Shown here: positions 1 to 64,000 of the stretch, piece by piece
How positions within the stretch are numbered: the first letter of the stretch is position 1
Layout of the letters: each line of letters begins with the position of its first letter
Assembly (NCBI GenBank): GCA_963733095.1
Contig: CAVTBV010000013.1
Location: forward strand, 439,705-503,704
Direction: 5' to 3'
From: Candidatus Bathyarchaeota archaeon
Lineage (GTDB): Archaea > Thermoproteota > Bathyarchaeia > Bathyarchaeales > Bathycorpusculaceae
Length of the DNA: 64,000 nt
The notes under the pieces: model-generated
The model's database searches: none
Seen by the model: only the letters and a program-made list of their open reading frames with translations
What the model was told of the DNA's origin: nothing
Position numbers and translations under genes: made by a program

Positions 1-614
1 TAATCGTTGTTTTCAACCACTGCACCAGCTAAGTTGTCTCCAAATTGGCCAATACCTAGCCAGTTTCCACCGATTACTTTCCATTCTCTAGCTTGTGCAT
101 CGATGGGGCGAGTCCAGTATTCTGTTGGCAATGGTATTGCAGGGTATTGATCAATTGGCGCATCGGTTACTGTGAGGTTAAGTATTTGGCTGTCAGCTGC
201 CTCATAGTAAAGTTGATATTCTGTTCGACCAATGCTGTAGTTGTACCATTGTGCGGGAAAGTGCGTCTGTATTTGGTATGTGCCTGCAACATCTGGTACA
301 AATGTTGTGCCCGTACCGCCCGTTGCATCTGTTCTAAAAGGCCCCAAGGTTTGCATCGTACCATCGGGTTTGATTATTATAGCTGTTATCCCTGTCCAGC
401 CATCTTGTGTTATCCGCAGAGGTTGTGTGATGCCCAAATGGAGAAGGGTTTCTTGACCAACTCCTACAGGGTTTGGTGTCGAGCCGATGAAAGCATATGC
501 TTTGATTTTGCCGGTAACTTGGCTGTCGGCAAGTGGTAAGGTAGCGGCAAGAGATATTGATATTGACAACATTAGAAACAAAGCAAGCAAAATCGTAGTT
601 TTATGTTTAGACAT
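1..614 (-). CDS. PQQ-type beta-propeller surface protein, N-terminal part (runs off window)
   Basis: Hand translation from ATG 614: MSKHKTTILLALFLMLSIS...PNPVGVGQ...KPDGTMQTLGPFRTDATGG...LPTEYWTRPI...GGNWLG; same motifs as paralogs at 36224, 45272, 52532. Not in ORF track. Confidence 0.9.
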   Translation of the reverse strand, partial: MSKHKTTILLALFLMLSISISLAATLPLADSQVTGKIKAYAFIGSTPNPVGVGQETLLHLGITQPLRITQDGWTGITAIIIKPDGTMQTLGPFRTDATGGTGTTFVPDVAGTYQIQTHFPAQWYNYSIGRTEYQLYYEAADSQILNLTVTDAPIDQYPAIPLPTEYWTRPIDAQAREWKVIGGNWLGIGQFGDNLAGAVVENND

Positions 615-730
615 TTTTCTTTTTTCTTCCCCTAAACTTATAATTGAACAGAAACAAATTTTTCCAAAAAATTGTTTTTGTTCAATGGTCTTTGTTTTGT
701 TAGGATATAATTTATAAAGTTAATTGGAAA

Positions 731-742
731 GTGGGTACTGAC
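731..742. promoter_or_regulatory. Candidate operator GTGGGTACTGAC upstream of TATA of the PQQ-propeller gene
   Basis: Similar 12-mers at 47810-47821 and 39037-39048 upstream of paralogs. Confidence 0.5.
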
Positions 743-1380
743 GTCGAAAATGAATTATAAATTGATAAGAATAGGCGTAATTATAACAAAATTATGGCAT
801 AAATAGATAAAGCCAGATATAAACATTCGTTAACAAAACTGGGCTTTAAAGGTCTGAGAAATTTCGGTTTTAGATTTCTAAGACAGCAAAAGCTTATTTT
901 CTGATAAAAACAATAAAGCATTCGTTGTCTTGTTTTGTGGTGTCTTAAGAGCTTACACTCTTTGTATTGTCTTATTGGTGTAAATCGAAAGTCAGTCAAG
1001 CTGCCCTAGACGCTAAAAATGTTTGAAGATCTCAAGGAAATAATTCTTTTTACTATGCATTTCATGACACATTCTAATTAATTTATGGTAAAAAGTGTTA
1101 ATGGAAAAATTATTTAAACGTGTAAACAGCCTATTTAACCATACTTTTGCGAAGAAATATGTTACAAAAGTGTTGTAAAAGGGTAAAACCGAACAAACGG
1201 CACTTTTTCAATGAAAACCTATGGAGAAAACCCGTATAATTATTGAATTTCTTGATAATTCCTAAAAAGAGATTGTGTTCCAACACAACAGTGTGTTCCT
1301 TAAATGGAACAGATTGTTCCACGAGTAGAGCTAAAAGGCACTTTTGGTCCCTAAATAGATAAAGGAGTTTTGAGAAAACC

Positions 1381-1941
1381 ATGCGTCCGCTAGCAGGCAA
1401 GAAATTCACAATAATACTTATTATCGCACTTACCTTAATGACTTCAGTAACTGTAACATTACTTAGTAAAAACGAGTTCCTGACGAAAACTAATGCTGAA
1501 TTACTAAGGACAAATAATGAATTACAAGAGAAGTACGGTAGCTCTTATGAGAATTTATTAATACAATTACAAAATGTATCTTCCGAGTTAGAGAATGTTA
1601 GAAGAAATTATACTCAGTTATTGAAATTTTTTGGAGCAGATTCGGAGCCTAAAATACAAACCCTGCTTGGAACAACTTTAATAGAACCATACCAAAATAA
1701 AGACGAAAACTATCTTTGGGTAACAGGAAAAGTTGAGAACACAGAAAACGTTACAGTTTATGACGTGCGATTGAAGTTTACGATTTTTACAAACAATGGA
1801 GTCGATGTCAAAGAGGACCTTATTGGAACCCTGCAACCCTATCAAGTGGTTGATAGACGTTTCTCAGTCTTAACCTCTATGGGGAAGATAACAAATTGGT
1901 CGATTGAAACAGAAGCAACTTTCATTCCGACCGATTACTAG
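1381..1941 (+). CDS. Membrane-anchored coiled-coil protein with FxLYD-like Ig domain
   Basis: N-terminal TM, coiled coil, VTGKVENT...V.L.FTIF...IGTLQP motif. Confidence 0.7.
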   Translation: MRPLAGKKFTIILIIALTLMTSVTVTLLSKNEFLTKTNAELLRTNNELQEKYGSSYENLLIQLQNVSSELENVRRNYTQLLKFFGADSEPKIQTLLGTTLIEPYQNKDENYLWVTGKVENTENVTVYDVRLKFTIFTNNGVDVKEDLIGTLQPYQVVDRRFSVLTSMGKITNWSIETEATFIPTDY

Positions 1942-2466
1942 CTTCTATTGATCAGACGTGATATAGAAACGATTCAAAACTAAGTTTTAACCTACAAAGA
2001 CCACCAATATTTTTTTGTGCATTAAAATTTAATAATCCCGATTTGACTACGGATACCTGCCCTGTCTGAAAATAAGCTGAAAAGGCAGGGCATTGTTTCT
2101 GCTCCCAATAATTGAGTTTGAGTTCCCCTAAAGAGGGACATCGTGAAGTCTTACTCTGAGAATTTATCTTTAAGAAGATATTTTGACGGACCCGCACTCG
2201 TTAACGTGATGAGACATTCGAGAGGGTTAAAGGTGGTAGCGCATCACTTATTTTTTTAAGGCTGGTCCGCTAAAACTTTCTTGCATTTGCATTTTAATAA
2301 CTTTTTTTGCAATAAATAACTTTGTAACTGGATGAGTGCAGTGACAAAAATGTTCATTTTCACCTTAATTCATAAATTCATTTTAAGGCAATTCAAGGCT
2401 TCAATTATCAAAGCATGGCCCAGTCTAATTATTTTGAATCATTTTGAAGTATTTCAATTTCTTCGG

Positions 2467-3252
2467 CTATTCTTCAGCTTTTTCCCAATCGGATTCAAAG
2501 CTTGTTCTCAACACACCGATAAGGTTCCCGTTGTTTGTCCACAAAGAGGGGCTTTGACCCAATCCGCTTTCTTTGGAAGTTGTAATCAAAGCTTCTTTAT
2601 CATCAGACATTATGAAGTGATTCAAAGGTTCACGATGAAACTTTACTTGAACTGAAGCGCCATCGATGAGTTTTTGCACTTTTTCCATGAGCAACTCGTC
2701 CGGATCTTCTCCTTCAAAAATTAGTCGAATCTGAGCCCCTTTCTTTATCGCCTGCTTGCATTCATCTGAAAACTGAGACATAGTCGGTATGATTCTTGCC
2801 TTGTCTGCAATCAGAGCGACTTCTTTTGCTGAGTTTCTAATCAGTCCCGAAGTCTTCGCCAAAATAGCTTTTTTTTCTGCTATCAGTATGAAAATACTTT
2901 CCTCATTAGAAAGCGGTGGTTTCCAATCCTTAAGCGATAGTCTTTCAACTATACCTTTCATACCCTTCAAACGTTCATCAGATTTGCCTTCTTCTTCTGA
3001 CACAAGGAAACTTAAGGCATCCGATATAGGCGTCGCTCGAATCTCTGTTGGTTTACCTAGCAGTTTTTCGATCAAACCCATATGCTCAAGAGCTGGCAGA
3101 ATCCTGTAGACATCCTCTCGGTACACTTTCGAAAACTTCGATATTTGCCCAAAAGTGGTTTTTTCGAGTCTAAGTATAGCTAAGTAAACCTTTGCCTGAT
3201 TGAGAGTCAAACCTAAACCAAGAAGCAAGTCCATATTTTCGTCGTTGGACAA
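2467..3252 (-). CDS. TrmB-family transcriptional regulator
   Basis: LGLTLNQAKVYLAIL...VYRILPALEHMGLIEK wHTH plus effector domain (FIMSDDKEALI...FESDWE). Confidence 0.9.
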   Translation of the reverse strand: MSNDENMDLLLGLGLTLNQAKVYLAILRLEKTTFGQISKFSKVYREDVYRILPALEHMGLIEKLLGKPTEIRATPISDALSFLVSEEEGKSDERLKGMKGIVERLSLKDWKPPLSNEESIFILIAEKKAILAKTSGLIRNSAKEVALIADKARIIPTMSQFSDECKQAIKKGAQIRLIFEGEDPDELLMEKVQKLIDGASVQVKFHREPLNHFIMSDDKEALITTSKESGLGQSPSLWTNNGNLIGVLRTSFESDWEKAEE

Positions 3253-3779
3253 AATAAACTCCCATTATAATTCTTATATTGAATATTTTTAAATTTTGTG
3301 TCCTTTTTCCAAGTTAGCACTGAAAGTTATTGAATAAGTGATTATTATTTTGCAGGCTATAATCAATAAAACTGGAAAACTTGGTAGAAACGAGTTGGTT
3401 TGTATATGATAAGCTCCAGTTACATAGAGTTATATTCTATTAAGAAAATAACAGTTTTGATTGTAGAATGCAATAAGGAGAAGCGAATTTTGAGCAGAAA
3501 TTCTGAATTGATTGATTTTCGATTGCCAAAAGAAAAATCATGGTGCGTTAGAATAGTTGAAGGTGAATTATTAGACGGTAAAGTCAGAGCAAAACAATGT
3601 TCACAATGCAAGCACTCTTGTAATTTGGTTGCCACTGGATGTGGGAATTCAAATTCAATGCTGTACGGTTGTTCTGCAAGCAAATGTACTCATTTACTCA
3701 TACACGTTAAGTATACTTCTGCTTTTCTTCAATGAAGGTTATTCAATCCATATTTGAGGTAGGTGATGAAGAATTGAAA

Positions 3780-4022
3780 ATGAGTGATGCAATGATATTA
3801 AAACGTGAAATGGTGAGCTCCTGCAACGTAGACGTTGAAATTCTTGAAACCTTTAAGGATGGACTTGTGTTGAGGGTTGAAAACACAGTCAACAGAAACT
3901 CACTTGTGCTTATATCGGATTTTGTTGATAAACATCGGCTAAATATGTTGTTCGATAGTGGGGTTTATTTCATTTCTAAGGAAATCCTTGCGCCGTCAGA
4001 ATTAACTTACTTATCAGAATAA
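3780..4022 (+). CDS. Small hypothetical protein (resembles 51962-52174)
   Basis: ORF after AGGTGA site; similar helix/strand pattern to 51962 ORF. Confidence 0.55.
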   Translation: MSDAMILKREMVSSCNVDVEILETFKDGLVLRVENTVNRNSLVLISDFVDKHRLNMLFDSGVYFISKEILAPSELTYLSE

Positions 4023-4822
4023 GTGAAGTACTATCGTAAAAGCCCTTGGCGGGCGCGATATATAGACTAAGAATTTGTGTATCCAATACCATAATCCCGC
4101 CTCCCACTTCAACACTATCCTTCGCTTTGAAGATTTAAGATTTATCATCATTGAAGACTTGGCTAACGCCTCTAATTTTTTGTTTTTGAAGGGTTTAAAA
4201 TATAGTTTTAAGTTAGGCGAGACAAACAGCACTGCAGAAATCCAAAAATACTGCAAACGAAGTTGTAGAAAATCAAAGAGGGCTCCTACAAAAGATACAG
4301 GCAATCTCAAGATTATGTGCCAATACTATGATAAACCGTATAATGAAAATAAACGGGCTTATGTATACACTGTGGAAAGTTTTTTTGCTCTTTCCATAAA
4401 ATCCCATACAACAGAATTTAATCCCCAAACCCAAACTCTCTCCCACAGACACATGACAAAGCCATAGGCTAAAACTAATAGTTAAGACAAAGAAGAAGAA
4501 TATTCTCAGATAAATGGTATATAACGTGTTTGCATCAAAATTTAACCCGATAAGTCTCCTTTTCCTAAGAGGGCAGAAAAGGGATTTAGGGATCAAAGGA
4601 GCAGAGAATTATGTTAAAGAACTCAGTAAAATGAGTTAGAGCATAATCGTATGTATACCGAAGCAACAAAAACAGAGACGATGTTTGCGAGAAATCCCCT
4701 TTTTCTTTTTAATGGTCTCGTGCTATTGTGCAAAAACAGAGTCCTTAGGTGCAGGGAGGGTGCCCTTTAGGTAGGTGTACTCGCTACCTGAGGTGTTAGC
4801 TTATAAGTACTGCGTTTTTGTT

Positions 4823-5428
4823 TTATTGTTTCATTAGTTTTAAGCCGTTTGTTGATGTATAGACGTTCTGCTCGTACACTCCGTTCCAGTGGTCGTGCCA
4901 TGTGCCTTCCATCTGGTTTGAAGTGAACGTAAATACACCAATTGTACCAATTTGCTCAATCGGACCCGCGTTTCCTTTAGTTAGAGTTAGCTGTGTTCCA
5001 TTTATTGTGCCTGTTAGTTGCATTGGTGAAACATCAGGGGTATAACCAGACCCTTGAACTAATTGTCTATTTGAATAAGTAAACTGTATGTTGACAATTA
5101 CGATGTGCTCGTCGCTTGTTCCCGTTATAGTCCAAGTCATTGTGCGATCTTCTGAGCCCACATTTGTGAGTTGACCGAAGTTTTCATAGTCTGTGGCGAA
5201 TGTAAATTGTGTGGACAATGTTGTTGTCCATGTTCCTTCTATGTCTCTTGTTGGAGTCAGTTTACCTCCATCAGAAATAGAGGTATCAGTGAAATCATTG
5301 AAAAAACCAGTAAAATATAACGCTCCGACGATTGACACGATTAGTATCACAACAGGTATTATTTGACTTGGTTTCGCTTTGTTTTTCGTCTTGTTTGATT
5401 GCGATGGGACTTTGGCAAATCTAAACAT
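4823..5428 (-). CDS. Membrane-anchored beta-barrel-like hypothetical protein
   Basis: 201 aa, TM, IEGTW...MEGTW motifs. Confidence 0.7.
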   Translation of the reverse strand: MFRFAKVPSQSNKTKNKAKPSQIIPVVILIVSIVGALYFTGFFNDFTDTSISDGGKLTPTRDIEGTWTTTLSTQFTFATDYENFGQLTNVGSEDRTMTWTITGTSDEHIVIVNIQFTYSNRQLVQGSGYTPDVSPMQLTGTINGTQLTLTKGNAGPIEQIGTIGVFTFTSNQMEGTWHDHWNGVYEQNVYTSTNGLKLMKQ

Positions 5429-5832
5429 TTTTACACCTTACGCGAGATGAGAGGTAAACCATAAAAAACTTGTGTATTACAAATAAACATGCTTGGACTA
5501 AGCAACAATTTTGTTGACGTGCTATTTCTCGGTTTTTAGGTCTTATGGTGCCAAAAACAGGGCTTTCTGATTACCCATATGTAAGCAGAGCAATTCTTTT
5601 CTAGACAGTTTCTTCGGCACTTCACGAAAGCCCTTTTAAACTGGGACGATGTTGATTCGATGGGGGATGATGTCGCCGTCCCAGTCTGACTGTAAGATGA
5701 AGAACGAAAATTTGACAGACCCCATTTTCTTTTGTGTCTTTTTTTCTGCGGTTGGGTGTTCTTCTGGGGGAACGGGGTGTTCTTTAGGGAGAGTAATATC
5801 TGGGAGTTGTCAATATCTTCTTGGTGACTTGA

Positions 5833-7737
5833 ATGAGTTTTCAAAGTAAAAGGGTCGGAACGTTGAAGAAAAGAGGAATCCTCAAATCCCTTATGCTTGC
5901 GGTAATTTTGTTTTCGGCAGTTTGGATGTTTAGCTTCCAGACGGGGCAAGCTTCTAGGATCATTGTCGTTCCGCAAGATTACCCCACGATAGGTGAGGCA
6001 GTGAGCCATGCTTCTGCAGACGACGTTATAGCGGTGAAGCCAGGGGTTTACTATGAAAACCTGCAAATCGACAAATCCATAACGCTTATGGGCGAAGACA
6101 GAGAAAACACCCTTATCATAGGTGAAGGCGGATCCGACGAACCAGCCGTTCTCACGTTGGCAGCCGCAAACATCAAGGTTTCAGGATTCACCATCCAAAG
6201 CGTCAACAGCACAAATCCCTCACAAAACGCCATAGGCATATACCTCCTGGGCGATGACTGCACAATCAGCGACAACATCATAAAGAGCAACTACTTCGGA
6301 GTTTTCTGTGCCGTCCAATCATCTACAACCATAACCAACAACATCATCACCTTGAGCATTAAAGACGGCGTCCGATTCTATGCTGGCTCCCAAAACAACA
6401 TCTCCGACAACAACATCATAGCAAACGCGGTTTCAGGTGTTGCTTTAGGCGGCTACTCAAATACAGTTGAGGGAAACACCTTTCAGAGCAATACCCGCGG
6501 GTTAGGTTTGGGTGCATCCAACTCTGTGGTGTTCAATAATACAATGGCTTCGAATACTGAGTCAGGTATTTTCCTCTCAGGGTCAAAAAACGTAATCGTT
6601 GGCAACGAGGTTGATTCCAACAAGTACGGAGTCTACATTACGACTCAGGGGGCTTCTCCAACTGCAAACGAAATTTACCGAAACAACTTTGTTAATAATT
6701 TCTATAACGCCTTCGGCAACTCTTCTTACCTTATCGAGAGCTGGGATGGCGGTTCTCAAATGGGCGGAAACTACTGGAGCGACTACCAAACAAAATACCC
6801 CACGGCCGCTGAAAACGGTAATTCAGGAATAGAAAACACTGCATACACCATTAACGCCAACAACCTGGATCAGTATCCCTTGACCACGCCCTTCAGAATC
6901 GCAAGTCTTGACAAGGCGCCAGCGGCAATCTCTCCAAGTCCTGTCAAGCCCAACAGCGTCGTTGCTTCATGGTCATTCGACAGTGTCGATTCGGATCTTG
7001 TGGCTCCCGATTCAACTGGCAATAACCCTGCTGTTTTGGGGTCGGTTACTGGTGTCTACAACTACACCCCGGCCCGGGTGCAAGGCAAATTTGGGGCGGC
7101 ATTAAGCTTCAACGGCAACACCTATGCCGCAGTCCAACCATCACCAAGCCTCGAAACCCTAAATGAAGTAACAGTTGATGTTTGGGTGAATGTGCCCGAA
7201 ATCAAAGCAGACGTCCCCTACAACAATATCCTCATCGAAGCCGTCCGATCCACCGCGTCCCTCCCAACAAGAACTCTCGGTGTAGCGATTAACGGCGAAA
7301 CACCCAGCAATGCAAGTTCCCCACCCATAGGTGTCCTCCGTGCCTATACCATGACATCCAGCGGCTTCAACGAGATAGACACTAAAGAGCCTCTTCCGTT
7401 TAACACTTGGGTTCATGTGGTTTTTGTCCGTAGCATAACCACCGGTATGCACCTCTATGTAGGCGGAAAAGAGCAGTCCGTTACCGTCGTTGCTGGAACA
7501 GCTAACCCCACGGGTCCAATACAGAAACCAACCGACATCTACATCGGACATGACTCAATAACTGAAATCGACCAACTCCAAATCAGTAACAATGCTGAGG
7601 CTTTTGGGCAACCGCTTTGGCAGCAATGGTGGCTATGGGCGGCGATCATATTAGCAGGCGTGGCAGGGTCTGGTTTGGTGTTCTACTTCAAGAGACAGAG
7701 CGTAGGAAAATTATCTAAAAAACAAACAAATGAATAG
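5833..7737 (+). CDS. Cell-surface protein: NosD/right-handed beta-helix + LamG domain + C-terminal TM
   Basis: VPQDYPTI..A, GVYYENL.I.K.I.L.GE, GGNYWSDY; VASWSFD, GKFGAALSFNG, WVHVVFV. Confidence 0.9.
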   Translation: MSFQSKRVGTLKKRGILKSLMLAVILFSAVWMFSFQTGQASRIIVVPQDYPTIGEAVSHASADDVIAVKPGVYYENLQIDKSITLMGEDRENTLIIGEGGSDEPAVLTLAAANIKVSGFTIQSVNSTNPSQNAIGIYLLGDDCTISDNIIKSNYFGVFCAVQSSTTITNNIITLSIKDGVRFYAGSQNNISDNNIIANAVSGVALGGYSNTVEGNTFQSNTRGLGLGASNSVVFNNTMASNTESGIFLSGSKNVIVGNEVDSNKYGVYITTQGASPTANEIYRNNFVNNFYNAFGNSSYLIESWDGGSQMGGNYWSDYQTKYPTAAENGNSGIENTAYTINANNLDQYPLTTPFRIASLDKAPAAISPSPVKPNSVVASWSFDSVDSDLVAPDSTGNNPAVLGSVTGVYNYTPARVQGKFGAALSFNGNTYAAVQPSPSLETLNEVTVDVWVNVPEIKADVPYNNILIEAVRSTASLPTRTLGVAINGETPSNASSPPIGVLRAYTMTSSGFNEIDTKEPLPFNTWVHVVFVRSITTGMHLYVGGKEQSVTVVAGTANPTGPIQKPTDIYIGHDSITEIDQLQISNNAEAFGQPLWQQWWLWAAIILAGVAGSGLVFYFKRQSVGKLSKKQTNE

Positions 7738-7832
7738 CCAGAAAGGGAAAAAGATCCCTTTCTTTACAGGCTTTAATAAATCATAACGGTTTTGGTGTAA
7801 AAATGGATTAAAAAAAACAAGTATTGGGCAAG

Positions 7833-8039
7833 CTATTTTTTGCCTTTGCTCGCGTGTTTGGCTGGAAGTGAGACCTGTTTTCTCTCTTTTCTTTTCTGTT
7901 CTTTTTCACGTAGCATTTGTTTGTGTTTTTCTAATCCTTCAGCTTTTTTTGCTTTTTTAGACAAAATCTTCAACCTTAGCATGCAATAGAAAACGGCGGT
8001 ACTCAAAAACATTATCCCAAATTTTACGTTTTGTCGCAA
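7833..8039 (-). CDS. Small basic hypothetical protein
   Basis: Lys-rich ORF; true start uncertain. Confidence 0.3.
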   Translation of the reverse strand: MRQNVKFGIMFLSTAVFYCMLRLKILSKKAKKAEGLEKHKQMLREKEQKRKERKQVSLPAKHASKGKK

Positions 8040-8078
8040 TATTTAATAACAAAAACCGTTCACGATAAGATGGTGAAA

Positions 8079-8244
8079 TTGAAAAACGCCTAAAGTTGAG
8101 ATTCACTGTCCAAAATGTGGCTCCTCAGCGGTTGAGCGGACTAAGAACCAAGAGTGCCGTTGCTCCTATTGCGGGGAAATTTTTTATTTTGTTACTCCGC
8201 AGTGTGGTTCTCAAACTGATGATTTAGATAGGTACAATCTCTGA
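8079..8244 (+). pseudogene. Small zinc-ribbon protein with apparent 1-nt frameshift just after the TTG start
   Basis: KTPKVEIHCPKCGSSAVERTKNQECRCSYCGEIFYF...; GGTGA then TTG one base out of frame across an A5 run. Confidence 0.55.
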
Positions 8245-8303
8245 GTTGATGTGTTTTTTATTTGTGTTGGGTGGTGGATTTGTATTTTGGCACCGTTACC
8301 TTT

Positions 8304-8339
8304 ATATGAGTAATTATTCATATGAACATTTATTCATAT
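8304..8339. promoter_or_regulatory. Two overlapping ArsR/SmtB-type palindromes ATATGA-N8-TCATAT overlapping the TATA box
   Basis: atatgagtaattattcatat (8304-8323) and atatgaacatttattcatat (8320-8339) directly upstream of the ArsR gene. Confidence 0.8.
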
Positions 8340-8361
8340 AAATGAGGAGCGGTGAAAACAA

Positions 8362-8682
8362 ATGAAAAAAGGGCTAACAAAAATCTGCTACCACTTCTTC
8401 ACAAACCTCGCAAACCCCACCCGACTCGCCGCCATAGAACAACTAATGGACAAACCGATGAGCGTAAACGAACTCGCCACAACACTCGGACAGGAACAAA
8501 GCATGATCTCTCATAACCTAAAACCCCTCCTCCAATGCCACCTCATCGCCATCCAAAAACAAGGCAAAAAACACATCTATACCGTCAACCAAGAAACTCT
8601 AACCCCCATCTTTGAAGCCATCCAAACTCACGCCCAAAAATTCTGCCCCACAGGCGGAAAATGCCTAAAAGGAGAAGATTAA
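8362..8682 (+). CDS. ArsR/SmtB-family transcriptional regulator
   Basis: LANPTRLAAIEQL...SVNELA...QSMISHNL; C-terminal HAQKFCPTGGKC. Confidence 0.92.
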   Translation: MKKGLTKICYHFFTNLANPTRLAAIEQLMDKPMSVNELATTLGQEQSMISHNLKPLLQCHLIAIQKQGKKHIYTVNQETLTPIFEAIQTHAQKFCPTGGKCLKGED

Positions 8683-8683
8683 A

Positions 8684-9331
8684 ATGAAAAGAAAAATCGT
8701 AAACATAAACGAAGACCTCTGCAACGGATGCGGAGCCTGTATTCCTAAATGTGTTGAAGGTGCCCTGCAAATCGTCAACGGCAAGGCAAAAATAATCAAG
8801 GAAACTTATTGCGATGGACTTGGCGCCTGCTTGGGCCAATGTCCTCAAGATGCGATTACAATAACTGAGCGAGAAGCTGAAGCATTCAACCAAGAAGAAG
8901 TCCACGAATACCTAAAAAATAAAACAACGCAGATCCTACAAACACCTAGATCAGCCAACAAGACAACACAAAAGCCCCAGTGGCCCGTGAAACTAAACCT
9001 TGTTCCAGTGAAAGCACCGTTTTTCGAAAATGCCGACATCCTCCTCGCCGCTGACTGCGCTCCTGTCGCCCTCAAAAACTTCCACGACCTCATGGCGGAA
9101 AAAAGAGTCATAATCGGCTGCCCAAAATTCGACGACGCAAGAGCCTACGCACAAAAGCTAACTGAGATTTTCCAGCAAAACAACATAGCCTCGGTGTCTG
9201 TTGTCCACATGGAAGTGCCCTGCTGCACCGGTTTGAAGTGGGCAGTAAACAAGGCGCTGGAAGGTTCAGGCAAACAAATCCCTGTTAAAGAATTCGAGGT
9301 TAAGATTGGAGGTGAAATAGTTGAGCTCTAA
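8684..9331 (+). CDS. 4Fe-4S ferredoxin-domain iron-sulfur protein
   Basis: CNGCGACIPKC, CDGLGACLGQCP, QWPVKL, AADC, GCPKFD, MEVPCC. Confidence 0.92.
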   Translation: MKRKIVNINEDLCNGCGACIPKCVEGALQIVNGKAKIIKETYCDGLGACLGQCPQDAITITEREAEAFNQEEVHEYLKNKTTQILQTPRSANKTTQKPQWPVKLNLVPVKAPFFENADILLAADCAPVALKNFHDLMAEKRVIIGCPKFDDARAYAQKLTEIFQQNNIASVSVVHMEVPCCTGLKWAVNKALEGSGKQIPVKEFEVKIGGEIVEL

Positions 9332-9575
9332 CGACAAACCGATTCAAAAGAGCCCTGAAACTTGCCCTGGACTACGCGACCTCTTGCAGCCTAAGCCCGC
9401 CTACATCAAGTGTCATGTTTGTGGGGGCGACCTTGAAATCTGGAGTGATGAAGACAAAACCACATGCCCAGAATGCGGAGCGGAATGGAAACGCCCTGAC
9501 AGCAACGCTGCCTGCCTTGAGTACTGCCAATACGCCGATAAATGCCGCGGAATCATAGAATCAAGGAAACGATAG
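9321..9575 (+). CDS. Cys-rich zinc-ribbon/Fe-S small protein
   Basis: CPG, CHVCG, CPECG, CLEYCQYADKC; overlaps upstream stop. Confidence 0.8.
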   Translation: MSSNDKPIQKSPETCPGLRDLLQPKPAYIKCHVCGGDLEIWSDEDKTTCPECGAEWKRPDSNAACLEYCQYADKCRGIIESRKR

Positions 9576-9733
9576 AGAAAACAAAATTTCTTGTTTTCTT
9601 CCTCTTGGTGATTATCTATTGTTACGGATTTCTTTTCAGAAACACTTGTCTAGAGCGACTGCTAAAGGTGAAGCCTAAGAAACCGAAGGCTACCGAATTA
9701 AAGCTTGATCTGCAAAAGTGCATCTCAGGCGGC

Positions 9734-10120
9734 TCACTTCGGGGACATCATGTTGCCCAACAATTCGTTCAAGGGCGGCATGCTTATTGGTTCATCTTCC
9801 ACTATCTTTCCGTTGACGAGACGGTAATACGTGAGAACTCGGGCAGAGGCTTTTTTCCCGCTGGCAAGGTGGAAGTTCATTATGCCCCGAAAAACAACCG
9901 AATCGCCTTCAGCTACTAAATCCAAGATTTCAAAATCGCGTGCCGGCGCAGTGGCTTTCAGACCTGAAATCACAGTCTTGAAGCCAGATCGGTCGGTGAC
10001 GCCCATGCTTGGATTAATATATTCAGACGCAAGCAATTCGTCGATAAGGTCAACATTGCCTCCGCTCAAAATTTCTTTGATGAATCTGCGGACAATGGCT
10101 TTGTTTTCATCAGTTGTCAT
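9734..10120 (-). CDS. SnoaL-like ester cyclase / NTF2-family protein
   Basis: ENKAIVRRF, LVAEGD.VV.R, YRLVNGKIVE. Confidence 0.88.
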   Translation of the reverse strand: MTTDENKAIVRRFIKEILSGGNVDLIDELLASEYINPSMGVTDRSGFKTVISGLKATAPARDFEILDLVAEGDSVVFRGIMNFHLASGKKASARVLTYYRLVNGKIVEDEPISMPPLNELLGNMMSPK

Positions 10121-10270
10121 TAAAATTTCTCCTGTACCTTGAGTGGGTCGCGAAGTCAATATAACTGTATTGGGTTACATTTCGTTACCAACATTGACAA
10201 AATAATTTTTTGTGTGCGCGAACGGAAAGATACGATACACTAAAATTAATTCCTGAGTGGAAGAATTGTG

Positions 10271-10295
10271 TGGTGGACCGGACCGTATTCAGACC
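10271..10295 (-). repeat. tRNA-Val 3'-end fragment (att-like copy)
   Basis: GGTCTGAATACGGTCCGGTCCACCA vs tRNA-Val 3' end GGTCCGAATCCGGCCCGGTCCA (19/22). Confidence 0.7.
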
Positions 10296-10321
10296 CTAAT
10301 GGGTATGGGTCCCTGAGGCAG

Positions 10322-10365
10322 AATTCTAAAAAAACGAAAATAAATTCTAAAAAACTGAAAATAAT
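10322..10365. repeat. Tandem ~21-bp AT-rich duplication, flanked by GGGTATGGGTC direct repeats (10301, 10391)
   Basis: aattctaaaaaaacgaaaata / aattctaaaaaactgaaaata. Confidence 0.7.
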
Positions 10366-10465
10366 TGAAAAAAAATAGCTAATCGTTCACGGGTATGGGT
10401 CTCTTTTTGACTTATCCCCAAACTGGCATAAGTTCTTGTTGGAGCCTAAGTAGAAAAGAACCGTA

Positions 10466-10493
10466 TGGCGCTGGATGTGGGAATCCTTCCCAC
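10466..10493 (-). repeat. tRNA-Ser-like 3'-end fragment
   Basis: GTGGG-AAGGATT-CCCAC-ATCCAGC-G-CCA: 5-bp stem, 7-nt loop, 7-nt acceptor strand, G73, CCA. Confidence 0.55.
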
Positions 10494-10548
10494 TATTTTT
10501 CCGCGGGTTATTACCTTTTTCCATGGTCGGTTTATTATTTGACATGTG

Positions 10549-10560
10549 TGGTAGCCCGGG
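10549..10560 (-). repeat. tRNA-Gln/Met-like 3'-end fragment
   Basis: CCCGGGCT-A-CCA; short match. Confidence 0.45.
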
Positions 10561-10614
10561 AGTTACCGTTCTCAGACTGTAATTTCTACCGAAATTTCCC
10601 TTTTTTTAGTTTTA

Positions 10615-10642
10615 TGGTGGGATCGCTAGGATTTGAACCCAG
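10615..10642 (-). repeat. tRNA (Pro-like) 3'-end fragment with intact T arm
   Basis: CTGGG-TTCAAAT-CCTAG-CGATCCC-A-CCA. Confidence 0.8.
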
Positions 10643-10895
10643 CCCCAAGTGGAGTTAGGCGATATGGGTATTTTGGATACTTCGTGGATGTTCTTTGCAG
10701 CAGTACTATTGCTACAAAAATTAAGGTAATAACTCCAGACAGAATAAAAATTGCTGAGCTAAACGTTGAGGTCAAATCGTCACCCATAGCTGAGTTAGCC
10801 ATGTTAACAAGAACAAAGTACGAGCTTACTATCAATATCAGGACAACAACAAGTATGATAGCCAAGATGCCCCAACTAAGCCCTTTACTGTTCAT
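10626..10895 (-). CDS. Small 2-TM membrane protein (C-terminus runs into tRNA fragment)
   Basis: Two hydrophobic helices. Confidence 0.6.
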   Translation of the reverse strand: MNSKGLSWGILAIILVVVLILIVSSYFVLVNMANSAMGDDLTSTFSSAIFILSGVITLIFVAIVLLQRTSTKYPKYPYRLTPLGAGFKS

Positions 10896-11050
10896 CTAAC
10901 ATTGGCTCCAAAATCTATCAATGTTTTGCGGATTTAAGACTTATCTTTATGAAAACTTTAGCTGAAATTCATAAATGTATTATCCAAAGTTGGTCATTAG
11001 AAGATGAAGCTGAATAAACATGGGAACCACATACTATAGGTGAATAAAAA

Positions 11051-11212
11051 ATGGGATTAGAAATGGTAGCATTTAAAGTCGTTATCGCTGGGAACACCAT
11101 TGAAGTTGTTACATTAGGTGACGCAAAGCAAGCTCTACGACAAAAAGAAGCTGAGTTACGACAAAAAAGAAATAGACAACGGTTTGCAAAGGATATAATC
11201 AAGCGGGAATAA
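11051..11212 (+). CDS. 53-aa hypothetical protein
   Basis: AGGTGA SD then ATG; MGLEMVAFKVVIAGNTIEVVTLGDAKQALRQKE...; below ORF-track cutoff. Confidence 0.45.
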   Translation: MGLEMVAFKVVIAGNTIEVVTLGDAKQALRQKEAELRQKRNRQRFAKDIIKRE

Positions 11213-11321
11213 GAAATACATCAACGTTGCAGCATAAGACATTGAACGTTAGCTCAATTTAGTTACAAGTTAGTGCGCTAAAATATATCGAATTTTCACC
11301 GGTTTTCTTGAGGTGTGATGA

Positions 11322-11699
11322 TCAATCTATTGAGTTTGCTTCTCTTTTCATTCTCTTCTTGGCAATAGCTTCTGCCCTATCAAGGATTTCCCTAATCTTT
11401 TCAATTTGTTGATTAGGTGCTTCAACTGATTCCAACGAATCAAATATAGCCTGCAATTCAAGTTCAAGCGGAAATAGGCTTCTTTGCTTTATATAGGTTA
11501 CTAAAGGCTCAAGCTCTTTATGCAATATCCGCTCAATTCTGCCAGATAACACCATTTCATCAATAATCTTAAGCATGTCTTCTTTAGATACGCCCAATCT
11601 CTGTACACCGTAGGTGATTAGGTCGGTTTCCTTTGTGTTTCCATAGGTGCACAAATAAGAAATGATTTTCTGCTCCAAATTCGAAAACGATTTTTCCAT
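11322..11699 (-). CDS. Winged-helix-like hypothetical protein
   Basis: LEQKIISYL...IDEMVLSGRIER. Confidence 0.6.
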   Translation of the reverse strand: MEKSFSNLEQKIISYLCTYGNTKETDLITYGVQRLGVSKEDMLKIIDEMVLSGRIERILHKELEPLVTYIKQRSLFPLELELQAIFDSLESVEAPNQQIEKIREILDRAEAIAKKRMKREANSID

Positions 11700-11859
11700 G
11701 TTAATGCCCGTTTTTCGTTTGTCTGGAGGCAAATTTTTGTCTTCATAATATAAGGAGGGCCTTCTATTAAAGAGGCTTCGCAAAGTTGCCTCTGTTCAAA
11801 ATTGTTGTCATCCATTAGGTCTTTTGAATAAATCCTTAATATGAAGTGCATGGAGATTG

Positions 11860-12050
11860 TGCCAAAGGTCCAGGAAGCAGCCAAGAACGTCAAGAAAGTC
11901 TATGGATATTTTAACAATCACTTTCATGGGTACGTCCCTGAGAATTGCCTGCAAATGATTGAATTATTGGGCTTAACTACTGAGCAGCAGAAGATGGTTA
12001 AGGAAAAATCTAAAAGCAAACAAGCGCAGCTAGGTTCTTTTTTTGGATAA
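11860..12050 (+). pseudogene. DUF72-family C-terminal fragment
   Basis: KKVYGYFNNHFHGYVPENCLQMIELLG; N-terminus absent. Confidence 0.75.
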
Positions 12051-12159
12051 CGAACTATTTACCAGCAACGCGCTTTTGATAATTCAAATATACCCTCTGC
12101 TGAACTGCCTGTTAGTTTCAACCCTTGCTTTATTAAACAAATCAAGCTAAACGCCGCGC

Positions 12160-12330
12160 ATGATTGATTTATCTAGACCCTGTGATGCTTGCGGCAAATA
12201 CATAGGCGGCGGGTTCCATTGCTGCCAGAACTGCCAGATCTACTTCTGCTTCTACTGCTCACTTCAACTTCCAACAATTCAAAATACAATAAAGAGAAAA
12301 TGCCCTATGTGCAATGGAAAATTCGAGTAG
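12160..12330 (+). CDS. 56-aa RING/C1-like zinc-finger microprotein
   Basis: MIDLSRPCDACGKYIGGGFHCCQNCQIYFCFYCS...KCPMCNGKFE: four CxxC pairs. Confidence 0.75.
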   Translation: MIDLSRPCDACGKYIGGGFHCCQNCQIYFCFYCSLQLPTIQNTIKRKCPMCNGKFE

Positions 12331-12495
12331 TTATTGACTTTTTCTTGATTTGCTTTCGGAACAGTGAGGGTTAAAGCAATTAAGACAGCCTTTAGGGAAG
12401 GTTTGGCAGAGCTGTTTTTTCTTGAAACCCCATTTTTTTCTCAGCTCATCAGCTTCAGCTTCTTGATCATATGACACGCATTTTGTTTTGGTCAT
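12331..12495 (-). CDS. 54-aa Cys-containing microprotein
   Basis: MTKTKCVSYDQEAEADELRKKWG...CQTFPKGCLNCFNPHC; stop abuts stop of convergent ORF. Confidence 0.5.
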   Translation of the reverse strand: MTKTKCVSYDQEAEADELRKKWGFKKKQLCQTFPKGCLNCFNPHCSESKSRKSQ

Positions 12496-12528
12496 CGAGA
12501 ATTCCCATTTAAATCAGCGCTGGAAACA

Positions 12529-12735
12529 TTGGCTTCGCCACCAACACCAAGTGACCTTCTGAAGCCAATGCTGAACTATGTGATGGAAGTTAATGGACAA
12601 ACAGTTGCAAAAGTTCACAGAAAATGGCCAACACTAAGAAACCAGATTAAATTCTCAATAACTGGATATCTTGATCATCGCCTAGTTATAGGCGCAGTAA
12701 TTGTTATTGAACACGTGTTAGCGGAAGGGAAATAG
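12529..12735 (+). pseudogene. LURP-one/scramblase C-terminal fragment
   Basis: VAKVHRKW..LRN....I...LDHRLVIGAVIVIE. Confidence 0.65.
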
Positions 12736-13841
12736 CGCGCCGCTTTGTCCCTAAATTAAGTGTTGAAGTAAGTCGGTGATACTGCTTTTTCATGTCTGCC
12801 AATCCTCTGTGCTGCCTCTCTGTTTAGCACTAAACAAAGAATGCTGCATAATGAATAGAACGTAACCTGCGCTAGTCCTCTGACCTTATTGTTAGCCATG
12901 CTAAACTGTGTCTTCAAAAAACTGTTAACTGCTTCAATCGGCGGTCTCTTATGATACTCCACCTTGTCCTCCAAAGATCCATAAGTCCTAAACTTCCTAT
13001 CAACTCGCAGCAAACCCTCCACATCCTTGCGATGATTAGCAGGATATGGAATAGTTGCCTTCTCCACAGCACACCTGAGCTTAGAATCGCTGTATTGGCT
13101 ATCCGCTACTACACTTCTAACTTTAGCTTTACAGTGTTTGAGAATTTCCTTGGCCTTTTCAAGTAGAGTCAGTGAATGTTTCTTTTCGTTTTGGTTTGCA
13201 GAGACGAAAACGTTTGAGAGAGGAAGCATTGTTTTGTGGTCGATTGATAGGTGCATTTTGTAGCCCAGTGCATATGATCGGCCAGATCTGCCAACTCTGG
13301 CTTGGGCATCTGAGAAGCCTATTTGGTTATCTGTTGGGTGACGTGTGCTCCAAGCCTTAATAAAAGATGCATCCAACACTACGTCCACTTCATTGCTTTG
13401 CTGGCTTTTTAGCAGTTTGATTACTTTTTGATCGATTATTTTGTTGAGGTTGTCTTGGCCTACTCGTTTGGAAAATCGGCTCATTACGCTTCGTGTGTAG
13501 CCTTTTTGGCTGTCTTTGATTAGGCAGAGCTTTCTAATTCTTAAATCGTTGTTTAGGATGCGGGTCATTTCTCTTAGGCTGCGTATGGCTTTCATTTTCA
13601 TTATTAAGAATGCTCGAAATAGTCCCAGTGGGTTTCTGGGTCGTCTTCCTGGGCCGCTTGCGTGGAAGCACTGTTTTATTAGGTTGTTACCAAAGCTTAA
13701 GTCTACGTTTTTGAAAAGGGTTTCAAGGGTCTCGTGTTCATCCTGTCTCGCAGGGATCACTTCCTTGTGTGATTGGTTCTCAATGATACGAGACCCAGTT
13801 TCTAGTTATAAGCTTTTCAATTTAGGGACAAGCCAGCGCGC
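12735..13841 (-). mobile_element. IS5/IS1182-like insertion sequence, apparently intact (~1.1 kb)
   Basis: TIRs gcgcgccgctttgtccctaaatt / aatttagggacaagccagcgcgc. Confidence 0.9.
12756..13760 (-). CDS. DDE transposase (DUF772 + DDE_Tnp_1-like)
   Basis: VLDASFI, GYKMHL, ADSQY, R..IE..NS.LK. Confidence 0.93.
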   Translation of the reverse strand: MIPARQDEHETLETLFKNVDLSFGNNLIKQCFHASGPGRRPRNPLGLFRAFLIMKMKAIRSLREMTRILNNDLRIRKLCLIKDSQKGYTRSVMSRFSKRVGQDNLNKIIDQKVIKLLKSQQSNEVDVVLDASFIKAWSTRHPTDNQIGFSDAQARVGRSGRSYALGYKMHLSIDHKTMLPLSNVFVSANQNEKKHSLTLLEKAKEILKHCKAKVRSVVADSQYSDSKLRCAVEKATIPYPANHRKDVEGLLRVDRKFRTYGSLEDKVEYHKRPPIEAVNSFLKTQFSMANNKVRGLAQVTFYSLCSILCLVLNREAAQRIGRHEKAVSPTYFNT

Positions 13842-13844
13842 TTC

Positions 13845-14282
13845 CTAAGTAGTTTCCTCAATATCTCGCCATTTCGATAGAGCATTCATAGCTCGGTCTC
13901 CCCGAACACTTGTTATTATTGCGACCAATATCTCTGCTGTCATTTGTGGTTGATTATAACTAGATTTGTTTTGCTTGACAGACGTACTATTGTCTGTATT
14001 TTTAGGCGTAATTGATCTTGCGTCGTTCATAGCTTTAGTTAATTCTTCAACCTTCTTTTTTGAAACAGTATTTCCTTCTTGAATAATAGCAGTTAGCCCT
14101 GTTGCAGACTTAATTCCAATCATCTTGAAACGATTCATCCATAATTCTCCAGTGCAGGTATATAGAACTGCTTGGTCCACCCAATTAAACAGTTGTTTAG
14201 GAAAAAAATTAGTATTAGTTATGAGTTGTTCAAGAGACGCGCTTGCAAGATTATGAATATTATCAATTTTCTCTTCCAACAA
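13845..14282 (-). CDS. Hypothetical protein (possibly fragment)
   Basis: 145-aa ORF ending at IS border. Confidence 0.5.
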   Translation of the reverse strand: MLEEKIDNIHNLASASLEQLITNTNFFPKQLFNWVDQAVLYTCTGELWMNRFKMIGIKSATGLTAIIQEGNTVSKKKVEELTKAMNDARSITPKNTDNSTSVKQNKSSYNQPQMTAEILVAIITSVRGDRAMNALSKWRDIEETT

Positions 14283-14523
14283 TCGTGACTCATGCCAAGT
14301 GTTTAATCATTCGTGATGAAAGCAATCTTTCACCGGAACAAACGCCTTACCTCTTTAAATTAAAAACTAATCTGTGAATCTACACTAAGCAGTAGTGGAG
14401 TCCTATCTGAAAGTAACCTGACATTAATAGCGTGCTTTGGGTTTCATATATAGTAGCTACTATTTATTTGAATAAACCGGGTTAGTGAAGTAATTTTACG
14501 GTTTGATTAAATTGGTGTTCTTT

Positions 14524-14766
14524 TCAAAACAATTCAAAGGCATATTTTTTTCTATAGACTAACACAGCTACAACAAGGATAGACATTAACACGAAAAGAA
14601 CCGCAAATGAAGGAAACTCGGGTATCGGCGGTGTGGGTTGTGGGACACTGCTGTCATTTAAGGGTCCATAAAACATGGACAAAGCTGATGCTGAAATCAA
14701 AACAGCTGCAGCAAGTATGAACCATTTGCCTATTGATTTGGAAACTGAACGTTTTTTTAATGTCAT
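14524..14766 (-). CDS. Minimal signal peptide + PEF-CTERM-like protein
   Basis: PPIPEFPSFAVLFVLMSILVVAVLVYRKK. Confidence 0.7.
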   Translation of the reverse strand: MTLKKRSVSKSIGKWFILAAAVLISASALSMFYGPLNDSSVPQPTPPIPEFPSFAVLFVLMSILVVAVLVYRKKYAFELF

Positions 14767-15010
14767 GTTTCCTCTATAATAATATCTTAAGGATCAATAT
14801 ATTTATTTTTTGCACTTGTCATTTCTTTGATAAGATTTTATCTACTGAAACTAAGTATGCGCTAAGTTTATTTAATCGGTTCATGGATAAACCATAAAAT
14901 TTTCAAAATTCGACTGCATAATTTAAGGTTATCCTGTTTATCGAGTATTTACATTCCAAACATTCAGCTTGTCAGATCTATTTTAAGATGGGATAATGTT
15001 ATAATGATAA

Positions 15011-16487
15011 TTGAGTACTATATTACATAAAGTGGTTAATTTGGAGGACCCCATTTTGCCAGAGTGCAGTAAGCACACTCCAGCTTTAACTTCACACTCG
15101 AGAGACATTCTCAAGAATTTCTTAGAACACATTGGAAATTTCTGCTTGACGCTTTCAGATGTAACAAACGATTACTTGTTTGAAGCTGAATATTGCTCAA
15201 ACGTAGAGAAGCTTGACCAACTCAAAGCGGAATTAGCTGGTTTCAAAGAAGACAACTCTGAAATCTATGATTGGGCAAAGCTTGGTTTCAATGGGGTGAC
15301 ATGCTTCTTTTACGGGAACAGAGATATCGCTATGGGGAGATATGAAACTGAGCATCTCGAAAGAGGAAGAACATTCTTGTTGGCTTTTGCTGAACGCGTA
15401 CCCCCGAAGGTAGCCGAGATTTTCCAAAAGAGCGGCGTCGATTTTGAGACTGTTGGAAAAAAGAACGCGTTTGAAATAAAGGCGTTTTCAATATTCTCAG
15501 TAGCGAGGGCACACTTGGAGCGAGGGGAATACGGTGAGGCTGCACGTAATTTTGAAGAATGCTTATCTTTGAGGATTCTGAATGGATTGGAAATTTATTC
15601 AGACATAGAACCTTTGAAATGGTATGCAAGAGGTCTAGATTTTCAGTATGAACAGGGAAAGTTTTCTGAGGCCGCCGATTCGTTCAGAAAAAGCTCTGAA
15701 CTCTATCAAAAAATTGCGGAAAAAGCGACCTTAACGGATGACATCTTTGAAGAGGGAAGAGCTAATTCTATGAAAGTTGTTTGCGACTGACGAGCAGCCG
15801 TTTGTACAGCTCTCCATAATAAGGTTGGAACTAGCCCCGGCTACCAGAGTTTCCGTCAAGACATAAATACCGTTACAAACGAATATAATCAGGAGGTAAA
15901 GTCCATTTCAAGTGTAAGTGAAATATTGGCTTTGAACGAGATTGCCAAAAGCATTGAGAAGATAATGGTTTATGCACAGAATTTGAGAGCGTCTTCAGAA
16001 TTATTTAGCATAGAGAGCCAAGTTTTTGAAAGACTTTACGATCAAGGAGACACCATAAAAACTGAAATATTGACTTGTATTGATGGATTGAACGAAATCC
16101 AAAAAAACATGGGAACAACCCTACAAAGCCTAACGGCAAGTATGGACCGAGACAGATATCGGAGGAGCCTGCGAAAGATGGTTAATTTATGTAATAATGA
16201 CCTCATACCTGCATATCAAAAAGTAGGTGGAAGATTTAGTAAAAAATCGAACACAAATTGAGGTCGCAGTTGAGCAGAAGAGAGCAGTAGGAGAGAAAGT
16301 TCCAGAAAAACCTCAAGTTAAAGAACTTTTAGATGACGCGAGTAAGGAAGTTAATGAAGCCAGGAGCTTAAAGACCCGACTCAAGGGCTGCTATGAATAT
16401 GGACTGAATTTCTTAGAAGATGCGAAGCCTTATATTGAAGCGCTTGGAAATGCTGTGGGATTCATCTTAAAATGTGTTGGTAAATAG
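15011..16487 (+). pseudogene. TPR-like helical protein, disrupted
   Basis: TPR-like GEYGEAARNFEECL; in-frame TGA at 15788 with open frame continuing to 15926 ORF; frameshift near 16227. Confidence 0.7.
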
Positions 16488-16540
16488 GCACGTTTTAATC
16501 GCATCCAAGGCTGAGCCGTACCAGACTTAAACCCCAAACC

Positions 16541-18167
16541 AGACTGTGTTAAAACTTGGAACTAATTTCTAATGGCATCGATCATTCGAGCTATTGCCTG
16601 GAAGTCTCATTCCCTTGTTTTTACTTCTTCACCAAACTTACTAGCGCCTCAACTCCAAAAATATTGATAATCCTTCTTATATTGTAAGCAAGCATTGTAA
16701 ATCCGACCTCCCCTCTAACCTTACGCAAACCTTTCAAGAGCACATAGCCCTAATTGAAAGCACGCTTAATAGTTCCAAACGGATGTTCCACTATCATCCG
16801 CCTCAACCGAAGCTTCTCTCTACCCTCAAAACTATGCAGTCGCCTCCTAAGGCGATCAACAGCACCATCAAACTCTCCTCTAAACATATACCTTCCACGC
16901 TTATTCCTAGTACATTTACTCCTCACAGAACAGCAAGAGCAAAGCGCTGTCCGATATAACCTGCCTTTAAGACCACTTTCTCGACCGCCCTGCTTCCAAA
17001 AAGGCAACTCCTCTCCAACAGGACAAACATACACGTCCTTACCGATATTGTAAATGAATCTGTCAGAATAAAACTCAGGCGCAGGAACCCCAACCTTCTT
17101 GTATGGATTCAAAGCAGCAGGAATAGGCATGAAAACCCTTATGCCATTAGCCTCACAATCAGAGATGTCTTTCTCAACATAGAATCCTTTATCGCTTACA
17201 ACATCAAGCTCATCAACACCCAAAGTCTCCTTGGCAGCTAACGCATCCTTAGTAAGCTGGTGATGATCAGTCGAGATATTTATCACGTCATAATCAACGA
17301 TAAGATGCTTTTTTGCATCAACTGACGTTTGAATGTTGTAGCCAACTTCAAGCCGTTGGCTGTCTACTCTCATTAAACGGCTGTCTGGGTCCACAAATGA
17401 AACTTCCTTCTGGCCTGTTGCCTTCATTTGGCTTTGAATCTGCTCATATCGCAGCTTTTCTTCTTCAAGTTTGCATATTTTCTCCTTAAGCTCATCGACA
17501 TTGACGCTTTCATCTTCAGCTGAATCAGCCGTATCGTTTTGGTCCATTTCTTTGAGGTACTCTGCGATCTTTTCCTCTGTTTGTTTGAGTCTTAAAGCGA
17601 TTGTTTTCTCGTTGAGGTTGTTGCTCCTAGAGTTGACAGCTTTGAATTTGGTGCCATCAATAGCTACTATCTGGGCGCCGTAAAGATCCAAGCTCTTGCA
17701 GAGATACACGAATTCTTTGAATACTCCTTTGATGCAGTCAATGTTGTCTTTTCTGAAATCAGCGATGGTTTTGTGGTCTGGCGCCAACTTTTTCGTTAGC
17801 CACATGACTTCAACGTTGCGGTGGCATTCTTTCTCCAATTTCCTGCTAGATCTCACCAGGTTGAGGTAGCCATAAACGTAGAGCTTGAGCAGATCTGACG
17901 GATTATAGGAAGGTCTTCCAGTGTCAGCGGGGATTGAGTGCTTGAAACCAAGCTTTTCCAGGTTAAGGCTGTCTACAAAGGCGTCGATAAACCTGACGGG
18001 GTTTTCTTTTTCAACGTACTGATCGATGGTATTGGGAAAAAGCACTGTTTGGTCTCGGTGGGTTCCGTTTACGTGTTCGCTCATGGCTTTTCAGTTGCTC
18101 TAAGGATAGTCTAGATTTAAGGTTAACGGTGAATAGCTTGCAAAGAAAGAGACTTTTCACACAGTCT
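16541..18167 (-). mobile_element. IS1182-family element inserted ~10 bp downstream of tRNA-Val
   Basis: TIRs agactgtgttaaaa / ttttcacacagtct. Confidence 0.88.
16621..18084 (-). pseudogene. IS1182 transposase with premature TAG at 16750
   Basis: GRPSYNP, SSRKLE, AIDGTK, DKGFY, VEHPFGTIK; frame continues GYVLLKGLRKVRGE...AYN to 16621. Confidence 0.88.
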
Positions 18168-18177
18168 GTAATGGGAG

Positions 18178-18252
18178 TGGACCGGGCCGGATTCGGACCG
18201 GCGACCTTCTGCACGTCAAGCAGATGTCCTAACCAGGCTAGACGACCGGTCC
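18178..18252 (-). tRNA. trnV: tRNA-Val(GAC)
   Basis: Cloverleaf: acceptor GGACCGG/CCGGTCC, anticodon arm TCTGC-TTGACGT-GCAGA, T arm GCCGG-TCCGAAT-CCGGC; CCA not encoded. Confidence 0.95.
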
Positions 18253-18331
18253 ACACTTTTGCAATGTCTTCTACGTCATTTTCCTATATAGGCGCTCTGA
18301 TTCTTCAATAGGCGCTTTGTTTCTGAACATC

Positions 18332-19462
18332 TTACTTTCGCTTCCTAAATACTTTATGTCCTGCAATTTCAGTGTGATATTCAAAGCCTATTTCCATCAG
18401 TTTAATAGCGTCTTCTAGTTCATCAGCAACCTTAACGATAAAGCCGTCAGTACCCTTCGATAAGTAAAGCATCTTGTCAATGTGAACATAGGTTTCTGTT
18501 GAGTTCTGTGATTTATGGCCTAGAATAATTTGCACTCTTTCGCGGTCATGGAAGTTATGCAGTTCAGTTGTAGCTTTCCAATGTCGGGAGGTATGGAAAT
18601 GAATTTTTAGTATGTTTGGATTAGCGATTTTATCAGCTATTCTTTTGCGTTGACTGAAAAAGCAAGCTCGCAAGCCACTTGAATTAGCAAAGATTCTTTC
18701 GCCTTTTCGCCTTATGTTAGCAAGCATGCTCATGGATTTCTCGGTTAAAGGTAGGATTCTGCCATTGCTTCGTTTCTCTGCTTTAATGTTGACTTTACGC
18801 TGCACAAAGTCTATGTCTGCCCATGTTAACTGTGAGATTTCACCGCATCTGGCGCCTGTGTCTTTGAGTATTTGGCAGAATGTAGCGGTCTTTTTTCCTA
18901 AACCGGCTATGAGCTGGTCGATTTCTTCCTCAGTTGGAATATAAGGAACTTCACTATCTCGATAATAGGTTGGCTTTTTCCAGTAGATTCCATTAAAATC
19001 AAACCATGTGGCAAGCATACTTGCGGTTAATCTTTTACTTGCTTGCTTTATCTCCAAGTCAGCTAAGACAGCTTTTGTGCTTTCAGGGTTAAAGAGATTC
19101 GCGCCTTTTTTAAGCAAAAGCCCAAGATAGATTTGATAGTTTAGTATGGTTGTTTTTGCTTTTCCATCGTTCTTTAATTGTACTAGTAGCTTCTCGATTT
19201 GTGGGGCTGCTTTTAACTCGTATTCTGTTGGTGTGTGGTCCTTCTCCGCACAGATTTTTATTTTCTGTGCTGAAACCATTTTTTTCGCTCCGGATACGCT
19301 TAAATGGTTACTTTCCTTATTGACGCTAACACTATTTAAGACTGTGTTTTGGTCCCAACGGTGTCCATATTCGGCACATCTATACCTTTGAACTGGCTTT
19401 TCAGATAAAGCGCTAGCTTGGTGCGGGTCGGGTTCCATCAAGATAAACCCGTTTGCTTCCAC
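18332..19462 (-). CDS. Tyrosine recombinase/integrase
   Basis: TGARCGE, K, HTSRH, LGH, Y all present; C-terminal KLMEIGFEY...FRKRK extension. Confidence 0.95.
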   Translation of the reverse strand: MEANGFILMEPDPHQASALSEKPVQRYRCAEYGHRWDQNTVLNSVSVNKESNHLSVSGAKKMVSAQKIKICAEKDHTPTEYELKAAPQIEKLLVQLKNDGKAKTTILNYQIYLGLLLKKGANLFNPESTKAVLADLEIKQASKRLTASMLATWFDFNGIYWKKPTYYRDSEVPYIPTEEEIDQLIAGLGKKTATFCQILKDTGARCGEISQLTWADIDFVQRKVNIKAEKRSNGRILPLTEKSMSMLANIRRKGERIFANSSGLRACFFSQRKRIADKIANPNILKIHFHTSRHWKATTELHNFHDRERVQIILGHKSQNSTETYVHIDKMLYLSKGTDGFIVKVADELEDAIKLMEIGFEYHTEIAGHKVFRKRK

Positions 19463-19496
19463 ATTGAGGGCATTTAAGAACCGCTAAGGCTTCCAT

Positions 19497-21836
19497 CTAA
19501 GGACCCTCCGATTCATAGCTTGTCATTTCTGAATGGGCTGGCCTCCAAACTGCTTTAGGATATTCCTTTTGCAATCCTTCTAAACATGTAGTACAACGTA
19601 GAATGGTGTCTTTAGTAGGTGTCAACAATTCCTTAGTGACATTTAGAGCATGTTTGCAGTATGTTCCTTCACATTTAGAGCCTTGAGGAATATCTTTTAC
19701 AAACCAAACATATTTTTCCTCTATTGATTGGTTACTGCCAATATGCTTCTTTTCACTGGCGTCCCCCCTACCTACTATTTTATTTTTATCAGTATATTCG
19801 GGGGGGACGTTTGTGAAATGACTTAATTCTGCCTCCGTTTCCGCTGGGATTTCTTCAGTTTCCAGGAGGTTTTTTAGTTCTATGTTAAGTAGTGTCCAAC
19901 CGTCTTTTTCGGGGGTGTGCCTTGCAGGTCCGTAAGGATTTGTTGTTTCTTCCTTTTTTTCATATTCTACAAGCCCCAAGTATTCCATTTCTTTTAGTTC
20001 TCGCCAACAAGTAGCCAAAGGAATTTTTGCATTCCTAGCAATTGTTGAGGTAGTAAACTGTGCGTTTGGTGGGGTCAACATATTCTTAATGACCGCTACT
20101 CTGTTGGGCACGCATGTGTCACGTGCTACACGTTTGACTGTTTCAAGGTCTTCTTTTGTTACATTTTTACGGCCTCTGATTATAGCAAGGCTGTAAGCTA
20201 ACTTCATGAGTTGTTTAACTAGTCTTGTTGGGTACTCTGTTACTGGTTGAGCTGCATCGTTTATCTCGAATTTCCAGAAATTAATCGGGACAGGTGTTCT
20301 AAGGATTGCCACACTAAGGGATATATCTTCAATTAGAAGCGAATACATTTCGGAAATCGTTGGGGTATCATCAAAATTGAGGTATTTTAGAAATCTTGAG
20401 GTGGCATCGATTAATTCATCTCTCATTTGTTCTTCTTTGCCAAGGTTTTGAAGGGCTTTATGTGTGGCTTTTTTACTATCTGGATGGTGTCTTATCTTTA
20501 GAAACCTCTCGCCTAGTTGCAAGTACATTTTCGTAAAAGTGTCAATGGCCGGTGTGCAAGCGATAATTAAACCTATATTGGCTTCTATTCTAACGGGTTG
20601 AGCTGAAGTTCCAAAAGCAAACTCTATGTATCCATCATAAAGACTTCTTAATTGACTAAATATTTCGTCTCTGTCCTCTCTGCGTTTACCAAGTAAAACA
20701 GTGAAATCTTTGATAACTAGAACTTTTTTGTCAATTTCTTTTAGTATTCCTAAAACAGGTATCGGTTTGCCCTCTTCGTCTTTGTCAACTTTTCCACTAA
20801 TGAAGGTGTGTGCTGTTACGCTGTCAAGAGTGTAAATGTCATCATTTTTTAAGCTGCGTACTAATTCAGTTTTTGTTCCACCGCTTGGACTTATCAACGC
20901 CATCCATAACGGATCACCCTTTATTCTTCGGTCAACTGCTGCGCTTAGAATTACATCAATAACTTCCTCATCCGAACCGATAAACAACCATTTTTTGAAG
21001 ACATCTTTAAGTTCTGATAGTTTGAGTTGATTTTCCTCTTTGTCACGAGCTATGTATCCAGTTGCGTTTTCAACCATCCGAACTAGGTCATTGTCATTCA
21101 TTGGTGGTTTGTTTTTTTGGTTCCAGTCACGCATTTCTTTTAAGGCAGTATCAAAGTTAAAACCTTTAACGCCTACTAAGAAGGTAGCGTATTTTATTCC
21201 TTGAGAATGTCTTATTCCTGCAGGTACTCCATTTCTCATTTGTTCATATGTGATTTTTTGTTTTACATCTTTTCCTAAATAAGGCTTCACCGCTTCCATA
21301 AAAACAGAGTATTCTATTCTTGCGATTGGTACATTCTTGGAGATAACGTATATTCCTGTTTTTTCTTCTTTTGTCGTTAAATCTTTGTAAGTGATTGGTG
21401 TACCCGGTGCAACTAAGTATTGATTATTTGCTCTTATTTCTCCCGATCCGTCTTCTTCTCCAGGAATATGTACGGTCTTGTTTGGAACTTGCTCACCACA
21501 TACGCAAAAATATTTATGAGGTAATCCTCTCCGTGGGCTTGTTACCTCAAAAGTTTCGGGTAAGACCTTGCTTAATAGATCGTACATTTCTTTTTTGTCA
21601 GTATCAATTAAAACTAAGAAGTCTTTACCTAAAATTCCCCATCGGTTATGTGGTTGTCTACCTTGGCAGTATTTACAGAAACATGGAACAAAACTCTCCA
21701 AGTTTTCTGGGCTGTAAGGATGGTTTTGAAAATCAAACTCAAAAGCTGCCTTATCAGGTCCAATTTTCAAGAAGCGATCAACTGATAACTCCGTTTCTTT
21801 TAGGCGTTGCACTAGTATAGTTTGCTGCTCGTTCAA
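19497..21836 (-). CDS. Replication protein: prim-pol + PriCT-like + P-loop ATPase/helicase + wHTH
   Basis: LVLIDTD, HKYF, GEIRANNQYLVAPG; G.RH...WN..N.PP; SPSGGTKTE, VLVIKDF, GERFL, R..KQL. Confidence 0.85.
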   Translation of the reverse strand: MNEQQTILVQRLKETELSVDRFLKIGPDKAAFEFDFQNHPYSPENLESFVPCFCKYCQGRQPHNRWGILGKDFLVLIDTDKKEMYDLLSKVLPETFEVTSPRRGLPHKYFCVCGEQVPNKTVHIPGEEDGSGEIRANNQYLVAPGTPITYKDLTTKEEKTGIYVISKNVPIARIEYSVFMEAVKPYLGKDVKQKITYEQMRNGVPAGIRHSQGIKYATFLVGVKGFNFDTALKEMRDWNQKNKPPMNDNDLVRMVENATGYIARDKEENQLKLSELKDVFKKWLFIGSDEEVIDVILSAAVDRRIKGDPLWMALISPSGGTKTELVRSLKNDDIYTLDSVTAHTFISGKVDKDEEGKPIPVLGILKEIDKKVLVIKDFTVLLGKRREDRDEIFSQLRSLYDGYIEFAFGTSAQPVRIEANIGLIIACTPAIDTFTKMYLQLGERFLKIRHHPDSKKATHKALQNLGKEEQMRDELIDATSRFLKYLNFDDTPTISEMYSLLIEDISLSVAILRTPVPINFWKFEINDAAQPVTEYPTRLVKQLMKLAYSLAIIRGRKNVTKEDLETVKRVARDTCVPNRVAVIKNMLTPPNAQFTTSTIARNAKIPLATCWRELKEMEYLGLVEYEKKEETTNPYGPARHTPEKDGWTLLNIELKNLLETEEIPAETEAELSHFTNVPPEYTDKNKIVGRGDASEKKHIGSNQSIEEKYVWFVKDIPQGSKCEGTYCKHALNVTKELLTPTKDTILRCTTCLEGLQKEYPKAVWRPAHSEMTSYESEGP

Positions 21837-22060
21837 GGTTTTAGCTCCAGACTAAAATTTAATGGTTCTTGTGTTGCTGTTTGGGAAAATTTACAAACGT
21901 CTGCTTGGGGAATATGCATTCGTAAAAGAGAATCTAAAGCCTTTCGGGTTACTAAGCCTATGAAAATAAACTCTGAATTGACCAGAGCGTACACTTTGAA
22001 GGACCGCCATGAATGCGATGGCTCGATTTTTCCCGTTAAATAGAAGCGGTTGCTTTGCAT
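21833..22060 (-). CDS. Hypothetical MGE protein
   Basis: Overlaps rep start; 75 aa. Confidence 0.6.
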   Translation of the reverse strand: MQSNRFYLTGKIEPSHSWRSFKVYALVNSEFIFIGLVTRKALDSLLRMHIPQADVCKFSQTATQEPLNFSLELKP

Positions 22061-22446
22061 TGTTTTTCACCGTTTTTTTTGCGTTTTTGCCGATAAATCT
22101 TATCGGCCCCAAAGAGCCAATATGAAAATTCGTAGTTTTCACCGTAATAACGGTCTGCTATCGTTGCATTGTTAACTCTCATAATGTTGAAAGGTGAATT
22201 CCATTTATCTGGTAGATTGTTCTGTTTGTGAGCTACTTCAAAGTCTCCAAGTTGACTGCCTTTCTGAGATTCATACTTCAAAATACCGAAAGTGAGCTCA
22301 ACAACAGTAGCAGTATGCTTCTTGTTTTCTTGTGCTTTAACTTCTTTAGGCGCTATAGAGTCAATGAATTCGTTTGTCGCATCGGCTAACATTTGAGCGC
22401 TATCTCGTACCTTAACTAAATATTCGACAAGCCTATGATCGGTCAA
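22036..22446 (-). CDS. Hypothetical MGE protein
   Basis: 136 aa in tight operon. Confidence 0.7.
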   Translation of the reverse strand: MTDHRLVEYLVKVRDSAQMLADATNEFIDSIAPKEVKAQENKKHTATVVELTFGILKYESQKGSQLGDFEVAHKQNNLPDKWNSPFNIMRVNNATIADRYYGENYEFSYWLFGADKIYRQKRKKNGEKQCKATASI

Positions 22447-22619
22447 GCTTTATCCCTCACACGTGGCACCCCTTGATTGCACGCTGGAGTTAGAGCCGTA
22501 GTGTGTTTTCCAAGACTGCATTTGTAATTCTCGAAATCGAAATGCTTGCAGAATTTGCATTTGGTAATTGGCAGGAAGTTCTCTAAGCTGGTTTCTTTCG
22601 CTCTGTTTAAATAAACCAA
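22443..22619 (-). CDS. Small Cys-rich MGE protein
   Basis: KCKFCKHFDFENYKC...C; TGA overlaps next TTG. Confidence 0.5.
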   Translation of the reverse strand: MVYLNRAKETSLENFLPITKCKFCKHFDFENYKCSLGKHTTALTPACNQGVPRVRDKA

Positions 22620-22676
22620 TGGAGCGAAACGTGCTTTAAGATGAAGAATAAAACTCTCAAAGAAGGATAATTCTTG

Positions 22677-22961
22677 TTAAGCCTCCTTCTCATTCTTTTC
22701 CAAGGTGCCAAATAGTGCTACTGATTTATTTTTGGACCAAAAAACCCAGGACTTGCTTGTTTTTACTCCACTGATCTTCTTTGCCATTAGTAATCCTAAA
22801 CAATGAGCTAAAGCGGTGCTCCAGTTTCCTATTCCGACTTCCAGTCGAATTTTTTCAGTATCCGTTGGTGTATCTGTCTTCTCAAGGAGGTTAACGATTC
22901 TTTCGTCATATCCGTTTTCCATTTTGTTGTACCTCTCTATGACAGTCTTAACAACTGTCAA
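22677..22961 (-). CDS. Small winged-helix DNA-binding protein
   Basis: ERIVNLL...TEKIR...WSTALAHCLGL...KI.G.K...WVFW. Confidence 0.7.
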   Translation of the reverse strand: MTVVKTVIERYNKMENGYDERIVNLLEKTDTPTDTEKIRLEVGIGNWSTALAHCLGLLMAKKISGVKTSKSWVFWSKNKSVALFGTLEKNEKEA

Positions 22962-23034
22962 AAGAAAAAAGCTGGAAATTAATCCTTATTTTAAGCTGGA
23001 AACTAAAAAACCGTTAAACATATAAGTCTAAAAA

Positions 23035-23047
23035 TAGCACTATGCTA
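23035..23047. promoter_or_regulatory. Palindromic site TAGCA-cta-TGCTA
   Basis: Exact reverse complement at 23562-23574. Confidence 0.7.
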
Positions 23048-23049
23048 AT

Positions 23050-23556
23050 ATGGAAGATGTAGAAATTAACCGCTATTACGCCAACAAAAAAGAACGAAAC
23101 CTAAGTTGGCAAGGAAAATTCTTTAGAAACGGAATGACTGATTATGAAATGTACCGCAACATTGCTAGCTTGTTAAGACCTGAAGAACGATTGAAAATAT
23201 TTCAAAAATATTGTGAAGTTCTCGGCAGCAGAATTCCAGAGCGCATAAGAACAGATAATCTGAAGTTCAAAGAGACTCTTCTCAAAGGTGTGCCTAGCGT
23301 AATACAAACTGACGTTTACAGGTTTCTTCCTAAGTCTAAATCTAAAAGAGGCGGTCATGTCCCCGATCCAGAAACATGTGCCAAATTTATTATTGCTTTA
23401 AAATATTTACATAACCAAAATGCCCTGGTTCTTGAGCTATTAAAACCAGCCATTAACGCAATGACCTTTACCTTCAAGAGATTTGGTGTAGAATGGTTCA
23501 ATGCCTTTGTTACTAAGTATTCTCAAGAGGACATTGCTCGACTTGTCATTTTATAA
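23050..23556 (+). CDS. Putative repressor of the element
   Basis: Divergent from rep operon; bracketed by palindromes; HTH-like VYRFL...P. Confidence 0.6.
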   Translation: MEDVEINRYYANKKERNLSWQGKFFRNGMTDYEMYRNIASLLRPEERLKIFQKYCEVLGSRIPERIRTDNLKFKETLLKGVPSVIQTDVYRFLPKSKSKRGGHVPDPETCAKFIIALKYLHNQNALVLELLKPAINAMTFTFKRFGVEWFNAFVTKYSQEDIARLVIL

Positions 23557-23561
23557 TTAAG

Positions 23562-23574
23562 TAGCATAGTGCTA
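23562..23574. promoter_or_regulatory. Palindromic site TAGCA-tag-TGCTA
   Basis: Reverse complement of 23035-23047. Confidence 0.7.
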
Positions 23575-23855
23575 ATAATAACTCTTAATTATCAGTTAAA
23601 AATGAAAAATAGCCTTGAATCTAAGTATTATTGGATGTTTTTTCTTTTGAGGGTGCCGGATGTGCAAGTGATCTTTAAGGTTTGGAGTCAGTTTTTTTTG
23701 CAAGGAAGCTGGCGCTCTCACCATGCTGAGAAGATGCTTGTCCTCCGGCGTTCTTGGGGTATTGCAAAAAAATTGAGAAGGTCACACCAACCAAATTTTC
23801 AATGCCAATGCAGTACCCCTTTTTTCTATGGCGGGGCAATTAAGGGGTTTAAGAC

Positions 23856-24437
23856 TTGAAAATGAAAAAGAGAAAACAAATTCTGTTGTTTTTAGGAGTA
23901 GTTACTCTATTTTTAGGCATTGTTCTTATTGGTGGAGTGGCTTATGCAAGTCTTGAGATTAAACCGCTTGGCCTGTTTTATAGTCAAAATAGCCTTTATA
24001 CTGCCGATTTTTCCCCAACTATAGCGACAGTTGCAATCAATCAGTCACAATTTTTTACTATCACGCTAAAGTCTTGGAGTGGAGCAACACTTGACATAGC
24101 TTCTCACACAATCAGTTATACTTGGTTTTTAGACTCAAATCGGGTTCCAATAACTGGTTCTTATGGATTCTTATTTTTCGGGGGTCCTGGCGCTAATCAA
24201 GTTCGGGTTCAAATATTGGTGGATGGAAACCAAATTAACTGCTATGCAACTTTAAATGTGACAAATCCTGACGGCTCCATGTCTGTTCCAACTCCAATCC
24301 CAACCCCAACACCGAATCCATTAACCTCTTTAGTTCCGAATAATCCACTAGCCAAAGCATTAATTGTCGTAATAGGCTTGGCAAATACGGCTTTAGGCTC
24401 AACAATCCTCTTGTTATCAAAAAGATTGGGGAACTAG
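23856..24437 (+). CDS. Membrane protein with Ig/PKD-like domain and PT linker
   Basis: N- and C-terminal TMs, SYTWFLD, PTPIPTPTP. Confidence 0.75.
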   Translation: MKMKKRKQILLFLGVVTLFLGIVLIGGVAYASLEIKPLGLFYSQNSLYTADFSPTIATVAINQSQFFTITLKSWSGATLDIASHTISYTWFLDSNRVPITGSYGFLFFGGPGANQVRVQILVDGNQINCYATLNVTNPDGSMSVPTPIPTPTPNPLTSLVPNNPLAKALIVVIGLANTALGSTILLLSKRLGN

Positions 24438-24713
24438 AAAGTGCAAGTTAGTAGCCCAATTAAGCTTAAGGAGAAAGCAATTTTTGATTCAAGGACTCAA
24501 GGTTTCATAGACCAACTGAAAAAAGAATCAACGAGGAAAGGTGGCTCTCAGTTTGAGTTATAATGCACGTGGAGGTCACGGTTATGGTGGTCAGTCGAGA
24601 AGGGGAAGTTCTGGTTCTCGTAGTTATCCAGGCAAACGACAAGTCGCCAATATTAAACCTTTACTGCATAGGATACTGTTAAGTTATTTGTCATGGGTCG
24701 AGGTGCCTAGTTA

Positions 24714-25028
24714 ATGGGTACCTATTACGACATCGTCTGCCCTCAGAGCAAGGATGTCTTGCGATTATGGAAAGTTGCTAACCTTTGGGAAAGGCTAGAA
24801 TATTTGTTTCAAAATGGGCTTTTGGCAATGAAAAGAACGGAACCAGACTCTTCCTACACTAACTTCATTGTTTTGGCACAAGCTTTTTTCCATATCGTAG
24901 AAATGGAAGTGCCACAAGCAAAAACATGGCTTGAAGACCATGTGAACTGCAAACTCTTCTTTGTTGATTCCGAGTATAGCGACGCTTTCAACTACTACAT
25001 AGGTTATAACATAACTGACAGTCAATAA
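24714..25028 (+). CDS. Hypothetical protein
   Basis: GAGGTG SD + ATG, 104 aa. Confidence 0.65.
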   Translation: MGTYYDIVCPQSKDVLRLWKVANLWERLEYLFQNGLLAMKRTEPDSSYTNFIVLAQAFFHIVEMEVPQAKTWLEDHVNCKLFFVDSEYSDAFNYYIGYNITDSQ

Positions 25029-25042
25029 TTCTGCTCAATTTA

Positions 25043-26410
25043 TTGCCCAAAAACTTTTACGCTAATCCACATAAAATAGAGCAACATATGGTTATCCTAA
25101 CTCCTGAAGAAAAACGCTCAATCTTGCTCAGAGCACAAACCATGTCAGTCGGCAATAAAGCCGCAGAGAGAAATTGCCAAGAACTACTTGCTGCCCTAAT
25201 GATTATCAAAAAAACGCTTGGAACCCAATGGTACCAGAAAGCTATGAAAGGTTATCCCAAACAAATATCAACTATTATGCCAACCACGCACAACCATCTA
25301 TTAAAAGAGGACACTGACCCACCACTCACAAGACTCCTCAAGGGAGGTGTGCCCTCAAACATCGTTCAAATAATTCAATTCGCCATGTATATCCAAGAAT
25401 TATCGGACAATACCAGTCTTCAGGAAAAAATAGCCGATTATGTCAACCAAGAACGACGTGTTGACATATTATATAGTCATTTTACTCGTTTACTCTTTGA
25501 ATTGAAAGTTGCCGATGTCTGCAAGAGGCGTGGGTTGAGTATTCATTTTCTTCCAAAGCAGAAGAAGGCTACACCAGATTTTGAGGTTTCTTCCCCCCTC
25601 GGAAAGACCTACGTTGAATGTAAACGCAAGGATATTCAGGTTAAGTTTTCAAAGGAACTCAACGATATTTACGGGCGAATTATTGTAGGGATTCAAAACG
25701 ACATGAGCCAAAGGAATTTAAATTACTCAATCAAGGTTTTACTGAATAAAGAGGCAAAAACTGAAGATATAGAGAAGGCTATTTCAATCGCGCATGAAGG
25801 CATAATTCAGAATCGGGACAGTTTTAAAATAAACGTGGGCAGTCTCACCGTTGAGGGGGTTAGACTTACCGACTATAATGTAATCCACTCTTCGAAAGAA
25901 ATTCCATCGGTAGAGGATGAACCGACTCTTAGGGACTCTGATTACTACGCTGAATGCAACATACACCCTCCTCCAATTCATGACTTTTTTAACCTTCAAA
26001 AATCGGATTTACCCATACGAAATTTCAGGGTTGTTGCTGTTTATTCGCCATTTTATGCTAGTTTAGTTGAAAGTATTCTGCATTCGATAAAAGACGCTAG
26101 TACTCAACTGCTTGAATCAAGCGGGCATGGTGTAATAGCAATAGAGATTTCATATGATAGAACTATTGCTACTGCCGAACCAGAAGTTAGAAAGGTGACA
26201 GAAAGTATTCCTGAATTGCTGAAAACAATGCCTCATATCGGGGCTGTTCTATTCTTTTTGGAAGAAGTGGTTGATGAGGCGAGAAAAACCCACAGGCGAA
26301 CAAGATGCCTTCGATTTTTTAACCCGTCTACGTCGCATAAACTACCTGCTGATATTGAACATGTAATGGCTACTGATGTTTCTTTACCACATGCTTCACT
26401 TCTCGAATAG
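25043..26410 (+). CDS. PD-(D/E)XK nuclease-fold protein
   Basis: LFELKVA...TPDF...YVECK. Confidence 0.75.
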   Translation: MPKNFYANPHKIEQHMVILTPEEKRSILLRAQTMSVGNKAAERNCQELLAALMIIKKTLGTQWYQKAMKGYPKQISTIMPTTHNHLLKEDTDPPLTRLLKGGVPSNIVQIIQFAMYIQELSDNTSLQEKIADYVNQERRVDILYSHFTRLLFELKVADVCKRRGLSIHFLPKQKKATPDFEVSSPLGKTYVECKRKDIQVKFSKELNDIYGRIIVGIQNDMSQRNLNYSIKVLLNKEAKTEDIEKAISIAHEGIIQNRDSFKINVGSLTVEGVRLTDYNVIHSSKEIPSVEDEPTLRDSDYYAECNIHPPPIHDFFNLQKSDLPIRNFRVVAVYSPFYASLVESILHSIKDASTQLLESSGHGVIAIEISYDRTIATAEPEVRKVTESIPELLKTMPHIGAVLFFLEEVVDEARKTHRRTRCLRFFNPSTSHKLPADIEHVMATDVSLPHASLLE

Positions 26411-26434
26411 GTATCTTGTGGGTATACCACTGTT

Positions 26435-27040
26435 GGTAATAACAAAGAGTTTGTGGGCACAATTCCCCTAATCCCTGCATCTCCTGTTCGTAAAATAATA
26501 GATTTTTATCGTAAGCATGAAATCCAAACTTTTGCTATTGATGGGGGTACTAAGGATATTATTACGAACGATGTAGAATTGCGCGTGGTTTTATCTGCGA
26601 TAGATGGCGAGAGTCATTGTTTGAGTGGCACTTTAATTTACGCATGTAACCTTGGGTATCCGAAAATTGTTCAGAATGAATCCAGAGCCGATGATTTTCT
26701 CAGTCTTTTTGCATACATCGATATTTTTGGCAGTGTGTTTAAAGGTAGAGGCGGTAAGTCAAAGAAGAAACCACCAAAGGCAAGGGCTAAACTGTTTTCC
26801 AGCGAAAAATATAGTTATGAGAGTTCCACTTATGTTGAAGCGAGGACAAAGTTAGGTTCACCTCTTTCCCCTGAAACTCTTAAGGGCATTAATAAAAAAA
26901 GACAATTAATCTAATCAGACTATATACGTGACATCATAGGTAAAGAAGACATCAAGCAATATTTGCTGAAAAAAAGGGTCTGTTAAGCAACCTATAGTAA
27001 CCCGTTTAGAATCGCTTGCTAAAATACAAAAAGTCTTTAG
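26435..27040 (+). pseudogene. 5'-truncated, frameshifted hypothetical gene
   Basis: Starts mid-domain (NNKEFVGTIP); coding-like tail RDIIGKEDIKQYL in another frame. Confidence 0.5.
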
Positions 27041-27882
27041 TGACATTGAGCCAATGAAAAAATATTCAATAAAAGGGTCATGACAAATAACTTAACAGTA
27101 TCACTGCATAGTCAGTCTGTTGACCAAACTAACAATCCGAACTTTATCATAATAGCCAAAGCATTGCAGACTTGGAACAAGCCAACCTGTTAGTTCAATC
27201 TTCCAACCAATGAAGACCCACAACGATTAGCTTTTACTATAGCCCAAACGGCAAATCGACGGAAGCTTGATCTCCAAATCATAGAATCCCAAAAGGCTCA
27301 AGAGTTTCGAGTTGAAAGGATTATCCCTAAAGAAGATTTAGAAGATCAAGAACTGAATCCTGAAGAGAACATATTGCCTGAAGAAGGCCAGTCATTTGAA
27401 ACATATAACTTCCTTACTGATCTCAACCTTCAACTCAAACTATTCGGTTGGCACTTAACCAAGGTTTAGAGTTGCGGTCCATTCAAGAGGACCCTTTCTT
27501 GTTTCTTTACCCTACTTTTCTAACATATAATACTGTAAGCTTATCCATGCATGACCATAGTCACTCTGAAACTTTGTTGCTGCAAACTTTTAGTTTTAAT
27601 AATGGTTCCAAGTCCTTGAAATGCTAAAGAAAAAATTTTTTTGGCTTTAAAAAAAATTCATAACCTAATATACAGAGTTTCTAAAAACAGCCCTTAAATT
27701 ACGTTATGAGTAGTAAAAGTATGGATAATAGATGGAACTTGGAGAGGGGGGTAAAATAGAAATTACGCCTGCGCCCGCCTTTTAGGTAAGTTAGTAGACT
27801 TGTATAGTGCTCCTCAGGTGGTGTTCCATGAAAATTGATAAACATATTATATTTAGACTCGTCCATGCTTTAGATATACAAC

Positions 27883-28149
27883 CTAGATTTTCTTTACCGA
27901 GGTTTTTTTGCTCTCGGTTTGGCTTGGGGTCGGTTGCTTATCGACTTCAAGAATTATCTTAGTACCGACCTCTCCAGCGAGCCGAATATCATACAAGACA
28001 CCGTTAAATTCATCCGTTTCTTTTTCTAAAGAGTCTGAAAGCTCCTTTTTTACCTTATTATCTTTAACATATTTCTGAACAACCTTTTTCAATTCAAGCA
28101 ATGGAGTTGCTATTAGACTTAGCACTTTAATGATATCGCTTGTTGACAT
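27883..28149 (-). CDS. Hypothetical protein (probably truncated)
   Basis: 88-aa ORF with ATG. Confidence 0.45.
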   Translation of the reverse strand: MSTSDIIKVLSLIATPLLELKKVVQKYVKDNKVKKELSDSLEKETDEFNGVLYDIRLAGEVGTKIILEVDKQPTPSQTESKKTSVKKI

Positions 28150-28301
28150 TTTAGCTCAGGTTGTTTTATACCTTTTAATTTAAGAAATTATGGGTAGAAA
28201 GGAAAGCTCGGCACTGACTGGTCGAAGAAAGTGAGAGTTTACAATTTTGATAATTATATGTGAAATAGACAGAGTGACTTTTTTTGATACCTAGCTCTCT
28301 T

Positions 28302-28895
28302 TCAGACGTTAAAGCTCTTGCCATTTTCGAACCATTGCCACTCTTTTAGGCAATCGGTCATCCATTGGTCTAGGCTATTTACGGCTTTGCCAGTTGGAAT
28401 GTCGAGAAATAATCCGTAATTGTAGTGGTATGCTGTGTAGGGATTTTCATTTGATTTATTGGTAAATGCTTTGAGTTTTTCTTCATCGAATCGCTTTTTC
28501 CATATATCCTTATTTCTTATTTTCTTCATTTCAATAACAATCTCATTATTGTCGTCAATTCCCCTTGTGTGAACAACAATGTCTGGGCGTACAACTATCG
28601 CATTGTTACCATCTATTTTCTTCATTAATTGCTCAGGAGTATATCTCTGTCTTAATAACTCCAGCATTTCCTCTGCATCGCCAAGCTTCTTCCCTTTATC
28701 CCCATGCTTGTTGTATTCGCAATCAACTTTTAGGTCGGTAAATTCTGATTGCAAGTACGATGCAAGTCTATGTGAAATCGATTTTTCATCAACATCTCGA
28801 TTTAATAGGTCAGAGTCTTGCTTGTACAGATTTACCAATGCAGATTCTACTTTACCTCTTAATTCGTTTAAGTCCACAGTATCTAAACAACCCAT
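28302..28895 (-). CDS. PD-(D/E)XK nuclease-fold protein
   Basis: EKSISHRLA.YL, VDCEYN, RPDIVVH.RG, VIEMKK. Confidence 0.75.
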   Translation of the reverse strand: MGCLDTVDLNELRGKVESALVNLYKQDSDLLNRDVDEKSISHRLASYLQSEFTDLKVDCEYNKHGDKGKKLGDAEEMLELLRQRYTPEQLMKKIDGNNAIVVRPDIVVHTRGIDDNNEIVIEMKKIRNKDIWKKRFDEEKLKAFTNKSNENPYTAYHYNYGLFLDIPTGKAVNSLDQWMTDCLKEWQWFENGKSFNV

Positions 28896-29102
28896 CTCTT
28901 ACTTGTCTGAAAAAACGTATTAGTTTTGCGATAAAACTCTGCTTCTAAATTTTGAAGGTACCCTTCGAACCATTCTTTGAGGGCAGAAAACAGCTATAAT
29001 TAATCAAAAAAGCAAAAACAGTTCTTAATATGTCTCCATGCTACGGACTTTTTCTTATTTTATCTGGGTGTCGGAAGGGTCAATTTTCTGCTCCGAGAGG
29101 AC

Positions 29103-29291
29103 TTACTTGGAAACATCCCTAACTTGATTGTGTGCTTCTACATAGTTAATGTGTTTTATTATTCGAGCAATTTCATGACATCGCATTCCGTTCCCTGTCT
29201 CTCCAGCGTACTTGCAAACAATTACTGCTCCAACCCCTTCAAGGATACCTTTTAGTTTTTGAATTTCATTATAGATTTTTTCTTCGTCCAG
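29103..29291 (-). CDS. 62-aa hypothetical protein, CTG start
   Basis: GAGGT SD followed by CTG GAC GAA GAA; open to TAA 29103. Confidence 0.4.
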   Translation of the reverse strand: MDEEKIYNEIQKLKGILEGVGAVIVCKYAGETGNGMRCHEIARIIKHINYVEAHNQVRDVSK

Positions 29292-29317
29292 TTTATTTTA
29301 CCTCAATCATAGTCAAT

Positions 29318-30358
29318 TCATCGATTCTTTACGAGGAATTCTAATTCTTTTCCATTCTCTTGTATTTCAATGCGTATTTTTTCCAAGTCTAACATGTCAT
29401 TTGTAACTTCATAGCTTATTAGCCGTGCAAGTGAGTAATTTACGATTTCGTCACTCATAGAGTAGAGGAGTGCACCTTTTCTCCACTTGATTACTTTGAT
29501 TGGTTTGGCATCTGTTGGACTGCTTATTGTTATACCTGAGTCATTCAATTGTTTTATTACTTCTTCAAGGGTTTGTTGATTTTTTCTGTATTTTGTCAAG
29601 TCCTTCACTTGTTCGAATGTATTACTATTTTTTGATATGTGGATTGTTTCTTTGGATTTTTCACGCTCATCCCATTGGTGTATTGTCAGCAATGGCAACC
29701 TTTGGTCAAGCATGTAGAGTTGGCTATTAGATGCTAACCCGACTGCAACGTGGTTTGTTGTATGAGCAAAGTAGAGGTCTGATGTAGGGTAGAGATTAGA
29801 TAGCAAACAAGCGGTCAATTTTGCGTAATCTCTGCAAACACTTAAGCGATTTTCTATAATATCATCTATTTTGACGCTAGGTCTAAGTGTGTTCCAGAAC
29901 TGACTTATTGCAAGTCTTCTACCATAACATAGGTACATCAAAGAGATAGCCACAGTTGTTATCAACTCTACCCCAAACCCTATAACAAAAGAAGAGGCTA
30001 TCGACCAAACATTGAACCCATACACAAATAGAGTGTATGGAACAACAAGACTTACAACTAATCCTATCAGTGAAGCACCTAAAATCAGAGGTATTGGATA
30101 TCTTTCAATCCAGAACTTCATGTTTCTGTGTTGCCACTCTAAAATATTTGTAAGTGTTTCCTTGTCTGACTTACCTTCAAGTTGATGCGCCAAGTCTTTT
30201 ACTTTGTCACTTGCTATCTCCTCTAAAGTTGGGACTGGTCCGCCTTTCCACGCTTCCCCATTAGACCTGAGCAATTTAACAAGAAAGAAGACAAGTAGTA
30301 CGGTCAATGCTATTGAGATGATAATGATTAAATAAGCTAATAGGTTGAGTACATCCAT
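29318..30358 (-). CDS. Membrane transglutaminase-like cysteine protease
   Basis: VCRDYAKL, NHVA, LDQ triad; three TMs. Confidence 0.85.
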   Translation of the reverse strand: MDVLNLLAYLIIIISIALTVLLVFFLVKLLRSNGEAWKGGPVPTLEEIASDKVKDLAHQLEGKSDKETLTNILEWQHRNMKFWIERYPIPLILGASLIGLVVSLVVPYTLFVYGFNVWSIASSFVIGFGVELITTVAISLMYLCYGRRLAISQFWNTLRPSVKIDDIIENRLSVCRDYAKLTACLLSNLYPTSDLYFAHTTNHVAVGLASNSQLYMLDQRLPLLTIHQWDEREKSKETIHISKNSNTFEQVKDLTKYRKNQQTLEEVIKQLNDSGITISSPTDAKPIKVIKWRKGALLYSMSDEIVNYSLARLISYEVTNDMLDLEKIRIEIQENGKELEFLVKNR

Positions 30359-30414
30359 AAGGCTATTTACTGAGGAGATTACTTTAAAGACTTGCCAAAT
30401 CTGTTATCGATTTG

Positions 30415-30894
30415 TTAGAAATGCCATCTTTGGTTATCTAGTTGTATGCTGATATGTTTGATTTTTGGGTCTTTCAGATACTCCTGTTTTATTACCTTGC
30501 TCATTTTCCATTGCTCAACAGCTTTTCCACCGTGATACTTATCAAATGTGTTAAGGTCTACTAGGTAGAGGTCTGCGCCTTCCTCATTTTCTGAGTAGAT
30601 GGCAACCCACGGCTCACAACCAAAACACTCACATGCATCTAAGAGCTTCTTTCTATCATTTTTTCTTAAAGAGAAGACGTTAACTGATGCCTTTACGGTA
30701 TCTGAACCTCTTGTTCTTGACTTCACCGTTATACCTAAACGCTTCTTGTTGACTTTGTCATAAGCAATTATGTCGATGCCTGTATGGTCAACTCTTAGTA
30801 CCTCAAAGTTTGATTTGGATAGTGAATCACAAACAAAGTGCTCACCGAATTCACCGATGATTTTTGAATGTCTTGTGCTTTTCGATATGACCAT
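30415..30894 (-). CDS. PD-(D/E)XK endonuclease
   Basis: GEFGE..V...L, GIDIIA, ITVKSR. Confidence 0.8.
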   Translation of the reverse strand: MVISKSTRHSKIIGEFGEHFVCDSLSKSNFEVLRVDHTGIDIIAYDKVNKKRLGITVKSRTRGSDTVKASVNVFSLRKNDRKKLLDACECFGCEPWVAIYSENEEGADLYLVDLNTFDKYHGGKAVEQWKMSKVIKQEYLKDPKIKHISIQLDNQRWHF

Positions 30895-31236
30895 ATCGAT
30901 CTTTGGAATCTTTGGTCCATGCGCTTAAGTGCTTTTTGGAGTGGGACCGCAGCAATTTCCAATCAATAGCTAACGATAGAGTAGGTGTAGTTTGGGGCAT
31001 AACTAAAGAAGAGTTCTTTTATGTCTTAAAGGCAGGGGATGACCATATTCCTTCTCAAACACGACAAAAATCCCACGTTGATTCTATTACCGAGTTAATA
31101 AGAAGTCAAACGAACTGTCAAGAACTAATCAATCAAGAGCTCAAACAATAATAAGATAGTAGGGGAACAGAGAAAAAATGGTTTCGCATGTTCAAGCTTT
31201 TAAGCAAGCGGTTGCTAATATCGTAGGGGGAAATGT

Positions 31237-31647
31237 GTGGATAAAAAACCAATAACCGTCGCCGAAGCAGGAAGGCTAGGCGGAAGAAAAACCGCGGCAA
31301 CCCATGGACGCGAGTTCTACGAAGAGATAGGACGCAAAGGCGGACAAAAAGTTTCTAAAAATCATGGTTCAGAGTTCTACAGTGAAATCGGCAGTAAAGG
31401 TGGCAGTGTACGCGCCAAACAGCATGAAGGCTCTAAAGAAGCCCGGGGCAAAGTCAGCTTAGAGGAAGCAGGCCAACGCGGAGGGCAACGAATGAAACGC
31501 TTAATCGATTTAGGAAAAAAAGCGAGAAAGAATAGCTGGGATTGTGCTAAGATAAAAATGGGTTGTGTGAGTGATATCTCCACTTTCGCTTGGGCTCAAT
31601 CCCTCCCCAGTCAAGTGACAAGATGTTTCTATCAGTCTACACGATAG
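31237..31647 (+). CDS. KGG-repeat general stress protein (C-terminal frameshift extension)
   Basis: EAGRLGG, EIGRKGG, EIGSKGG; paralog of 44941. Confidence 0.85.
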   Translation: MDKKPITVAEAGRLGGRKTAATHGREFYEEIGRKGGQKVSKNHGSEFYSEIGSKGGSVRAKQHEGSKEARGKVSLEEAGQRGGQRMKRLIDLGKKARKNSWDCAKIKMGCVSDISTFAWAQSLPSQVTRCFYQSTR

Positions 31648-31706
31648 GCAATAGAATTAAAATTTAAGCCCACACACTATGTCAACGGTTACAAAGGTTA
31701 GGTTTC

Positions 31707-31762
31707 AACCCGTTTTGCAGAGTAACACGCTAAATAAAATAGGAAATAGGAATTTAGTTCTT
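31707..31762. repeat. ~55-bp intergenic repeat, copy 1
   Basis: cgctaaataaaataggaaataggaattt identical in 55268-55323. Confidence 0.8.
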
Positions 31763-31763
31763 A

Positions 31764-32873
31764 GCGCGCTGCCTTGTCCCGATATTACGTGTTGAAATAG
31801 GTTGGTGACACTGCTTTATCATATCTTCTTATGTTTTCGGCTGCTTCTCTGTTTAGAACCAAGCACAGGATGCTAAAGAGCGCGTATGAAGCTACGTTGC
31901 CCAAGCCCCTAACTTTGTTGACGGTTAGGCTGTACTGCGTCTTTAGGAAACTGTAAACTGCTTCAACATGAGGCCTCTTATGACACTCAATCTTCTCGTC
32001 TTCTGGACCAAAGGTACGAAATTTCTTATCCACCCTTAGCAAGCCCTCAACATCACGTTTCTGGTTTGCACGATATGGAATAACCGCTGCATTGACAGCG
32101 TTTCTGAGTTTGCCGTCACTGTACTGACTGTCTGCTATCACGCTTTTCAACTTGGCCGCAGACTGCTTGAGAATCAGCTCAGTTTTCTTCAATATATTGA
32201 GCGAGTGTTTCTGCTCGTTCTGGTTGGCAGAAGCAAAAGTGCAGGCTAAAGGAAGCATAGTCTTTGAATCGATTGATTAGTGAAGCTTATAGCCTAGTCC
32301 GAAGGATCTGCCTGAGCGTCCGACTCTGGCTTCTTTGTCTGAATAGCCAGTCTGGCTGTCCAATGGATCGCGTGTGCTCCAGGCTTTTATGAAGGAAGCA
32401 TCAAACACGGAATCTACGCATGCTGCGCCGTTTTGTTTCAAGAGCTTGACAACTTTTTCTTCTATTATTTTGATGAGGCAGGTTTCTCCGAGTTTGCGGA
32501 TGAATCTGCTTAGAACACTTCTTGTGTAGCCTTTCTGGCCTGGTTTGATGAGGCAAAGTTTTCTGAGCCTTAGATCCGTGTCTAGGAGTCTGGTCATTTC
32601 TCTTAGGCTGCGAATGCCCTTCATTTTCATGATGATGAATGTTCTGAAGAGGCCTAATGGGTTTCTGGGATGTCTGCCTGGTCCAGAAGTGTGGAAACAA
32701 CCGCGTAAAACGGTTTGGGCAAAGTTTAAGTCGATGTTTCGAAAGAGGGTTTCTAGGGTCTCGTGTTCATCTTGTCCCGCTTGGGGTCACCTCCTAAGCT
32801 TGGACGTTTCTCAAAAAATACGAGACCCCGACTAAAACATAAACTTTAGTAATTTCGGGACAAACCAGCGCGC
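31764..32873 (-). mobile_element. Second IS5-like copy, transposase pseudogene
   Basis: TIRs gcgcgctgccttgtcccg / cgggacaaaccagcgcgc; in-frame TAA at 32277 and 5' frameshift. Confidence 0.9.
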
Positions 32874-32932
32874 TTGCGACTTTTGGGTTTCTGAAAAAAG
32901 AAGAAATAGTAGTTGTCATTTAACAAATCTCT

Positions 32933-33772
32933 ATGCGACTACTCTTCAAAGAAGCAATAAAGACTTGCTTCAATCCACCAGAAGACCGACTAAAGAGACT
33001 AAACACATGGGTAGATAACTCAAACTTGGCAAGAGATCCAGCGAAACCAAACTTAGAAGCTCACCTAAACCAATACGACAAAGCTGAAGAACTCATAACT
33101 TTCTACACCTTCGCACCATTAGTGGTAAGCTTAAACAAAGCAGGTCTAACCAACAGGATACTCTCCTTAGCCAAAGTGAGTGCATATGAAGAAAATAATG
33201 CCGATGTATCTTTGGAAAGACAATTCAACCCACCTAAAGGCTATCTCAAATGGATAAAAGATAACATTAGAAATCACCCTGTGAGGTACATAAGAGAAAA
33301 AGCGAATGTGTATAAACCAAACCAACGTTTGGAATCAAATACTCATGTTGATGCATTCATTGAGACCGACAAGTTGCTTATCTTTTTTGAAATAAAGTTC
33401 ACTTCAGATATCTCTCCAAGCACAACTTTCAATCCTTGTAGAAATCAATTGGCAAGACTCGTTGATGTCGGATTAACAGTCAATGAGCACAATGGCAAAG
33501 AAGTTCTGGTTATTCTATCGAGTCCACGCAGATTCTTCGAAAGCAAGAGCAGACTCTACTATTACAAAATCAAGGATTACACCGACCCAGTAAAGATAAA
33601 AGAAGACATTGAGTGGAGAAGTCTCTCAACTATTAGAGATAATGTCTTAGCAGTTAGGTGGATTGCGCTCGAAGACCTCATAGACGTTTTCTATAGAGAC
33701 TTCGAGCATGAAGATAAGAAAGAAGCGTTAGAGTTCTTCAAAGAGAGAAACCTTTTGTCAAGTGTTACATAA
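32933..33772 (+). CDS. PD-(D/E)XK restriction-endonuclease-like protein
   Basis: ESNTHVD, FFEIKF.SDIS, RNQLAR..D. Confidence 0.78.
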   Translation: MRLLFKEAIKTCFNPPEDRLKRLNTWVDNSNLARDPAKPNLEAHLNQYDKAEELITFYTFAPLVVSLNKAGLTNRILSLAKVSAYEENNADVSLERQFNPPKGYLKWIKDNIRNHPVRYIREKANVYKPNQRLESNTHVDAFIETDKLLIFFEIKFTSDISPSTTFNPCRNQLARLVDVGLTVNEHNGKEVLVILSSPRRFFESKSRLYYYKIKDYTDPVKIKEDIEWRSLSTIRDNVLAVRWIALEDLIDVFYRDFEHEDKKEALEFFKERNLLSSVT

Positions 33773-34042
33773 CACAAAATTCTACTTTTTATTTACTATT
33801 ATCTCTAGTTTGCCAAAGGATAAGGTCAATTTTCTTAGTGTTATGTTGAATCTAAAGCCTCTAAAAAAGCGCCTATGAGACTGTTACAGAAGAAGATGCA
33901 GAAGAAAAAAGGTCGCAATTGCAGAGTGGAAACAGGACTTCTTGACTGAGATAAATCCACGAACCTACCCAATTGCACTTGCGTTAGTGGGTGCGATAAA
34001 AATTGGAATATGTGCTAATGGTTACTTATTCAAAAAATTGAG

Positions 34043-35272
34043 CTATACCCAAATAGAATAAGTAGTTAGAGAATCAGCCGTACTATCCCCTGTAATAACA
34101 TACAGAGTATAAACACCTTTTCCGTAAGAAGCTACTGCTTGAGAAAATGAGAACCCAATTTGGAAACTATTTCCATTTTGGCTCCAGGTATCAGCCACTA
34201 TTCCTTTTACACTTATTCCGCTCCAATCATAGTATTGGTCGGAAGGTAAGGGAGGCACGATGATTGCGACATCTGTTCCGGCGTCATAACTATGCTGGTA
34301 TGGGTCATGGTTTAATTGATTTACAGTTAAAGGCGCTGGATTGTCATAGTAGATGTCAATTTGTTTGATACTTGTTTGAGTCTGCAAAACTCCTTGCATT
34401 GTCACTTGGTTGCCATTAACACTCAGTTGACTCCATGATATATAATCATCTTCAAAATCTTGTACAAGATACACGTTGTTTGCGTCAAACGCAATTCCTA
34501 TGCTTACTTCATTGTGCAAAGGGTTTAAAATGTTGTCTTTATGTCCCCAATTTGAAGATGCGTCATCATACATCATACTATTTTCCATATCCTTCAGAGC
34601 TTGTTTGAGGCTGGAATAATATCCTAATATAGCAGCGCAGTTTTCCGCAACTGCCCCTTTACCACCTGCTAGCGTGTATCGCATATAGGGTTTGTAACCG
34701 TTCATATCCCAATGGCTAAAGTAAACATTTTTTAGCATTTCATTTGCATGATTTTGACCTGAGTTAATGCTGCTTAATGTCACATTTTGTAGCCCATTTG
34801 CTTGCCTATCAGTATTAATCAAAAAAAGGGCATAGTTGGCAAGGTCGGAATCGGCTTGTAGTTGAGCTTGCGGTATAGGCGTTGATGTGACAAATGGATT
34901 TGTATATGGAGTTGGGGTAGGATTTGGAGTTGACGAAGATAAAATTGTATTACTTGTATCAGTGGTGAAGAAAGGGAGCTTAACTATAGAGACTAACAAG
35001 GCTACTGAAGCTATTAAGACAACTGCTATGAGGATAGCAGCGAGGGCTTTTTTGTTACTTTTTTTTCCGTTTCTAAATTTAGTTGTCGGTCTCGGTACAA
35101 CTTCTCCATAGTGAGAAAAATTTCGGGAGAGAATGTAATTTGGGGAAGCGAAAGGTTTTCTTTTACAATTGTGGCTTTCAGGAATGCGATGGTGAGCACA
35201 GAAATAACTGCCACAATAAGCACACTTAAATGGCATCTCAACGTATTTTCCACAGACTTCACAGCGCCCCAT
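34043..35272 (-). CDS. AN1 zinc finger + TM + CAP/SCP domain protein
   Basis: CEVC..MPFKCAYC...FC..HR.PE.H.C; IN.DR, HA..M, FSH, AEN, GH..NIL. Confidence 0.9.
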   Translation of the reverse strand: MGRCEVCGKYVEMPFKCAYCGSYFCAHHRIPESHNCKRKPFASPNYILSRNFSHYGEVVPRPTTKFRNGKKSNKKALAAILIAVVLIASVALLVSIVKLPFFTTDTSNTILSSSTPNPTPTPYTNPFVTSTPIPQAQLQADSDLANYALFLINTDRQANGLQNVTLSSINSGQNHANEMLKNVYFSHWDMNGYKPYMRYTLAGGKGAVAENCAAILGYYSSLKQALKDMENSMMYDDASSNWGHKDNILNPLHNEVSIGIAFDANNVYLVQDFEDDYISWSQLSVNGNQVTMQGVLQTQTSIKQIDIYYDNPAPLTVNQLNHDPYQHSYDAGTDVAIIVPPLPSDQYYDWSGISVKGIVADTWSQNGNSFQIGFSFSQAVASYGKGVYTLYVITGDSTADSLTTYSIWV

Positions 35273-35410
35273 AACCTAATTCCTCTGTGCATCTAAATGA
35301 GACTTAACTTGTTTTAACTATTGTTCAATTTTGTTTAAAAGACCTATCTGACTAAAAAATATAAGAAAGGTTTTCAGCAGTTATATGGGTCACAACAGCG
35401 CGTCGCTTTG

Positions 35411-35839
35411 TTAACTAATCTTTTTCAATTGAATGGGTTCTATTTTCTCTTTTATTTTGTTAGGTTGAATGAGCCATCTTGTTTCTGGCAGTTTGTTTGC
35501 TTCAAAAATGTTGTAATCAAATATCCTTAATTTAGGTTCAGATAACATATCATAAACATTGTAGATAAAGAAAGAACCCTGTTTCAACTTACCAGCGTCA
35601 CGAATAGACTTCAATGCTTGTTCTGTCATTCGTATGTTAGTTTCTCTTTTCAAGCAACCTTTAACATCGATATACTTACCCTTAGAAATAATATCAGCTC
35701 CATGTTTCTGTCTTTCTGGTTTTTCTCCCTTACTCTTCAAAAAGTTCATAACATAGTTAATTGCCAAGTCTTCAATTTCTTTAGTTGATAAATTTCTTTT
35801 TTCTGTGTTAGCATCGCTCTTAGATAGCGTATTAGCCAA
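35411..35839 (-). CDS. DUF3883-like PD-(D/E)XK nuclease
   Basis: IE..AI.YV, GADIIS, YIDVKG. Confidence 0.75.
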   Translation of the reverse strand: MANTLSKSDANTEKRNLSTKEIEDLAINYVMNFLKSKGEKPERQKHGADIISKGKYIDVKGCLKRETNIRMTEQALKSIRDAGKLKQGSFFIYNVYDMLSEPKLRIFDYNIFEANKLPETRWLIQPNKIKEKIEPIQLKKIS

Positions 35840-35961
35840 AGACAGCCCTCGATTGCTATATGGTGCTTTTGATATTTAGATTTTAGCAATAAAAAAATAG
35901 CTTCAACTAAATCTTATGTGAAAAAGCACTCAAAGGTAATTCGTAACCTCTGCCATCCTTC

Positions 35962-36177
35962 GGTTTCCCTAAGCGCCGTTTTTTGCAGTAGGTGTAAGGC
36001 GCTGCTCGCTGCTCAGGATAATTGTGTCGTTTGCCTTTGTCGGGCGCGGTGTTCACGCTTACGACTTTTAAAACCTGAAACCGTAAACTCGGCTTCACCA
36101 GTCAACTAAAGAAGCCTCCAAAAAAAGAAAAAGAGAGTTGTGTACGGAGTGGAGACATCACCAAAAAATTATCGTGC
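35962..36177. repeat. ~215-bp non-coding repeat, copy A
   Basis: Colinear with 57136-57350 and partly with 39318-39384. Confidence 0.9.
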
Positions 36178-36223
36178 ACTTTAATGTGTATTAAAAAAAG
36201 AAAAGGGAAAGTTGTTTTGGTTT

Positions 36224-38944
36224 TTATGGTTTTTTCCTAAATAGCAGTAGCCCAAGAATTGCACCGACTACAATTATAACAACGATTATTGCAGCGACTG
36301 CGGGGATAAAGTATTGATCAGCTACGGACGGCGATCCTGTGGTTGGTGTTGGTATTATTGCAGGTGTTTCACTTGCATAGAATGCAGTAGATGCTGAAGA
36401 ACCGAAGTACGAGTTGGAGCCTGCAAAAGTCGCGTAGACGGTGAATGATCCGGATATGTCGGGTGTCCAAGTGAAAGAATAGTCGCCTAAAGCGTTCGTC
36501 GTTGCCGTTCCGATTGATCTATAGTTGCCGTTAGAGTCTATGACCGATAGTGTGACCAGAACGCCTGTAATGTTGTTTGGCATCGACTGCTGCTCATAGA
36601 CAGCCTCCATAAACGCCTGCTGGCTTTCGTCAGATACTGCTGGTAAGCCATTTGGGAAGTTTGCTGCAACCGCATTTTGTTGCGAACCGGCAGAAATGTC
36701 CATGACTGTGCCTGTTATTGTTACTGGAGTGGTAGTGGTTGCTCCTATGCGTGGTGCAGTAACAGTTGTCTTGCTTGGTCCTTTGCCTATGCAGTATATT
36801 TGCGCGTCGTATGCGTTGAAGGCTGTGATATAGCCGTCTGCGACGACGGCATCCCATACGCCGCTTTCTCCAATTGCTTCACGCGCAGTTCCCCAATTGA
36901 GAAGTCTCCATAGTTCCGCTCCGTTTGATGAGTTGAGGCAAACTAGGTAGTATCCTTGTTCTAGTGGTGAATTAGGTGAATGGTCGCTTGAATCAAAGAC
37001 AAGTTTTCCATCTGCAGTAAATTCCAAGTTCATCGGGTTGTTGCCATAGAAACTTGTGTCTGCGCCGCCGGCTTTATCAGTGTATGTCCATAAGGTTTTT
37101 CCAGTTGTTACGTTGTATGCAGTTACTACTCCACTGTAGCCCCAGCTTATGAGCATGCCTTCATAGAAGACGTTTGGCATTGAGTCAAAGTAGTTAAATG
37201 CTGATTCAGGCTCAGTTGGTCCCCAAAGCATTTCTCCTGTTTCAAGGCTGTAACCCCAGCGTTTTAAAGTCAGTCCTTCAGCGAAGGTGAAGACGCCGTT
37301 TGCTAAATCTATGCCATCTAGTCCCACTTGATAGCGATGTTTAACCAATCCATTATTGCTTGCGTACGTACCGAATTGGTCTGTAAATACGCCACCGAGT
37401 ACATCCGCAACTACGTTAGGCATTACTGTTTCTGGCGGGGTAAAGGATATGTTCCACAACAGTCTTCCAGCATCTTCTTGCTTCACGCTTAAAGCCCATA
37501 AGTTGCCTTTTACGATGGTTGTGGAGTTGTGTATTCCTCCAACGCCTCCTACCACGTACTGATCTGGTTCAATATCGAGAATGGTTCCTGTCACTGCCGA
37601 CGGTATTGATACGTTGATCGACCAGCCTGTATCTCCGTTTTTCACGAAATTCTGTTCAGGATAGTAGTTGCCGTATAGCTGATTACCTTGTGCAACATTT
37701 GGTGTTATGCCCATTGTTTCGATTTGAGATGTGTTCCAACATTGCAAGTACTGTACTCCGCCTATCTTAGTAAGACCATATCTTAGTATGCTTCCGTCAT
37801 TGCCGTATGCTGGAAATCCGGTGGCTGACACGTTGGCTATTATGGCTACCGGGCTGTAAGTGTATCCATCAAGCATTTCCCAAGTTTGAGTGCCTGATCT
37901 GCTTGTGTAACCGGATGGCAATGTGACGCCTCTGGTTATCCACACGTAGGGGAAACCGCCGTGCTGGTTAGCTGAGTCATATTCGTATATTGAAGCAAAA
38001 TCTGGTTGCTCAGCATATGGGCCAGCACCAGTTATCGTTGCTGTTCTTGTGGTGTTAAAGAAATTTATCGTCTCACCTGTATATAGGTCAACGACGTACC
38101 AACCGGCGATTGATCCAGCTGTGTCATAATTGGAGTAGATGAGTCTTCCATTGAGGATTATTGGCGGGTATAGCTTAAGTCCCTCGTAGAGTATTGATGC
38201 ATATCCGTTTGTTCCAAGTCGTGCGTCCATTATGCCTCCAGCCCAAAGAGGGCGTGTCCACATTATGTGCGGGCTCCCGGGAACTTGACTTGTGGAAGTA
38301 AGGCGAGGAAGGTCTAGAGCATTGTTGTCTATTTCCCAGTGGCTAGTTTGCGCTGCACTGTTGAAACCTAACCAGTTCGATGCTATTGAGTACCAGTTTC
38401 TGTTGTTTTGGTTTATTGGGACTTGCCAATATGCCGTTGGAAGTGCAGGTTCTTGCCATGTTGGTATCGGGTCTGATTGAACTGTGACGTTTATCGGATT
38501 ACTGTTGCTTGGTAATATGATGTCTCCGACAGAAGATGGATTAGCCGAACTTGCAGGAAGACCCGTAAGAGTTATCCCTTGAAATTTCGCCACGAAAGTG
38601 TAAATGCCTGCTTCAGTAGGAATGTAGTTAGCCGCAGCATTCCCTCCGACATCAGACTTGAAGGGTCCAATTGTTTCGTTTGTTCCGTCAGGTTTCATAA
38701 CAACAACCATAAAGCTGTATACGTCGTTGTCAGCGCCAGTTGGGGGACTTGGTCGTGTCCACATATCAACGCGTATTATTTGACCAACGCCTATAGGGCT
38801 TGGTCCCACCGATAGAAGTGTCCAGCTAGGAACTTCCCATGCCGGGGTGTGCGCGTTAGTAGTCGGTATCATTAGAATTAATGTACTTGCAGTCATCACT
38901 ATTATTAGCGCAGTTGTTAAAATTTTTTTATTTATATTTTGCAT
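36224..38944 (-). CDS. PQQ-type beta-propeller surface protein
   Basis: Signal peptide, AYNVTTGKTLW repeats, DSNGNYR.IG, ADQYF + TM + RKKP. Confidence 0.93.
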   Translation of the reverse strand: MQNINKKILTTALIIVMTASTLILMIPTTNAHTPAWEVPSWTLLSVGPSPIGVGQIIRVDMWTRPSPPTGADNDVYSFMVVVMKPDGTNETIGPFKSDVGGNAAANYIPTEAGIYTFVAKFQGITLTGLPASSANPSSVGDIILPSNSNPINVTVQSDPIPTWQEPALPTAYWQVPINQNNRNWYSIASNWLGFNSAAQTSHWEIDNNALDLPRLTSTSQVPGSPHIMWTRPLWAGGIMDARLGTNGYASILYEGLKLYPPIILNGRLIYSNYDTAGSIAGWYVVDLYTGETINFFNTTRTATITGAGPYAEQPDFASIYEYDSANQHGGFPYVWITRGVTLPSGYTSRSGTQTWEMLDGYTYSPVAIIANVSATGFPAYGNDGSILRYGLTKIGGVQYLQCWNTSQIETMGITPNVAQGNQLYGNYYPEQNFVKNGDTGWSINVSIPSAVTGTILDIEPDQYVVGGVGGIHNSTTIVKGNLWALSVKQEDAGRLLWNISFTPPETVMPNVVADVLGGVFTDQFGTYASNNGLVKHRYQVGLDGIDLANGVFTFAEGLTLKRWGYSLETGEMLWGPTEPESAFNYFDSMPNVFYEGMLISWGYSGVVTAYNVTTGKTLWTYTDKAGGADTSFYGNNPMNLEFTADGKLVFDSSDHSPNSPLEQGYYLVCLNSSNGAELWRLLNWGTAREAIGESGVWDAVVADGYITAFNAYDAQIYCIGKGPSKTTVTAPRIGATTTTPVTITGTVMDISAGSQQNAVAANFPNGLPAVSDESQQAFMEAVYEQQSMPNNITGVLVTLSVIDSNGNYRSIGTATTNALGDYSFTWTPDISGSFTVYATFAGSNSYFGSSASTAFYASETPAIIPTPTTGSPSVADQYFIPAVAAIIVVIIVVGAILGLLLFRKKP

Positions 38945-39317
38945 TTATTTTCTTCCTTAAGTTATTAGCAAGGCACTTTCGAAAAATATTCCCTTGCCAC
39001 TTTTCTAATATGAAACGGTCAATTAATAAAACTTTTGAGAGTACCCACTGGCGCTTTATCTGAACACTATTTTGTCAGTAATAAAAGCGAAAAGAAGGTT
39101 AAACAGAGTGTTAAGATCAACTAAATTTATATTATTCTTCTTTTTCTTCGCTATATTCTCTTAGTAGGTCTCGAATTTCTTTGCGACTTTTTTGAGATGA
39201 TTCATTCAATTCTTTTTTAAAATTGTAGTTACTAAAGTTGAACCTGAATTGTTGACTATGCCACTCTGTTTTAAATCTTTGTTTTTCTTGTTGTGTCAAG
39301 TCAATTCCTCTAAGCGA

Positions 39318-39384
39318 TTTAAAACCCAAAACTGTAAACTCGGCTTCGCTAGACAAGATAGAAGCCTGCAACAAAAGAAAAAGG
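39318..39384. repeat. Partial copy C of the ~215-bp repeat
   Basis: tttaaaacccaaaactgtaaactcggcttcgctagacaagatagaagcct. Confidence 0.85.
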
Positions 39385-39417
39385 GATTTATGCGGGAGAT
39401 ACAAATTGGAGATTAGA

Positions 39418-39654
39418 GGTAAAGATTTAACAAACACTATCAGATATTTTGGCAGTCCAAACAGCAAGCTTTTGGAGTCAGATTTTACTGACGAACAAAA
39501 AAAGGATTTTACAATAAGAAGGGAAATTATTTGGCAATCCGATGATGCAACAGATAAGGAAGTAAACAAAAAAGAAGTTGAATTAATTCTCAAGTATAAG
39601 TCAAATAATCCAAAAATTGGATATAATAGGTCACCAAAATTCAAAGAAAAGTAA
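39418..39654 (+). pseudogene. GIY-YIG nuclease, N-terminally truncated
   Basis: GKDLT...YFGS...DFT...DFTIRREIIW.S...E...I....SN.P.IGYN; the IYKI...KIYI start is missing. Confidence 0.75.
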
Positions 39655-39818
39655 TCCTGTGTTGGACAACGCGCGCCTTTGAAAGATTCAATAACGAAAT
39701 CTCTTTAACCCCGCCAAGGTTATAGCCCCCTAAAACGGGACCCATAAAAGATAGGAAAGAGCGGGCGCTAATTTTTAACAAAAGAGAACGTAACGCTAAG
39801 CAATAAGCACAATAGAGT

Positions 39819-40764
39819 TTAAAGAAATGACATTGGTTGTGAAATTTCTATTATGAAAATCCCCAAAAGAAACGAAACGATTACGAGATGTGGCAAGAGT
39901 AACGCGAAAAAAGTAAACCTTTCTTTTTGTTTAGCTTTCAATAGTTGGGCAATATGGATTAAACCAAACGATGCTATGAAAACAAGAATGCCCAGAAAAA
40001 TAAACCAACGATTTAAGTCCTTCCGCAAATGTTAAAACATTTGCTATTAGAGAAGTCGGAAACCACAGAGTAACCAAAATAAATGCTACACCTAACAGGG
40101 CAAATTCAGTCGCAAATGCACTTCTATGTTTCTTCAAATAAACGGATACAGATGCACTTACCAAAACAGCTATGGCAACATAAACTAATGAATTCACAAG
40201 CATATTCAGCTGATAATTCCACCGATCATTTGCAATGTTCGATTGTTTAAGGCCATTAATAGGGGGATTAGGTGTTGGAAACGGATCATCCATCAAATAT
40301 TTCTGTTGAGAACTAAGCGTTGAATTATATGTTGAAATCATCAGCATTGTATTGCCTCTAGAAGTAATTAACGAGACCGAACAATTACCGCCGTCTACAA
40401 GGGTTTTGGGACTTAATCCTAAAGTTACAAGACCGTAATAATATCCTGCAATAAATGTTGGTTCAGAATCGAAAAAGGTGGAATTGACACCATTAACAGA
40501 CCCCATAACAATTCTTGCATTCATAGGACCCGTGTTTTCAACTAATGCTTTTACGGTGTCATTAGCGTTTCCATCAATAAATCGAAGTTCCACAATGCGT
40601 AGTTGTTCTACGTTACTCATTAAAACAGTTGACATAGATTCAGCATTCGCGTTTTGTAAGCCTCCAATATCCGCGACCACATTGTAATTTACAATTACGA
40701 TTGACCCTAAAAAGATAGCAAAGACTATAATTATTAAGACAGAAATAAAATTGCGGTGTCTCAA
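39819..40764 (-). pseudogene. Multi-TM membrane protein with pilin-like Ig domain, frameshift near 40022
   Basis: Overlapping ORFs 39931-40764 and 39819-40028 with continuing TMs; EQLRI...VENTG...ITSRGN. Confidence 0.65.
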
Positions 40765-40922
40765 CAGGTATTCAACAATAATTTAGTGGTAATATTCTTT
40801 TAATTAGATTTATGAATCCAAAATCCCAAAAGAAGAGTTTTAAGCAAAGATTTTGACTCAAGAAAGCATGGAATCTATTCTGATTTCTAAAAAAGAAAAA
40901 GGGAAAAGACCCGGAAAGAGGT

Positions 40923-40998
40923 GCGCGCGCGTTGGAAGATATGATAAAGCAGTCTCACAACTTACTTTAACACTTAATATCGGGACAAGGCAGCGCGC
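40923..40998 (+). mobile_element. IS5-like relic (transposase 3' end + TIR)
   Basis: GRYDKAVS/TYFNT* followed by tatcgggacaaggcagcgcgc. Confidence 0.85.
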
Positions 40999-41297
40999 TA
41001 TTTTTCTGCTTCACCAACTATTTCCGCAGTTGTCTTTATGCCGTTCTCATTACCCGAGCCTGTGCCCACCCAAAGCAGATAAACTGGTTTTTCGTTTCTT
41101 AGAATATCAATAACATTCTGAAAATCATCCAGATGATAGTATATTGATGTTTGAGTATCCTGAGGCAAAGCTGTACCGTTTGCCTTGAAGACTAATTGAG
41201 TGCCAATATATTTGCCTCCAGCCTTTAGCCAAATGCGCGGTGGAAACTGGTTTGCGGAGTACATAACTTCATATTCATCTATTTTCGTTAAAACCAA
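40998..41297 (-). CDS. Hypothetical protein
   Basis: GAGGTGA SD; VIDILRNEKPVYL...E.VGE. Confidence 0.75.
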   Translation of the reverse strand: MVLTKIDEYEVMYSANQFPPRIWLKAGGKYIGTQLVFKANGTALPQDTQTSIYYHLDDFQNVIDILRNEKPVYLLWVGTGSGNENGIKTTAEIVGEAEK

Positions 41298-41463
41298 GAA
41301 ATCACCTCATATTTAGAGGATGTCATAAAACTAATAAATTTTATCTTAAAATAGTTAGACTTAAATAATGAGCGCGTTGTGAACCGCTAAATCGAAGCTA
41401 ATAGTTGAATATCCACATTCATGACTTGCACAAAACAAATAAGAAACTGAAGAACAAACCATC

Positions 41464-41661
41464 ATGAGAAGACCCTTTTTGAATATGAAAAAAAGGTTTT
41501 TGTTGACTGTAATCTTAACAGCTTTTGTTGTTTATGTGAAAACGTTGAGCATTCGCGCGTACTCAGGCAACGGACGTTTTGAAATCTTAGCTGAAGTAAT
41601 AATATTATTAGTGTTATTGTTTCTGGCGGACATGATATTATTGGCAGGGCGCAAAAATTAG
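41464..41661 (+). CDS. Small 2-TM protein
   Basis: Hydrophobicity pattern. Confidence 0.5.
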   Translation: MRRPFLNMKKRFLLTVILTAFVVYVKTLSIRAYSGNGRFEILAEVIILLVLLFLADMILLAGRKN

Positions 41662-41777
41662 GTTAAGGTAAAGAAATGGTAAAGAATAATGCTCGTACAT
41701 GATTTAGTTAGCTGACTTATGGACTGTGGATTCATAAAGCATAAGCCTCAAAAAAACGAAGTGCATCAGGACCACTA

Positions 41778-42017
41778 GTGAGGGCTGTTTCAAACTTTAA
41801 CCGAAGAATCCATTTCGTCTTTCATGGGTTAGGCTTAAGCTGTGTAGGCGGCGCAATATTCCTCCAAATATTAGCGTTCTCAAGCATACTCTATCAAGGT
41901 TATTTTAAGGCCGTGGAGAAAAATCCTGCAATACTCTCTGCTGAAATAGCGCTCACAGCTTTTGCCCTAATCTACTTTATCTACATCTATCAACGAATGA
42001 TCAGGTCAACCAAATAA
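41778..42017 (+). CDS. Small 2-TM protein
   Basis: Hydrophobicity pattern. Confidence 0.6.
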   Translation: MRAVSNFNRRIHFVFHGLGLSCVGGAIFLQILAFSSILYQGYFKAVEKNPAILSAEIALTAFALIYFIYIYQRMIRSTK

Positions 42018-42140
42018 ATACAAATGAACAACTTTCTATTGAAGTCTATTTGGCGTGTCGATAAGAGTATTCTTTTTGTGACTACTGTTATTTTCCTTTC
42101 TAGCAAATATGCTGCAAGCAAAAAGAATGAGCGGTTAGCA

Positions 42141-43982
42141 TTACTCCTCAATGAGCCTTTTTCGTTTACGAAGAATGGGAAGTCCAAGCAAGATTCCGAT
42201 TGTGGCTACTGCGATAACTGCTACTGCCACGCCCACGTACATGAGGGGTATTCCAGATTCAGTTTCCGCGGTTTGCGTTGGGGTTGGTGTGGGCGTAACG
42301 ATCGGATTTGAAGTAGGAGTTGAGGTTGTTTGAGTCTGAGAAGGAGCTTGGGTGGAGGTTGGAGTTGATGTCAGAGTTGGGATTGGTGTTGGGGTTAGCG
42401 TTTGTGTTGTGCTGGCTGTCGAGGTAGGTTCAGCTGTTGGGGAAGGCGTTGGCTTTGGGGTCTCAGTCGGCGTTGATGTTGGTGTTGGAGTTGGCGTTGG
42501 ATTTGTTGTTGGTGTAGAGGTGGGTGTTGGGTTTGAAGTTGGAGAGGGGGTTGGACTGGGGGTAGGAGTCGGGGTTGGAGTCGATGTAGGAGTTGAAGTG
42601 GGTGTTGGGGACGAAGATGGAGTAGGCGATGGAGATGGTTTTGGGGTTGGTGTTGGAGTTGGCGAAGGAATTGATGTAGGTGTTGGACTTGGAGTGGAAG
42701 TAGGAGTTGGAGAAGTACCAAAAGCATAAACGTTTCCATCTGTGGAACCTATGTAGACAATGCCGTTGGAAATGGCAGGAGAAGAATCAATAGTGCCGTT
42801 CGTTGTGTAATTCCAGAGTTTTGCTCCGGTATAAGCATCCAAAGCGCAAATGCTGCCGTTTATGGTTTGTGGCGTTGCATTAAACCCATATCCTATGTAG
42901 ACTACGCCGCCTACGATTGCAGGAGATGACCAACGAATCTGGGAAGTAGGTTCAGTAGTGTATTTCCATAGTTGATAGCCGGTATTAGAGTTTAATGCAT
43001 AAACGTTGCCGTCATTGGCGCCTACATATACTATGCCATTTGCAACAGCAGGCGAAGATTCGATCACGCCGCCTACTATGGGTAACTTGTAGTTCCAAAG
43101 TTTTATTCCAGTAGCAGCATTTAGAGAATAAACTTGGCCGTCCATAGAACAAATGTATACGACGCCGCCAACGACTGCAGGAGACGAGTGAATATAGCTG
43201 CTGGTGGTATAGTTCCATATCTTGTTGCCGTTTGCGGCGTTCAAAGCATAAACACCACCATAAGTGTGTGCTCCTGATCCATCGGTGAATGTTGCTGCTC
43301 CTATGTAGACTACGCCGTTGACAACCGCAGGAGACGAATAAACCATGGTTTCCGGATAGGGATTAGTACCTGAACTTATGGGTCCCGCTGGAGAAACCCA
43401 CAGTTTGATTCCAGTTGCCGCATTTAAAGCATAAACATACCCATCTGTACAACCTATGTAAACAATGCCGTTGGCAACAGCAGGAGATGAATAGAGGGGG
43501 CCGCCGGTTGTGTAATTCCAGAGTTGGTTACCGTTTGCAGCGTTCAAAGCATAAACGTTCCGATCCATGGATCCTATGTAAACGACGCCGCCAACCACTG
43601 CAGGAGAAGATCTGCCAACTGGTCCAATTGTGTAATTCCAAAGCTGTTCTCCGTTTGCAGCGTTCAAAGCACAAACACTCCCAAAATATATAATATTATA
43701 TCTACTAATGCCCTTCAAGTAATCCGCTCCTATGTAAATCACACCGTTGACTATCGCAGGAGATGAATACACTTGGCCATTACCATCGGAGAAAGAGGGA
43801 TATTTCCAAAGTAGTGTGGATTTAAGTACTGGATTGCCAGTGCCGACACCGTCACGGGACAAGTCGGAGTGGAACATTATCCAGTCAGAGCTCGCAAATG
43901 GAACAAAAACTAAGCTAAAAACAAAAATTACACAAAAAACCTCAGTCACCACAAATAACTTGTTCAAGTGTAGAACCTTCAC
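42141..43982 (-). CDS. BamB/PQQ-repeat beta-propeller with Pro/Thr-rich stalk and TM anchor
   Basis: Repeated SSPAV..GVVYIGS.DG.VYALNA..G..LW; PT tract 42280-42715. Confidence 0.93.
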
Positions 43983-44375
43983 TATTTCTATCCTTTTGTT
44001 CTAAGAACTATTAAAGCTCTTGTTTTTAGGGTATCTAATAATACTCAGACTTTAAAAATGAAGTTCAAGAAGTTTGGAGAGTAAGAAATCTCAAAAATTC
44101 TGAAAGATCCGAGAGTCAAATAATTATGATCTGTGAATTCCTTCTTTAATTAGACTAAGTACAAAAAAATATTCGTTTTTTCCAATCATAAACTATTGTG
44201 CAATTTTTTTTTGAACATTGTTAAAGAGATTTATCGTTTTTGCGAGAGTAATATTCTCATCATTTTCATAAGCCTAGATATTTCTAAACAATTTGAAGAA
44301 AAGATACAAACTCAAGAACTCATAAGCTTACTTAAGACAATAAAGAAAAAGAGAGCATGTTCTATTATTATGTTA

Positions 44376-44774
44376 TTATTTTTCTGGTCTTTCAAGCAGT
44401 TCTATATAGCCAAAAACAGGCAGTTCCAAATCTTCTCGTCTATATCCTTTGAACGCAACGTGTTTTTCCCATCTGTCAGGGTCTACCAGAACAGTTCTGT
44501 GGTCAACGTAGATTAGTTTTTCAAAGGGAACGATTTTTTCAGAAACTTCTTTGTCGGGTAATTCTTCGCCAAGTTTGCATCTTTCCATTGCCCAACGTTT
44601 AGCTTCTTCTTCAGTCAATTTGAAACCGCTAATAGTATCAATTCCTATTTCCTCATTCAGTATCCAATCTTCTACGTGACCTTTGAGTTGATGCACATGC
44701 CCTGTTTTGGAATATTCTTCAAGGTCGATGTCCCTATTGTCATCTATGACTAATAACAGATAGATTTTGTTCAT
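44376..44774 (-). CDS. Hypothetical protein
   Basis: 132-aa ORF with ATG. Confidence 0.65.
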   Translation of the reverse strand: MNKIYLLLVIDDNRDIDLEEYSKTGHVHQLKGHVEDWILNEEIGIDTISGFKLTEEEAKRWAMERCKLGEELPDKEVSEKIVPFEKLIYVDHRTVLVDPDRWEKHVAFKGYRREDLELPVFGYIELLERPEK

Positions 44775-44940
44775 AATTTCAGCCTAATTGATATTCTACT
44801 CAATGCAGAATTAAGACTTTTTGTTTCGAACTGATTAGGTTTATACCCTTAAACTGCAATAAGTCCTAAGTTTAAGCCATTTGGTGTTTCACATATTCAA
44901 GCTTTTAAGCAAGCGGTTGCTAAGATAATAGGGGAAATGT

Positions 44941-45240
44941 GTGGATAAAAAACCTATTACCGTTGCCGAAGCAGGAAGGTTGGGCGGAAGAAAAACCGCG
45001 TCAACCCATGGGCGCGAGTTCTACGAAGGGATAGGGCGTAAAGGCGGCAAAACAGTTTCTAAAAATCATGGATCAGAGTTCTTCAGCGAAATCGGCAGTA
45101 AAGGTGGCGCCAAGCGGGCCAAGCAGCATGAAGGCTCCAAAGAAGCCCAAGGCAAAGTCAGCTTAGAAGAAGCAGGTCAACGTGGAGGGCAAAAAGTTAA
45201 ACGCTTAGTAGAATTAGGCAAAAAGCGCGAGAAAGAGTAA
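44941..45240 (+). CDS. KGG-repeat general stress protein
   Basis: Four E.G.KGG-type repeats. Confidence 0.9.
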   Translation: MDKKPITVAEAGRLGGRKTASTHGREFYEGIGRKGGKTVSKNHGSEFFSEIGSKGGAKRAKQHEGSKEAQGKVSLEEAGQRGGQKVKRLVELGKKREKE

Positions 45241-45271
45241 CTTTGTTCAAAGAAAAAAAGGGAGTTAGATT

Positions 45272-47698
45272 TTAAGGTCGTTTTCTAAGGATTAGAATCG
45301 TTATTGCAAAGCATGCGATGATTACGAGCACTATGCCTATCACAGCTGGTAAGAAGTACTGATCCACCGTTGATTGATTTGGAACGGCTGTTGGTGTCGG
45401 AGTTTGCGATGTTGGGTCAACAGCGAAAGCTGCGACTGCTTGTGATGGCCAATAGGAATTGCTGCCAGCAAACGAAGCATAGACAGTGTATGTTCCATCG
45501 ATGTCAGGGGTCCAATTTAAGCTGTAGAACCCGTCAGCGTTAGTGTTTACAGTGCCTATGTCTCTGTAATTGCCATTGGAGTCAAGAACGCTTAACGTTA
45601 CGACGACACCGGTTGTGTTCATTGGCTTTTCTTTTTGCATGTAGACATATTCCATGAATGCACTTTGGCTCTCTTCAGAAACACATGGAACACCCTTTGG
45701 ATACAATGCTACTGCTCGGTCGTCTTTGGCGCTTGGGGAAACATCATTTACAGTACCCGTTATCAGCACGCTAGATCCTTTGAGGGTAACTTCAGGTGAT
45801 GCTGCAATTGTAGTTGCGCTTTGGCCTTTACCGAATGCGTATTGGCGACCGTCATAGAAGTTGGTGGCTACCAGCAACCCGTCTGCTATGAGTCCTTGCA
45901 TGTTGAAGCCCGGTGACCAGAAACTTATGTTCCATATTGTTTCTCCCGTGTAAGCATCAAGACACCACATTCTCTTTCCTTGATAATACGGTGATTGTTC
46001 ACTGTGCTCGTCGTTGCCAGCATAGACTTTTCCGCCCGCAACTGCAATCGAGGAGAAGAATGGTTGATAGCCATAAGGCGTTTCATATCCAACTGAATTA
46101 TACCCGCCTTTCCAGACTACTTGACCTGTTATTGCATTGAATGCCCATACATATCCTGTGTAGGTTGGATAGTAGACCATGCCGTAAGCTGCTGCTTTAG
46201 AATAGCTCCAGAAGCTTCCCCATGGATATGTAGTAACAGTGGAATCGTACAGAATGTTTCCGTTTGATATGTCGATAGCCATCAGTGGTCTTAATCCTTG
46301 CTGATTGGGGTCGCCGTAATATTTCGGATAGACGTAAATTCCGTCTTCAGTGAGAACTCCTGCGCTTGAGAACTGTGCTTCGTTGGTAGTGTAGTTTTTC
46401 ATCCAGAGTATTTGACCTGTTTCGATGTCAAAGGCTCCGGAAGGGGCAACAGTTGAAAATGCTACGCCAAAGTAGAAGCCTTTACCGTCGCTAATTCCAG
46501 TGATACCGTTAAGCGGATAGGTGACGTTGTATACGATTCTGCTTGTGAAGTTGTTGCTGTTGCCTTGTGGGGTCCATTTAATTAAGTATCTTTGACCAGC
46601 TATTGTCTGTGTGCTGTAGACGTATGTTCGCACACCCCAGTCGCCTGCGTCGTAGGGTGTTGGGTCATAAGTTCCTGACATGCCGGGTACCTCAACTATT
46701 AATTCTCCAGTGTATGCGTCCCATTTGCGAAGTGTTGAGCCGAGTTGCATTAAGTATGCGTTGTAGGAATCGACTGGTGGACCTTGGGCGCGAACTAGAT
46801 AGTTTTCAGAGATTGCAATGGATAGGGTTATGTCTTTTTTAACCCATAATTCTTCTCCAGTACGTAAGTTTACACAGTGTACTCCGTCGGGTGCGCTGTA
46901 GTAACCCATTCCGGCGATAGCGAGTTGCATGTACTGATAAACGCGTGTTCCTGATGGGTCGCCGCTGTATACGCTGTCTGCGTAGACGTCGCCGACTATG
47001 CCGCCTTTGCCAGTGGTTTTAACCCACAGGATGTGTGAAGATTCTGGTCCTCCGCCGTATGGCTGATAGTATGCGCTATTAGGGCTGTTGCTGCTCATTA
47101 CCCAGTCACCCATAAGTGATGCCCATTCTCGGTTTTCGATTGATACTGGGCGTTGCCAATATTCTGTCGGGAGCGGAGTTGGTTGATATCCAGGGATAGG
47201 TTCTTGCTGTACGACGAGTTCTGTTGCTGGACTTTCAGCAGGAGCAAAAACGTAGGTGTCCACTGTTTTGCTTGAATATGCAGATGTTATTACGGTGCTT
47301 TGGTATGGTGTTCCTGGGGGAACTGTTTCTCCAGGATAAATGACTTTCAATTGATATGTCCCAACTGTCTTGGGTGTCCACTCGGTCCACATCGATGTGT
47401 CTGCTTGTATGCTAGTAAACGGTCCGAGAGTTTCTTTGGTTCCGTCAGGATGTGTGATTTCAACTGTGTAGCCATGTGCCAGAATGCCTGGTTGTGGCAT
47501 GGGCGGTGTTATCCAAAAGTTAATCAATAAGGTTTGGTTGACGCCTATAGGGTTTGGTCGAATAGAGAGATAGGCGAAGGTTTGATAGTTGTAAGTTGTT
47601 GCACCCTTAACGGGGATTGGCAAAATTATCAGTGTAGCAGTTATGCTTAATATTAGAAACAAAGTGATTGCTGTTTGTATTGTTTTATTTTTTTTCAT
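45272..47698 (-). CDS. PQQ-type beta-propeller surface protein
   Basis: Same architecture as 36224; ends VDQYF + TM + RKRP. Confidence 0.93.
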   Translation of the reverse strand: MKKNKTIQTAITLFLILSITATLIILPIPVKGATTYNYQTFAYLSIRPNPIGVNQTLLINFWITPPMPQPGILAHGYTVEITHPDGTKETLGPFTSIQADTSMWTEWTPKTVGTYQLKVIYPGETVPPGTPYQSTVITSAYSSKTVDTYVFAPAESPATELVVQQEPIPGYQPTPLPTEYWQRPVSIENREWASLMGDWVMSSNSPNSAYYQPYGGGPESSHILWVKTTGKGGIVGDVYADSVYSGDPSGTRVYQYMQLAIAGMGYYSAPDGVHCVNLRTGEELWVKKDITLSIAISENYLVRAQGPPVDSYNAYLMQLGSTLRKWDAYTGELIVEVPGMSGTYDPTPYDAGDWGVRTYVYSTQTIAGQRYLIKWTPQGNSNNFTSRIVYNVTYPLNGITGISDGKGFYFGVAFSTVAPSGAFDIETGQILWMKNYTTNEAQFSSAGVLTEDGIYVYPKYYGDPNQQGLRPLMAIDISNGNILYDSTVTTYPWGSFWSYSKAAAYGMVYYPTYTGYVWAFNAITGQVVWKGGYNSVGYETPYGYQPFFSSIAVAGGKVYAGNDEHSEQSPYYQGKRMWCLDAYTGETIWNISFWSPGFNMQGLIADGLLVATNFYDGRQYAFGKGQSATTIAASPEVTLKGSSVLITGTVNDVSPSAKDDRAVALYPKGVPCVSEESQSAFMEYVYMQKEKPMNTTGVVVTLSVLDSNGNYRDIGTVNTNADGFYSLNWTPDIDGTYTVYASFAGSNSYWPSQAVAAFAVDPTSQTPTPTAVPNQSTVDQYFLPAVIGIVLVIIACFAITILILRKRP

Positions 47699-47896
47699 TT
47701 TTCCTTTTTCTCCATTTAATTTTATTGGACAAAAAACAAAAGTTATTTAATTTAATATTGTCCAATAAAGTCAATATTGTTTGAGATTAAATATATGACT
47801 AATTGGCAGGTGGGCACTGGCGACAAAAGCAATTCTTAATTTCTCTAAAAAAGGGACTGCAAAAACAACTCTCAAGCCTCAAAACCCTATGTTGAA

Positions 47897-48055
47897 ATGA
47901 AAAACATAAAGTTGACACCACTCTCAGAAAAAGCCCTCGACGCAGTAGCCAAACAATTTAACGTACCAGAAAACTGCTTTGTCTGCCTATCGCTCGAAAA
48001 CTTCAGCAAGCTGCCATTGAACAACCAACTTGAATGGATTAAAGAAAGAGCCTAA
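47897..48055 (+). CDS. 52-aa ribbon-helix-helix-like protein
   Basis: MKNIKLTPLSEKALDAVAKQFNVPENCFVCLSLENF; below ORF-track cutoff. Confidence 0.5.
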   Translation: MKNIKLTPLSEKALDAVAKQFNVPENCFVCLSLENFSKLPLNNQLEWIKERA

Positions 48056-48239
48056 AACAACACCCATATTTCTTTTTTTTTATCATTTTTTGGTACAGAA
48101 AAAACGTAGGAAAAAAAACGAATACCTCACTGGCATCGCTCCTACAAAAGAAAAATACTAAATGGTCGGGCTAATCATGAGCGAGAAAAATGTTTACAGC
48201 GTGTTAAAGTTGCTTGCCTCATTATGTAGGAATTTGACA

Positions 48240-48440
48240 TTATCGAACATACCCTTTCCAGCTTTGGCGGTCATGGATTTGTTTTTGAAGTTTCTTATGT
48301 TCCTTAAAAGCGCCTAAATCCTTGTAGAGCTGTTCATTTAGAAGGGCACTGTTGGCTAATTCTAATTCAATCCTTAAAACTTTAGCAGTTACAAGTTTCT
48401 TTTTACTGACTTTTGACTTCATTTTCTCTTTTCCTGCCAT
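48240..48440 (-). CDS. Small basic hypothetical protein
   Basis: 66-aa ORF. Confidence 0.5.
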   Translation of the reverse strand: MAGKEKMKSKVSKKKLVTAKVLRIELELANSALLNEQLYKDLGAFKEHKKLQKQIHDRQSWKGYVR

Positions 48441-48561
48441 GTTGCCATGTTACCGCTTGAATCGTTTAAGATTAAATTCCCATAGCAGTCGTCAATCTAA
48501 ACAATTGTCTATTTGTTTTCCTTCGGTTGATCTGCTTTTTCTAAACATACGCTTTCTTTGA

Positions 48562-48696
48562 CCGCATGAAGCCTTAGACGGCAAAACTCCAAGCGAAGCA
48601 TGTGGAACAACAATTGAAGGCAAAAACAAGTGGATAACCCTAATACGGAATGCTTCTCAGAAAATTGACTTCATGGACACTAAATTAGAAAAATAG
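48562..48696 (+). pseudogene. C-terminal relic of an archaeal IS6-like DDE transposase
   Basis: PHEALDGKTPSEACG..IEGKNKWITLIRNA. Confidence 0.75.
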
Positions 48697-48706
48697 AAGA
48701 AAAGAA

Positions 48707-48991
48707 TTATCTATCGAACAAACTCGGCGCAGACCCACCCCCCATTTTCGGGGGTAGAGGTTTTTTAGCGATTTTGAACTTGATTTTACTGATTTCCTCT
48801 TTACTGTAGTCACCTTTTGCATCCAAAACAAATAGCTTCAAACCCCCGCCAACCTCTTTTTTGTTTACAATTGCTAACTCAAACTCTATCGCACCATCAA
48901 GCATCAGCCCGTCTGTTATCCCATTTTGAATGTTAGTGCATACAGAACGAACATACTCTTCTAGTTCCTTTCCCAGTTCCATTTTATTCAC
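48707..48991 (-). CDS. Trypco2-like (trypsin co-occurring) protein
   Basis: EL.EYV, IEFELAI...GGGLKLFV...SKIKF. Confidence 0.65.
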   Translation of the reverse strand: MNKMELGKELEEYVRSVCTNIQNGITDGLMLDGAIEFELAIVNKKEVGGGLKLFVLDAKGDYSKEEISKIKFKIAKKPLPPKMGGGSAPSLFDR

Positions 48992-49545
48992 CGTTAACTG
49001 TTGTCTACTGATAGCACTCTTAAGCTTTGGTTAATTCTTAGAACTCAGATAGCCAGCCCCGTTAAGGGGTACGGTTCGCCCCATCCATTGCAAGTAACAC
49101 TCAGTCGATAAACTGTCAAAGCACCCCTTAACCGAAAGTTTACATGGAAAAGAAATAACCGAAGACTTTACAGAACCGTTTGGATGGTTTCTGATATACT
49201 TGATAATCCGTTTTTGATATGGTATTGTCCTTGTATTCTTGTCTAGAGCGCAGGCAAAATGCGGCTCATTAAGCTTAATAAAAGCTGTAGAACAATAAAT
49301 CGACTCATTTGTATATTATTTGTACTTGATTACTTTTGAAAGTAGTTCCTGCAGAATCTTTAACGGTGATTGTATAGGTGACTGTTTGACCCTTTTGCTC
49401 AATAGGACTCTGTTTTTGCGGTAGAGGCTGAAACGTGAAAAGATAGCATACCCTGAATGCCTATCGCTAACTTGTAGCAGTCAAAACACAGTCACATTTC
49501 AATAAATATTACTATAACTCTGTAATAAAATAAGGAGAAAACATT

Positions 49546-51549
49546 TTGAATATAAATCTATTAATAAAAAGAAAGAATGTTTTAACTGCCGCTTTGCTTG
49601 TCGCAATAATGGCGCTTAGTTCTTTTGCCATGTTCACACCGGTTTCCGCTGACGACCCCATCCTACTAGATCCAGACACAATACCCAAATTTGTAAACCA
49701 GCTAACAGGACCACCACCAGTCTATACTCCTAAAAATATCCCTAATCCTGAAGGAACAGGGGTAGCTCAGTATTACGAAGTCACTATGGATGAATCAACT
49801 CAACAAGTACTGCCAACCGTTGACGAAAACGGGGATCCCACTGGCTTTGGAACAACAAGTGTCTGGGGCTATGGCGGTCAAGCGCATGATGCTATAACTG
49901 GAAAACCATTAGGCTATGTTCTCAACTCGCCAGGTCCATCTTTTGAAGCAACTAGAGGAATACCGTCAATTGTAAAATGGATAAACAAAATAAATACACA
50001 GTATATGTTCCCTATCGATCCAACACTACACTGGGCAGACCCGACTAACCCAGTTCTCGGAACAATGCGAATGTGGGATTCATTCCCAGCAACGTACCCC
50101 GGCATCTTCTACAACACCATGAGTGGTGCAATGTTAAACGCTCAAACACCAGTTCCATTAGTTCCGCACCTTCATGGCGGAGAAGTTTCATCACTATATG
50201 ATGGAGGTCCAACTGCTTGGTGGACTAATAGCGGAATACAAGGCCAAACCTACAATAGTTTATACGACACAGCCTCTAATGCGGCGGTCTATTACTATCC
50301 TAACGAACAACCAGCCACCACACTGTGGTATCATGACCACGCACTAGGCCTAACCAGAATAAATGTCATTTCAGGTCTAGCCGGATACTATCTACTAAGA
50401 GACAACGCAGACGCGCTAGGTCACAAACTAGACGCTTCAACATTCGAAATGCCTATTGCAATTCAAGACCGAACTTTCCTATCAGACGGCTCATTCTACT
50501 TCCCAGCAGATGAAGCAACTAACCCAGACGTACATCCATATTGGTCACCTGAATTCTTCGGCGACACAATCATGGTAAATGGCTTAGTTTGGCCAAACAT
50601 GAACGTCGACCAAGGCATATACCGCTTCAGACTTCTCGACGGCTCAAACGCCAGATTCTACACACTCAGCTTTGTGGTCAACCCTGATGAAGATCTCGAC
50701 GGAGAATCCTTAGACTTTACTCAGATAGGAACAGACGGTGGATACATGCAATCACCAGTGACCATGAGTTCGCTAACAATAGCGCCCGGTGAACGCGCAG
50801 ACATACTTGTTGACTTCTCAGGACTAGCAGCAGGAACCAAAGTCTTAGTACGAAACATTGCTAACGCGCCATTCCCAGACGGAGATCCCGTTGATGCTAA
50901 CACAGCACAAATAATGCAATTCACCGTTTCAGGAAAAGTTGTTCATAAATCGATAAAACTACCACAACTCCTCAACAAAGACCTTAAAGGTGATTGGCCA
51001 ACACTACCTGAGCCAACAAACACAAGAACCATGACCCTATGGGAAGTCCAGGGTCCAGGCGGACCATTAGAAGTGCTTGTTAACGGTCAGAAATGGGCTG
51101 CACCTATCTCAGAGGATCCGCAGAAAGGCACAACCGAAGAGTGGGTAATAGTCAATTTGACTGGTGACACACACCCGATACATTTGCATTTGACACAATT
51201 CCAACTTGTTGGACGCTACACACTTACAGATCCAGATACATACGCAGCAGATTGGATAGCCGCGAATGACAATATTGAACCGCCATACATGACCACACCA
51301 AATGAGCTACCAATAGATGGCTACTATGATCCTAACTCATTTGTTAGACCTGCTCCGAACGAACATGCCTGGAAAGACACAATACAGATGAATCCTGGCG
51401 AAATAACCATAATACGAGTACGATTTGCACCCATCGACGGAACTGCTAACTACCCATTTGATCCAACAGAAGGCCCAGGTTACGTTTGGCACTGCCACAT
51501 CATCGACCACGAAGATAACGAGATGATGCGACCATACATAGTAACATAA
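49546..51549 (+). CDS. Secreted multicopper oxidase (CotA/bilirubin oxidase type)
   Basis: HLHG, WYHDH, HPIHLH, WHCHIIDHEDNEMM; signal peptide. Confidence 0.96.
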   Translation: MNINLLIKRKNVLTAALLVAIMALSSFAMFTPVSADDPILLDPDTIPKFVNQLTGPPPVYTPKNIPNPEGTGVAQYYEVTMDESTQQVLPTVDENGDPTGFGTTSVWGYGGQAHDAITGKPLGYVLNSPGPSFEATRGIPSIVKWINKINTQYMFPIDPTLHWADPTNPVLGTMRMWDSFPATYPGIFYNTMSGAMLNAQTPVPLVPHLHGGEVSSLYDGGPTAWWTNSGIQGQTYNSLYDTASNAAVYYYPNEQPATTLWYHDHALGLTRINVISGLAGYYLLRDNADALGHKLDASTFEMPIAIQDRTFLSDGSFYFPADEATNPDVHPYWSPEFFGDTIMVNGLVWPNMNVDQGIYRFRLLDGSNARFYTLSFVVNPDEDLDGESLDFTQIGTDGGYMQSPVTMSSLTIAPGERADILVDFSGLAAGTKVLVRNIANAPFPDGDPVDANTAQIMQFTVSGKVVHKSIKLPQLLNKDLKGDWPTLPEPTNTRTMTLWEVQGPGGPLEVLVNGQKWAAPISEDPQKGTTEEWVIVNLTGDTHPIHLHLTQFQLVGRYTLTDPDTYAADWIAANDNIEPPYMTTPNELPIDGYYDPNSFVRPAPNEHAWKDTIQMNPGEITIIRVRFAPIDGTANYPFDPTEGPGYVWHCHIIDHEDNEMMRPYIVT

Positions 51550-51961
51550 TAGAAAATCGTTAATACTATCGCCACTAACTTCTTTTTTTCTTTTTTTAGA
51601 TTTTTGCGGAAATCTCGAATCTGCAACTACGAAAGCTTTGAAGAGAACCTTAAGCTTGTTTTTTTAAGTAAACCAAGTTCTTCGAATCAAAAATTTTTTA
51701 GAGGTAGAAAAGAAATAGCGCCGAAAAAATCTAAAGTAAATAGCTTAACACATAAAACTGACTTCAAACATAGACCCAAAGAGGTCCAAAAGAAAAATCA
51801 AAGTCCCAACAAGAGAATTGAGACATTTTTGCCCATTTCAAATGAAAAGACACCAAGAACTAATTGATCATAGTAATAGTTGATGTGTCCTTTTCCCTGA
51901 ATTTACCGTTAGGAAGTTATCCATAACTAAAAGGGTGGATTAAAAATTAATTTAAAAAAAT

Positions 51962-52174
51962 CTATGGCTTTGAAACAGTCAAGTAGTTGTGGGTCATTTT
52001 GCATGACAGTGCTCTTTTTCTTACAAATTGTGCAATTGCGAAACGGTCATAATCGCCTCTAATCTGTAATTGATATCCTTCTGGTTCATTGTGTTCAATA
52101 AGAACTAATTGGGGATTGACAAGATTGTTAGATCCTAATTCATTTAATAAAACTGTTGCCTCTTCCTTTTTCAT
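51962..52174 (-). CDS. Small hypothetical protein
   Basis: GGTGG SD + ATG; resembles 3780 ORF. Confidence 0.65.
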   Translation of the reverse strand: MKKEEATVLLNELGSNNLVNPQLVLIEHNEPEGYQLQIRGDYDRFAIAQFVRKRALSCKMTHNYLTVSKP

Positions 52175-52531
52175 GTGCTTTCCACCACGTTGACTATGCG
52201 CCGTATAAGATTAAGATTATGCGGTTGAATCAAAAAAACTAACGAATTGATTCAGACAAATGGAAGTAGATAATTATTTGATAAGATGCAAGAAAGCTTA
52301 TTGGCCTTGGTTGGTTGGATTGAATATGGGTTAACACTTAAGGTTTTGCATTATTATCCCAAAATATGGTGTATATTTTAATTTTGTACGATGTTTTGGC
52401 GTATATTGCAAAGTTATTTAAGCAAGAAGTAGACATAAGAGGAATTTGGCAAGAAGCTAATTTTCATATTTTTTAGTCTAAATTAAAGGAAAGGAACTTC
52501 TTGACCTAAATTAAAGGAGAAGAAAAACAAA

Positions 52532-55102
52532 ATGCAAAATTTAAAAAATAAAACTATGGCTTTTTTGATTGCAACCATAATGATAACGTCAATGGCGTCA
52601 ATGACGACTTTTTTTGCTAATGCACATACGCCACCAATAACAGTGCCAACATGGGCGTATCTTAGCGTTATGCCTAATCCAATCGGAGTTGGGCAAGAAG
52701 CATTCGTTAATTTCTGGATAGATAAAGCACCTCCAACAGCAGCAACAGTTTATGGTGACAGATGGGGCAACTTTACAGTAACAGTCACAAAGCCAGACGG
52801 AACTACTCAGAAGATGGGACCATACACATCTGACGACACAGGCGGATCACATGATACATACACACCTGACCAACTTGGAAACTATACATTCCAATTTACT
52901 TTCGGAGGACAGACATTAGCTGGAGACAACCCACCACCTTCAGGAAATAATAACGTAATGATTGGTGACTACTACGCACCAAGCACAAGTGAAAAAGTTA
53001 CACTAGTTGTACAACAGGCATCAATCCCATCAGAACCAGTAGCACCCTTACCAACAGGATATTGGCAAAGACCAATTTATGCAGAGAACTTAGATTGGTA
53101 CCAACTTGGCGGAAATTGGCTTGGACTAGCACCGGTAGGATTTACCAGAGTAACTGGTGAATACAACGCAAGCGGAAACTTCAATCCATACACCACAGCA
53201 CCAACAACATCACACATACTTTGGACTAAAGAACTGGCGCCTGGAGGAATTATCGGAGGAGAATTCGGAGGAGACCAATTCGGCAGTGCATATTATTCAA
53301 CATCACAATACGAACCTAAATTCGGCGGAATCATAATTAATGGTGTACTATACTATCAATTATTACCAGGTGCTTCTACTAACCCAGCAGGATGGGAAGC
53401 TTGTGATTTACGAACTGGTCAAGAACTCTGGTTCGCTAATACCACTGAACCTTTGCTATGCGGTCAAGTCTTAAAATACAATTCACCAAACCAATTCGGA
53501 GGACTATCATATCTTTGGACGACACAAACCACCATGAAACCAAATACTGGCACAACTTATGGAATGTATGACGCAATGACAGGTAATTACATACTAAGCA
53601 TAGTCAACGGAACATCATTCAAGCTTACCGAAGACGACTTCGGAAACCTGATTGGCTACTACGTTAACTCCAGCACCGCCAACGCGTATCACGCACCTAC
53701 CTTGAACATGTGGAATTCAACTGAATGCATTATCGATGGAACCAACGGTCAGGCAGCATGGCAGTGGAGACCGACGCAGAATGCTCAAATACCCTTCTCA
53801 TTAGGCTTAGAATGGTCTAAACCAATTGTTACAACGATGAACGACCAACCTATCGACCCCGCCTTAAGTTTGACTCTAGTAGGTTCGGGTGTGGTCCTTA
53901 TGGTTTCAACACCAACAGCCTTAACAGACAATCGTGGAACATGGCAACCAGGATGGCGATGGATTGCAGGATACAGTGCTGCAACGGGCGAATTACTTTG
54001 GGGACCAATGAATGAAACAGAAGTTCCTTATGTGAGACTTGATACCCAAGGCATTTCAGAAGGAATGTGGTTTGAATTCGACCACGAGAACTTGGTATGG
54101 ACAGGACACGACGCAAATACAGGAAAACTACTTTGGACTTCAGAACCTTACAACAGTCCGCCTTGGGCATACTTCATCAATTACGCATCAATCGTAGCTT
54201 ACGGAATGCTATACGCATGTGACTTTGGAGGACAAGTACACGCATACAACATTACAAACGGCAACCTGGTATGGCAATATTCAACAGGTTCCAGCGGTTA
54301 CTCGACTCCCTACGGAATCTGGCCACTCGTCCACGTTGAGGCGGTTGCAGGCGGTGAAGTCTTCCTTTCAGGAGGACACACATATAGTCCACCACTGTTC
54401 CTAGGAGCTAAAGTGTATGCGTTGAATGCTACAACAGGCGATGAAGTCTGGAGTGTTTCAAGCTTTGACGACTCTAACGGCGCAAGTGCAGCAATTGCAG
54501 ACGGAATATTTTTAAAACCAAATGCTTATGACAACCGCCTTTACTCTTTTGGACAAGGATTAACAGCTGTCACAGTGTCAGCACCAAATGTAGCGGTTTC
54601 TATGGGTACTCAGGTAGTCATTACTGGAACAGTCACCGACCAATCTGCAGGACAAACATGTCTTGGTATTCCAGCAAAAGGAACACCAGCAATTTCAGAT
54701 GAAAGTATGTCTGCTTGGATGGAATATCTCTACATGCAACAGCCAAAGCCTGACAACGCAACAGGAGTTCAAGTAACTTTAAGTGTACTTGATTCAAACG
54801 GCAACTTTAGAACCATCGGAACAACAACCAGCAACACAGACGGAACTTTCTCATATGTGTGGGCGCCAGACATCACTGGAAAATATACATTGACAGCAAC
54901 GTTTGCAGGTTCAGGAGCATATTATGGCTCATCAGCATCCATAGCTTTCAATGCAGGCGAATCACCTACACCAGCACCAACACAGGCAAATGTAACATCG
55001 ATGGCTGATCAATACTTTGTTCCCGCAATAGCAGGCCTATTTGTTTTAATCATCATAGTCCTCGCTCTATCAGTGCTGTCGATGCTTAGAAAGCGACCTT
55101 AA
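52532..55102 (+). CDS. PQQ-type beta-propeller surface protein
   Basis: AHTP, PNPIGVGQ, AYNITNG.LVW, ADQYF + TM + RKRP. Confidence 0.93.
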   Translation: MQNLKNKTMAFLIATIMITSMASMTTFFANAHTPPITVPTWAYLSVMPNPIGVGQEAFVNFWIDKAPPTAATVYGDRWGNFTVTVTKPDGTTQKMGPYTSDDTGGSHDTYTPDQLGNYTFQFTFGGQTLAGDNPPPSGNNNVMIGDYYAPSTSEKVTLVVQQASIPSEPVAPLPTGYWQRPIYAENLDWYQLGGNWLGLAPVGFTRVTGEYNASGNFNPYTTAPTTSHILWTKELAPGGIIGGEFGGDQFGSAYYSTSQYEPKFGGIIINGVLYYQLLPGASTNPAGWEACDLRTGQELWFANTTEPLLCGQVLKYNSPNQFGGLSYLWTTQTTMKPNTGTTYGMYDAMTGNYILSIVNGTSFKLTEDDFGNLIGYYVNSSTANAYHAPTLNMWNSTECIIDGTNGQAAWQWRPTQNAQIPFSLGLEWSKPIVTTMNDQPIDPALSLTLVGSGVVLMVSTPTALTDNRGTWQPGWRWIAGYSAATGELLWGPMNETEVPYVRLDTQGISEGMWFEFDHENLVWTGHDANTGKLLWTSEPYNSPPWAYFINYASIVAYGMLYACDFGGQVHAYNITNGNLVWQYSTGSSGYSTPYGIWPLVHVEAVAGGEVFLSGGHTYSPPLFLGAKVYALNATTGDEVWSVSSFDDSNGASAAIADGIFLKPNAYDNRLYSFGQGLTAVTVSAPNVAVSMGTQVVITGTVTDQSAGQTCLGIPAKGTPAISDESMSAWMEYLYMQQPKPDNATGVQVTLSVLDSNGNFRTIGTTTSNTDGTFSYVWAPDITGKYTLTATFAGSGAYYGSSASIAFNAGESPTPAPTQANVTSMADQYFVPAIAGLFVLIIIVLALSVLSMLRKRP

Positions 55103-55267
55103 GAATGTCTACAAAATAAAAACCATCTTTCCCCTTTTTTAGTCCTTTAAAAAACAATGGAGAAAAAATAAGGGCTGAGTAGGCTCTGGTAATCAATTCA
55201 CGAAATAGCTGTATTTCAAAAGAGCTTCTCCATTTGCTCTTTTCTCCTTAAAGCCAGAGTCTCAGCA

Positions 55268-55323
55268 AACCCGTTCCCTAGAGTGACGCGCTAAATAAAA
55301 TAGGAAATAGGAATTTGGTTCTT
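55268..55323. repeat. ~55-bp intergenic repeat, copy 2
   Basis: Matches 31707-31762. Confidence 0.8.
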
Positions 55324-55483
55324 GTAGTTCCGCTTCCTTAAAGAGTATGCATTTTGGTTTTTTAACAAGTTTAATTATTTTTTGCCATTAAAATGTGGAT
55401 TAATAATATTAAATAAGTGCATAAAACTTTTTACAAACAAATAATTATCATTATATTTGAAGATTATACTTCTTTTAGAGGAG

Positions 55484-56086
55484 GTGAATGAGTTAAATAG
55501 AAAAGCCTTAGCAATAGCTTTAGCTTTAGTGATTGTAGCTATCCTGGTAACTCCTCTCATTGGGACTACTCTGGCTAGAAATACAAAATCTACTTACACA
55601 ATTGGCGTGGTTGGTACACCAGGTCCAGCTGACAAGGTGTTTGATACTGGCGACATTCGACACACAAAAGGGGGCACAGGAACCCAAATTGTTTATGGAA
55701 CGCCTTGGGGTGATGGAACCGCTCAGACTTCAAAACAAATCTCTAACATGAATTTAGTTGACTTTACTGGAAAGGGTGTAGCACATACCAAAGACACGTA
55801 TCCTGCAGGAACTATTGAAGGTATCATAAATTTTGAATTGCCAGGAATTGGTCTTTACGTCTATCAAGGACCAACTTTCACATATGACACTCTGACAGTA
55901 AAAGCTGGAGATACATTTATTGGAATATTAATGTCAGGCATCGCAGTAAAAACAGGTAATAGCGGAGATTTGAATGGGGTTCAGATGAGAGGAGACTTCA
56001 GTGGAGTGATATTACTTCCAGGAGTCGGGAACCCTAGTGTGTTAGAGGGCAAAAATCTAGTATGTGAGACTGGTGTATACTGGTAA
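55484..56086 (+). CDS. Secreted Gly/Thr-rich beta protein (start uncertain)
   Basis: NRK + hydrophobic signal peptide. Confidence 0.75.
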   Translation: MNELNRKALAIALALVIVAILVTPLIGTTLARNTKSTYTIGVVGTPGPADKVFDTGDIRHTKGGTGTQIVYGTPWGDGTAQTSKQISNMNLVDFTGKGVAHTKDTYPAGTIEGIINFELPGIGLYVYQGPTFTYDTLTVKAGDTFIGILMSGIAVKTGNSGDLNGVQMRGDFSGVILLPGVGNPSVLEGKNLVCETGVYW

Positions 56087-56197
56087 AACATGTTAAAAGT
56101 GTAACGAAGGATTCATCCCCTTTTTCTTAGTTCTATAAAATAGGTAAGTTGAAGGAGAAAGCAGTCAGTGTAAAAAACTGAATGAAACTAAGGCAAG

Positions 56198-56298
56198 TTG
56201 GTTCTATCCAGGGAGGCAGCTCAAAACATTGGCAGAAAAGAGAAAGCAGGTTAACCAACGTACTTCAACACCTAATAAAGGGACAAGTCAGCGCGCGC
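56198..56298 (+). mobile_element. IS5-like relic (transposase 3' end + TIR)
   Basis: LVLSREAAQNIGRKEKA/PTYFNT* then gggacaagtcagcgcgcgc. Confidence 0.85.
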
Positions 56299-56490
56299 TT
56301 CAAAGTAACACTCAGGGAATTAGACTACATGTATAATCTAACATAGATTTTGTTAAAACTTGGTTCTTTAGATAATTTGATATCTCTCTAACCTATTTAT
56401 GGCTTATCAGTTGCATTTAAATTGAGAAAAATATGTGTCAAAGGTCAATATAAGCTATTGCAAAACAAATAAAAATTAAATAATAAGGAG

Positions 56491-57024
56491 GTGATTGAGT
56501 TAAACAGAAAAATCATAGGTATATGCGTAGTATTCATGATGGTGGCTATGCTTGCAGTTCCAGTAATGGCAGCGCCAGCAACAAAAATTGAAGGTGTCAC
56601 AGCAACAATTGTTTTTACAGAAACAGTAGAATATCGATTTGTTGACCATGATATTATGCAATTAAGAGAAGGCATAACTACTGGAACAGTCTTTCTGAAC
56701 ATTCCTGGACAAGATCTTCTAGTAGGAACCTTGAATAGAGAATGGATTGGCAAGATAAAATTCAGTCAACCAATGCCTGATCCAGCAGCTGAAGGCAATT
56801 TGAATGAACAGCTAGTGTGGACGTTTGAGGGTGTGGGTACAACAGGAACGTTTGAGGGAACAAGGCATACAAAGTTTATTGGTTTTCCAATACCAGCCAT
56901 GTCATATATAGAAATTAGTTATAACCTAAGAGGTACAGGTGATTTTAAGGGGCAAACTCTGAAATTGTCATATCAAGGACCAACACCACCCATTTTTGAA
57001 GGCTACCTGATAATTCCAAACTAA
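56491..57024 (+). CDS. Secreted beta protein (start uncertain)
   Basis: NRK signal peptide; GTFEG, GTGDFKGQTL. Confidence 0.8.
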   Translation: MIELNRKIIGICVVFMMVAMLAVPVMAAPATKIEGVTATIVFTETVEYRFVDHDIMQLREGITTGTVFLNIPGQDLLVGTLNREWIGKIKFSQPMPDPAAEGNLNEQLVWTFEGVGTTGTFEGTRHTKFIGFPIPAMSYIEISYNLRGTGDFKGQTLKLSYQGPTPPIFEGYLIIPN

Positions 57025-57135
57025 CAAAGCAGTGAAACACAAATATTCAATCCAAGTTTGAACCTTTTTCCTCTTTTCTTTCCTCTTCTCTTACGCTCGA
57101 AAAAAGTAAGAAATAGGAGTCTGTTTATTATCGTT

Positions 57136-57350
57136 GGTTTTCCCTAAGCGCCGCTCTTTGCAGTAAGTATAAGGCGGTTCTCGGACCTCTGGATAATTGT
57201 GTCGTTTGCCTTTGTCGGCTCGGTGTTCATGCTTGCGGCTTTTAAAACCCGAAACCGTAAACTCGGCTTCACTAGACAAGATAGAAGCCTCCAAAAAAAG
57301 AAAAAGAGAATTGTGTACGGAGTGGAGACATCACCAAAAAATTGTCGTGC
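57136..57350. repeat. ~215-bp non-coding repeat, copy B
   Basis: Colinear with 35962-36177. Confidence 0.9.
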
Positions 57351-57490
57351 CTATATAGGTGCTTCGTCTTGTTTGATGTTGCATTATTTGATTTTCTAGC
57401 TTGTATTAAACCATTTCCCAACAGCTTGCCCACGAAGATAGAAGTTTTAAAGCTCCCCCCCACATAATATTGAGATATGGTTAAATTGCC

Positions 57491-58741
57491 ATGGCTGCAA
57501 CGGACGAAGTGCTCAAGTTACTGGTAGAATTCATAAACAAAAACTCTAACGTAGTTGATTCCCAATGGGACCGCCGCATGAGCCCAAGACTCCTGTTTAA
57601 CCCCTACTCAGAAAAGTTTGAAGAAAGAAAAGTCGCAGCCCACTACTTTCTGCTTGCCGCCTCAATCCTCGATGATACAATCGTTGGATACCCCGAAAAT
57701 GCCCGTATGCTTCTCGTCTACTTGCATGAAGCCTTTGGCAACGCATTCTTTGAAATCAAAAAGGCTCATCTATTTGAAGAGGAAATCGTAAAAGCAGATT
57801 TCTATCATGACTTAGGACCAAACAAAAAAGCTGCCTCAGAAATTCTTGCACAAATCAACCTCTTCGTTAGGCTTAAAGCTGAACGTAACCTTCTGCAGTA
57901 TGCTCAAAAATTCTCAAAACCAAAAGACCTAATCGAAGACCTCGCCCAAAACATCCCAGCCTTGGCTGGTCCACATAAAGACAAACTATGGATTTACATG
58001 CGGTGGATGGTGCGTCCCCAACCTGACCTACAAATCTACGACCACTTTCTGCCCGAAGATCTCTACGTACCGCTTACCAAAGAGAACGCCAACGTTGCCG
58101 CTAGTTTAGGTGTTATCGGAAATGCATCACCCTCCATCTGGAGAGATGAACAAACTGCTGGCGAAGCAAGACAAAAACTTACATATTTCGCCAAACGCCT
58201 CTTCCCCAAAGACCCTGCGAAAGTAGACTATCCCTTTTTCTTGTTGGGACGTTGGCTTAAACAGAAAACCCTCAACCGCTACACCCTCAAAACCGCCCTC
58301 GATTTCCTCGACCGCATGCAAAAAATCACAGGACAATCCCAATCGTACTACCAAAAGATGAGCCGCTACAAGAGCGGATGGGAAAAAAAGACCGCCCTAA
58401 CATTGCTAAGAATGCATATTCCTTACGGTTATGAAACAATTAGTTTTCCCTTGCCAAACGAAGTGTACACGCCTGACTTCATCTTAGAAAAGACGGTTCA
58501 GGGCAGAAAAATTATTCTCGAGCCGCATTTTGAGATGACAAAAAAGCAAGCGAGAAAGTATTCTTTGTTCAAACGTACCTATGGCCACAAATTTGTTCTA
58601 ATCCTTTTGTTAAAAAACGATTTAATCCCTCTGTACCATCAGCGCAAAATTTTGACAGATGATGTTTGTGATGATGTTTGGCCGATTGAATTCGTTCATC
58701 TGTTGGCAGAGAAGATTAGGCGGGGAACCTACGGCCAATAG
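57491..58741 (+). CDS. DUF2400 (HhH-GPD-like) domain fused to PD-(D/E)XK endonuclease
   Basis: K..IYMRWMVR..PDL, L.VPL, DPAKVDY..F; C-terminal YKSGWE...YE...YTPDF...ILEPH. Confidence 0.85.
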   Translation: MAATDEVLKLLVEFINKNSNVVDSQWDRRMSPRLLFNPYSEKFEERKVAAHYFLLAASILDDTIVGYPENARMLLVYLHEAFGNAFFEIKKAHLFEEEIVKADFYHDLGPNKKAASEILAQINLFVRLKAERNLLQYAQKFSKPKDLIEDLAQNIPALAGPHKDKLWIYMRWMVRPQPDLQIYDHFLPEDLYVPLTKENANVAASLGVIGNASPSIWRDEQTAGEARQKLTYFAKRLFPKDPAKVDYPFFLLGRWLKQKTLNRYTLKTALDFLDRMQKITGQSQSYYQKMSRYKSGWEKKTALTLLRMHIPYGYETISFPLPNEVYTPDFILEKTVQGRKIILEPHFEMTKKQARKYSLFKRTYGHKFVLILLLKNDLIPLYHQRKILTDDVCDDVWPIEFVHLLAEKIRRGTYGQ

Positions 58742-58780
58742 CCTAGTTAATAAAGTGGTGGACCAGTGTGGAGGTGACTT

Positions 58781-59149
58781 GTGATGGCAGAGGATAACTT
58801 CAAACCCTTGGTCGTTTGGCTCATCTTGAACGGTAAACCAGAGAAAGCACTGGACCTTTTAGCAAAAAAATTCAGGGTTAATGTTCCTGACTTAAAAGTT
58901 GGGTTGCCTAAAGGACGTAAAATCACCGCGTACGGCTGCTACACACCAAAAAACCAGACTATCACCGTCCTAAACAGCGACGTATTAGCCAACCCATTCG
59001 TTATACTCCACGAATTCTACCATCACCTACGCAGCAAATCCGTGGACAGAATGCATAAAGGCACTGAGCGAGGAGCTGACCAATTCGCCCTGGAATTCCT
59101 GATGCACTATCAATTAGCTTCAAAAAAAGCCCAAGAGGGCACTCAATAA
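58781..59149 (+). CDS. Zincin-like metallopeptidase
   Basis: VILHEFYHHL...E..AD.FA. Confidence 0.85.
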   Translation: MMAEDNFKPLVVWLILNGKPEKALDLLAKKFRVNVPDLKVGLPKGRKITAYGCYTPKNQTITVLNSDVLANPFVILHEFYHHLRSKSVDRMHKGTERGADQFALEFLMHYQLASKKAQEGTQ

Positions 59150-59562
59150 AAGTCTTCATCATCAAATTCTAAAGCGTCAGTTATTTCTAGAGGCACCTTG
59201 CCACCGTTGGAATCATACGCTGCAATGCAACCTTTCCCCTCAAATGGGGGACCAACTATCATTAGAACTCGCCCAAAAAAATAATTTAAATCCACATGGC
59301 TCGGTGAAATGTTGCCTGACGGATGAGAATGCACTGTTCCAACCAACGAGAAATCACCCGAAAACATGTGGGGGTTAAAGTGGACTTCGCCTTCTTGGTG
59401 GACTGCGAACGGGGCTAGAACCAAATCGGTGATGTTGATGATGTCTTTCTTTTTTTTCCCTCTCAGCAGTAAGAAGCTTTCGCGTGGGTAGAGTTCTTTA
59501 GCGCCTGCGTAGATCGCGTCTAATATGTTGCTTGGGATATACACGGCTCTGGCTGCTGTCAT
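59143..59562 (-). CDS. JAMM/MPN+ (Mov34) metalloprotease
   Basis: YPRE...GTVHSHPSG...PS..D. Confidence 0.9.
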   Translation of the reverse strand: MTAARAVYIPSNILDAIYAGAKELYPRESFLLLRGKKKKDIINITDLVLAPFAVHQEGEVHFNPHMFSGDFSLVGTVHSHPSGNISPSHVDLNYFFGRVLMIVGPPFEGKGCIAAYDSNGGKVPLEITDALEFDDEDFY

Positions 59563-59823
59563 GCAATAACGGTTATGTTTGTGTGTTAAGTACTTTTTCC
59601 CAACAACTCGTTTATCTATAATTCGGTAAACATTTACTCCAATGCCTCGGGCGATAACTCCCTGCCTTCTTTTTCTGTAGCGCTTTGTGTTTGCTTGTTT
59701 TTCAGTATTAATTTGGAGGCTATTATTCTTGAGCACTTGTTATAGTCTGCGTTTTTTGGTGCGTGCGCTGCGCTAGGCAGAGCACGCGATGTTGGTGCTT
59801 GTTGACAACCACAGACAATTATA

Positions 59824-59839
59824 TTCTGATCAATCAGAA
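59824..59839. promoter_or_regulatory. Palindrome TTCTGAT-ca-ATCAGAA between TATA and hsp20 start
   Basis: Perfect 7-bp arms directly after aattatat. Confidence 0.6.
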
Positions 59840-59861
59840 TTGCTTTATTTGGCGAATTTTA

Positions 59862-60425
59862 ATGAGTGAAAATAAAAAACCAGCGAAAGCAGAAGAGACT
59901 CATAAAAAAAATGAAGTGGCAATCACAAAAAAGAATACAGCGGCAATTAGCAAGCCCTCAAAGAAGACATCAACCTTAGCTCCAGTAACTTCTTCGGATC
60001 TTTGGCGAGCATTTGACGACACCTTCGCAAGATTCAGAAATGATTTTGAAGACATCTTATTTCCAGCAAGTTGGGTTGACTCATTTTCTTCTATGCCTGA
60101 AACCAGAGTTCCAGTAGTTGATTTGGAAGATCGAGAAAAAGACTACCTGTTGAAGGCGGAAATGCCCGGCTTTAAAAAAGAAGACATCGAAATCGAAGTG
60201 CAAGACAACCTTGTAGTAATAGCAGGCGAGGTAGGGTGGAAATACGACAAGAAAGAACATGAATACGTATGCAAAGAGCGAGCTTGCAAATCATTTTACA
60301 GAGTGGTCGATTTACCTGAAGAGATAAAAGCAGACGAAGTTACAGCCAACTTATCAGAAGGCGTTTTAGAAGTATTGCTTCCCAAGAAAGCACCAAAACA
60401 AAAACGAAAAGTCTCAATAAAATAA
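59862..60425 (+). CDS. hsp20: Small heat shock protein (alpha-crystallin)
   Basis: PVVDL, AEMPG.KKEDI, F.R...LP, A....GVLEV.LPK. Confidence 0.95.
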   Translation: MSENKKPAKAEETHKKNEVAITKKNTAAISKPSKKTSTLAPVTSSDLWRAFDDTFARFRNDFEDILFPASWVDSFSSMPETRVPVVDLEDREKDYLLKAEMPGFKKEDIEIEVQDNLVVIAGEVGWKYDKKEHEYVCKERACKSFYRVVDLPEEIKADEVTANLSEGVLEVLLPKKAPKQKRKVSIK

Positions 60426-60982
60426 ACAATTTTTCTTTTTTTTAAGGACATTCGATTTGTTTTTAATGCTTCATTCACTTCTGCGGAGTGGTTGTAGTTT
60501 GCTGTTGCGGCTAGGCAGTCACATATCAATTTGTTCTGCTTCCAAATAAAATGGCAAGGGAAGAATGTTGCCAAAATCATCCGTAACCAAGAGAAAGAAA
60601 CAGAAAAAGTAAAATGATTCTTTGCTTGGTCACCCAGAAAACATTGCTTGCGATGCATTGTCTAAATGTTGGTGTGAGTTAGCAGTCAAATAGATTATTA
60701 AAGAATACATACTTCAAAGTTGTTAAGCTCCTTTTGAAAATCTGGTGGATTTGTTCGAAGCAACTGTTTGAAAAGAATACCTCTCTCCAGAGCTTTTGAG
60801 TGTTCTTTGCACTGAACCTATTGTTCTTCCACCGTGGGATCCTATCGGAACATTAGCAAGACGAAACTGAAGAAACGATTAAAATAATTTTCGCGCGTGT
60901 TGTGGGCAAGGGTGCGGATACAATTTGATTCAACTCTCTGGGCAGGTGAGTTTTTAGGGAAGAACACAATAATTTGTTATTC

Positions 60983-61390
60983 ATGCAAATAGGTTATATT
61001 TTTCTGTGTAATAATGCTTCGATGACTGAGTGTATGAGAAATAAACACTTAAGTTGTTCAGGCAAGCAAGTTAAAGTATACAAAGAATTAGAACTGAATA
61101 CAGTCATTTTTTTGCTCAATGATGAAACAAAAACTCTTCTTGGTCCATTCACCGTTGTTCAAGGGCCCGAAGATTTGGAGAAAGGAACATGGTACAGCAG
61201 TGTGGATAAGCATAGCTTTTCCGAAAACATCAAAGTCGAATGGGAAAGACTACATGAACTCAAAAATGCAACGGACAAAATACCTTTCTTGAAAGACACA
61301 AAAGAATGTGCATTAACCGAACTGCAGACTCAGGAACTGCTCTCAACACTAAAGGATGCTCCTTTATACACAGAATCAAAATCTGAGTAA
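60983..61390 (+). CDS. DCD (development and cell death)/EVE-like domain protein
   Basis: GYIFLCNN....EC, IFLLN.....L.GPF. Confidence 0.7.
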   Translation: MQIGYIFLCNNASMTECMRNKHLSCSGKQVKVYKELELNTVIFLLNDETKTLLGPFTVVQGPEDLEKGTWYSSVDKHSFSENIKVEWERLHELKNATDKIPFLKDTKECALTELQTQELLSTLKDAPLYTESKSE

Positions 61391-61631
61391 GCGTGCGCAA
61401 TAGCCTTCGCCGCTTGGATCTTTTTTATCGGTTGGTACCGGAGACCAAAGGGAAAAGTCTTGAACAGATTGAAGGGCACTGGCGAGCAGGCAAGCATCCA
61501 CGTGAAATGCGAGAAAAAATGAAGCGTTAAGCTAGCAACCTTCCAAGATTGAGCAGTAAGTTAAAATAATGCGATAGGCTAAACCATTCGTTAGATTCTA
61601 TTTTGATTAATGTTTTTGGATTGGTGTTTGT

Positions 61632-62132
61632 ATGTCCTTGGAACTTAAGAATTTGTTGAGTACGGTAGCTGTGGAAGATAATGAACGTAAAGAAATGGAG
61701 TTCGTGGAAGGGATAAACCGGTATAAGTCTCTTCTTCTTAGGGTGGCAAAAGTTCAGCCATTTGATATACTGGTTTCGTCTGAGGGAACACAATCGGGAG
61801 ACTTACACCAAAATAAGGTAGATTTGAATGTGCTCGAAAGAGCCCACTTAGTGAAAGGACAAACAAAAGAGACAAATCATAACGTATACCGTCAATACGA
61901 GCTTACCCCAGAAGGCGCTGAATTAGTGGAAAAGCTCTCAAAAGAAACCATGAGCGACAAAGAGCATCATCAGCCCCACACGTTGAGCGTGCCGTCATCT
62001 CAAGAGACACCAAGGAGGGGAGCAGAACCAAACCAGACCCCTTGCCCAGTCTGCGGCAAAACCTTCAAGACCAATTCAGAGATGGAAAGACACAGAGATA
62101 CAACGCACCACGAAACAAAAGGACACGAGTAA
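61632..62132 (+). CDS. wHTH-like protein with C-terminal C2H2 zinc finger
   Basis: YELTPEG; CPVCGKTF....M..H...H. Confidence 0.75.
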   Translation: MSLELKNLLSTVAVEDNERKEMEFVEGINRYKSLLLRVAKVQPFDILVSSEGTQSGDLHQNKVDLNVLERAHLVKGQTKETNHNVYRQYELTPEGAELVEKLSKETMSDKEHHQPHTLSVPSSQETPRRGAEPNQTPCPVCGKTFKTNSEMERHRDTTHHETKGHE

Positions 62133-62136
62133 AAAA

Positions 62137-62466
62137 ATGAGCAGATTAACAATATCTATTCCGGCTAAGTGGGAACAATACCTAAAACAGTTAGCTAACG
62201 ATCATCAAGTTGACTTGAATGGCGTTTTCAGTGAGTTGTGTGAGTGGGCTTTTTCTAATGCTGAAGGCAAAAAACAGTTTAGACTTTGGTTAGACGATGC
62301 TTTTCCTCCAAAAGGTGAAGCTGAAGATAAAGCGCGGGATGCAGGCGCCAGAGAAAGAGCCCGTGAAGAAGAGGCAGAAGAAGAGTTTGAAGAAGAAGCT
62401 CATGAAGACGAAAACTACAATGAGGACATCGCCGGAGAGAACATCAAAGGGGAATTCAAGCCCTAA
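62137..62466 (+). CDS. RHH-like protein with acidic tail
   Basis: RLTISIP...YLKQLA; Glu-rich C-terminus. Confidence 0.7.
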   Translation: MSRLTISIPAKWEQYLKQLANDHQVDLNGVFSELCEWAFSNAEGKKQFRLWLDDAFPPKGEAEDKARDAGARERAREEEAEEEFEEEAHEDENYNEDIAGENIKGEFKP

Positions 62467-62590
62467 ATTGGCGGTCATAGTTCTCTAACCACATGAGTCA
62501 TAGAGCTAAGGTTAATCCGTTGTAGTCTCACTACAGCCACATATCTTTAAGCAAACTGGAACTAACTTTTAGAGTAGAGACTTCAAATAG

Positions 62591-63319
62591 GTGCGTATTA
62601 TGTTAAACAAAATCAAAACACTAAAAGGTTACAGATTAGACAGCCTTGATGGGGAAATAGGTAAGGTCAAAGAATTCTACTTCGATGATACGTACTGGAC
62701 AATTCGCTATTTGGTTGCCGACTCAGGAAACTGGCTCTCAGACAGGCAGGTGCTGATTTCTCCGCATGCGTTGCTCGCAGTGAATAAAGAAGAGCAAAAC
62801 ATCGCCATTAATTTAACCAAAAAACAAATCGAGGACAGCCCACCATTGGAAAGCGACAAGCCCGTCTCCAGGCAATATGAGAAAACCTACTATATGTATT
62901 ATGGCTGGCCGATGTATTGGATGGGCGGATACCCGTGGGGTCCTTATCCCTACATCGTGCATGACCGTTATGCCTTTTTGCGGGAAGATGCTTTGAAAAA
63001 AGAATGGGATACCCATTTGCGTAGCACAAACGCTGTGAGTGGTTATCACATTCAAGCCTCCGACGGTGAGGTTGGTAACGTTGAAGACTTTATTGTAGAT
63101 GACGATACGTGGGCGATTCGTTATCTAACCATAAATACCCGGAACTGGTGGCCGGGAAAAGAGGTACTGGTTTCGCCGAAACTGATCGAGCGCGTTAGTT
63201 GGAATGCGTCGAAGGTCTTTGTCAATCTTACCCGCGATGCCATCAAGCAGTCACCAGAATACAATGAGTCTCTGATAGAGGTAAAATCTGATATGCCTGT
63301 ACTGCACTCGGGATTATGA
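62591..63319 (+). CDS. Tandem PRC-barrel domain protein
   Basis: DGEIG.V..F.FDD..W.IRYLV twice. Confidence 0.92.
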   Translation: MRIMLNKIKTLKGYRLDSLDGEIGKVKEFYFDDTYWTIRYLVADSGNWLSDRQVLISPHALLAVNKEEQNIAINLTKKQIEDSPPLESDKPVSRQYEKTYYMYYGWPMYWMGGYPWGPYPYIVHDRYAFLREDALKKEWDTHLRSTNAVSGYHIQASDGEVGNVEDFIVDDDTWAIRYLTINTRNWWPGKEVLVSPKLIERVSWNASKVFVNLTRDAIKQSPEYNESLIEVKSDMPVLHSGL

Positions 63320-63698
63320 GATGCAATTGCCTCAATATTACAATCGACAAGACACTGGATATGATAAACTTGTGTATGTTAGCTTCATAGTATAATCTAT
63401 TGGCGAGCGCCCGTTGGGTGAAATCGTCTTTGAGAGGTCCCAAAAGTTGCTGCCTCAAGCGGTGACGAGGAAATGAAACAATCCATCCAGGTCAGGAAAC
63501 ATGCCTTAGATCTTAGTAATTTTTCACTACCTTCTTCACTCATTTTGTATCTCTGAGTTCTAATTGCTGCTATTTAATTATAAGCTTTCAGAAAGAGCAA
63601 ACCTATGGGCTTCCAAAGCTCTGTGGCTGTGTATCTGCAACAACGTGAGTTTAATTAGTCTCTGTAATTACCCCTTACTTGTTTGGAGTTGCTGATTT

Positions 63699-64000
63699 TT
63701 GGGCGCGATAGACCAAGTTATTAATTTTATTACCTCTGGAATTATCGGCGGTATTCCACCATTAATTTTGATGATTATTCCATTTGTTATCGGACTTATC
63801 GTGGGCTATCTAGTACACAAGATGCTGAAGATCGCGATTATAGCGGCCATTATACTGGTCGTAGTTGCTTACTTTGGGTTTTTCGGTTTAAGTCTTGGCG
63901 CCTTAAAAGGCATTGCAGACACATACGGTCCCATAGCAATTCAATACGGAACCCTTCTGATGGGCATTCTTCCACTAGGTATAGGCCTCATTGTTGGCTT
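63699..64000 (+). CDS. FUN14-like membrane protein (runs off window)
   Basis: Hand translation: GLIVGYLVHKMLKIAII...LPLGIGLIVG. Confidence 0.7.
   Translation, partial: MGAIDQVINFITSGIIGGIPPLILMIIPFVIGLIVGYLVHKMLKIAIIAAIILVVVAYFGFFGLSLGALKGIADTYGPIAIQYGTLLMGILPLGIGLIVG

Follow-up and report, generated by a model that had tools for sequence, protein, structure and literature searches.

Probable relics of integration modules in a stack of four tRNA 3'-end fragments at a tRNA-Val(gac) island of a Bathyarchaeota archaeon

Results

Features of the locus

The window, by which we mean the whole 64,000-nucleotide stretch of Candidatus Bathyarchaeota archaeon DNA that was analysed, contains a tRNA-Val(gac) gene, an adjoining island and, at the far end of that island, a stack of four co-oriented fragments resembling tRNA 3' ends (Table 1). 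The strings that a sequence-only reading had placed on the minus strand were all found at the positions it gave. Contigs from public sequencing runs cover 9582-10478 with one difference and 10318-10535 with none; the two DNA runs behind them (shares 0.11 and 0.09) may share their source sample with the assembly.

Table 1. Features of the stack, the island and the neighbouring insertion, in window coordinates
Feature	Position	Strand	Description	Support
Fragments 1-4	10271..10642	minus	tRNA-3'-end-like, co-oriented	strings located in sequence
Unit 1	10613..10697	-	degenerate type A arm (..CTAACTCCACTTGGGGC) and Pro-like core, fragment 1 (10615-10642, ends ACCA)	nhmmer
Unit 2 (S2)	10542..10608	-	A-tract, GGG, arm GGTAGAAATTACAGTCTGRGAACGGTAAC, Gln-like end, fragment 2 CTCCCGGGCTACCA (10549-10562)	14/14 tRNA-Gln(ttg)
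Unit 3 (S3)	10466..10547	-	arm AATAACCCGCGGAAAAA..GTGGGAAGGATT and Ser-like core ATTCCCACATCCAGCGCCA (10466-10484), fragment 3	18/19 tRNA-Ser(gct)
Block B	10465..10606	-	units 2 and 3, 142 nt	second copy C13:76026-76166
Unit 4	10271..10401	-	Val-type P arm, GACCCATACCC at 10301-10311 and 10391-10401, then Val core, fragment 4 (10271-10295)	20/23; 15/17 and CCA
Island	10296..18176	-	between tRNA-Val and fragment 4, ~7.9 kb	Pfam, PHROGs, IS inverted repeats
Island contents			two IS elements (transposases 12756-13760, 16750-18084), TPR protein, DUF72 fragment, small ORFs	
IS inverted repeats	12734-12757 / 13819-13842			
tRNA-Val(gac)	18177..18252	-	3' end ..GGTCCAC followed by TCCCATTA, without CCA; read as attL with element-derived trailer	
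Tyrosine integrase	18332-19462	-		PF00589 1.9e-20; phrog_1 integrase
PrimPol-like protein	19497-21836	-		Prim-Pol 1.2e-4

The cluster of tRNA 3' ends

Fragment 2 agrees with the tRNA-Gln(ttg) of this genome at 14/14 positions, CCA counted, fragment 3 with tRNA-Ser(gct) at 18/19 and fragment 4 with the local tRNA-Val(gac) at 20/23. With matching anchored over 17 nt at the discriminator, fragment 2 scored 12/17 against Gln(ttg), fragment 3 15/17 and fragment 4 15/17 followed by CCA. In its own genome, fragment 1 matches Arg(ccg) at 27/30 and Pro(ggg) at 18/19; anchored, it reaches 14/17 with Arg(ccg), then CCA, and no tRNA of this genome scores higher. Its best match is foreign, 23/25 with the tRNA-Pro(tgg) of two genomes from the same order and another family (G040 and G084). 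Fragment 3 had been described as a 28-nt unit covering tRNA positions 49-76, with the T stem kept and its loop replaced. Only ~19 nt of it are tRNA-like, however, and the supposed stem and loop (GTGGGAAGGATT) are conserved non-tRNA sequence that is present in relatives without a tRNA end.

As a test for chance, 38 distinct tRNA 3' ends were searched through the whole genome at a threshold of at least 14/17 followed by CCA, with reversed queries as control. Genome-wide, 27 sites were found against 3 with reversed queries, and 3 of the 27 fall inside 365 nt at the stack. Same-strand clusters of at least three sites (at least 14/17) numbered two, compared with none in the control. The four fragments are thus real and do not form a chance cluster. 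At the second cluster, C9:109.6-109.9k, two of the sites lie 9 nt apart and are probably a single tRNA-like core.

Fragment 4 and the tRNA-Val(gac) gene

A tRNA-Val(gac) ending in ..CCACCA was found in 20 of 29 relatives in the genus, and in the three closest the gene ends in ..GGTCCACCA, the same as fragment 4. The ending CAC followed by TC.., with a similar trailer, is shared by this genome and five relatives, and a second tRNA-Val(gac) trailer is common to three more. A search for the P arm joined to a Val core was positive in two of the five genomes searched: the arm GGGACNCANACC.. with Val core and CCA lies 19 kb downstream of tRNA-Val in G056, and also occurs in G042. The locus has what an island at a tRNA gene is recognized by, an intact tRNA at one end with a co-oriented 3' copy at the other, a displaced fragment equal to the native 3' end of relatives, and the same arms at the same tRNA in other genomes. 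Together, these comparisons indicate that an insertion pushed the original 3' end of tRNA-Val(gac), with its CCA, out to the place of fragment 4, and that fragment 4 behaves as the attR of this gene, which now ends in the other arm of the element.

A further hallmark, an integrase inside the island, was not detected between 10296 and 18176 by PF00589 (Pfam) or PHROGs; when 20 island ORFs were searched against PHROGs, the sole match was the tyrosine integrase of Table 1. Together with the PrimPol-like gene, this integrase lies at the end nearest the tRNA of another insertion, ~39 kb long and situated on the upstream side, and a search with it for related loci in genome contigs returned one unrelated bacterial locus only. 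The native upstream flank of the relative G010 maps to 57352-58825 of the window. Because its downstream flank maps to another contig (C3:125465-126779), fragment 4 may mark a junction inside a larger composite, as opposed to its outer end. Past fragment 4, only ~15 nt resemble the native flank found in the closest relatives. The tRNA-Val locus of this uncultured archaeon is a composite hot spot that has been remodelled on both sides, including by an insertion in the tRNA promoter region. No displaced 5' fragment of tRNA-Val was found upstream (14-mers with at most one mismatch; blastn-short), and the contigs of the two runs, which gave low and patchy coverage, contained no joint spanning the island. 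The SnoaL gene beside fragment 4 was tried as a synteny anchor and set aside: in six relatives the DNA upstream of its orthologues differs and a tRNA is absent.

Repeat families of the units

On sequence similarity, units 1-3 are members of arm-plus-core families that recur in this genome and its relatives. Fragment 1 belongs, though weakly, to a family of ~75-nt repeats (type A) with at least 31 copies here and a near-invariant arm, AAAAAGGGG..TGCGGGTGAYATCTCCAYTT; nhmmer detected unit 1 itself, in contig coordinates C13:450401-450317, at E 1.5e-6. The S2 profile finds three copies in this genome (E<1e-4), and unit 2 is conserved in G002, G003, G016 and G019. The arm of unit 3 is present in G001 and G023, with no tRNA end there. 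Units 2 and 3 recur together as block B, whose copies share 82% identity (E 2.6e-32) from the A-tract to the GCGCCA of the Ser-like core, the homology breaking exactly at CCA. The second copy sits 3' of tRNA-Ser(gct), at the end of a tRNA-Ser island, and the same tRNA-Ser locus has a fresh attR (18/18 match) with an integrase 290 nt away. Outside the core, the sequences that follow fragment 3 and the tRNA-Ser attR at C13:87134 share no arm homology. A two-core unit, type A/Pro-like plus arm E/Arg-like, is present in three copies here and one in G003, and its homology likewise stops at CCA. Arrays also follow tRNA genes elsewhere: at the tRNA-Ala(tgc) of G003, four co-oriented Ala-like cores lie within 9.5 kb (three by the type A profile at E<1e-4, one weak at E 7e-3).

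The type A family carries a 19-nt motif and a 12-nt part, GGNGAYATCNCC. The 19-nt motif was found in 29 of 61 related genomes, six other genera among them, and in at least 120 metagenome stretches; viral contigs gave 0 exact matches. Metagenomes from sediment, wetland and peat, like the genomes of this genus, are rich in arm-plus-tRNA-core repeats. The conservation of the 19-nt motif is far above that usual for att arms, and the family with its conserved arm appears to be undescribed. We consider that these repeat families deserve a closer look.

Discussion

Origin of the stack

The stack probably consists of att modules left behind by tyrosine-integrase elements that entered the 3' parts of tRNA genes, at the distal end of an island in a tRNA-Val(gac) hot spot. 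Each module would combine an element-derived P arm with a tRNA core running from the T-loop region through the discriminator to CCA; the homology observed between copies gives out precisely where the tRNA core stops, as would be expected of a site-specific junction. By accretion, one element after another would have integrated in nested or tandem fashion until the modules lay side by side; the element bodies would afterwards have been lost, or older relics may have travelled within the right end of the element that came next. On this view the order Pro, Gln, Ser, Val preserves earlier targets like a fossil record, the Pro-like core possibly stemming from an earlier host. The genome has 20 PF00589 matches, 17 of them above the cut-off and several beside tRNA genes, and its tRNA complement comprises the full GNN/UNN/CNN sets that are typical of archaea. 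A search for mcrA as a taxonomic marker gave no match. Of the first alternative put forward by the sequence-only reading, a record of tyrosine-integrase elements at different tRNAs holds in outline, with fragment 4 as attR and fragments 1-3 in families at other tRNA arrays; a functional multi-att cassette is a doubtful candidate. This kind of phenomenon is already known.

Several observations fit att-module relics poorly. The neighbouring integrase is part of the different, upstream insertion, and the island has none of its own. The bodies between successive cores measure only 66, 83 and 195 nt, so that several precise losses or the carriage of relics would be needed, neither of which was observed. 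The four cores are mutually unlike, so cross-integration at this stack cannot be put down to a T arm in common. Integrases make up just 2 of the 114 ORFs that flank type A sites at metagenome loci, and the 19-nt motif is better conserved than att arms usually are. For the route by which the stack formed, we infer either accretion followed by decay or active cassette use.

Possible, if rather improbable, is a general scheme in which arm-plus-core units form a modular family of recombination sites, with a near-invariant arm for a conserved protein, a swappable tRNA T-arm/acceptor core and an integrase acting in trans. If so, integrase-free accessory segments could enter many tRNA genes across an archaeal order, and the units would correspond, in archaea, to integron cassettes or tycheposon cargo, with the stack as used junctions. 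Activity of the repeats would account for the gathering of integrase-free accessory genes at tRNA genes in these archaea and would make the repeats precise markers to delimit islands in such genomes.

We think it unlikely that the units are active recombination sites of a cassette-like system served by an integrase in trans, in which short integrase-free gene segments insert at tRNA genes or earlier units through the conserved arm and T-arm core and the stack is a run of nearly empty junctions. Type A sites do form co-oriented arrays with spacings of 220-1800 nt, their neighbours are accessory genes of many sorts (methyltransferases, GNAT acetyltransferases, nitroreductase, flavodoxin, PIN, HEPN, PQQ propellers), integrases are as rare among the flanking ORFs as noted above, and the 19-nt motif is kept well beyond the genus. 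No integrase was found among the 10 ORFs of at least 80 aa scanned in the tRNA-Ala array of G003. However, genes face either way from the site almost at random (33 same and 23 opposite upstream, 31 and 27 downstream), the contigs of the two runs, of low and patchy coverage, show no excision joint, no free form was found among viral contigs, and circles of 66-195 nt would be physically implausible.

That the stack is a functional multi-attP cassette, with alternative att sites in one element of which the last was used at the junction, strikes us as quite doubtful. In both multi-unit copies the last core fits the upstream tRNA (Val in the window, Ser at C13:76k), and multi-core blocks have been copied whole within the genome and into G003. 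Yet the inner cores are decayed, 0 of the 5 S2 copies of relatives ending in CCA, the best score of fragment 1 against the tRNAs of this genome is 14/17, no repeat units lie 3' of tRNA-Val on the attL side, and the island lacks an integrase.

There is very little to recommend a role of the units as RNA, as tRNA-like processing or stability signals or small RNAs unrelated to integration. Many units do show T-arm-like hairpins, they often lie just 3' of genes (median 90 nt behind a same-strand ORF), and an SD-like GGGG and then NTG precede the motif, this start motif being present in 20 of 31 copies. But the 5' acceptor strand is absent from the stack, which has no structural signal on folding (z -0.51), the folds of twelve units (z -1.97 to +1.32) include none that beats shuffles, and RNAalifold on 31 copies gave no consensus structure. 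Rfam/covariance models matched only the tRNA-Val gene in the window and nothing relevant in 10100-10900 at E up to 10. The ORFs from the NTG are 1-41 aa long, and at the locus L167 such an ORF ends after 36 aa, before the downstream integrase ORF, which by coordinates starts in a different frame. The orientation bias is weak, and the cores copy specific tRNA genes plus their flanks. Pairing of GCGGGTG with the acceptor strand into a mini-tRNA, checked by hand for three core types, was dropped because its 4-6 of 7 pairs are what G+C-rich strands would be expected to give. Split-tRNA 3' halves were dropped by reasoning, as 5' halves and leaders are absent.

Capture of mature, CCA-tailed tRNAs by reverse transcription, of which the Mauriceville retroplasmid is an example, is scarcely credible: the observation behind it, that a discriminator followed by CCA closes every fragment while the local tRNA-Val gene lacks CCA, was correct, but CCA is encoded by 29 of the 41 tRNA genes here, among them those for Gln(ttg), Ser(gct), Pro and Arg(ccg), which fragments 1-3 match, and also by tRNA-Val(gac) in most relatives, so that the CCA ends are explained by the genes and not by capture of RNA. 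The sequence-only reading had itself named CCA in the source genes as what would remove its support for capture, and this simple test does remove it. No RVT_1 reverse transcriptase was found in this 95%-complete genome. The fragments are 3' parts of 14-28 nt only, each fused to a conserved arm, and Ala-type family copies keep the flank of the tRNA gene in place of CCA, which points to a DNA-level origin.

Comparison with known systems

Accretion is a known behaviour of ICE and cis-mobilizable elements. The co-oriented att arrays after a tRNA, as at the tRNA-Ala of G003, and the related arms on cores of different tRNAs resemble tandem accretion as far as it is described; here, in contrast, the bodies have shrunk to the lengths given above and the cores come from four different tRNAs. 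Archaeal integrases that switch tRNA targets, and tandem integration, are treated in part of PMC8371274. Islander-type islands (PMC4383910) have a regenerated tRNA gene and a displaced 3' fragment as attL and attR. The locus is like them in its intact tRNA-Val, in the co-oriented CCA-bearing 3' fragment 7.9 kb away and in the replacement of the gene trailer by element DNA, and unlike them in having no integrase inside and three fragments of other tRNAs beside the displaced one.

Tycheposons and tRNA-seeded islands of Prochlorococcus have partial tRNAs scattered in islands, according to the parts of 10.1101/2020.12.28.424599 that deal with them. With these the locus has in common that islands grow at tRNA genes and contain scattered partial tRNAs together with degenerate elements, that an integrase plus primase/polymerase module is present and that the cargo consists of accessory genes. 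Unlike in tycheposons, the host is an archaeon and a conserved 19-nt arm is joined to many tRNA cores, a shared arm being absent from those parts of their description (10.1101/2020.12.28.424599). In integrons, which have also been reported in Archaea (PMC9668308), short sites punctuate arrays of accessory genes that have no integrase of their own, as they do here. In contrast, the twelve units folded gave no attC-like folded-strand signal, cassettes of uniform orientation were not found and the sites copy tRNA ends.

In 'suicidal' integrases of the SSV type, attP lies within the int gene (PMC7253208). The NTG start and SD-like GGGG ahead of a tRNA-like core are what an int(N) stub would be expected to show; in contrast, the short ORFs from this start and the L167 ORF stop early, and neither in the 20 copies with the start motif nor in L167 did an ORF run through an att core into an integrase.

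Assemblies may also be interrupted by arm-plus-core repeats, as contig C3 stops within an att-like core.

Four tRNA 3' ends in a row

Reading the minus strand of 9800-11200 confirmed the four co-oriented, tRNA-3'-end-like strings (fragments 1-4) listed in the sequence-only reading. The only tRNA gene of the window is tRNA-Val(gac); its genome (G000; 2.84 Mb, 16 contigs, 43% G+C), in which the window spans C13:439705-503704, has GNN, UNN and CNN isoacceptors, a set typical of archaea. All four fragments matched tRNA genes of G000 (table). Fragment 1 comes closest to tRNA-Pro(tgg) of G040 and G084 (23/25), two genomes of another family in the same order; its earlier label, Pro-like, therefore holds, but its source looks foreign.

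We scanned both strands of G000 with 38 distinct 17-nt tRNA 3' ends, with reversed queries as a control. Matches of at least 15/17 outside tRNA genes numbered 43, versus 10 in the control, and matches of at least 14/17 followed by CCA numbered 27 versus 3; three of these 27 fall within 365 nt at the stack. Same-strand clusters of at least three sites at ≥14/17 numbered two versus none. Two public runs, perhaps not independent of the sample behind the assembly, have contigs over 9582-10478 (1 difference) and 10318-10535 (0 differences), so that the order flank, fragment 4, fragment 3 is seen in two runs up to 10535. The copy of the exact repeat CTGGATGTGGGAAT that lies in an ORF could be chance or a further Ser-like relic.

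Features in the window and on contigs of G000 and the related genome G003
Feature	Position	Strand	Remarks
Fragment 1	10615-10642	minus	27/30 to tRNA-Arg(ccg), 18/19 to tRNA-Pro(ggg); type A, E 1.5e-6
Fragment 2	10549-10562	minus	14/14 to tRNA-Gln(ttg), CCA included
Fragment 3	10466-10493	minus	18/19 to tRNA-Ser(gct)
Fragment 4	10271-10295	minus	20/23 to tRNA-Val(gac)
GACCCATACCC, arm ahead of fragment 4	10301-10311; 10391-10401		two copies
ACACAATTCT, after fragment 4	10258-10267
CTGGATGTGGGAAT, 14-nt exact repeat	3635-3648; 10471-10484	plus	common to ORF 3400-3735 and fragment 3
Block B (units 2 and 3)	10465-10606		copy at C13:76026-76166, 82% identity, E 2.6e-32
tRNA-Ser(gct)	C13:94368-94451		attR C13:87134 (18/18 match); integrase 87424-87885
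IS element	12734-13842
tRNA-Val(gac)	18177-18252	minus
39-kb insertion (~39 kb)	18253-57350		direct repeats 18283-18292, 57350-57359
Type A copy in insertion	31546-31611	plus	E 1.2e-8
GGTGATGTCTCCACT, inside far junction	57300-57345	minus	followed by ACACAATTCT
Two-core unit	C9:39.9k; C13:14.1k; C12:505.7k; G003:887.7k
Type A clusters (examples)	C9:109218-120783; C9:256902-267304		co-oriented

Fragment 1 belongs to a repeat family

Fragment 1 is one of 31 copies in G000 (profile search, E<1e-4) of a ~75-nt repeat, type A, in which an A-tract, GGGG and TGCGGGTGAYATCTCCAYTT lead into a T arm and then an acceptor strand that varies. Many tRNA-like sites share the upstream consensus AAGAAAAAAGGGGnnnTGCGGGTGAYATCTCCAYTT, ~6 nt and GGGTTCAAATCCC, then the variable acceptor strand. 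Such units join a non-tRNA arm to a core, the T-loop region through discriminator and CCA, and type A cores resemble different tRNAs: Leu(tag) (18/18), Ala(tgc) with the gene's flank, Cys, Pro and Arg. At ≤2 mismatches, the 19-nt motif occurs 19 times in G000 and in 29 of 61 genomes, six other genera included, versus one control match overall. Exact matches were absent from viral contigs and numbered at least 120 in metagenome stretches. The 80 metagenome loci fetched held 81 motif sites, in most of which T arm and acceptor strand come next; ~13 have Phe-like cores (count by eye). Flanking ORFs are diverse accessory genes (integrases, 2/114) in near-random orientation (33:23 upstream, 31:27 downstream). 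That one near-invariant arm is joined to cores from many tRNAs, throughout an archaeal order, appears new in the literature searched, whose supplements may hold relevant cases.

The units had no Rfam match, RNAalifold gave no consensus structure on the 31 type A copies, and fold z was -0.51 for the whole stack and between -1.97 and +1.32 for twelve single units. An SD-like GGGG plus NTG precedes the motif in 20 of 31 copies; ORFs from there span only 1-41 aa, and at metagenome locus L167 this ORF ends after 36 aa, ahead of a downstream integrase. Copies in G000 form co-oriented clusters, and the family is also common among related genomes and in metagenomes from sediment, wetland and peat (L089-L168). 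Its neighbours are mostly accessory genes and rarely integrases.

Block B and other arrays

Block B is repeated on contig C13 downstream of tRNA-Ser(gct), preceded there by a Cys-like fragment. Homology starts at the unit 2 A-tract and stops exactly at the GCGCCA of the Ser-like core. The same tRNA-Ser gene has a fresh attachment site (attR) and an integrase, and attR and gene have exactly the T loop-to-CCA stretch in common. What had been taken in fragment 3 for a T stem with an odd loop is a conserved non-tRNA arm, AATAACCCGCGGAAAAACCGTGGGAAGGATT, found in the related genomes G001 and G023 with no tRNA end. Unit 2 is kept in four relatives (G002, G003, G016 and G019), ending in GGGTTACTA or more divergently; none of five relatives' copies has a CCA end, and that of G002 sits 650 nt downstream of tRNA-Gln(ctg).

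A two-core unit (a type A/Pro-like core, then arm GGATTCGCTTAA.. and an Arg-like core) recurs in G000 and G003, and homology between its copies also stops at CCA. At C12:170.6k, a unit like unit 2 directly adjoins one of type A. G003, a complete genome, has four co-oriented Ala-like cores after tRNA-Ala(tgc) within 9.5 kb. The genes between them encode TBP, an SSB-like protein, Alba, a glycosyltransferase and a CBS protein, and none of the ten ORFs of at least 80 aa scanned there is an integrase. Alba and TBP are encoded in relatives.

Origin of the stack

Sequence comparison thus shows the units to be arm-plus-core junctions that recur at tRNA-associated arrays, with homology breaking at the core end. 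Such recurrence and breaks are the pattern left when tRNA genes undergo site-specific recombination between the T loop and the 3' end. The stack probably arose by successive integrations at att relics: tyrosine-integrase elements would have inserted next to, or into, earlier relics, and afterwards element bodies would have been lost, or a later element would have carried older relics within its right end. Successive integration agrees with two published accounts, one describing archaeal integrase families that integrate in tandem and switch targets (PMC8371274), the other partial tRNAs and degenerate elements dispersed in tRNA-seeded islands (10.1101/2020.12.28.424599).

The earlier idea of a multi-att cassette, or of a record of elements retargeting between tRNAs, is partly right. 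Active, cassette-like use of the units is unlikely, and a stack functioning as a multi-att cassette is somewhat less likely still. Capture of mature tRNA ends, also proposed earlier, is refuted, since CCA is encoded in 29 of 41 G000 tRNA genes (including Gln(ttg), Ser(gct), three Pro genes and Arg(ccg)), tRNA-Val(gac) ends in ..CCACCA in 20 of 29 genus relatives, and a search of G000, which is 95% complete, for an RVT_1 reverse transcriptase gave none.

tRNA-targeting integrative elements and their relics are a known kind; the tight packing of four cores, each from another tRNA, into one stack appears new in the literature searched, whose supplementary data may hold cases. The main value of the stack lies in the repeat families to which it led.

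The 12 CCA-less genes (one cut by a contig end, one a partial match) mostly have CT after the discriminator, and several, namely Ala(tgc), Arg(tcg) and Val(gac), adjoin integrases. Both features are consistent with element DNA having replaced the 3' end.

The tRNA-Val(gac) locus

In G000, tRNA-Val(gac) now ends ..CCGGTCCAC/TCCCATTACAG. Five of the 29 relatives have the same end (CAC/TC..), three CA/TTCTCC and one CCT; in the three closest relatives the gene ends ..GGTCCACCA, identical to fragment 4. Fragment 4 (CCCATTAG-GGTCTGAATACGGTCCGGTCCACCA) is read as an attR. Two of five genomes searched have a Val-type arm and core: G042, and G056, where the CCA-less tRNA-Val is followed, 19 kb downstream, by a homologous arm (GGGACTCAGACC..), a Val core and CCA. 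In G056 (L067, L087), the post-tRNA arm GGTCTGAGTCCC is the exact reverse complement of the pre-core arm GGGACTCAGACC, which makes the pair candidate inverted repeats for recombinase binding on either side of the core.

The 7.9 kb between tRNA-Val and fragment 4 encode a TPR protein and contain two IS elements and small ORFs; no integrase was found there. Fragment 4 may be an inner junction of a larger composite, because the flank past it resembles the relatives' native flank over only ~15 nt, and the downstream flank of tRNA-Val in the relative G010 maps to another contig (C3:125465-126779). That contig ends inside an att-like core, CGCCCGGTCCA (C3:126300-127501, L209), a repeat that may have caused the assembly break; by eye, the core adjoins an Alba-like ORF. 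The G010 flank maps just beyond this core. At the IS element in the table, a contig from run X1 lacks 12803-13807 and has 8 other letters there (the joint's shorter side is 30 nt, likeness threshold 85%), weakly suggesting that this run includes a related sequence without the IS.

Upstream, the 39-kb insertion separates tRNA-Val from the flank native in G010, which maps to 57352-58825 (79% identity). It is bounded by direct repeats of the tRNA's upstream TATA-like box, CCTATATAGG, and its tRNA-proximal end carries an integrase and a PrimPol-like gene; only one of 29 relatives (G014) has the homologue of this integrase at that position. The type A copy within the insertion adjoins a degraded copy of the IS at 12734-13842 (76-84% identity over 31762-32875). 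At the far junction, on its inner side, GGTGATGTCTCCACT resembles the type A motif, and the ACACAATTCT after it also follows fragment 4.
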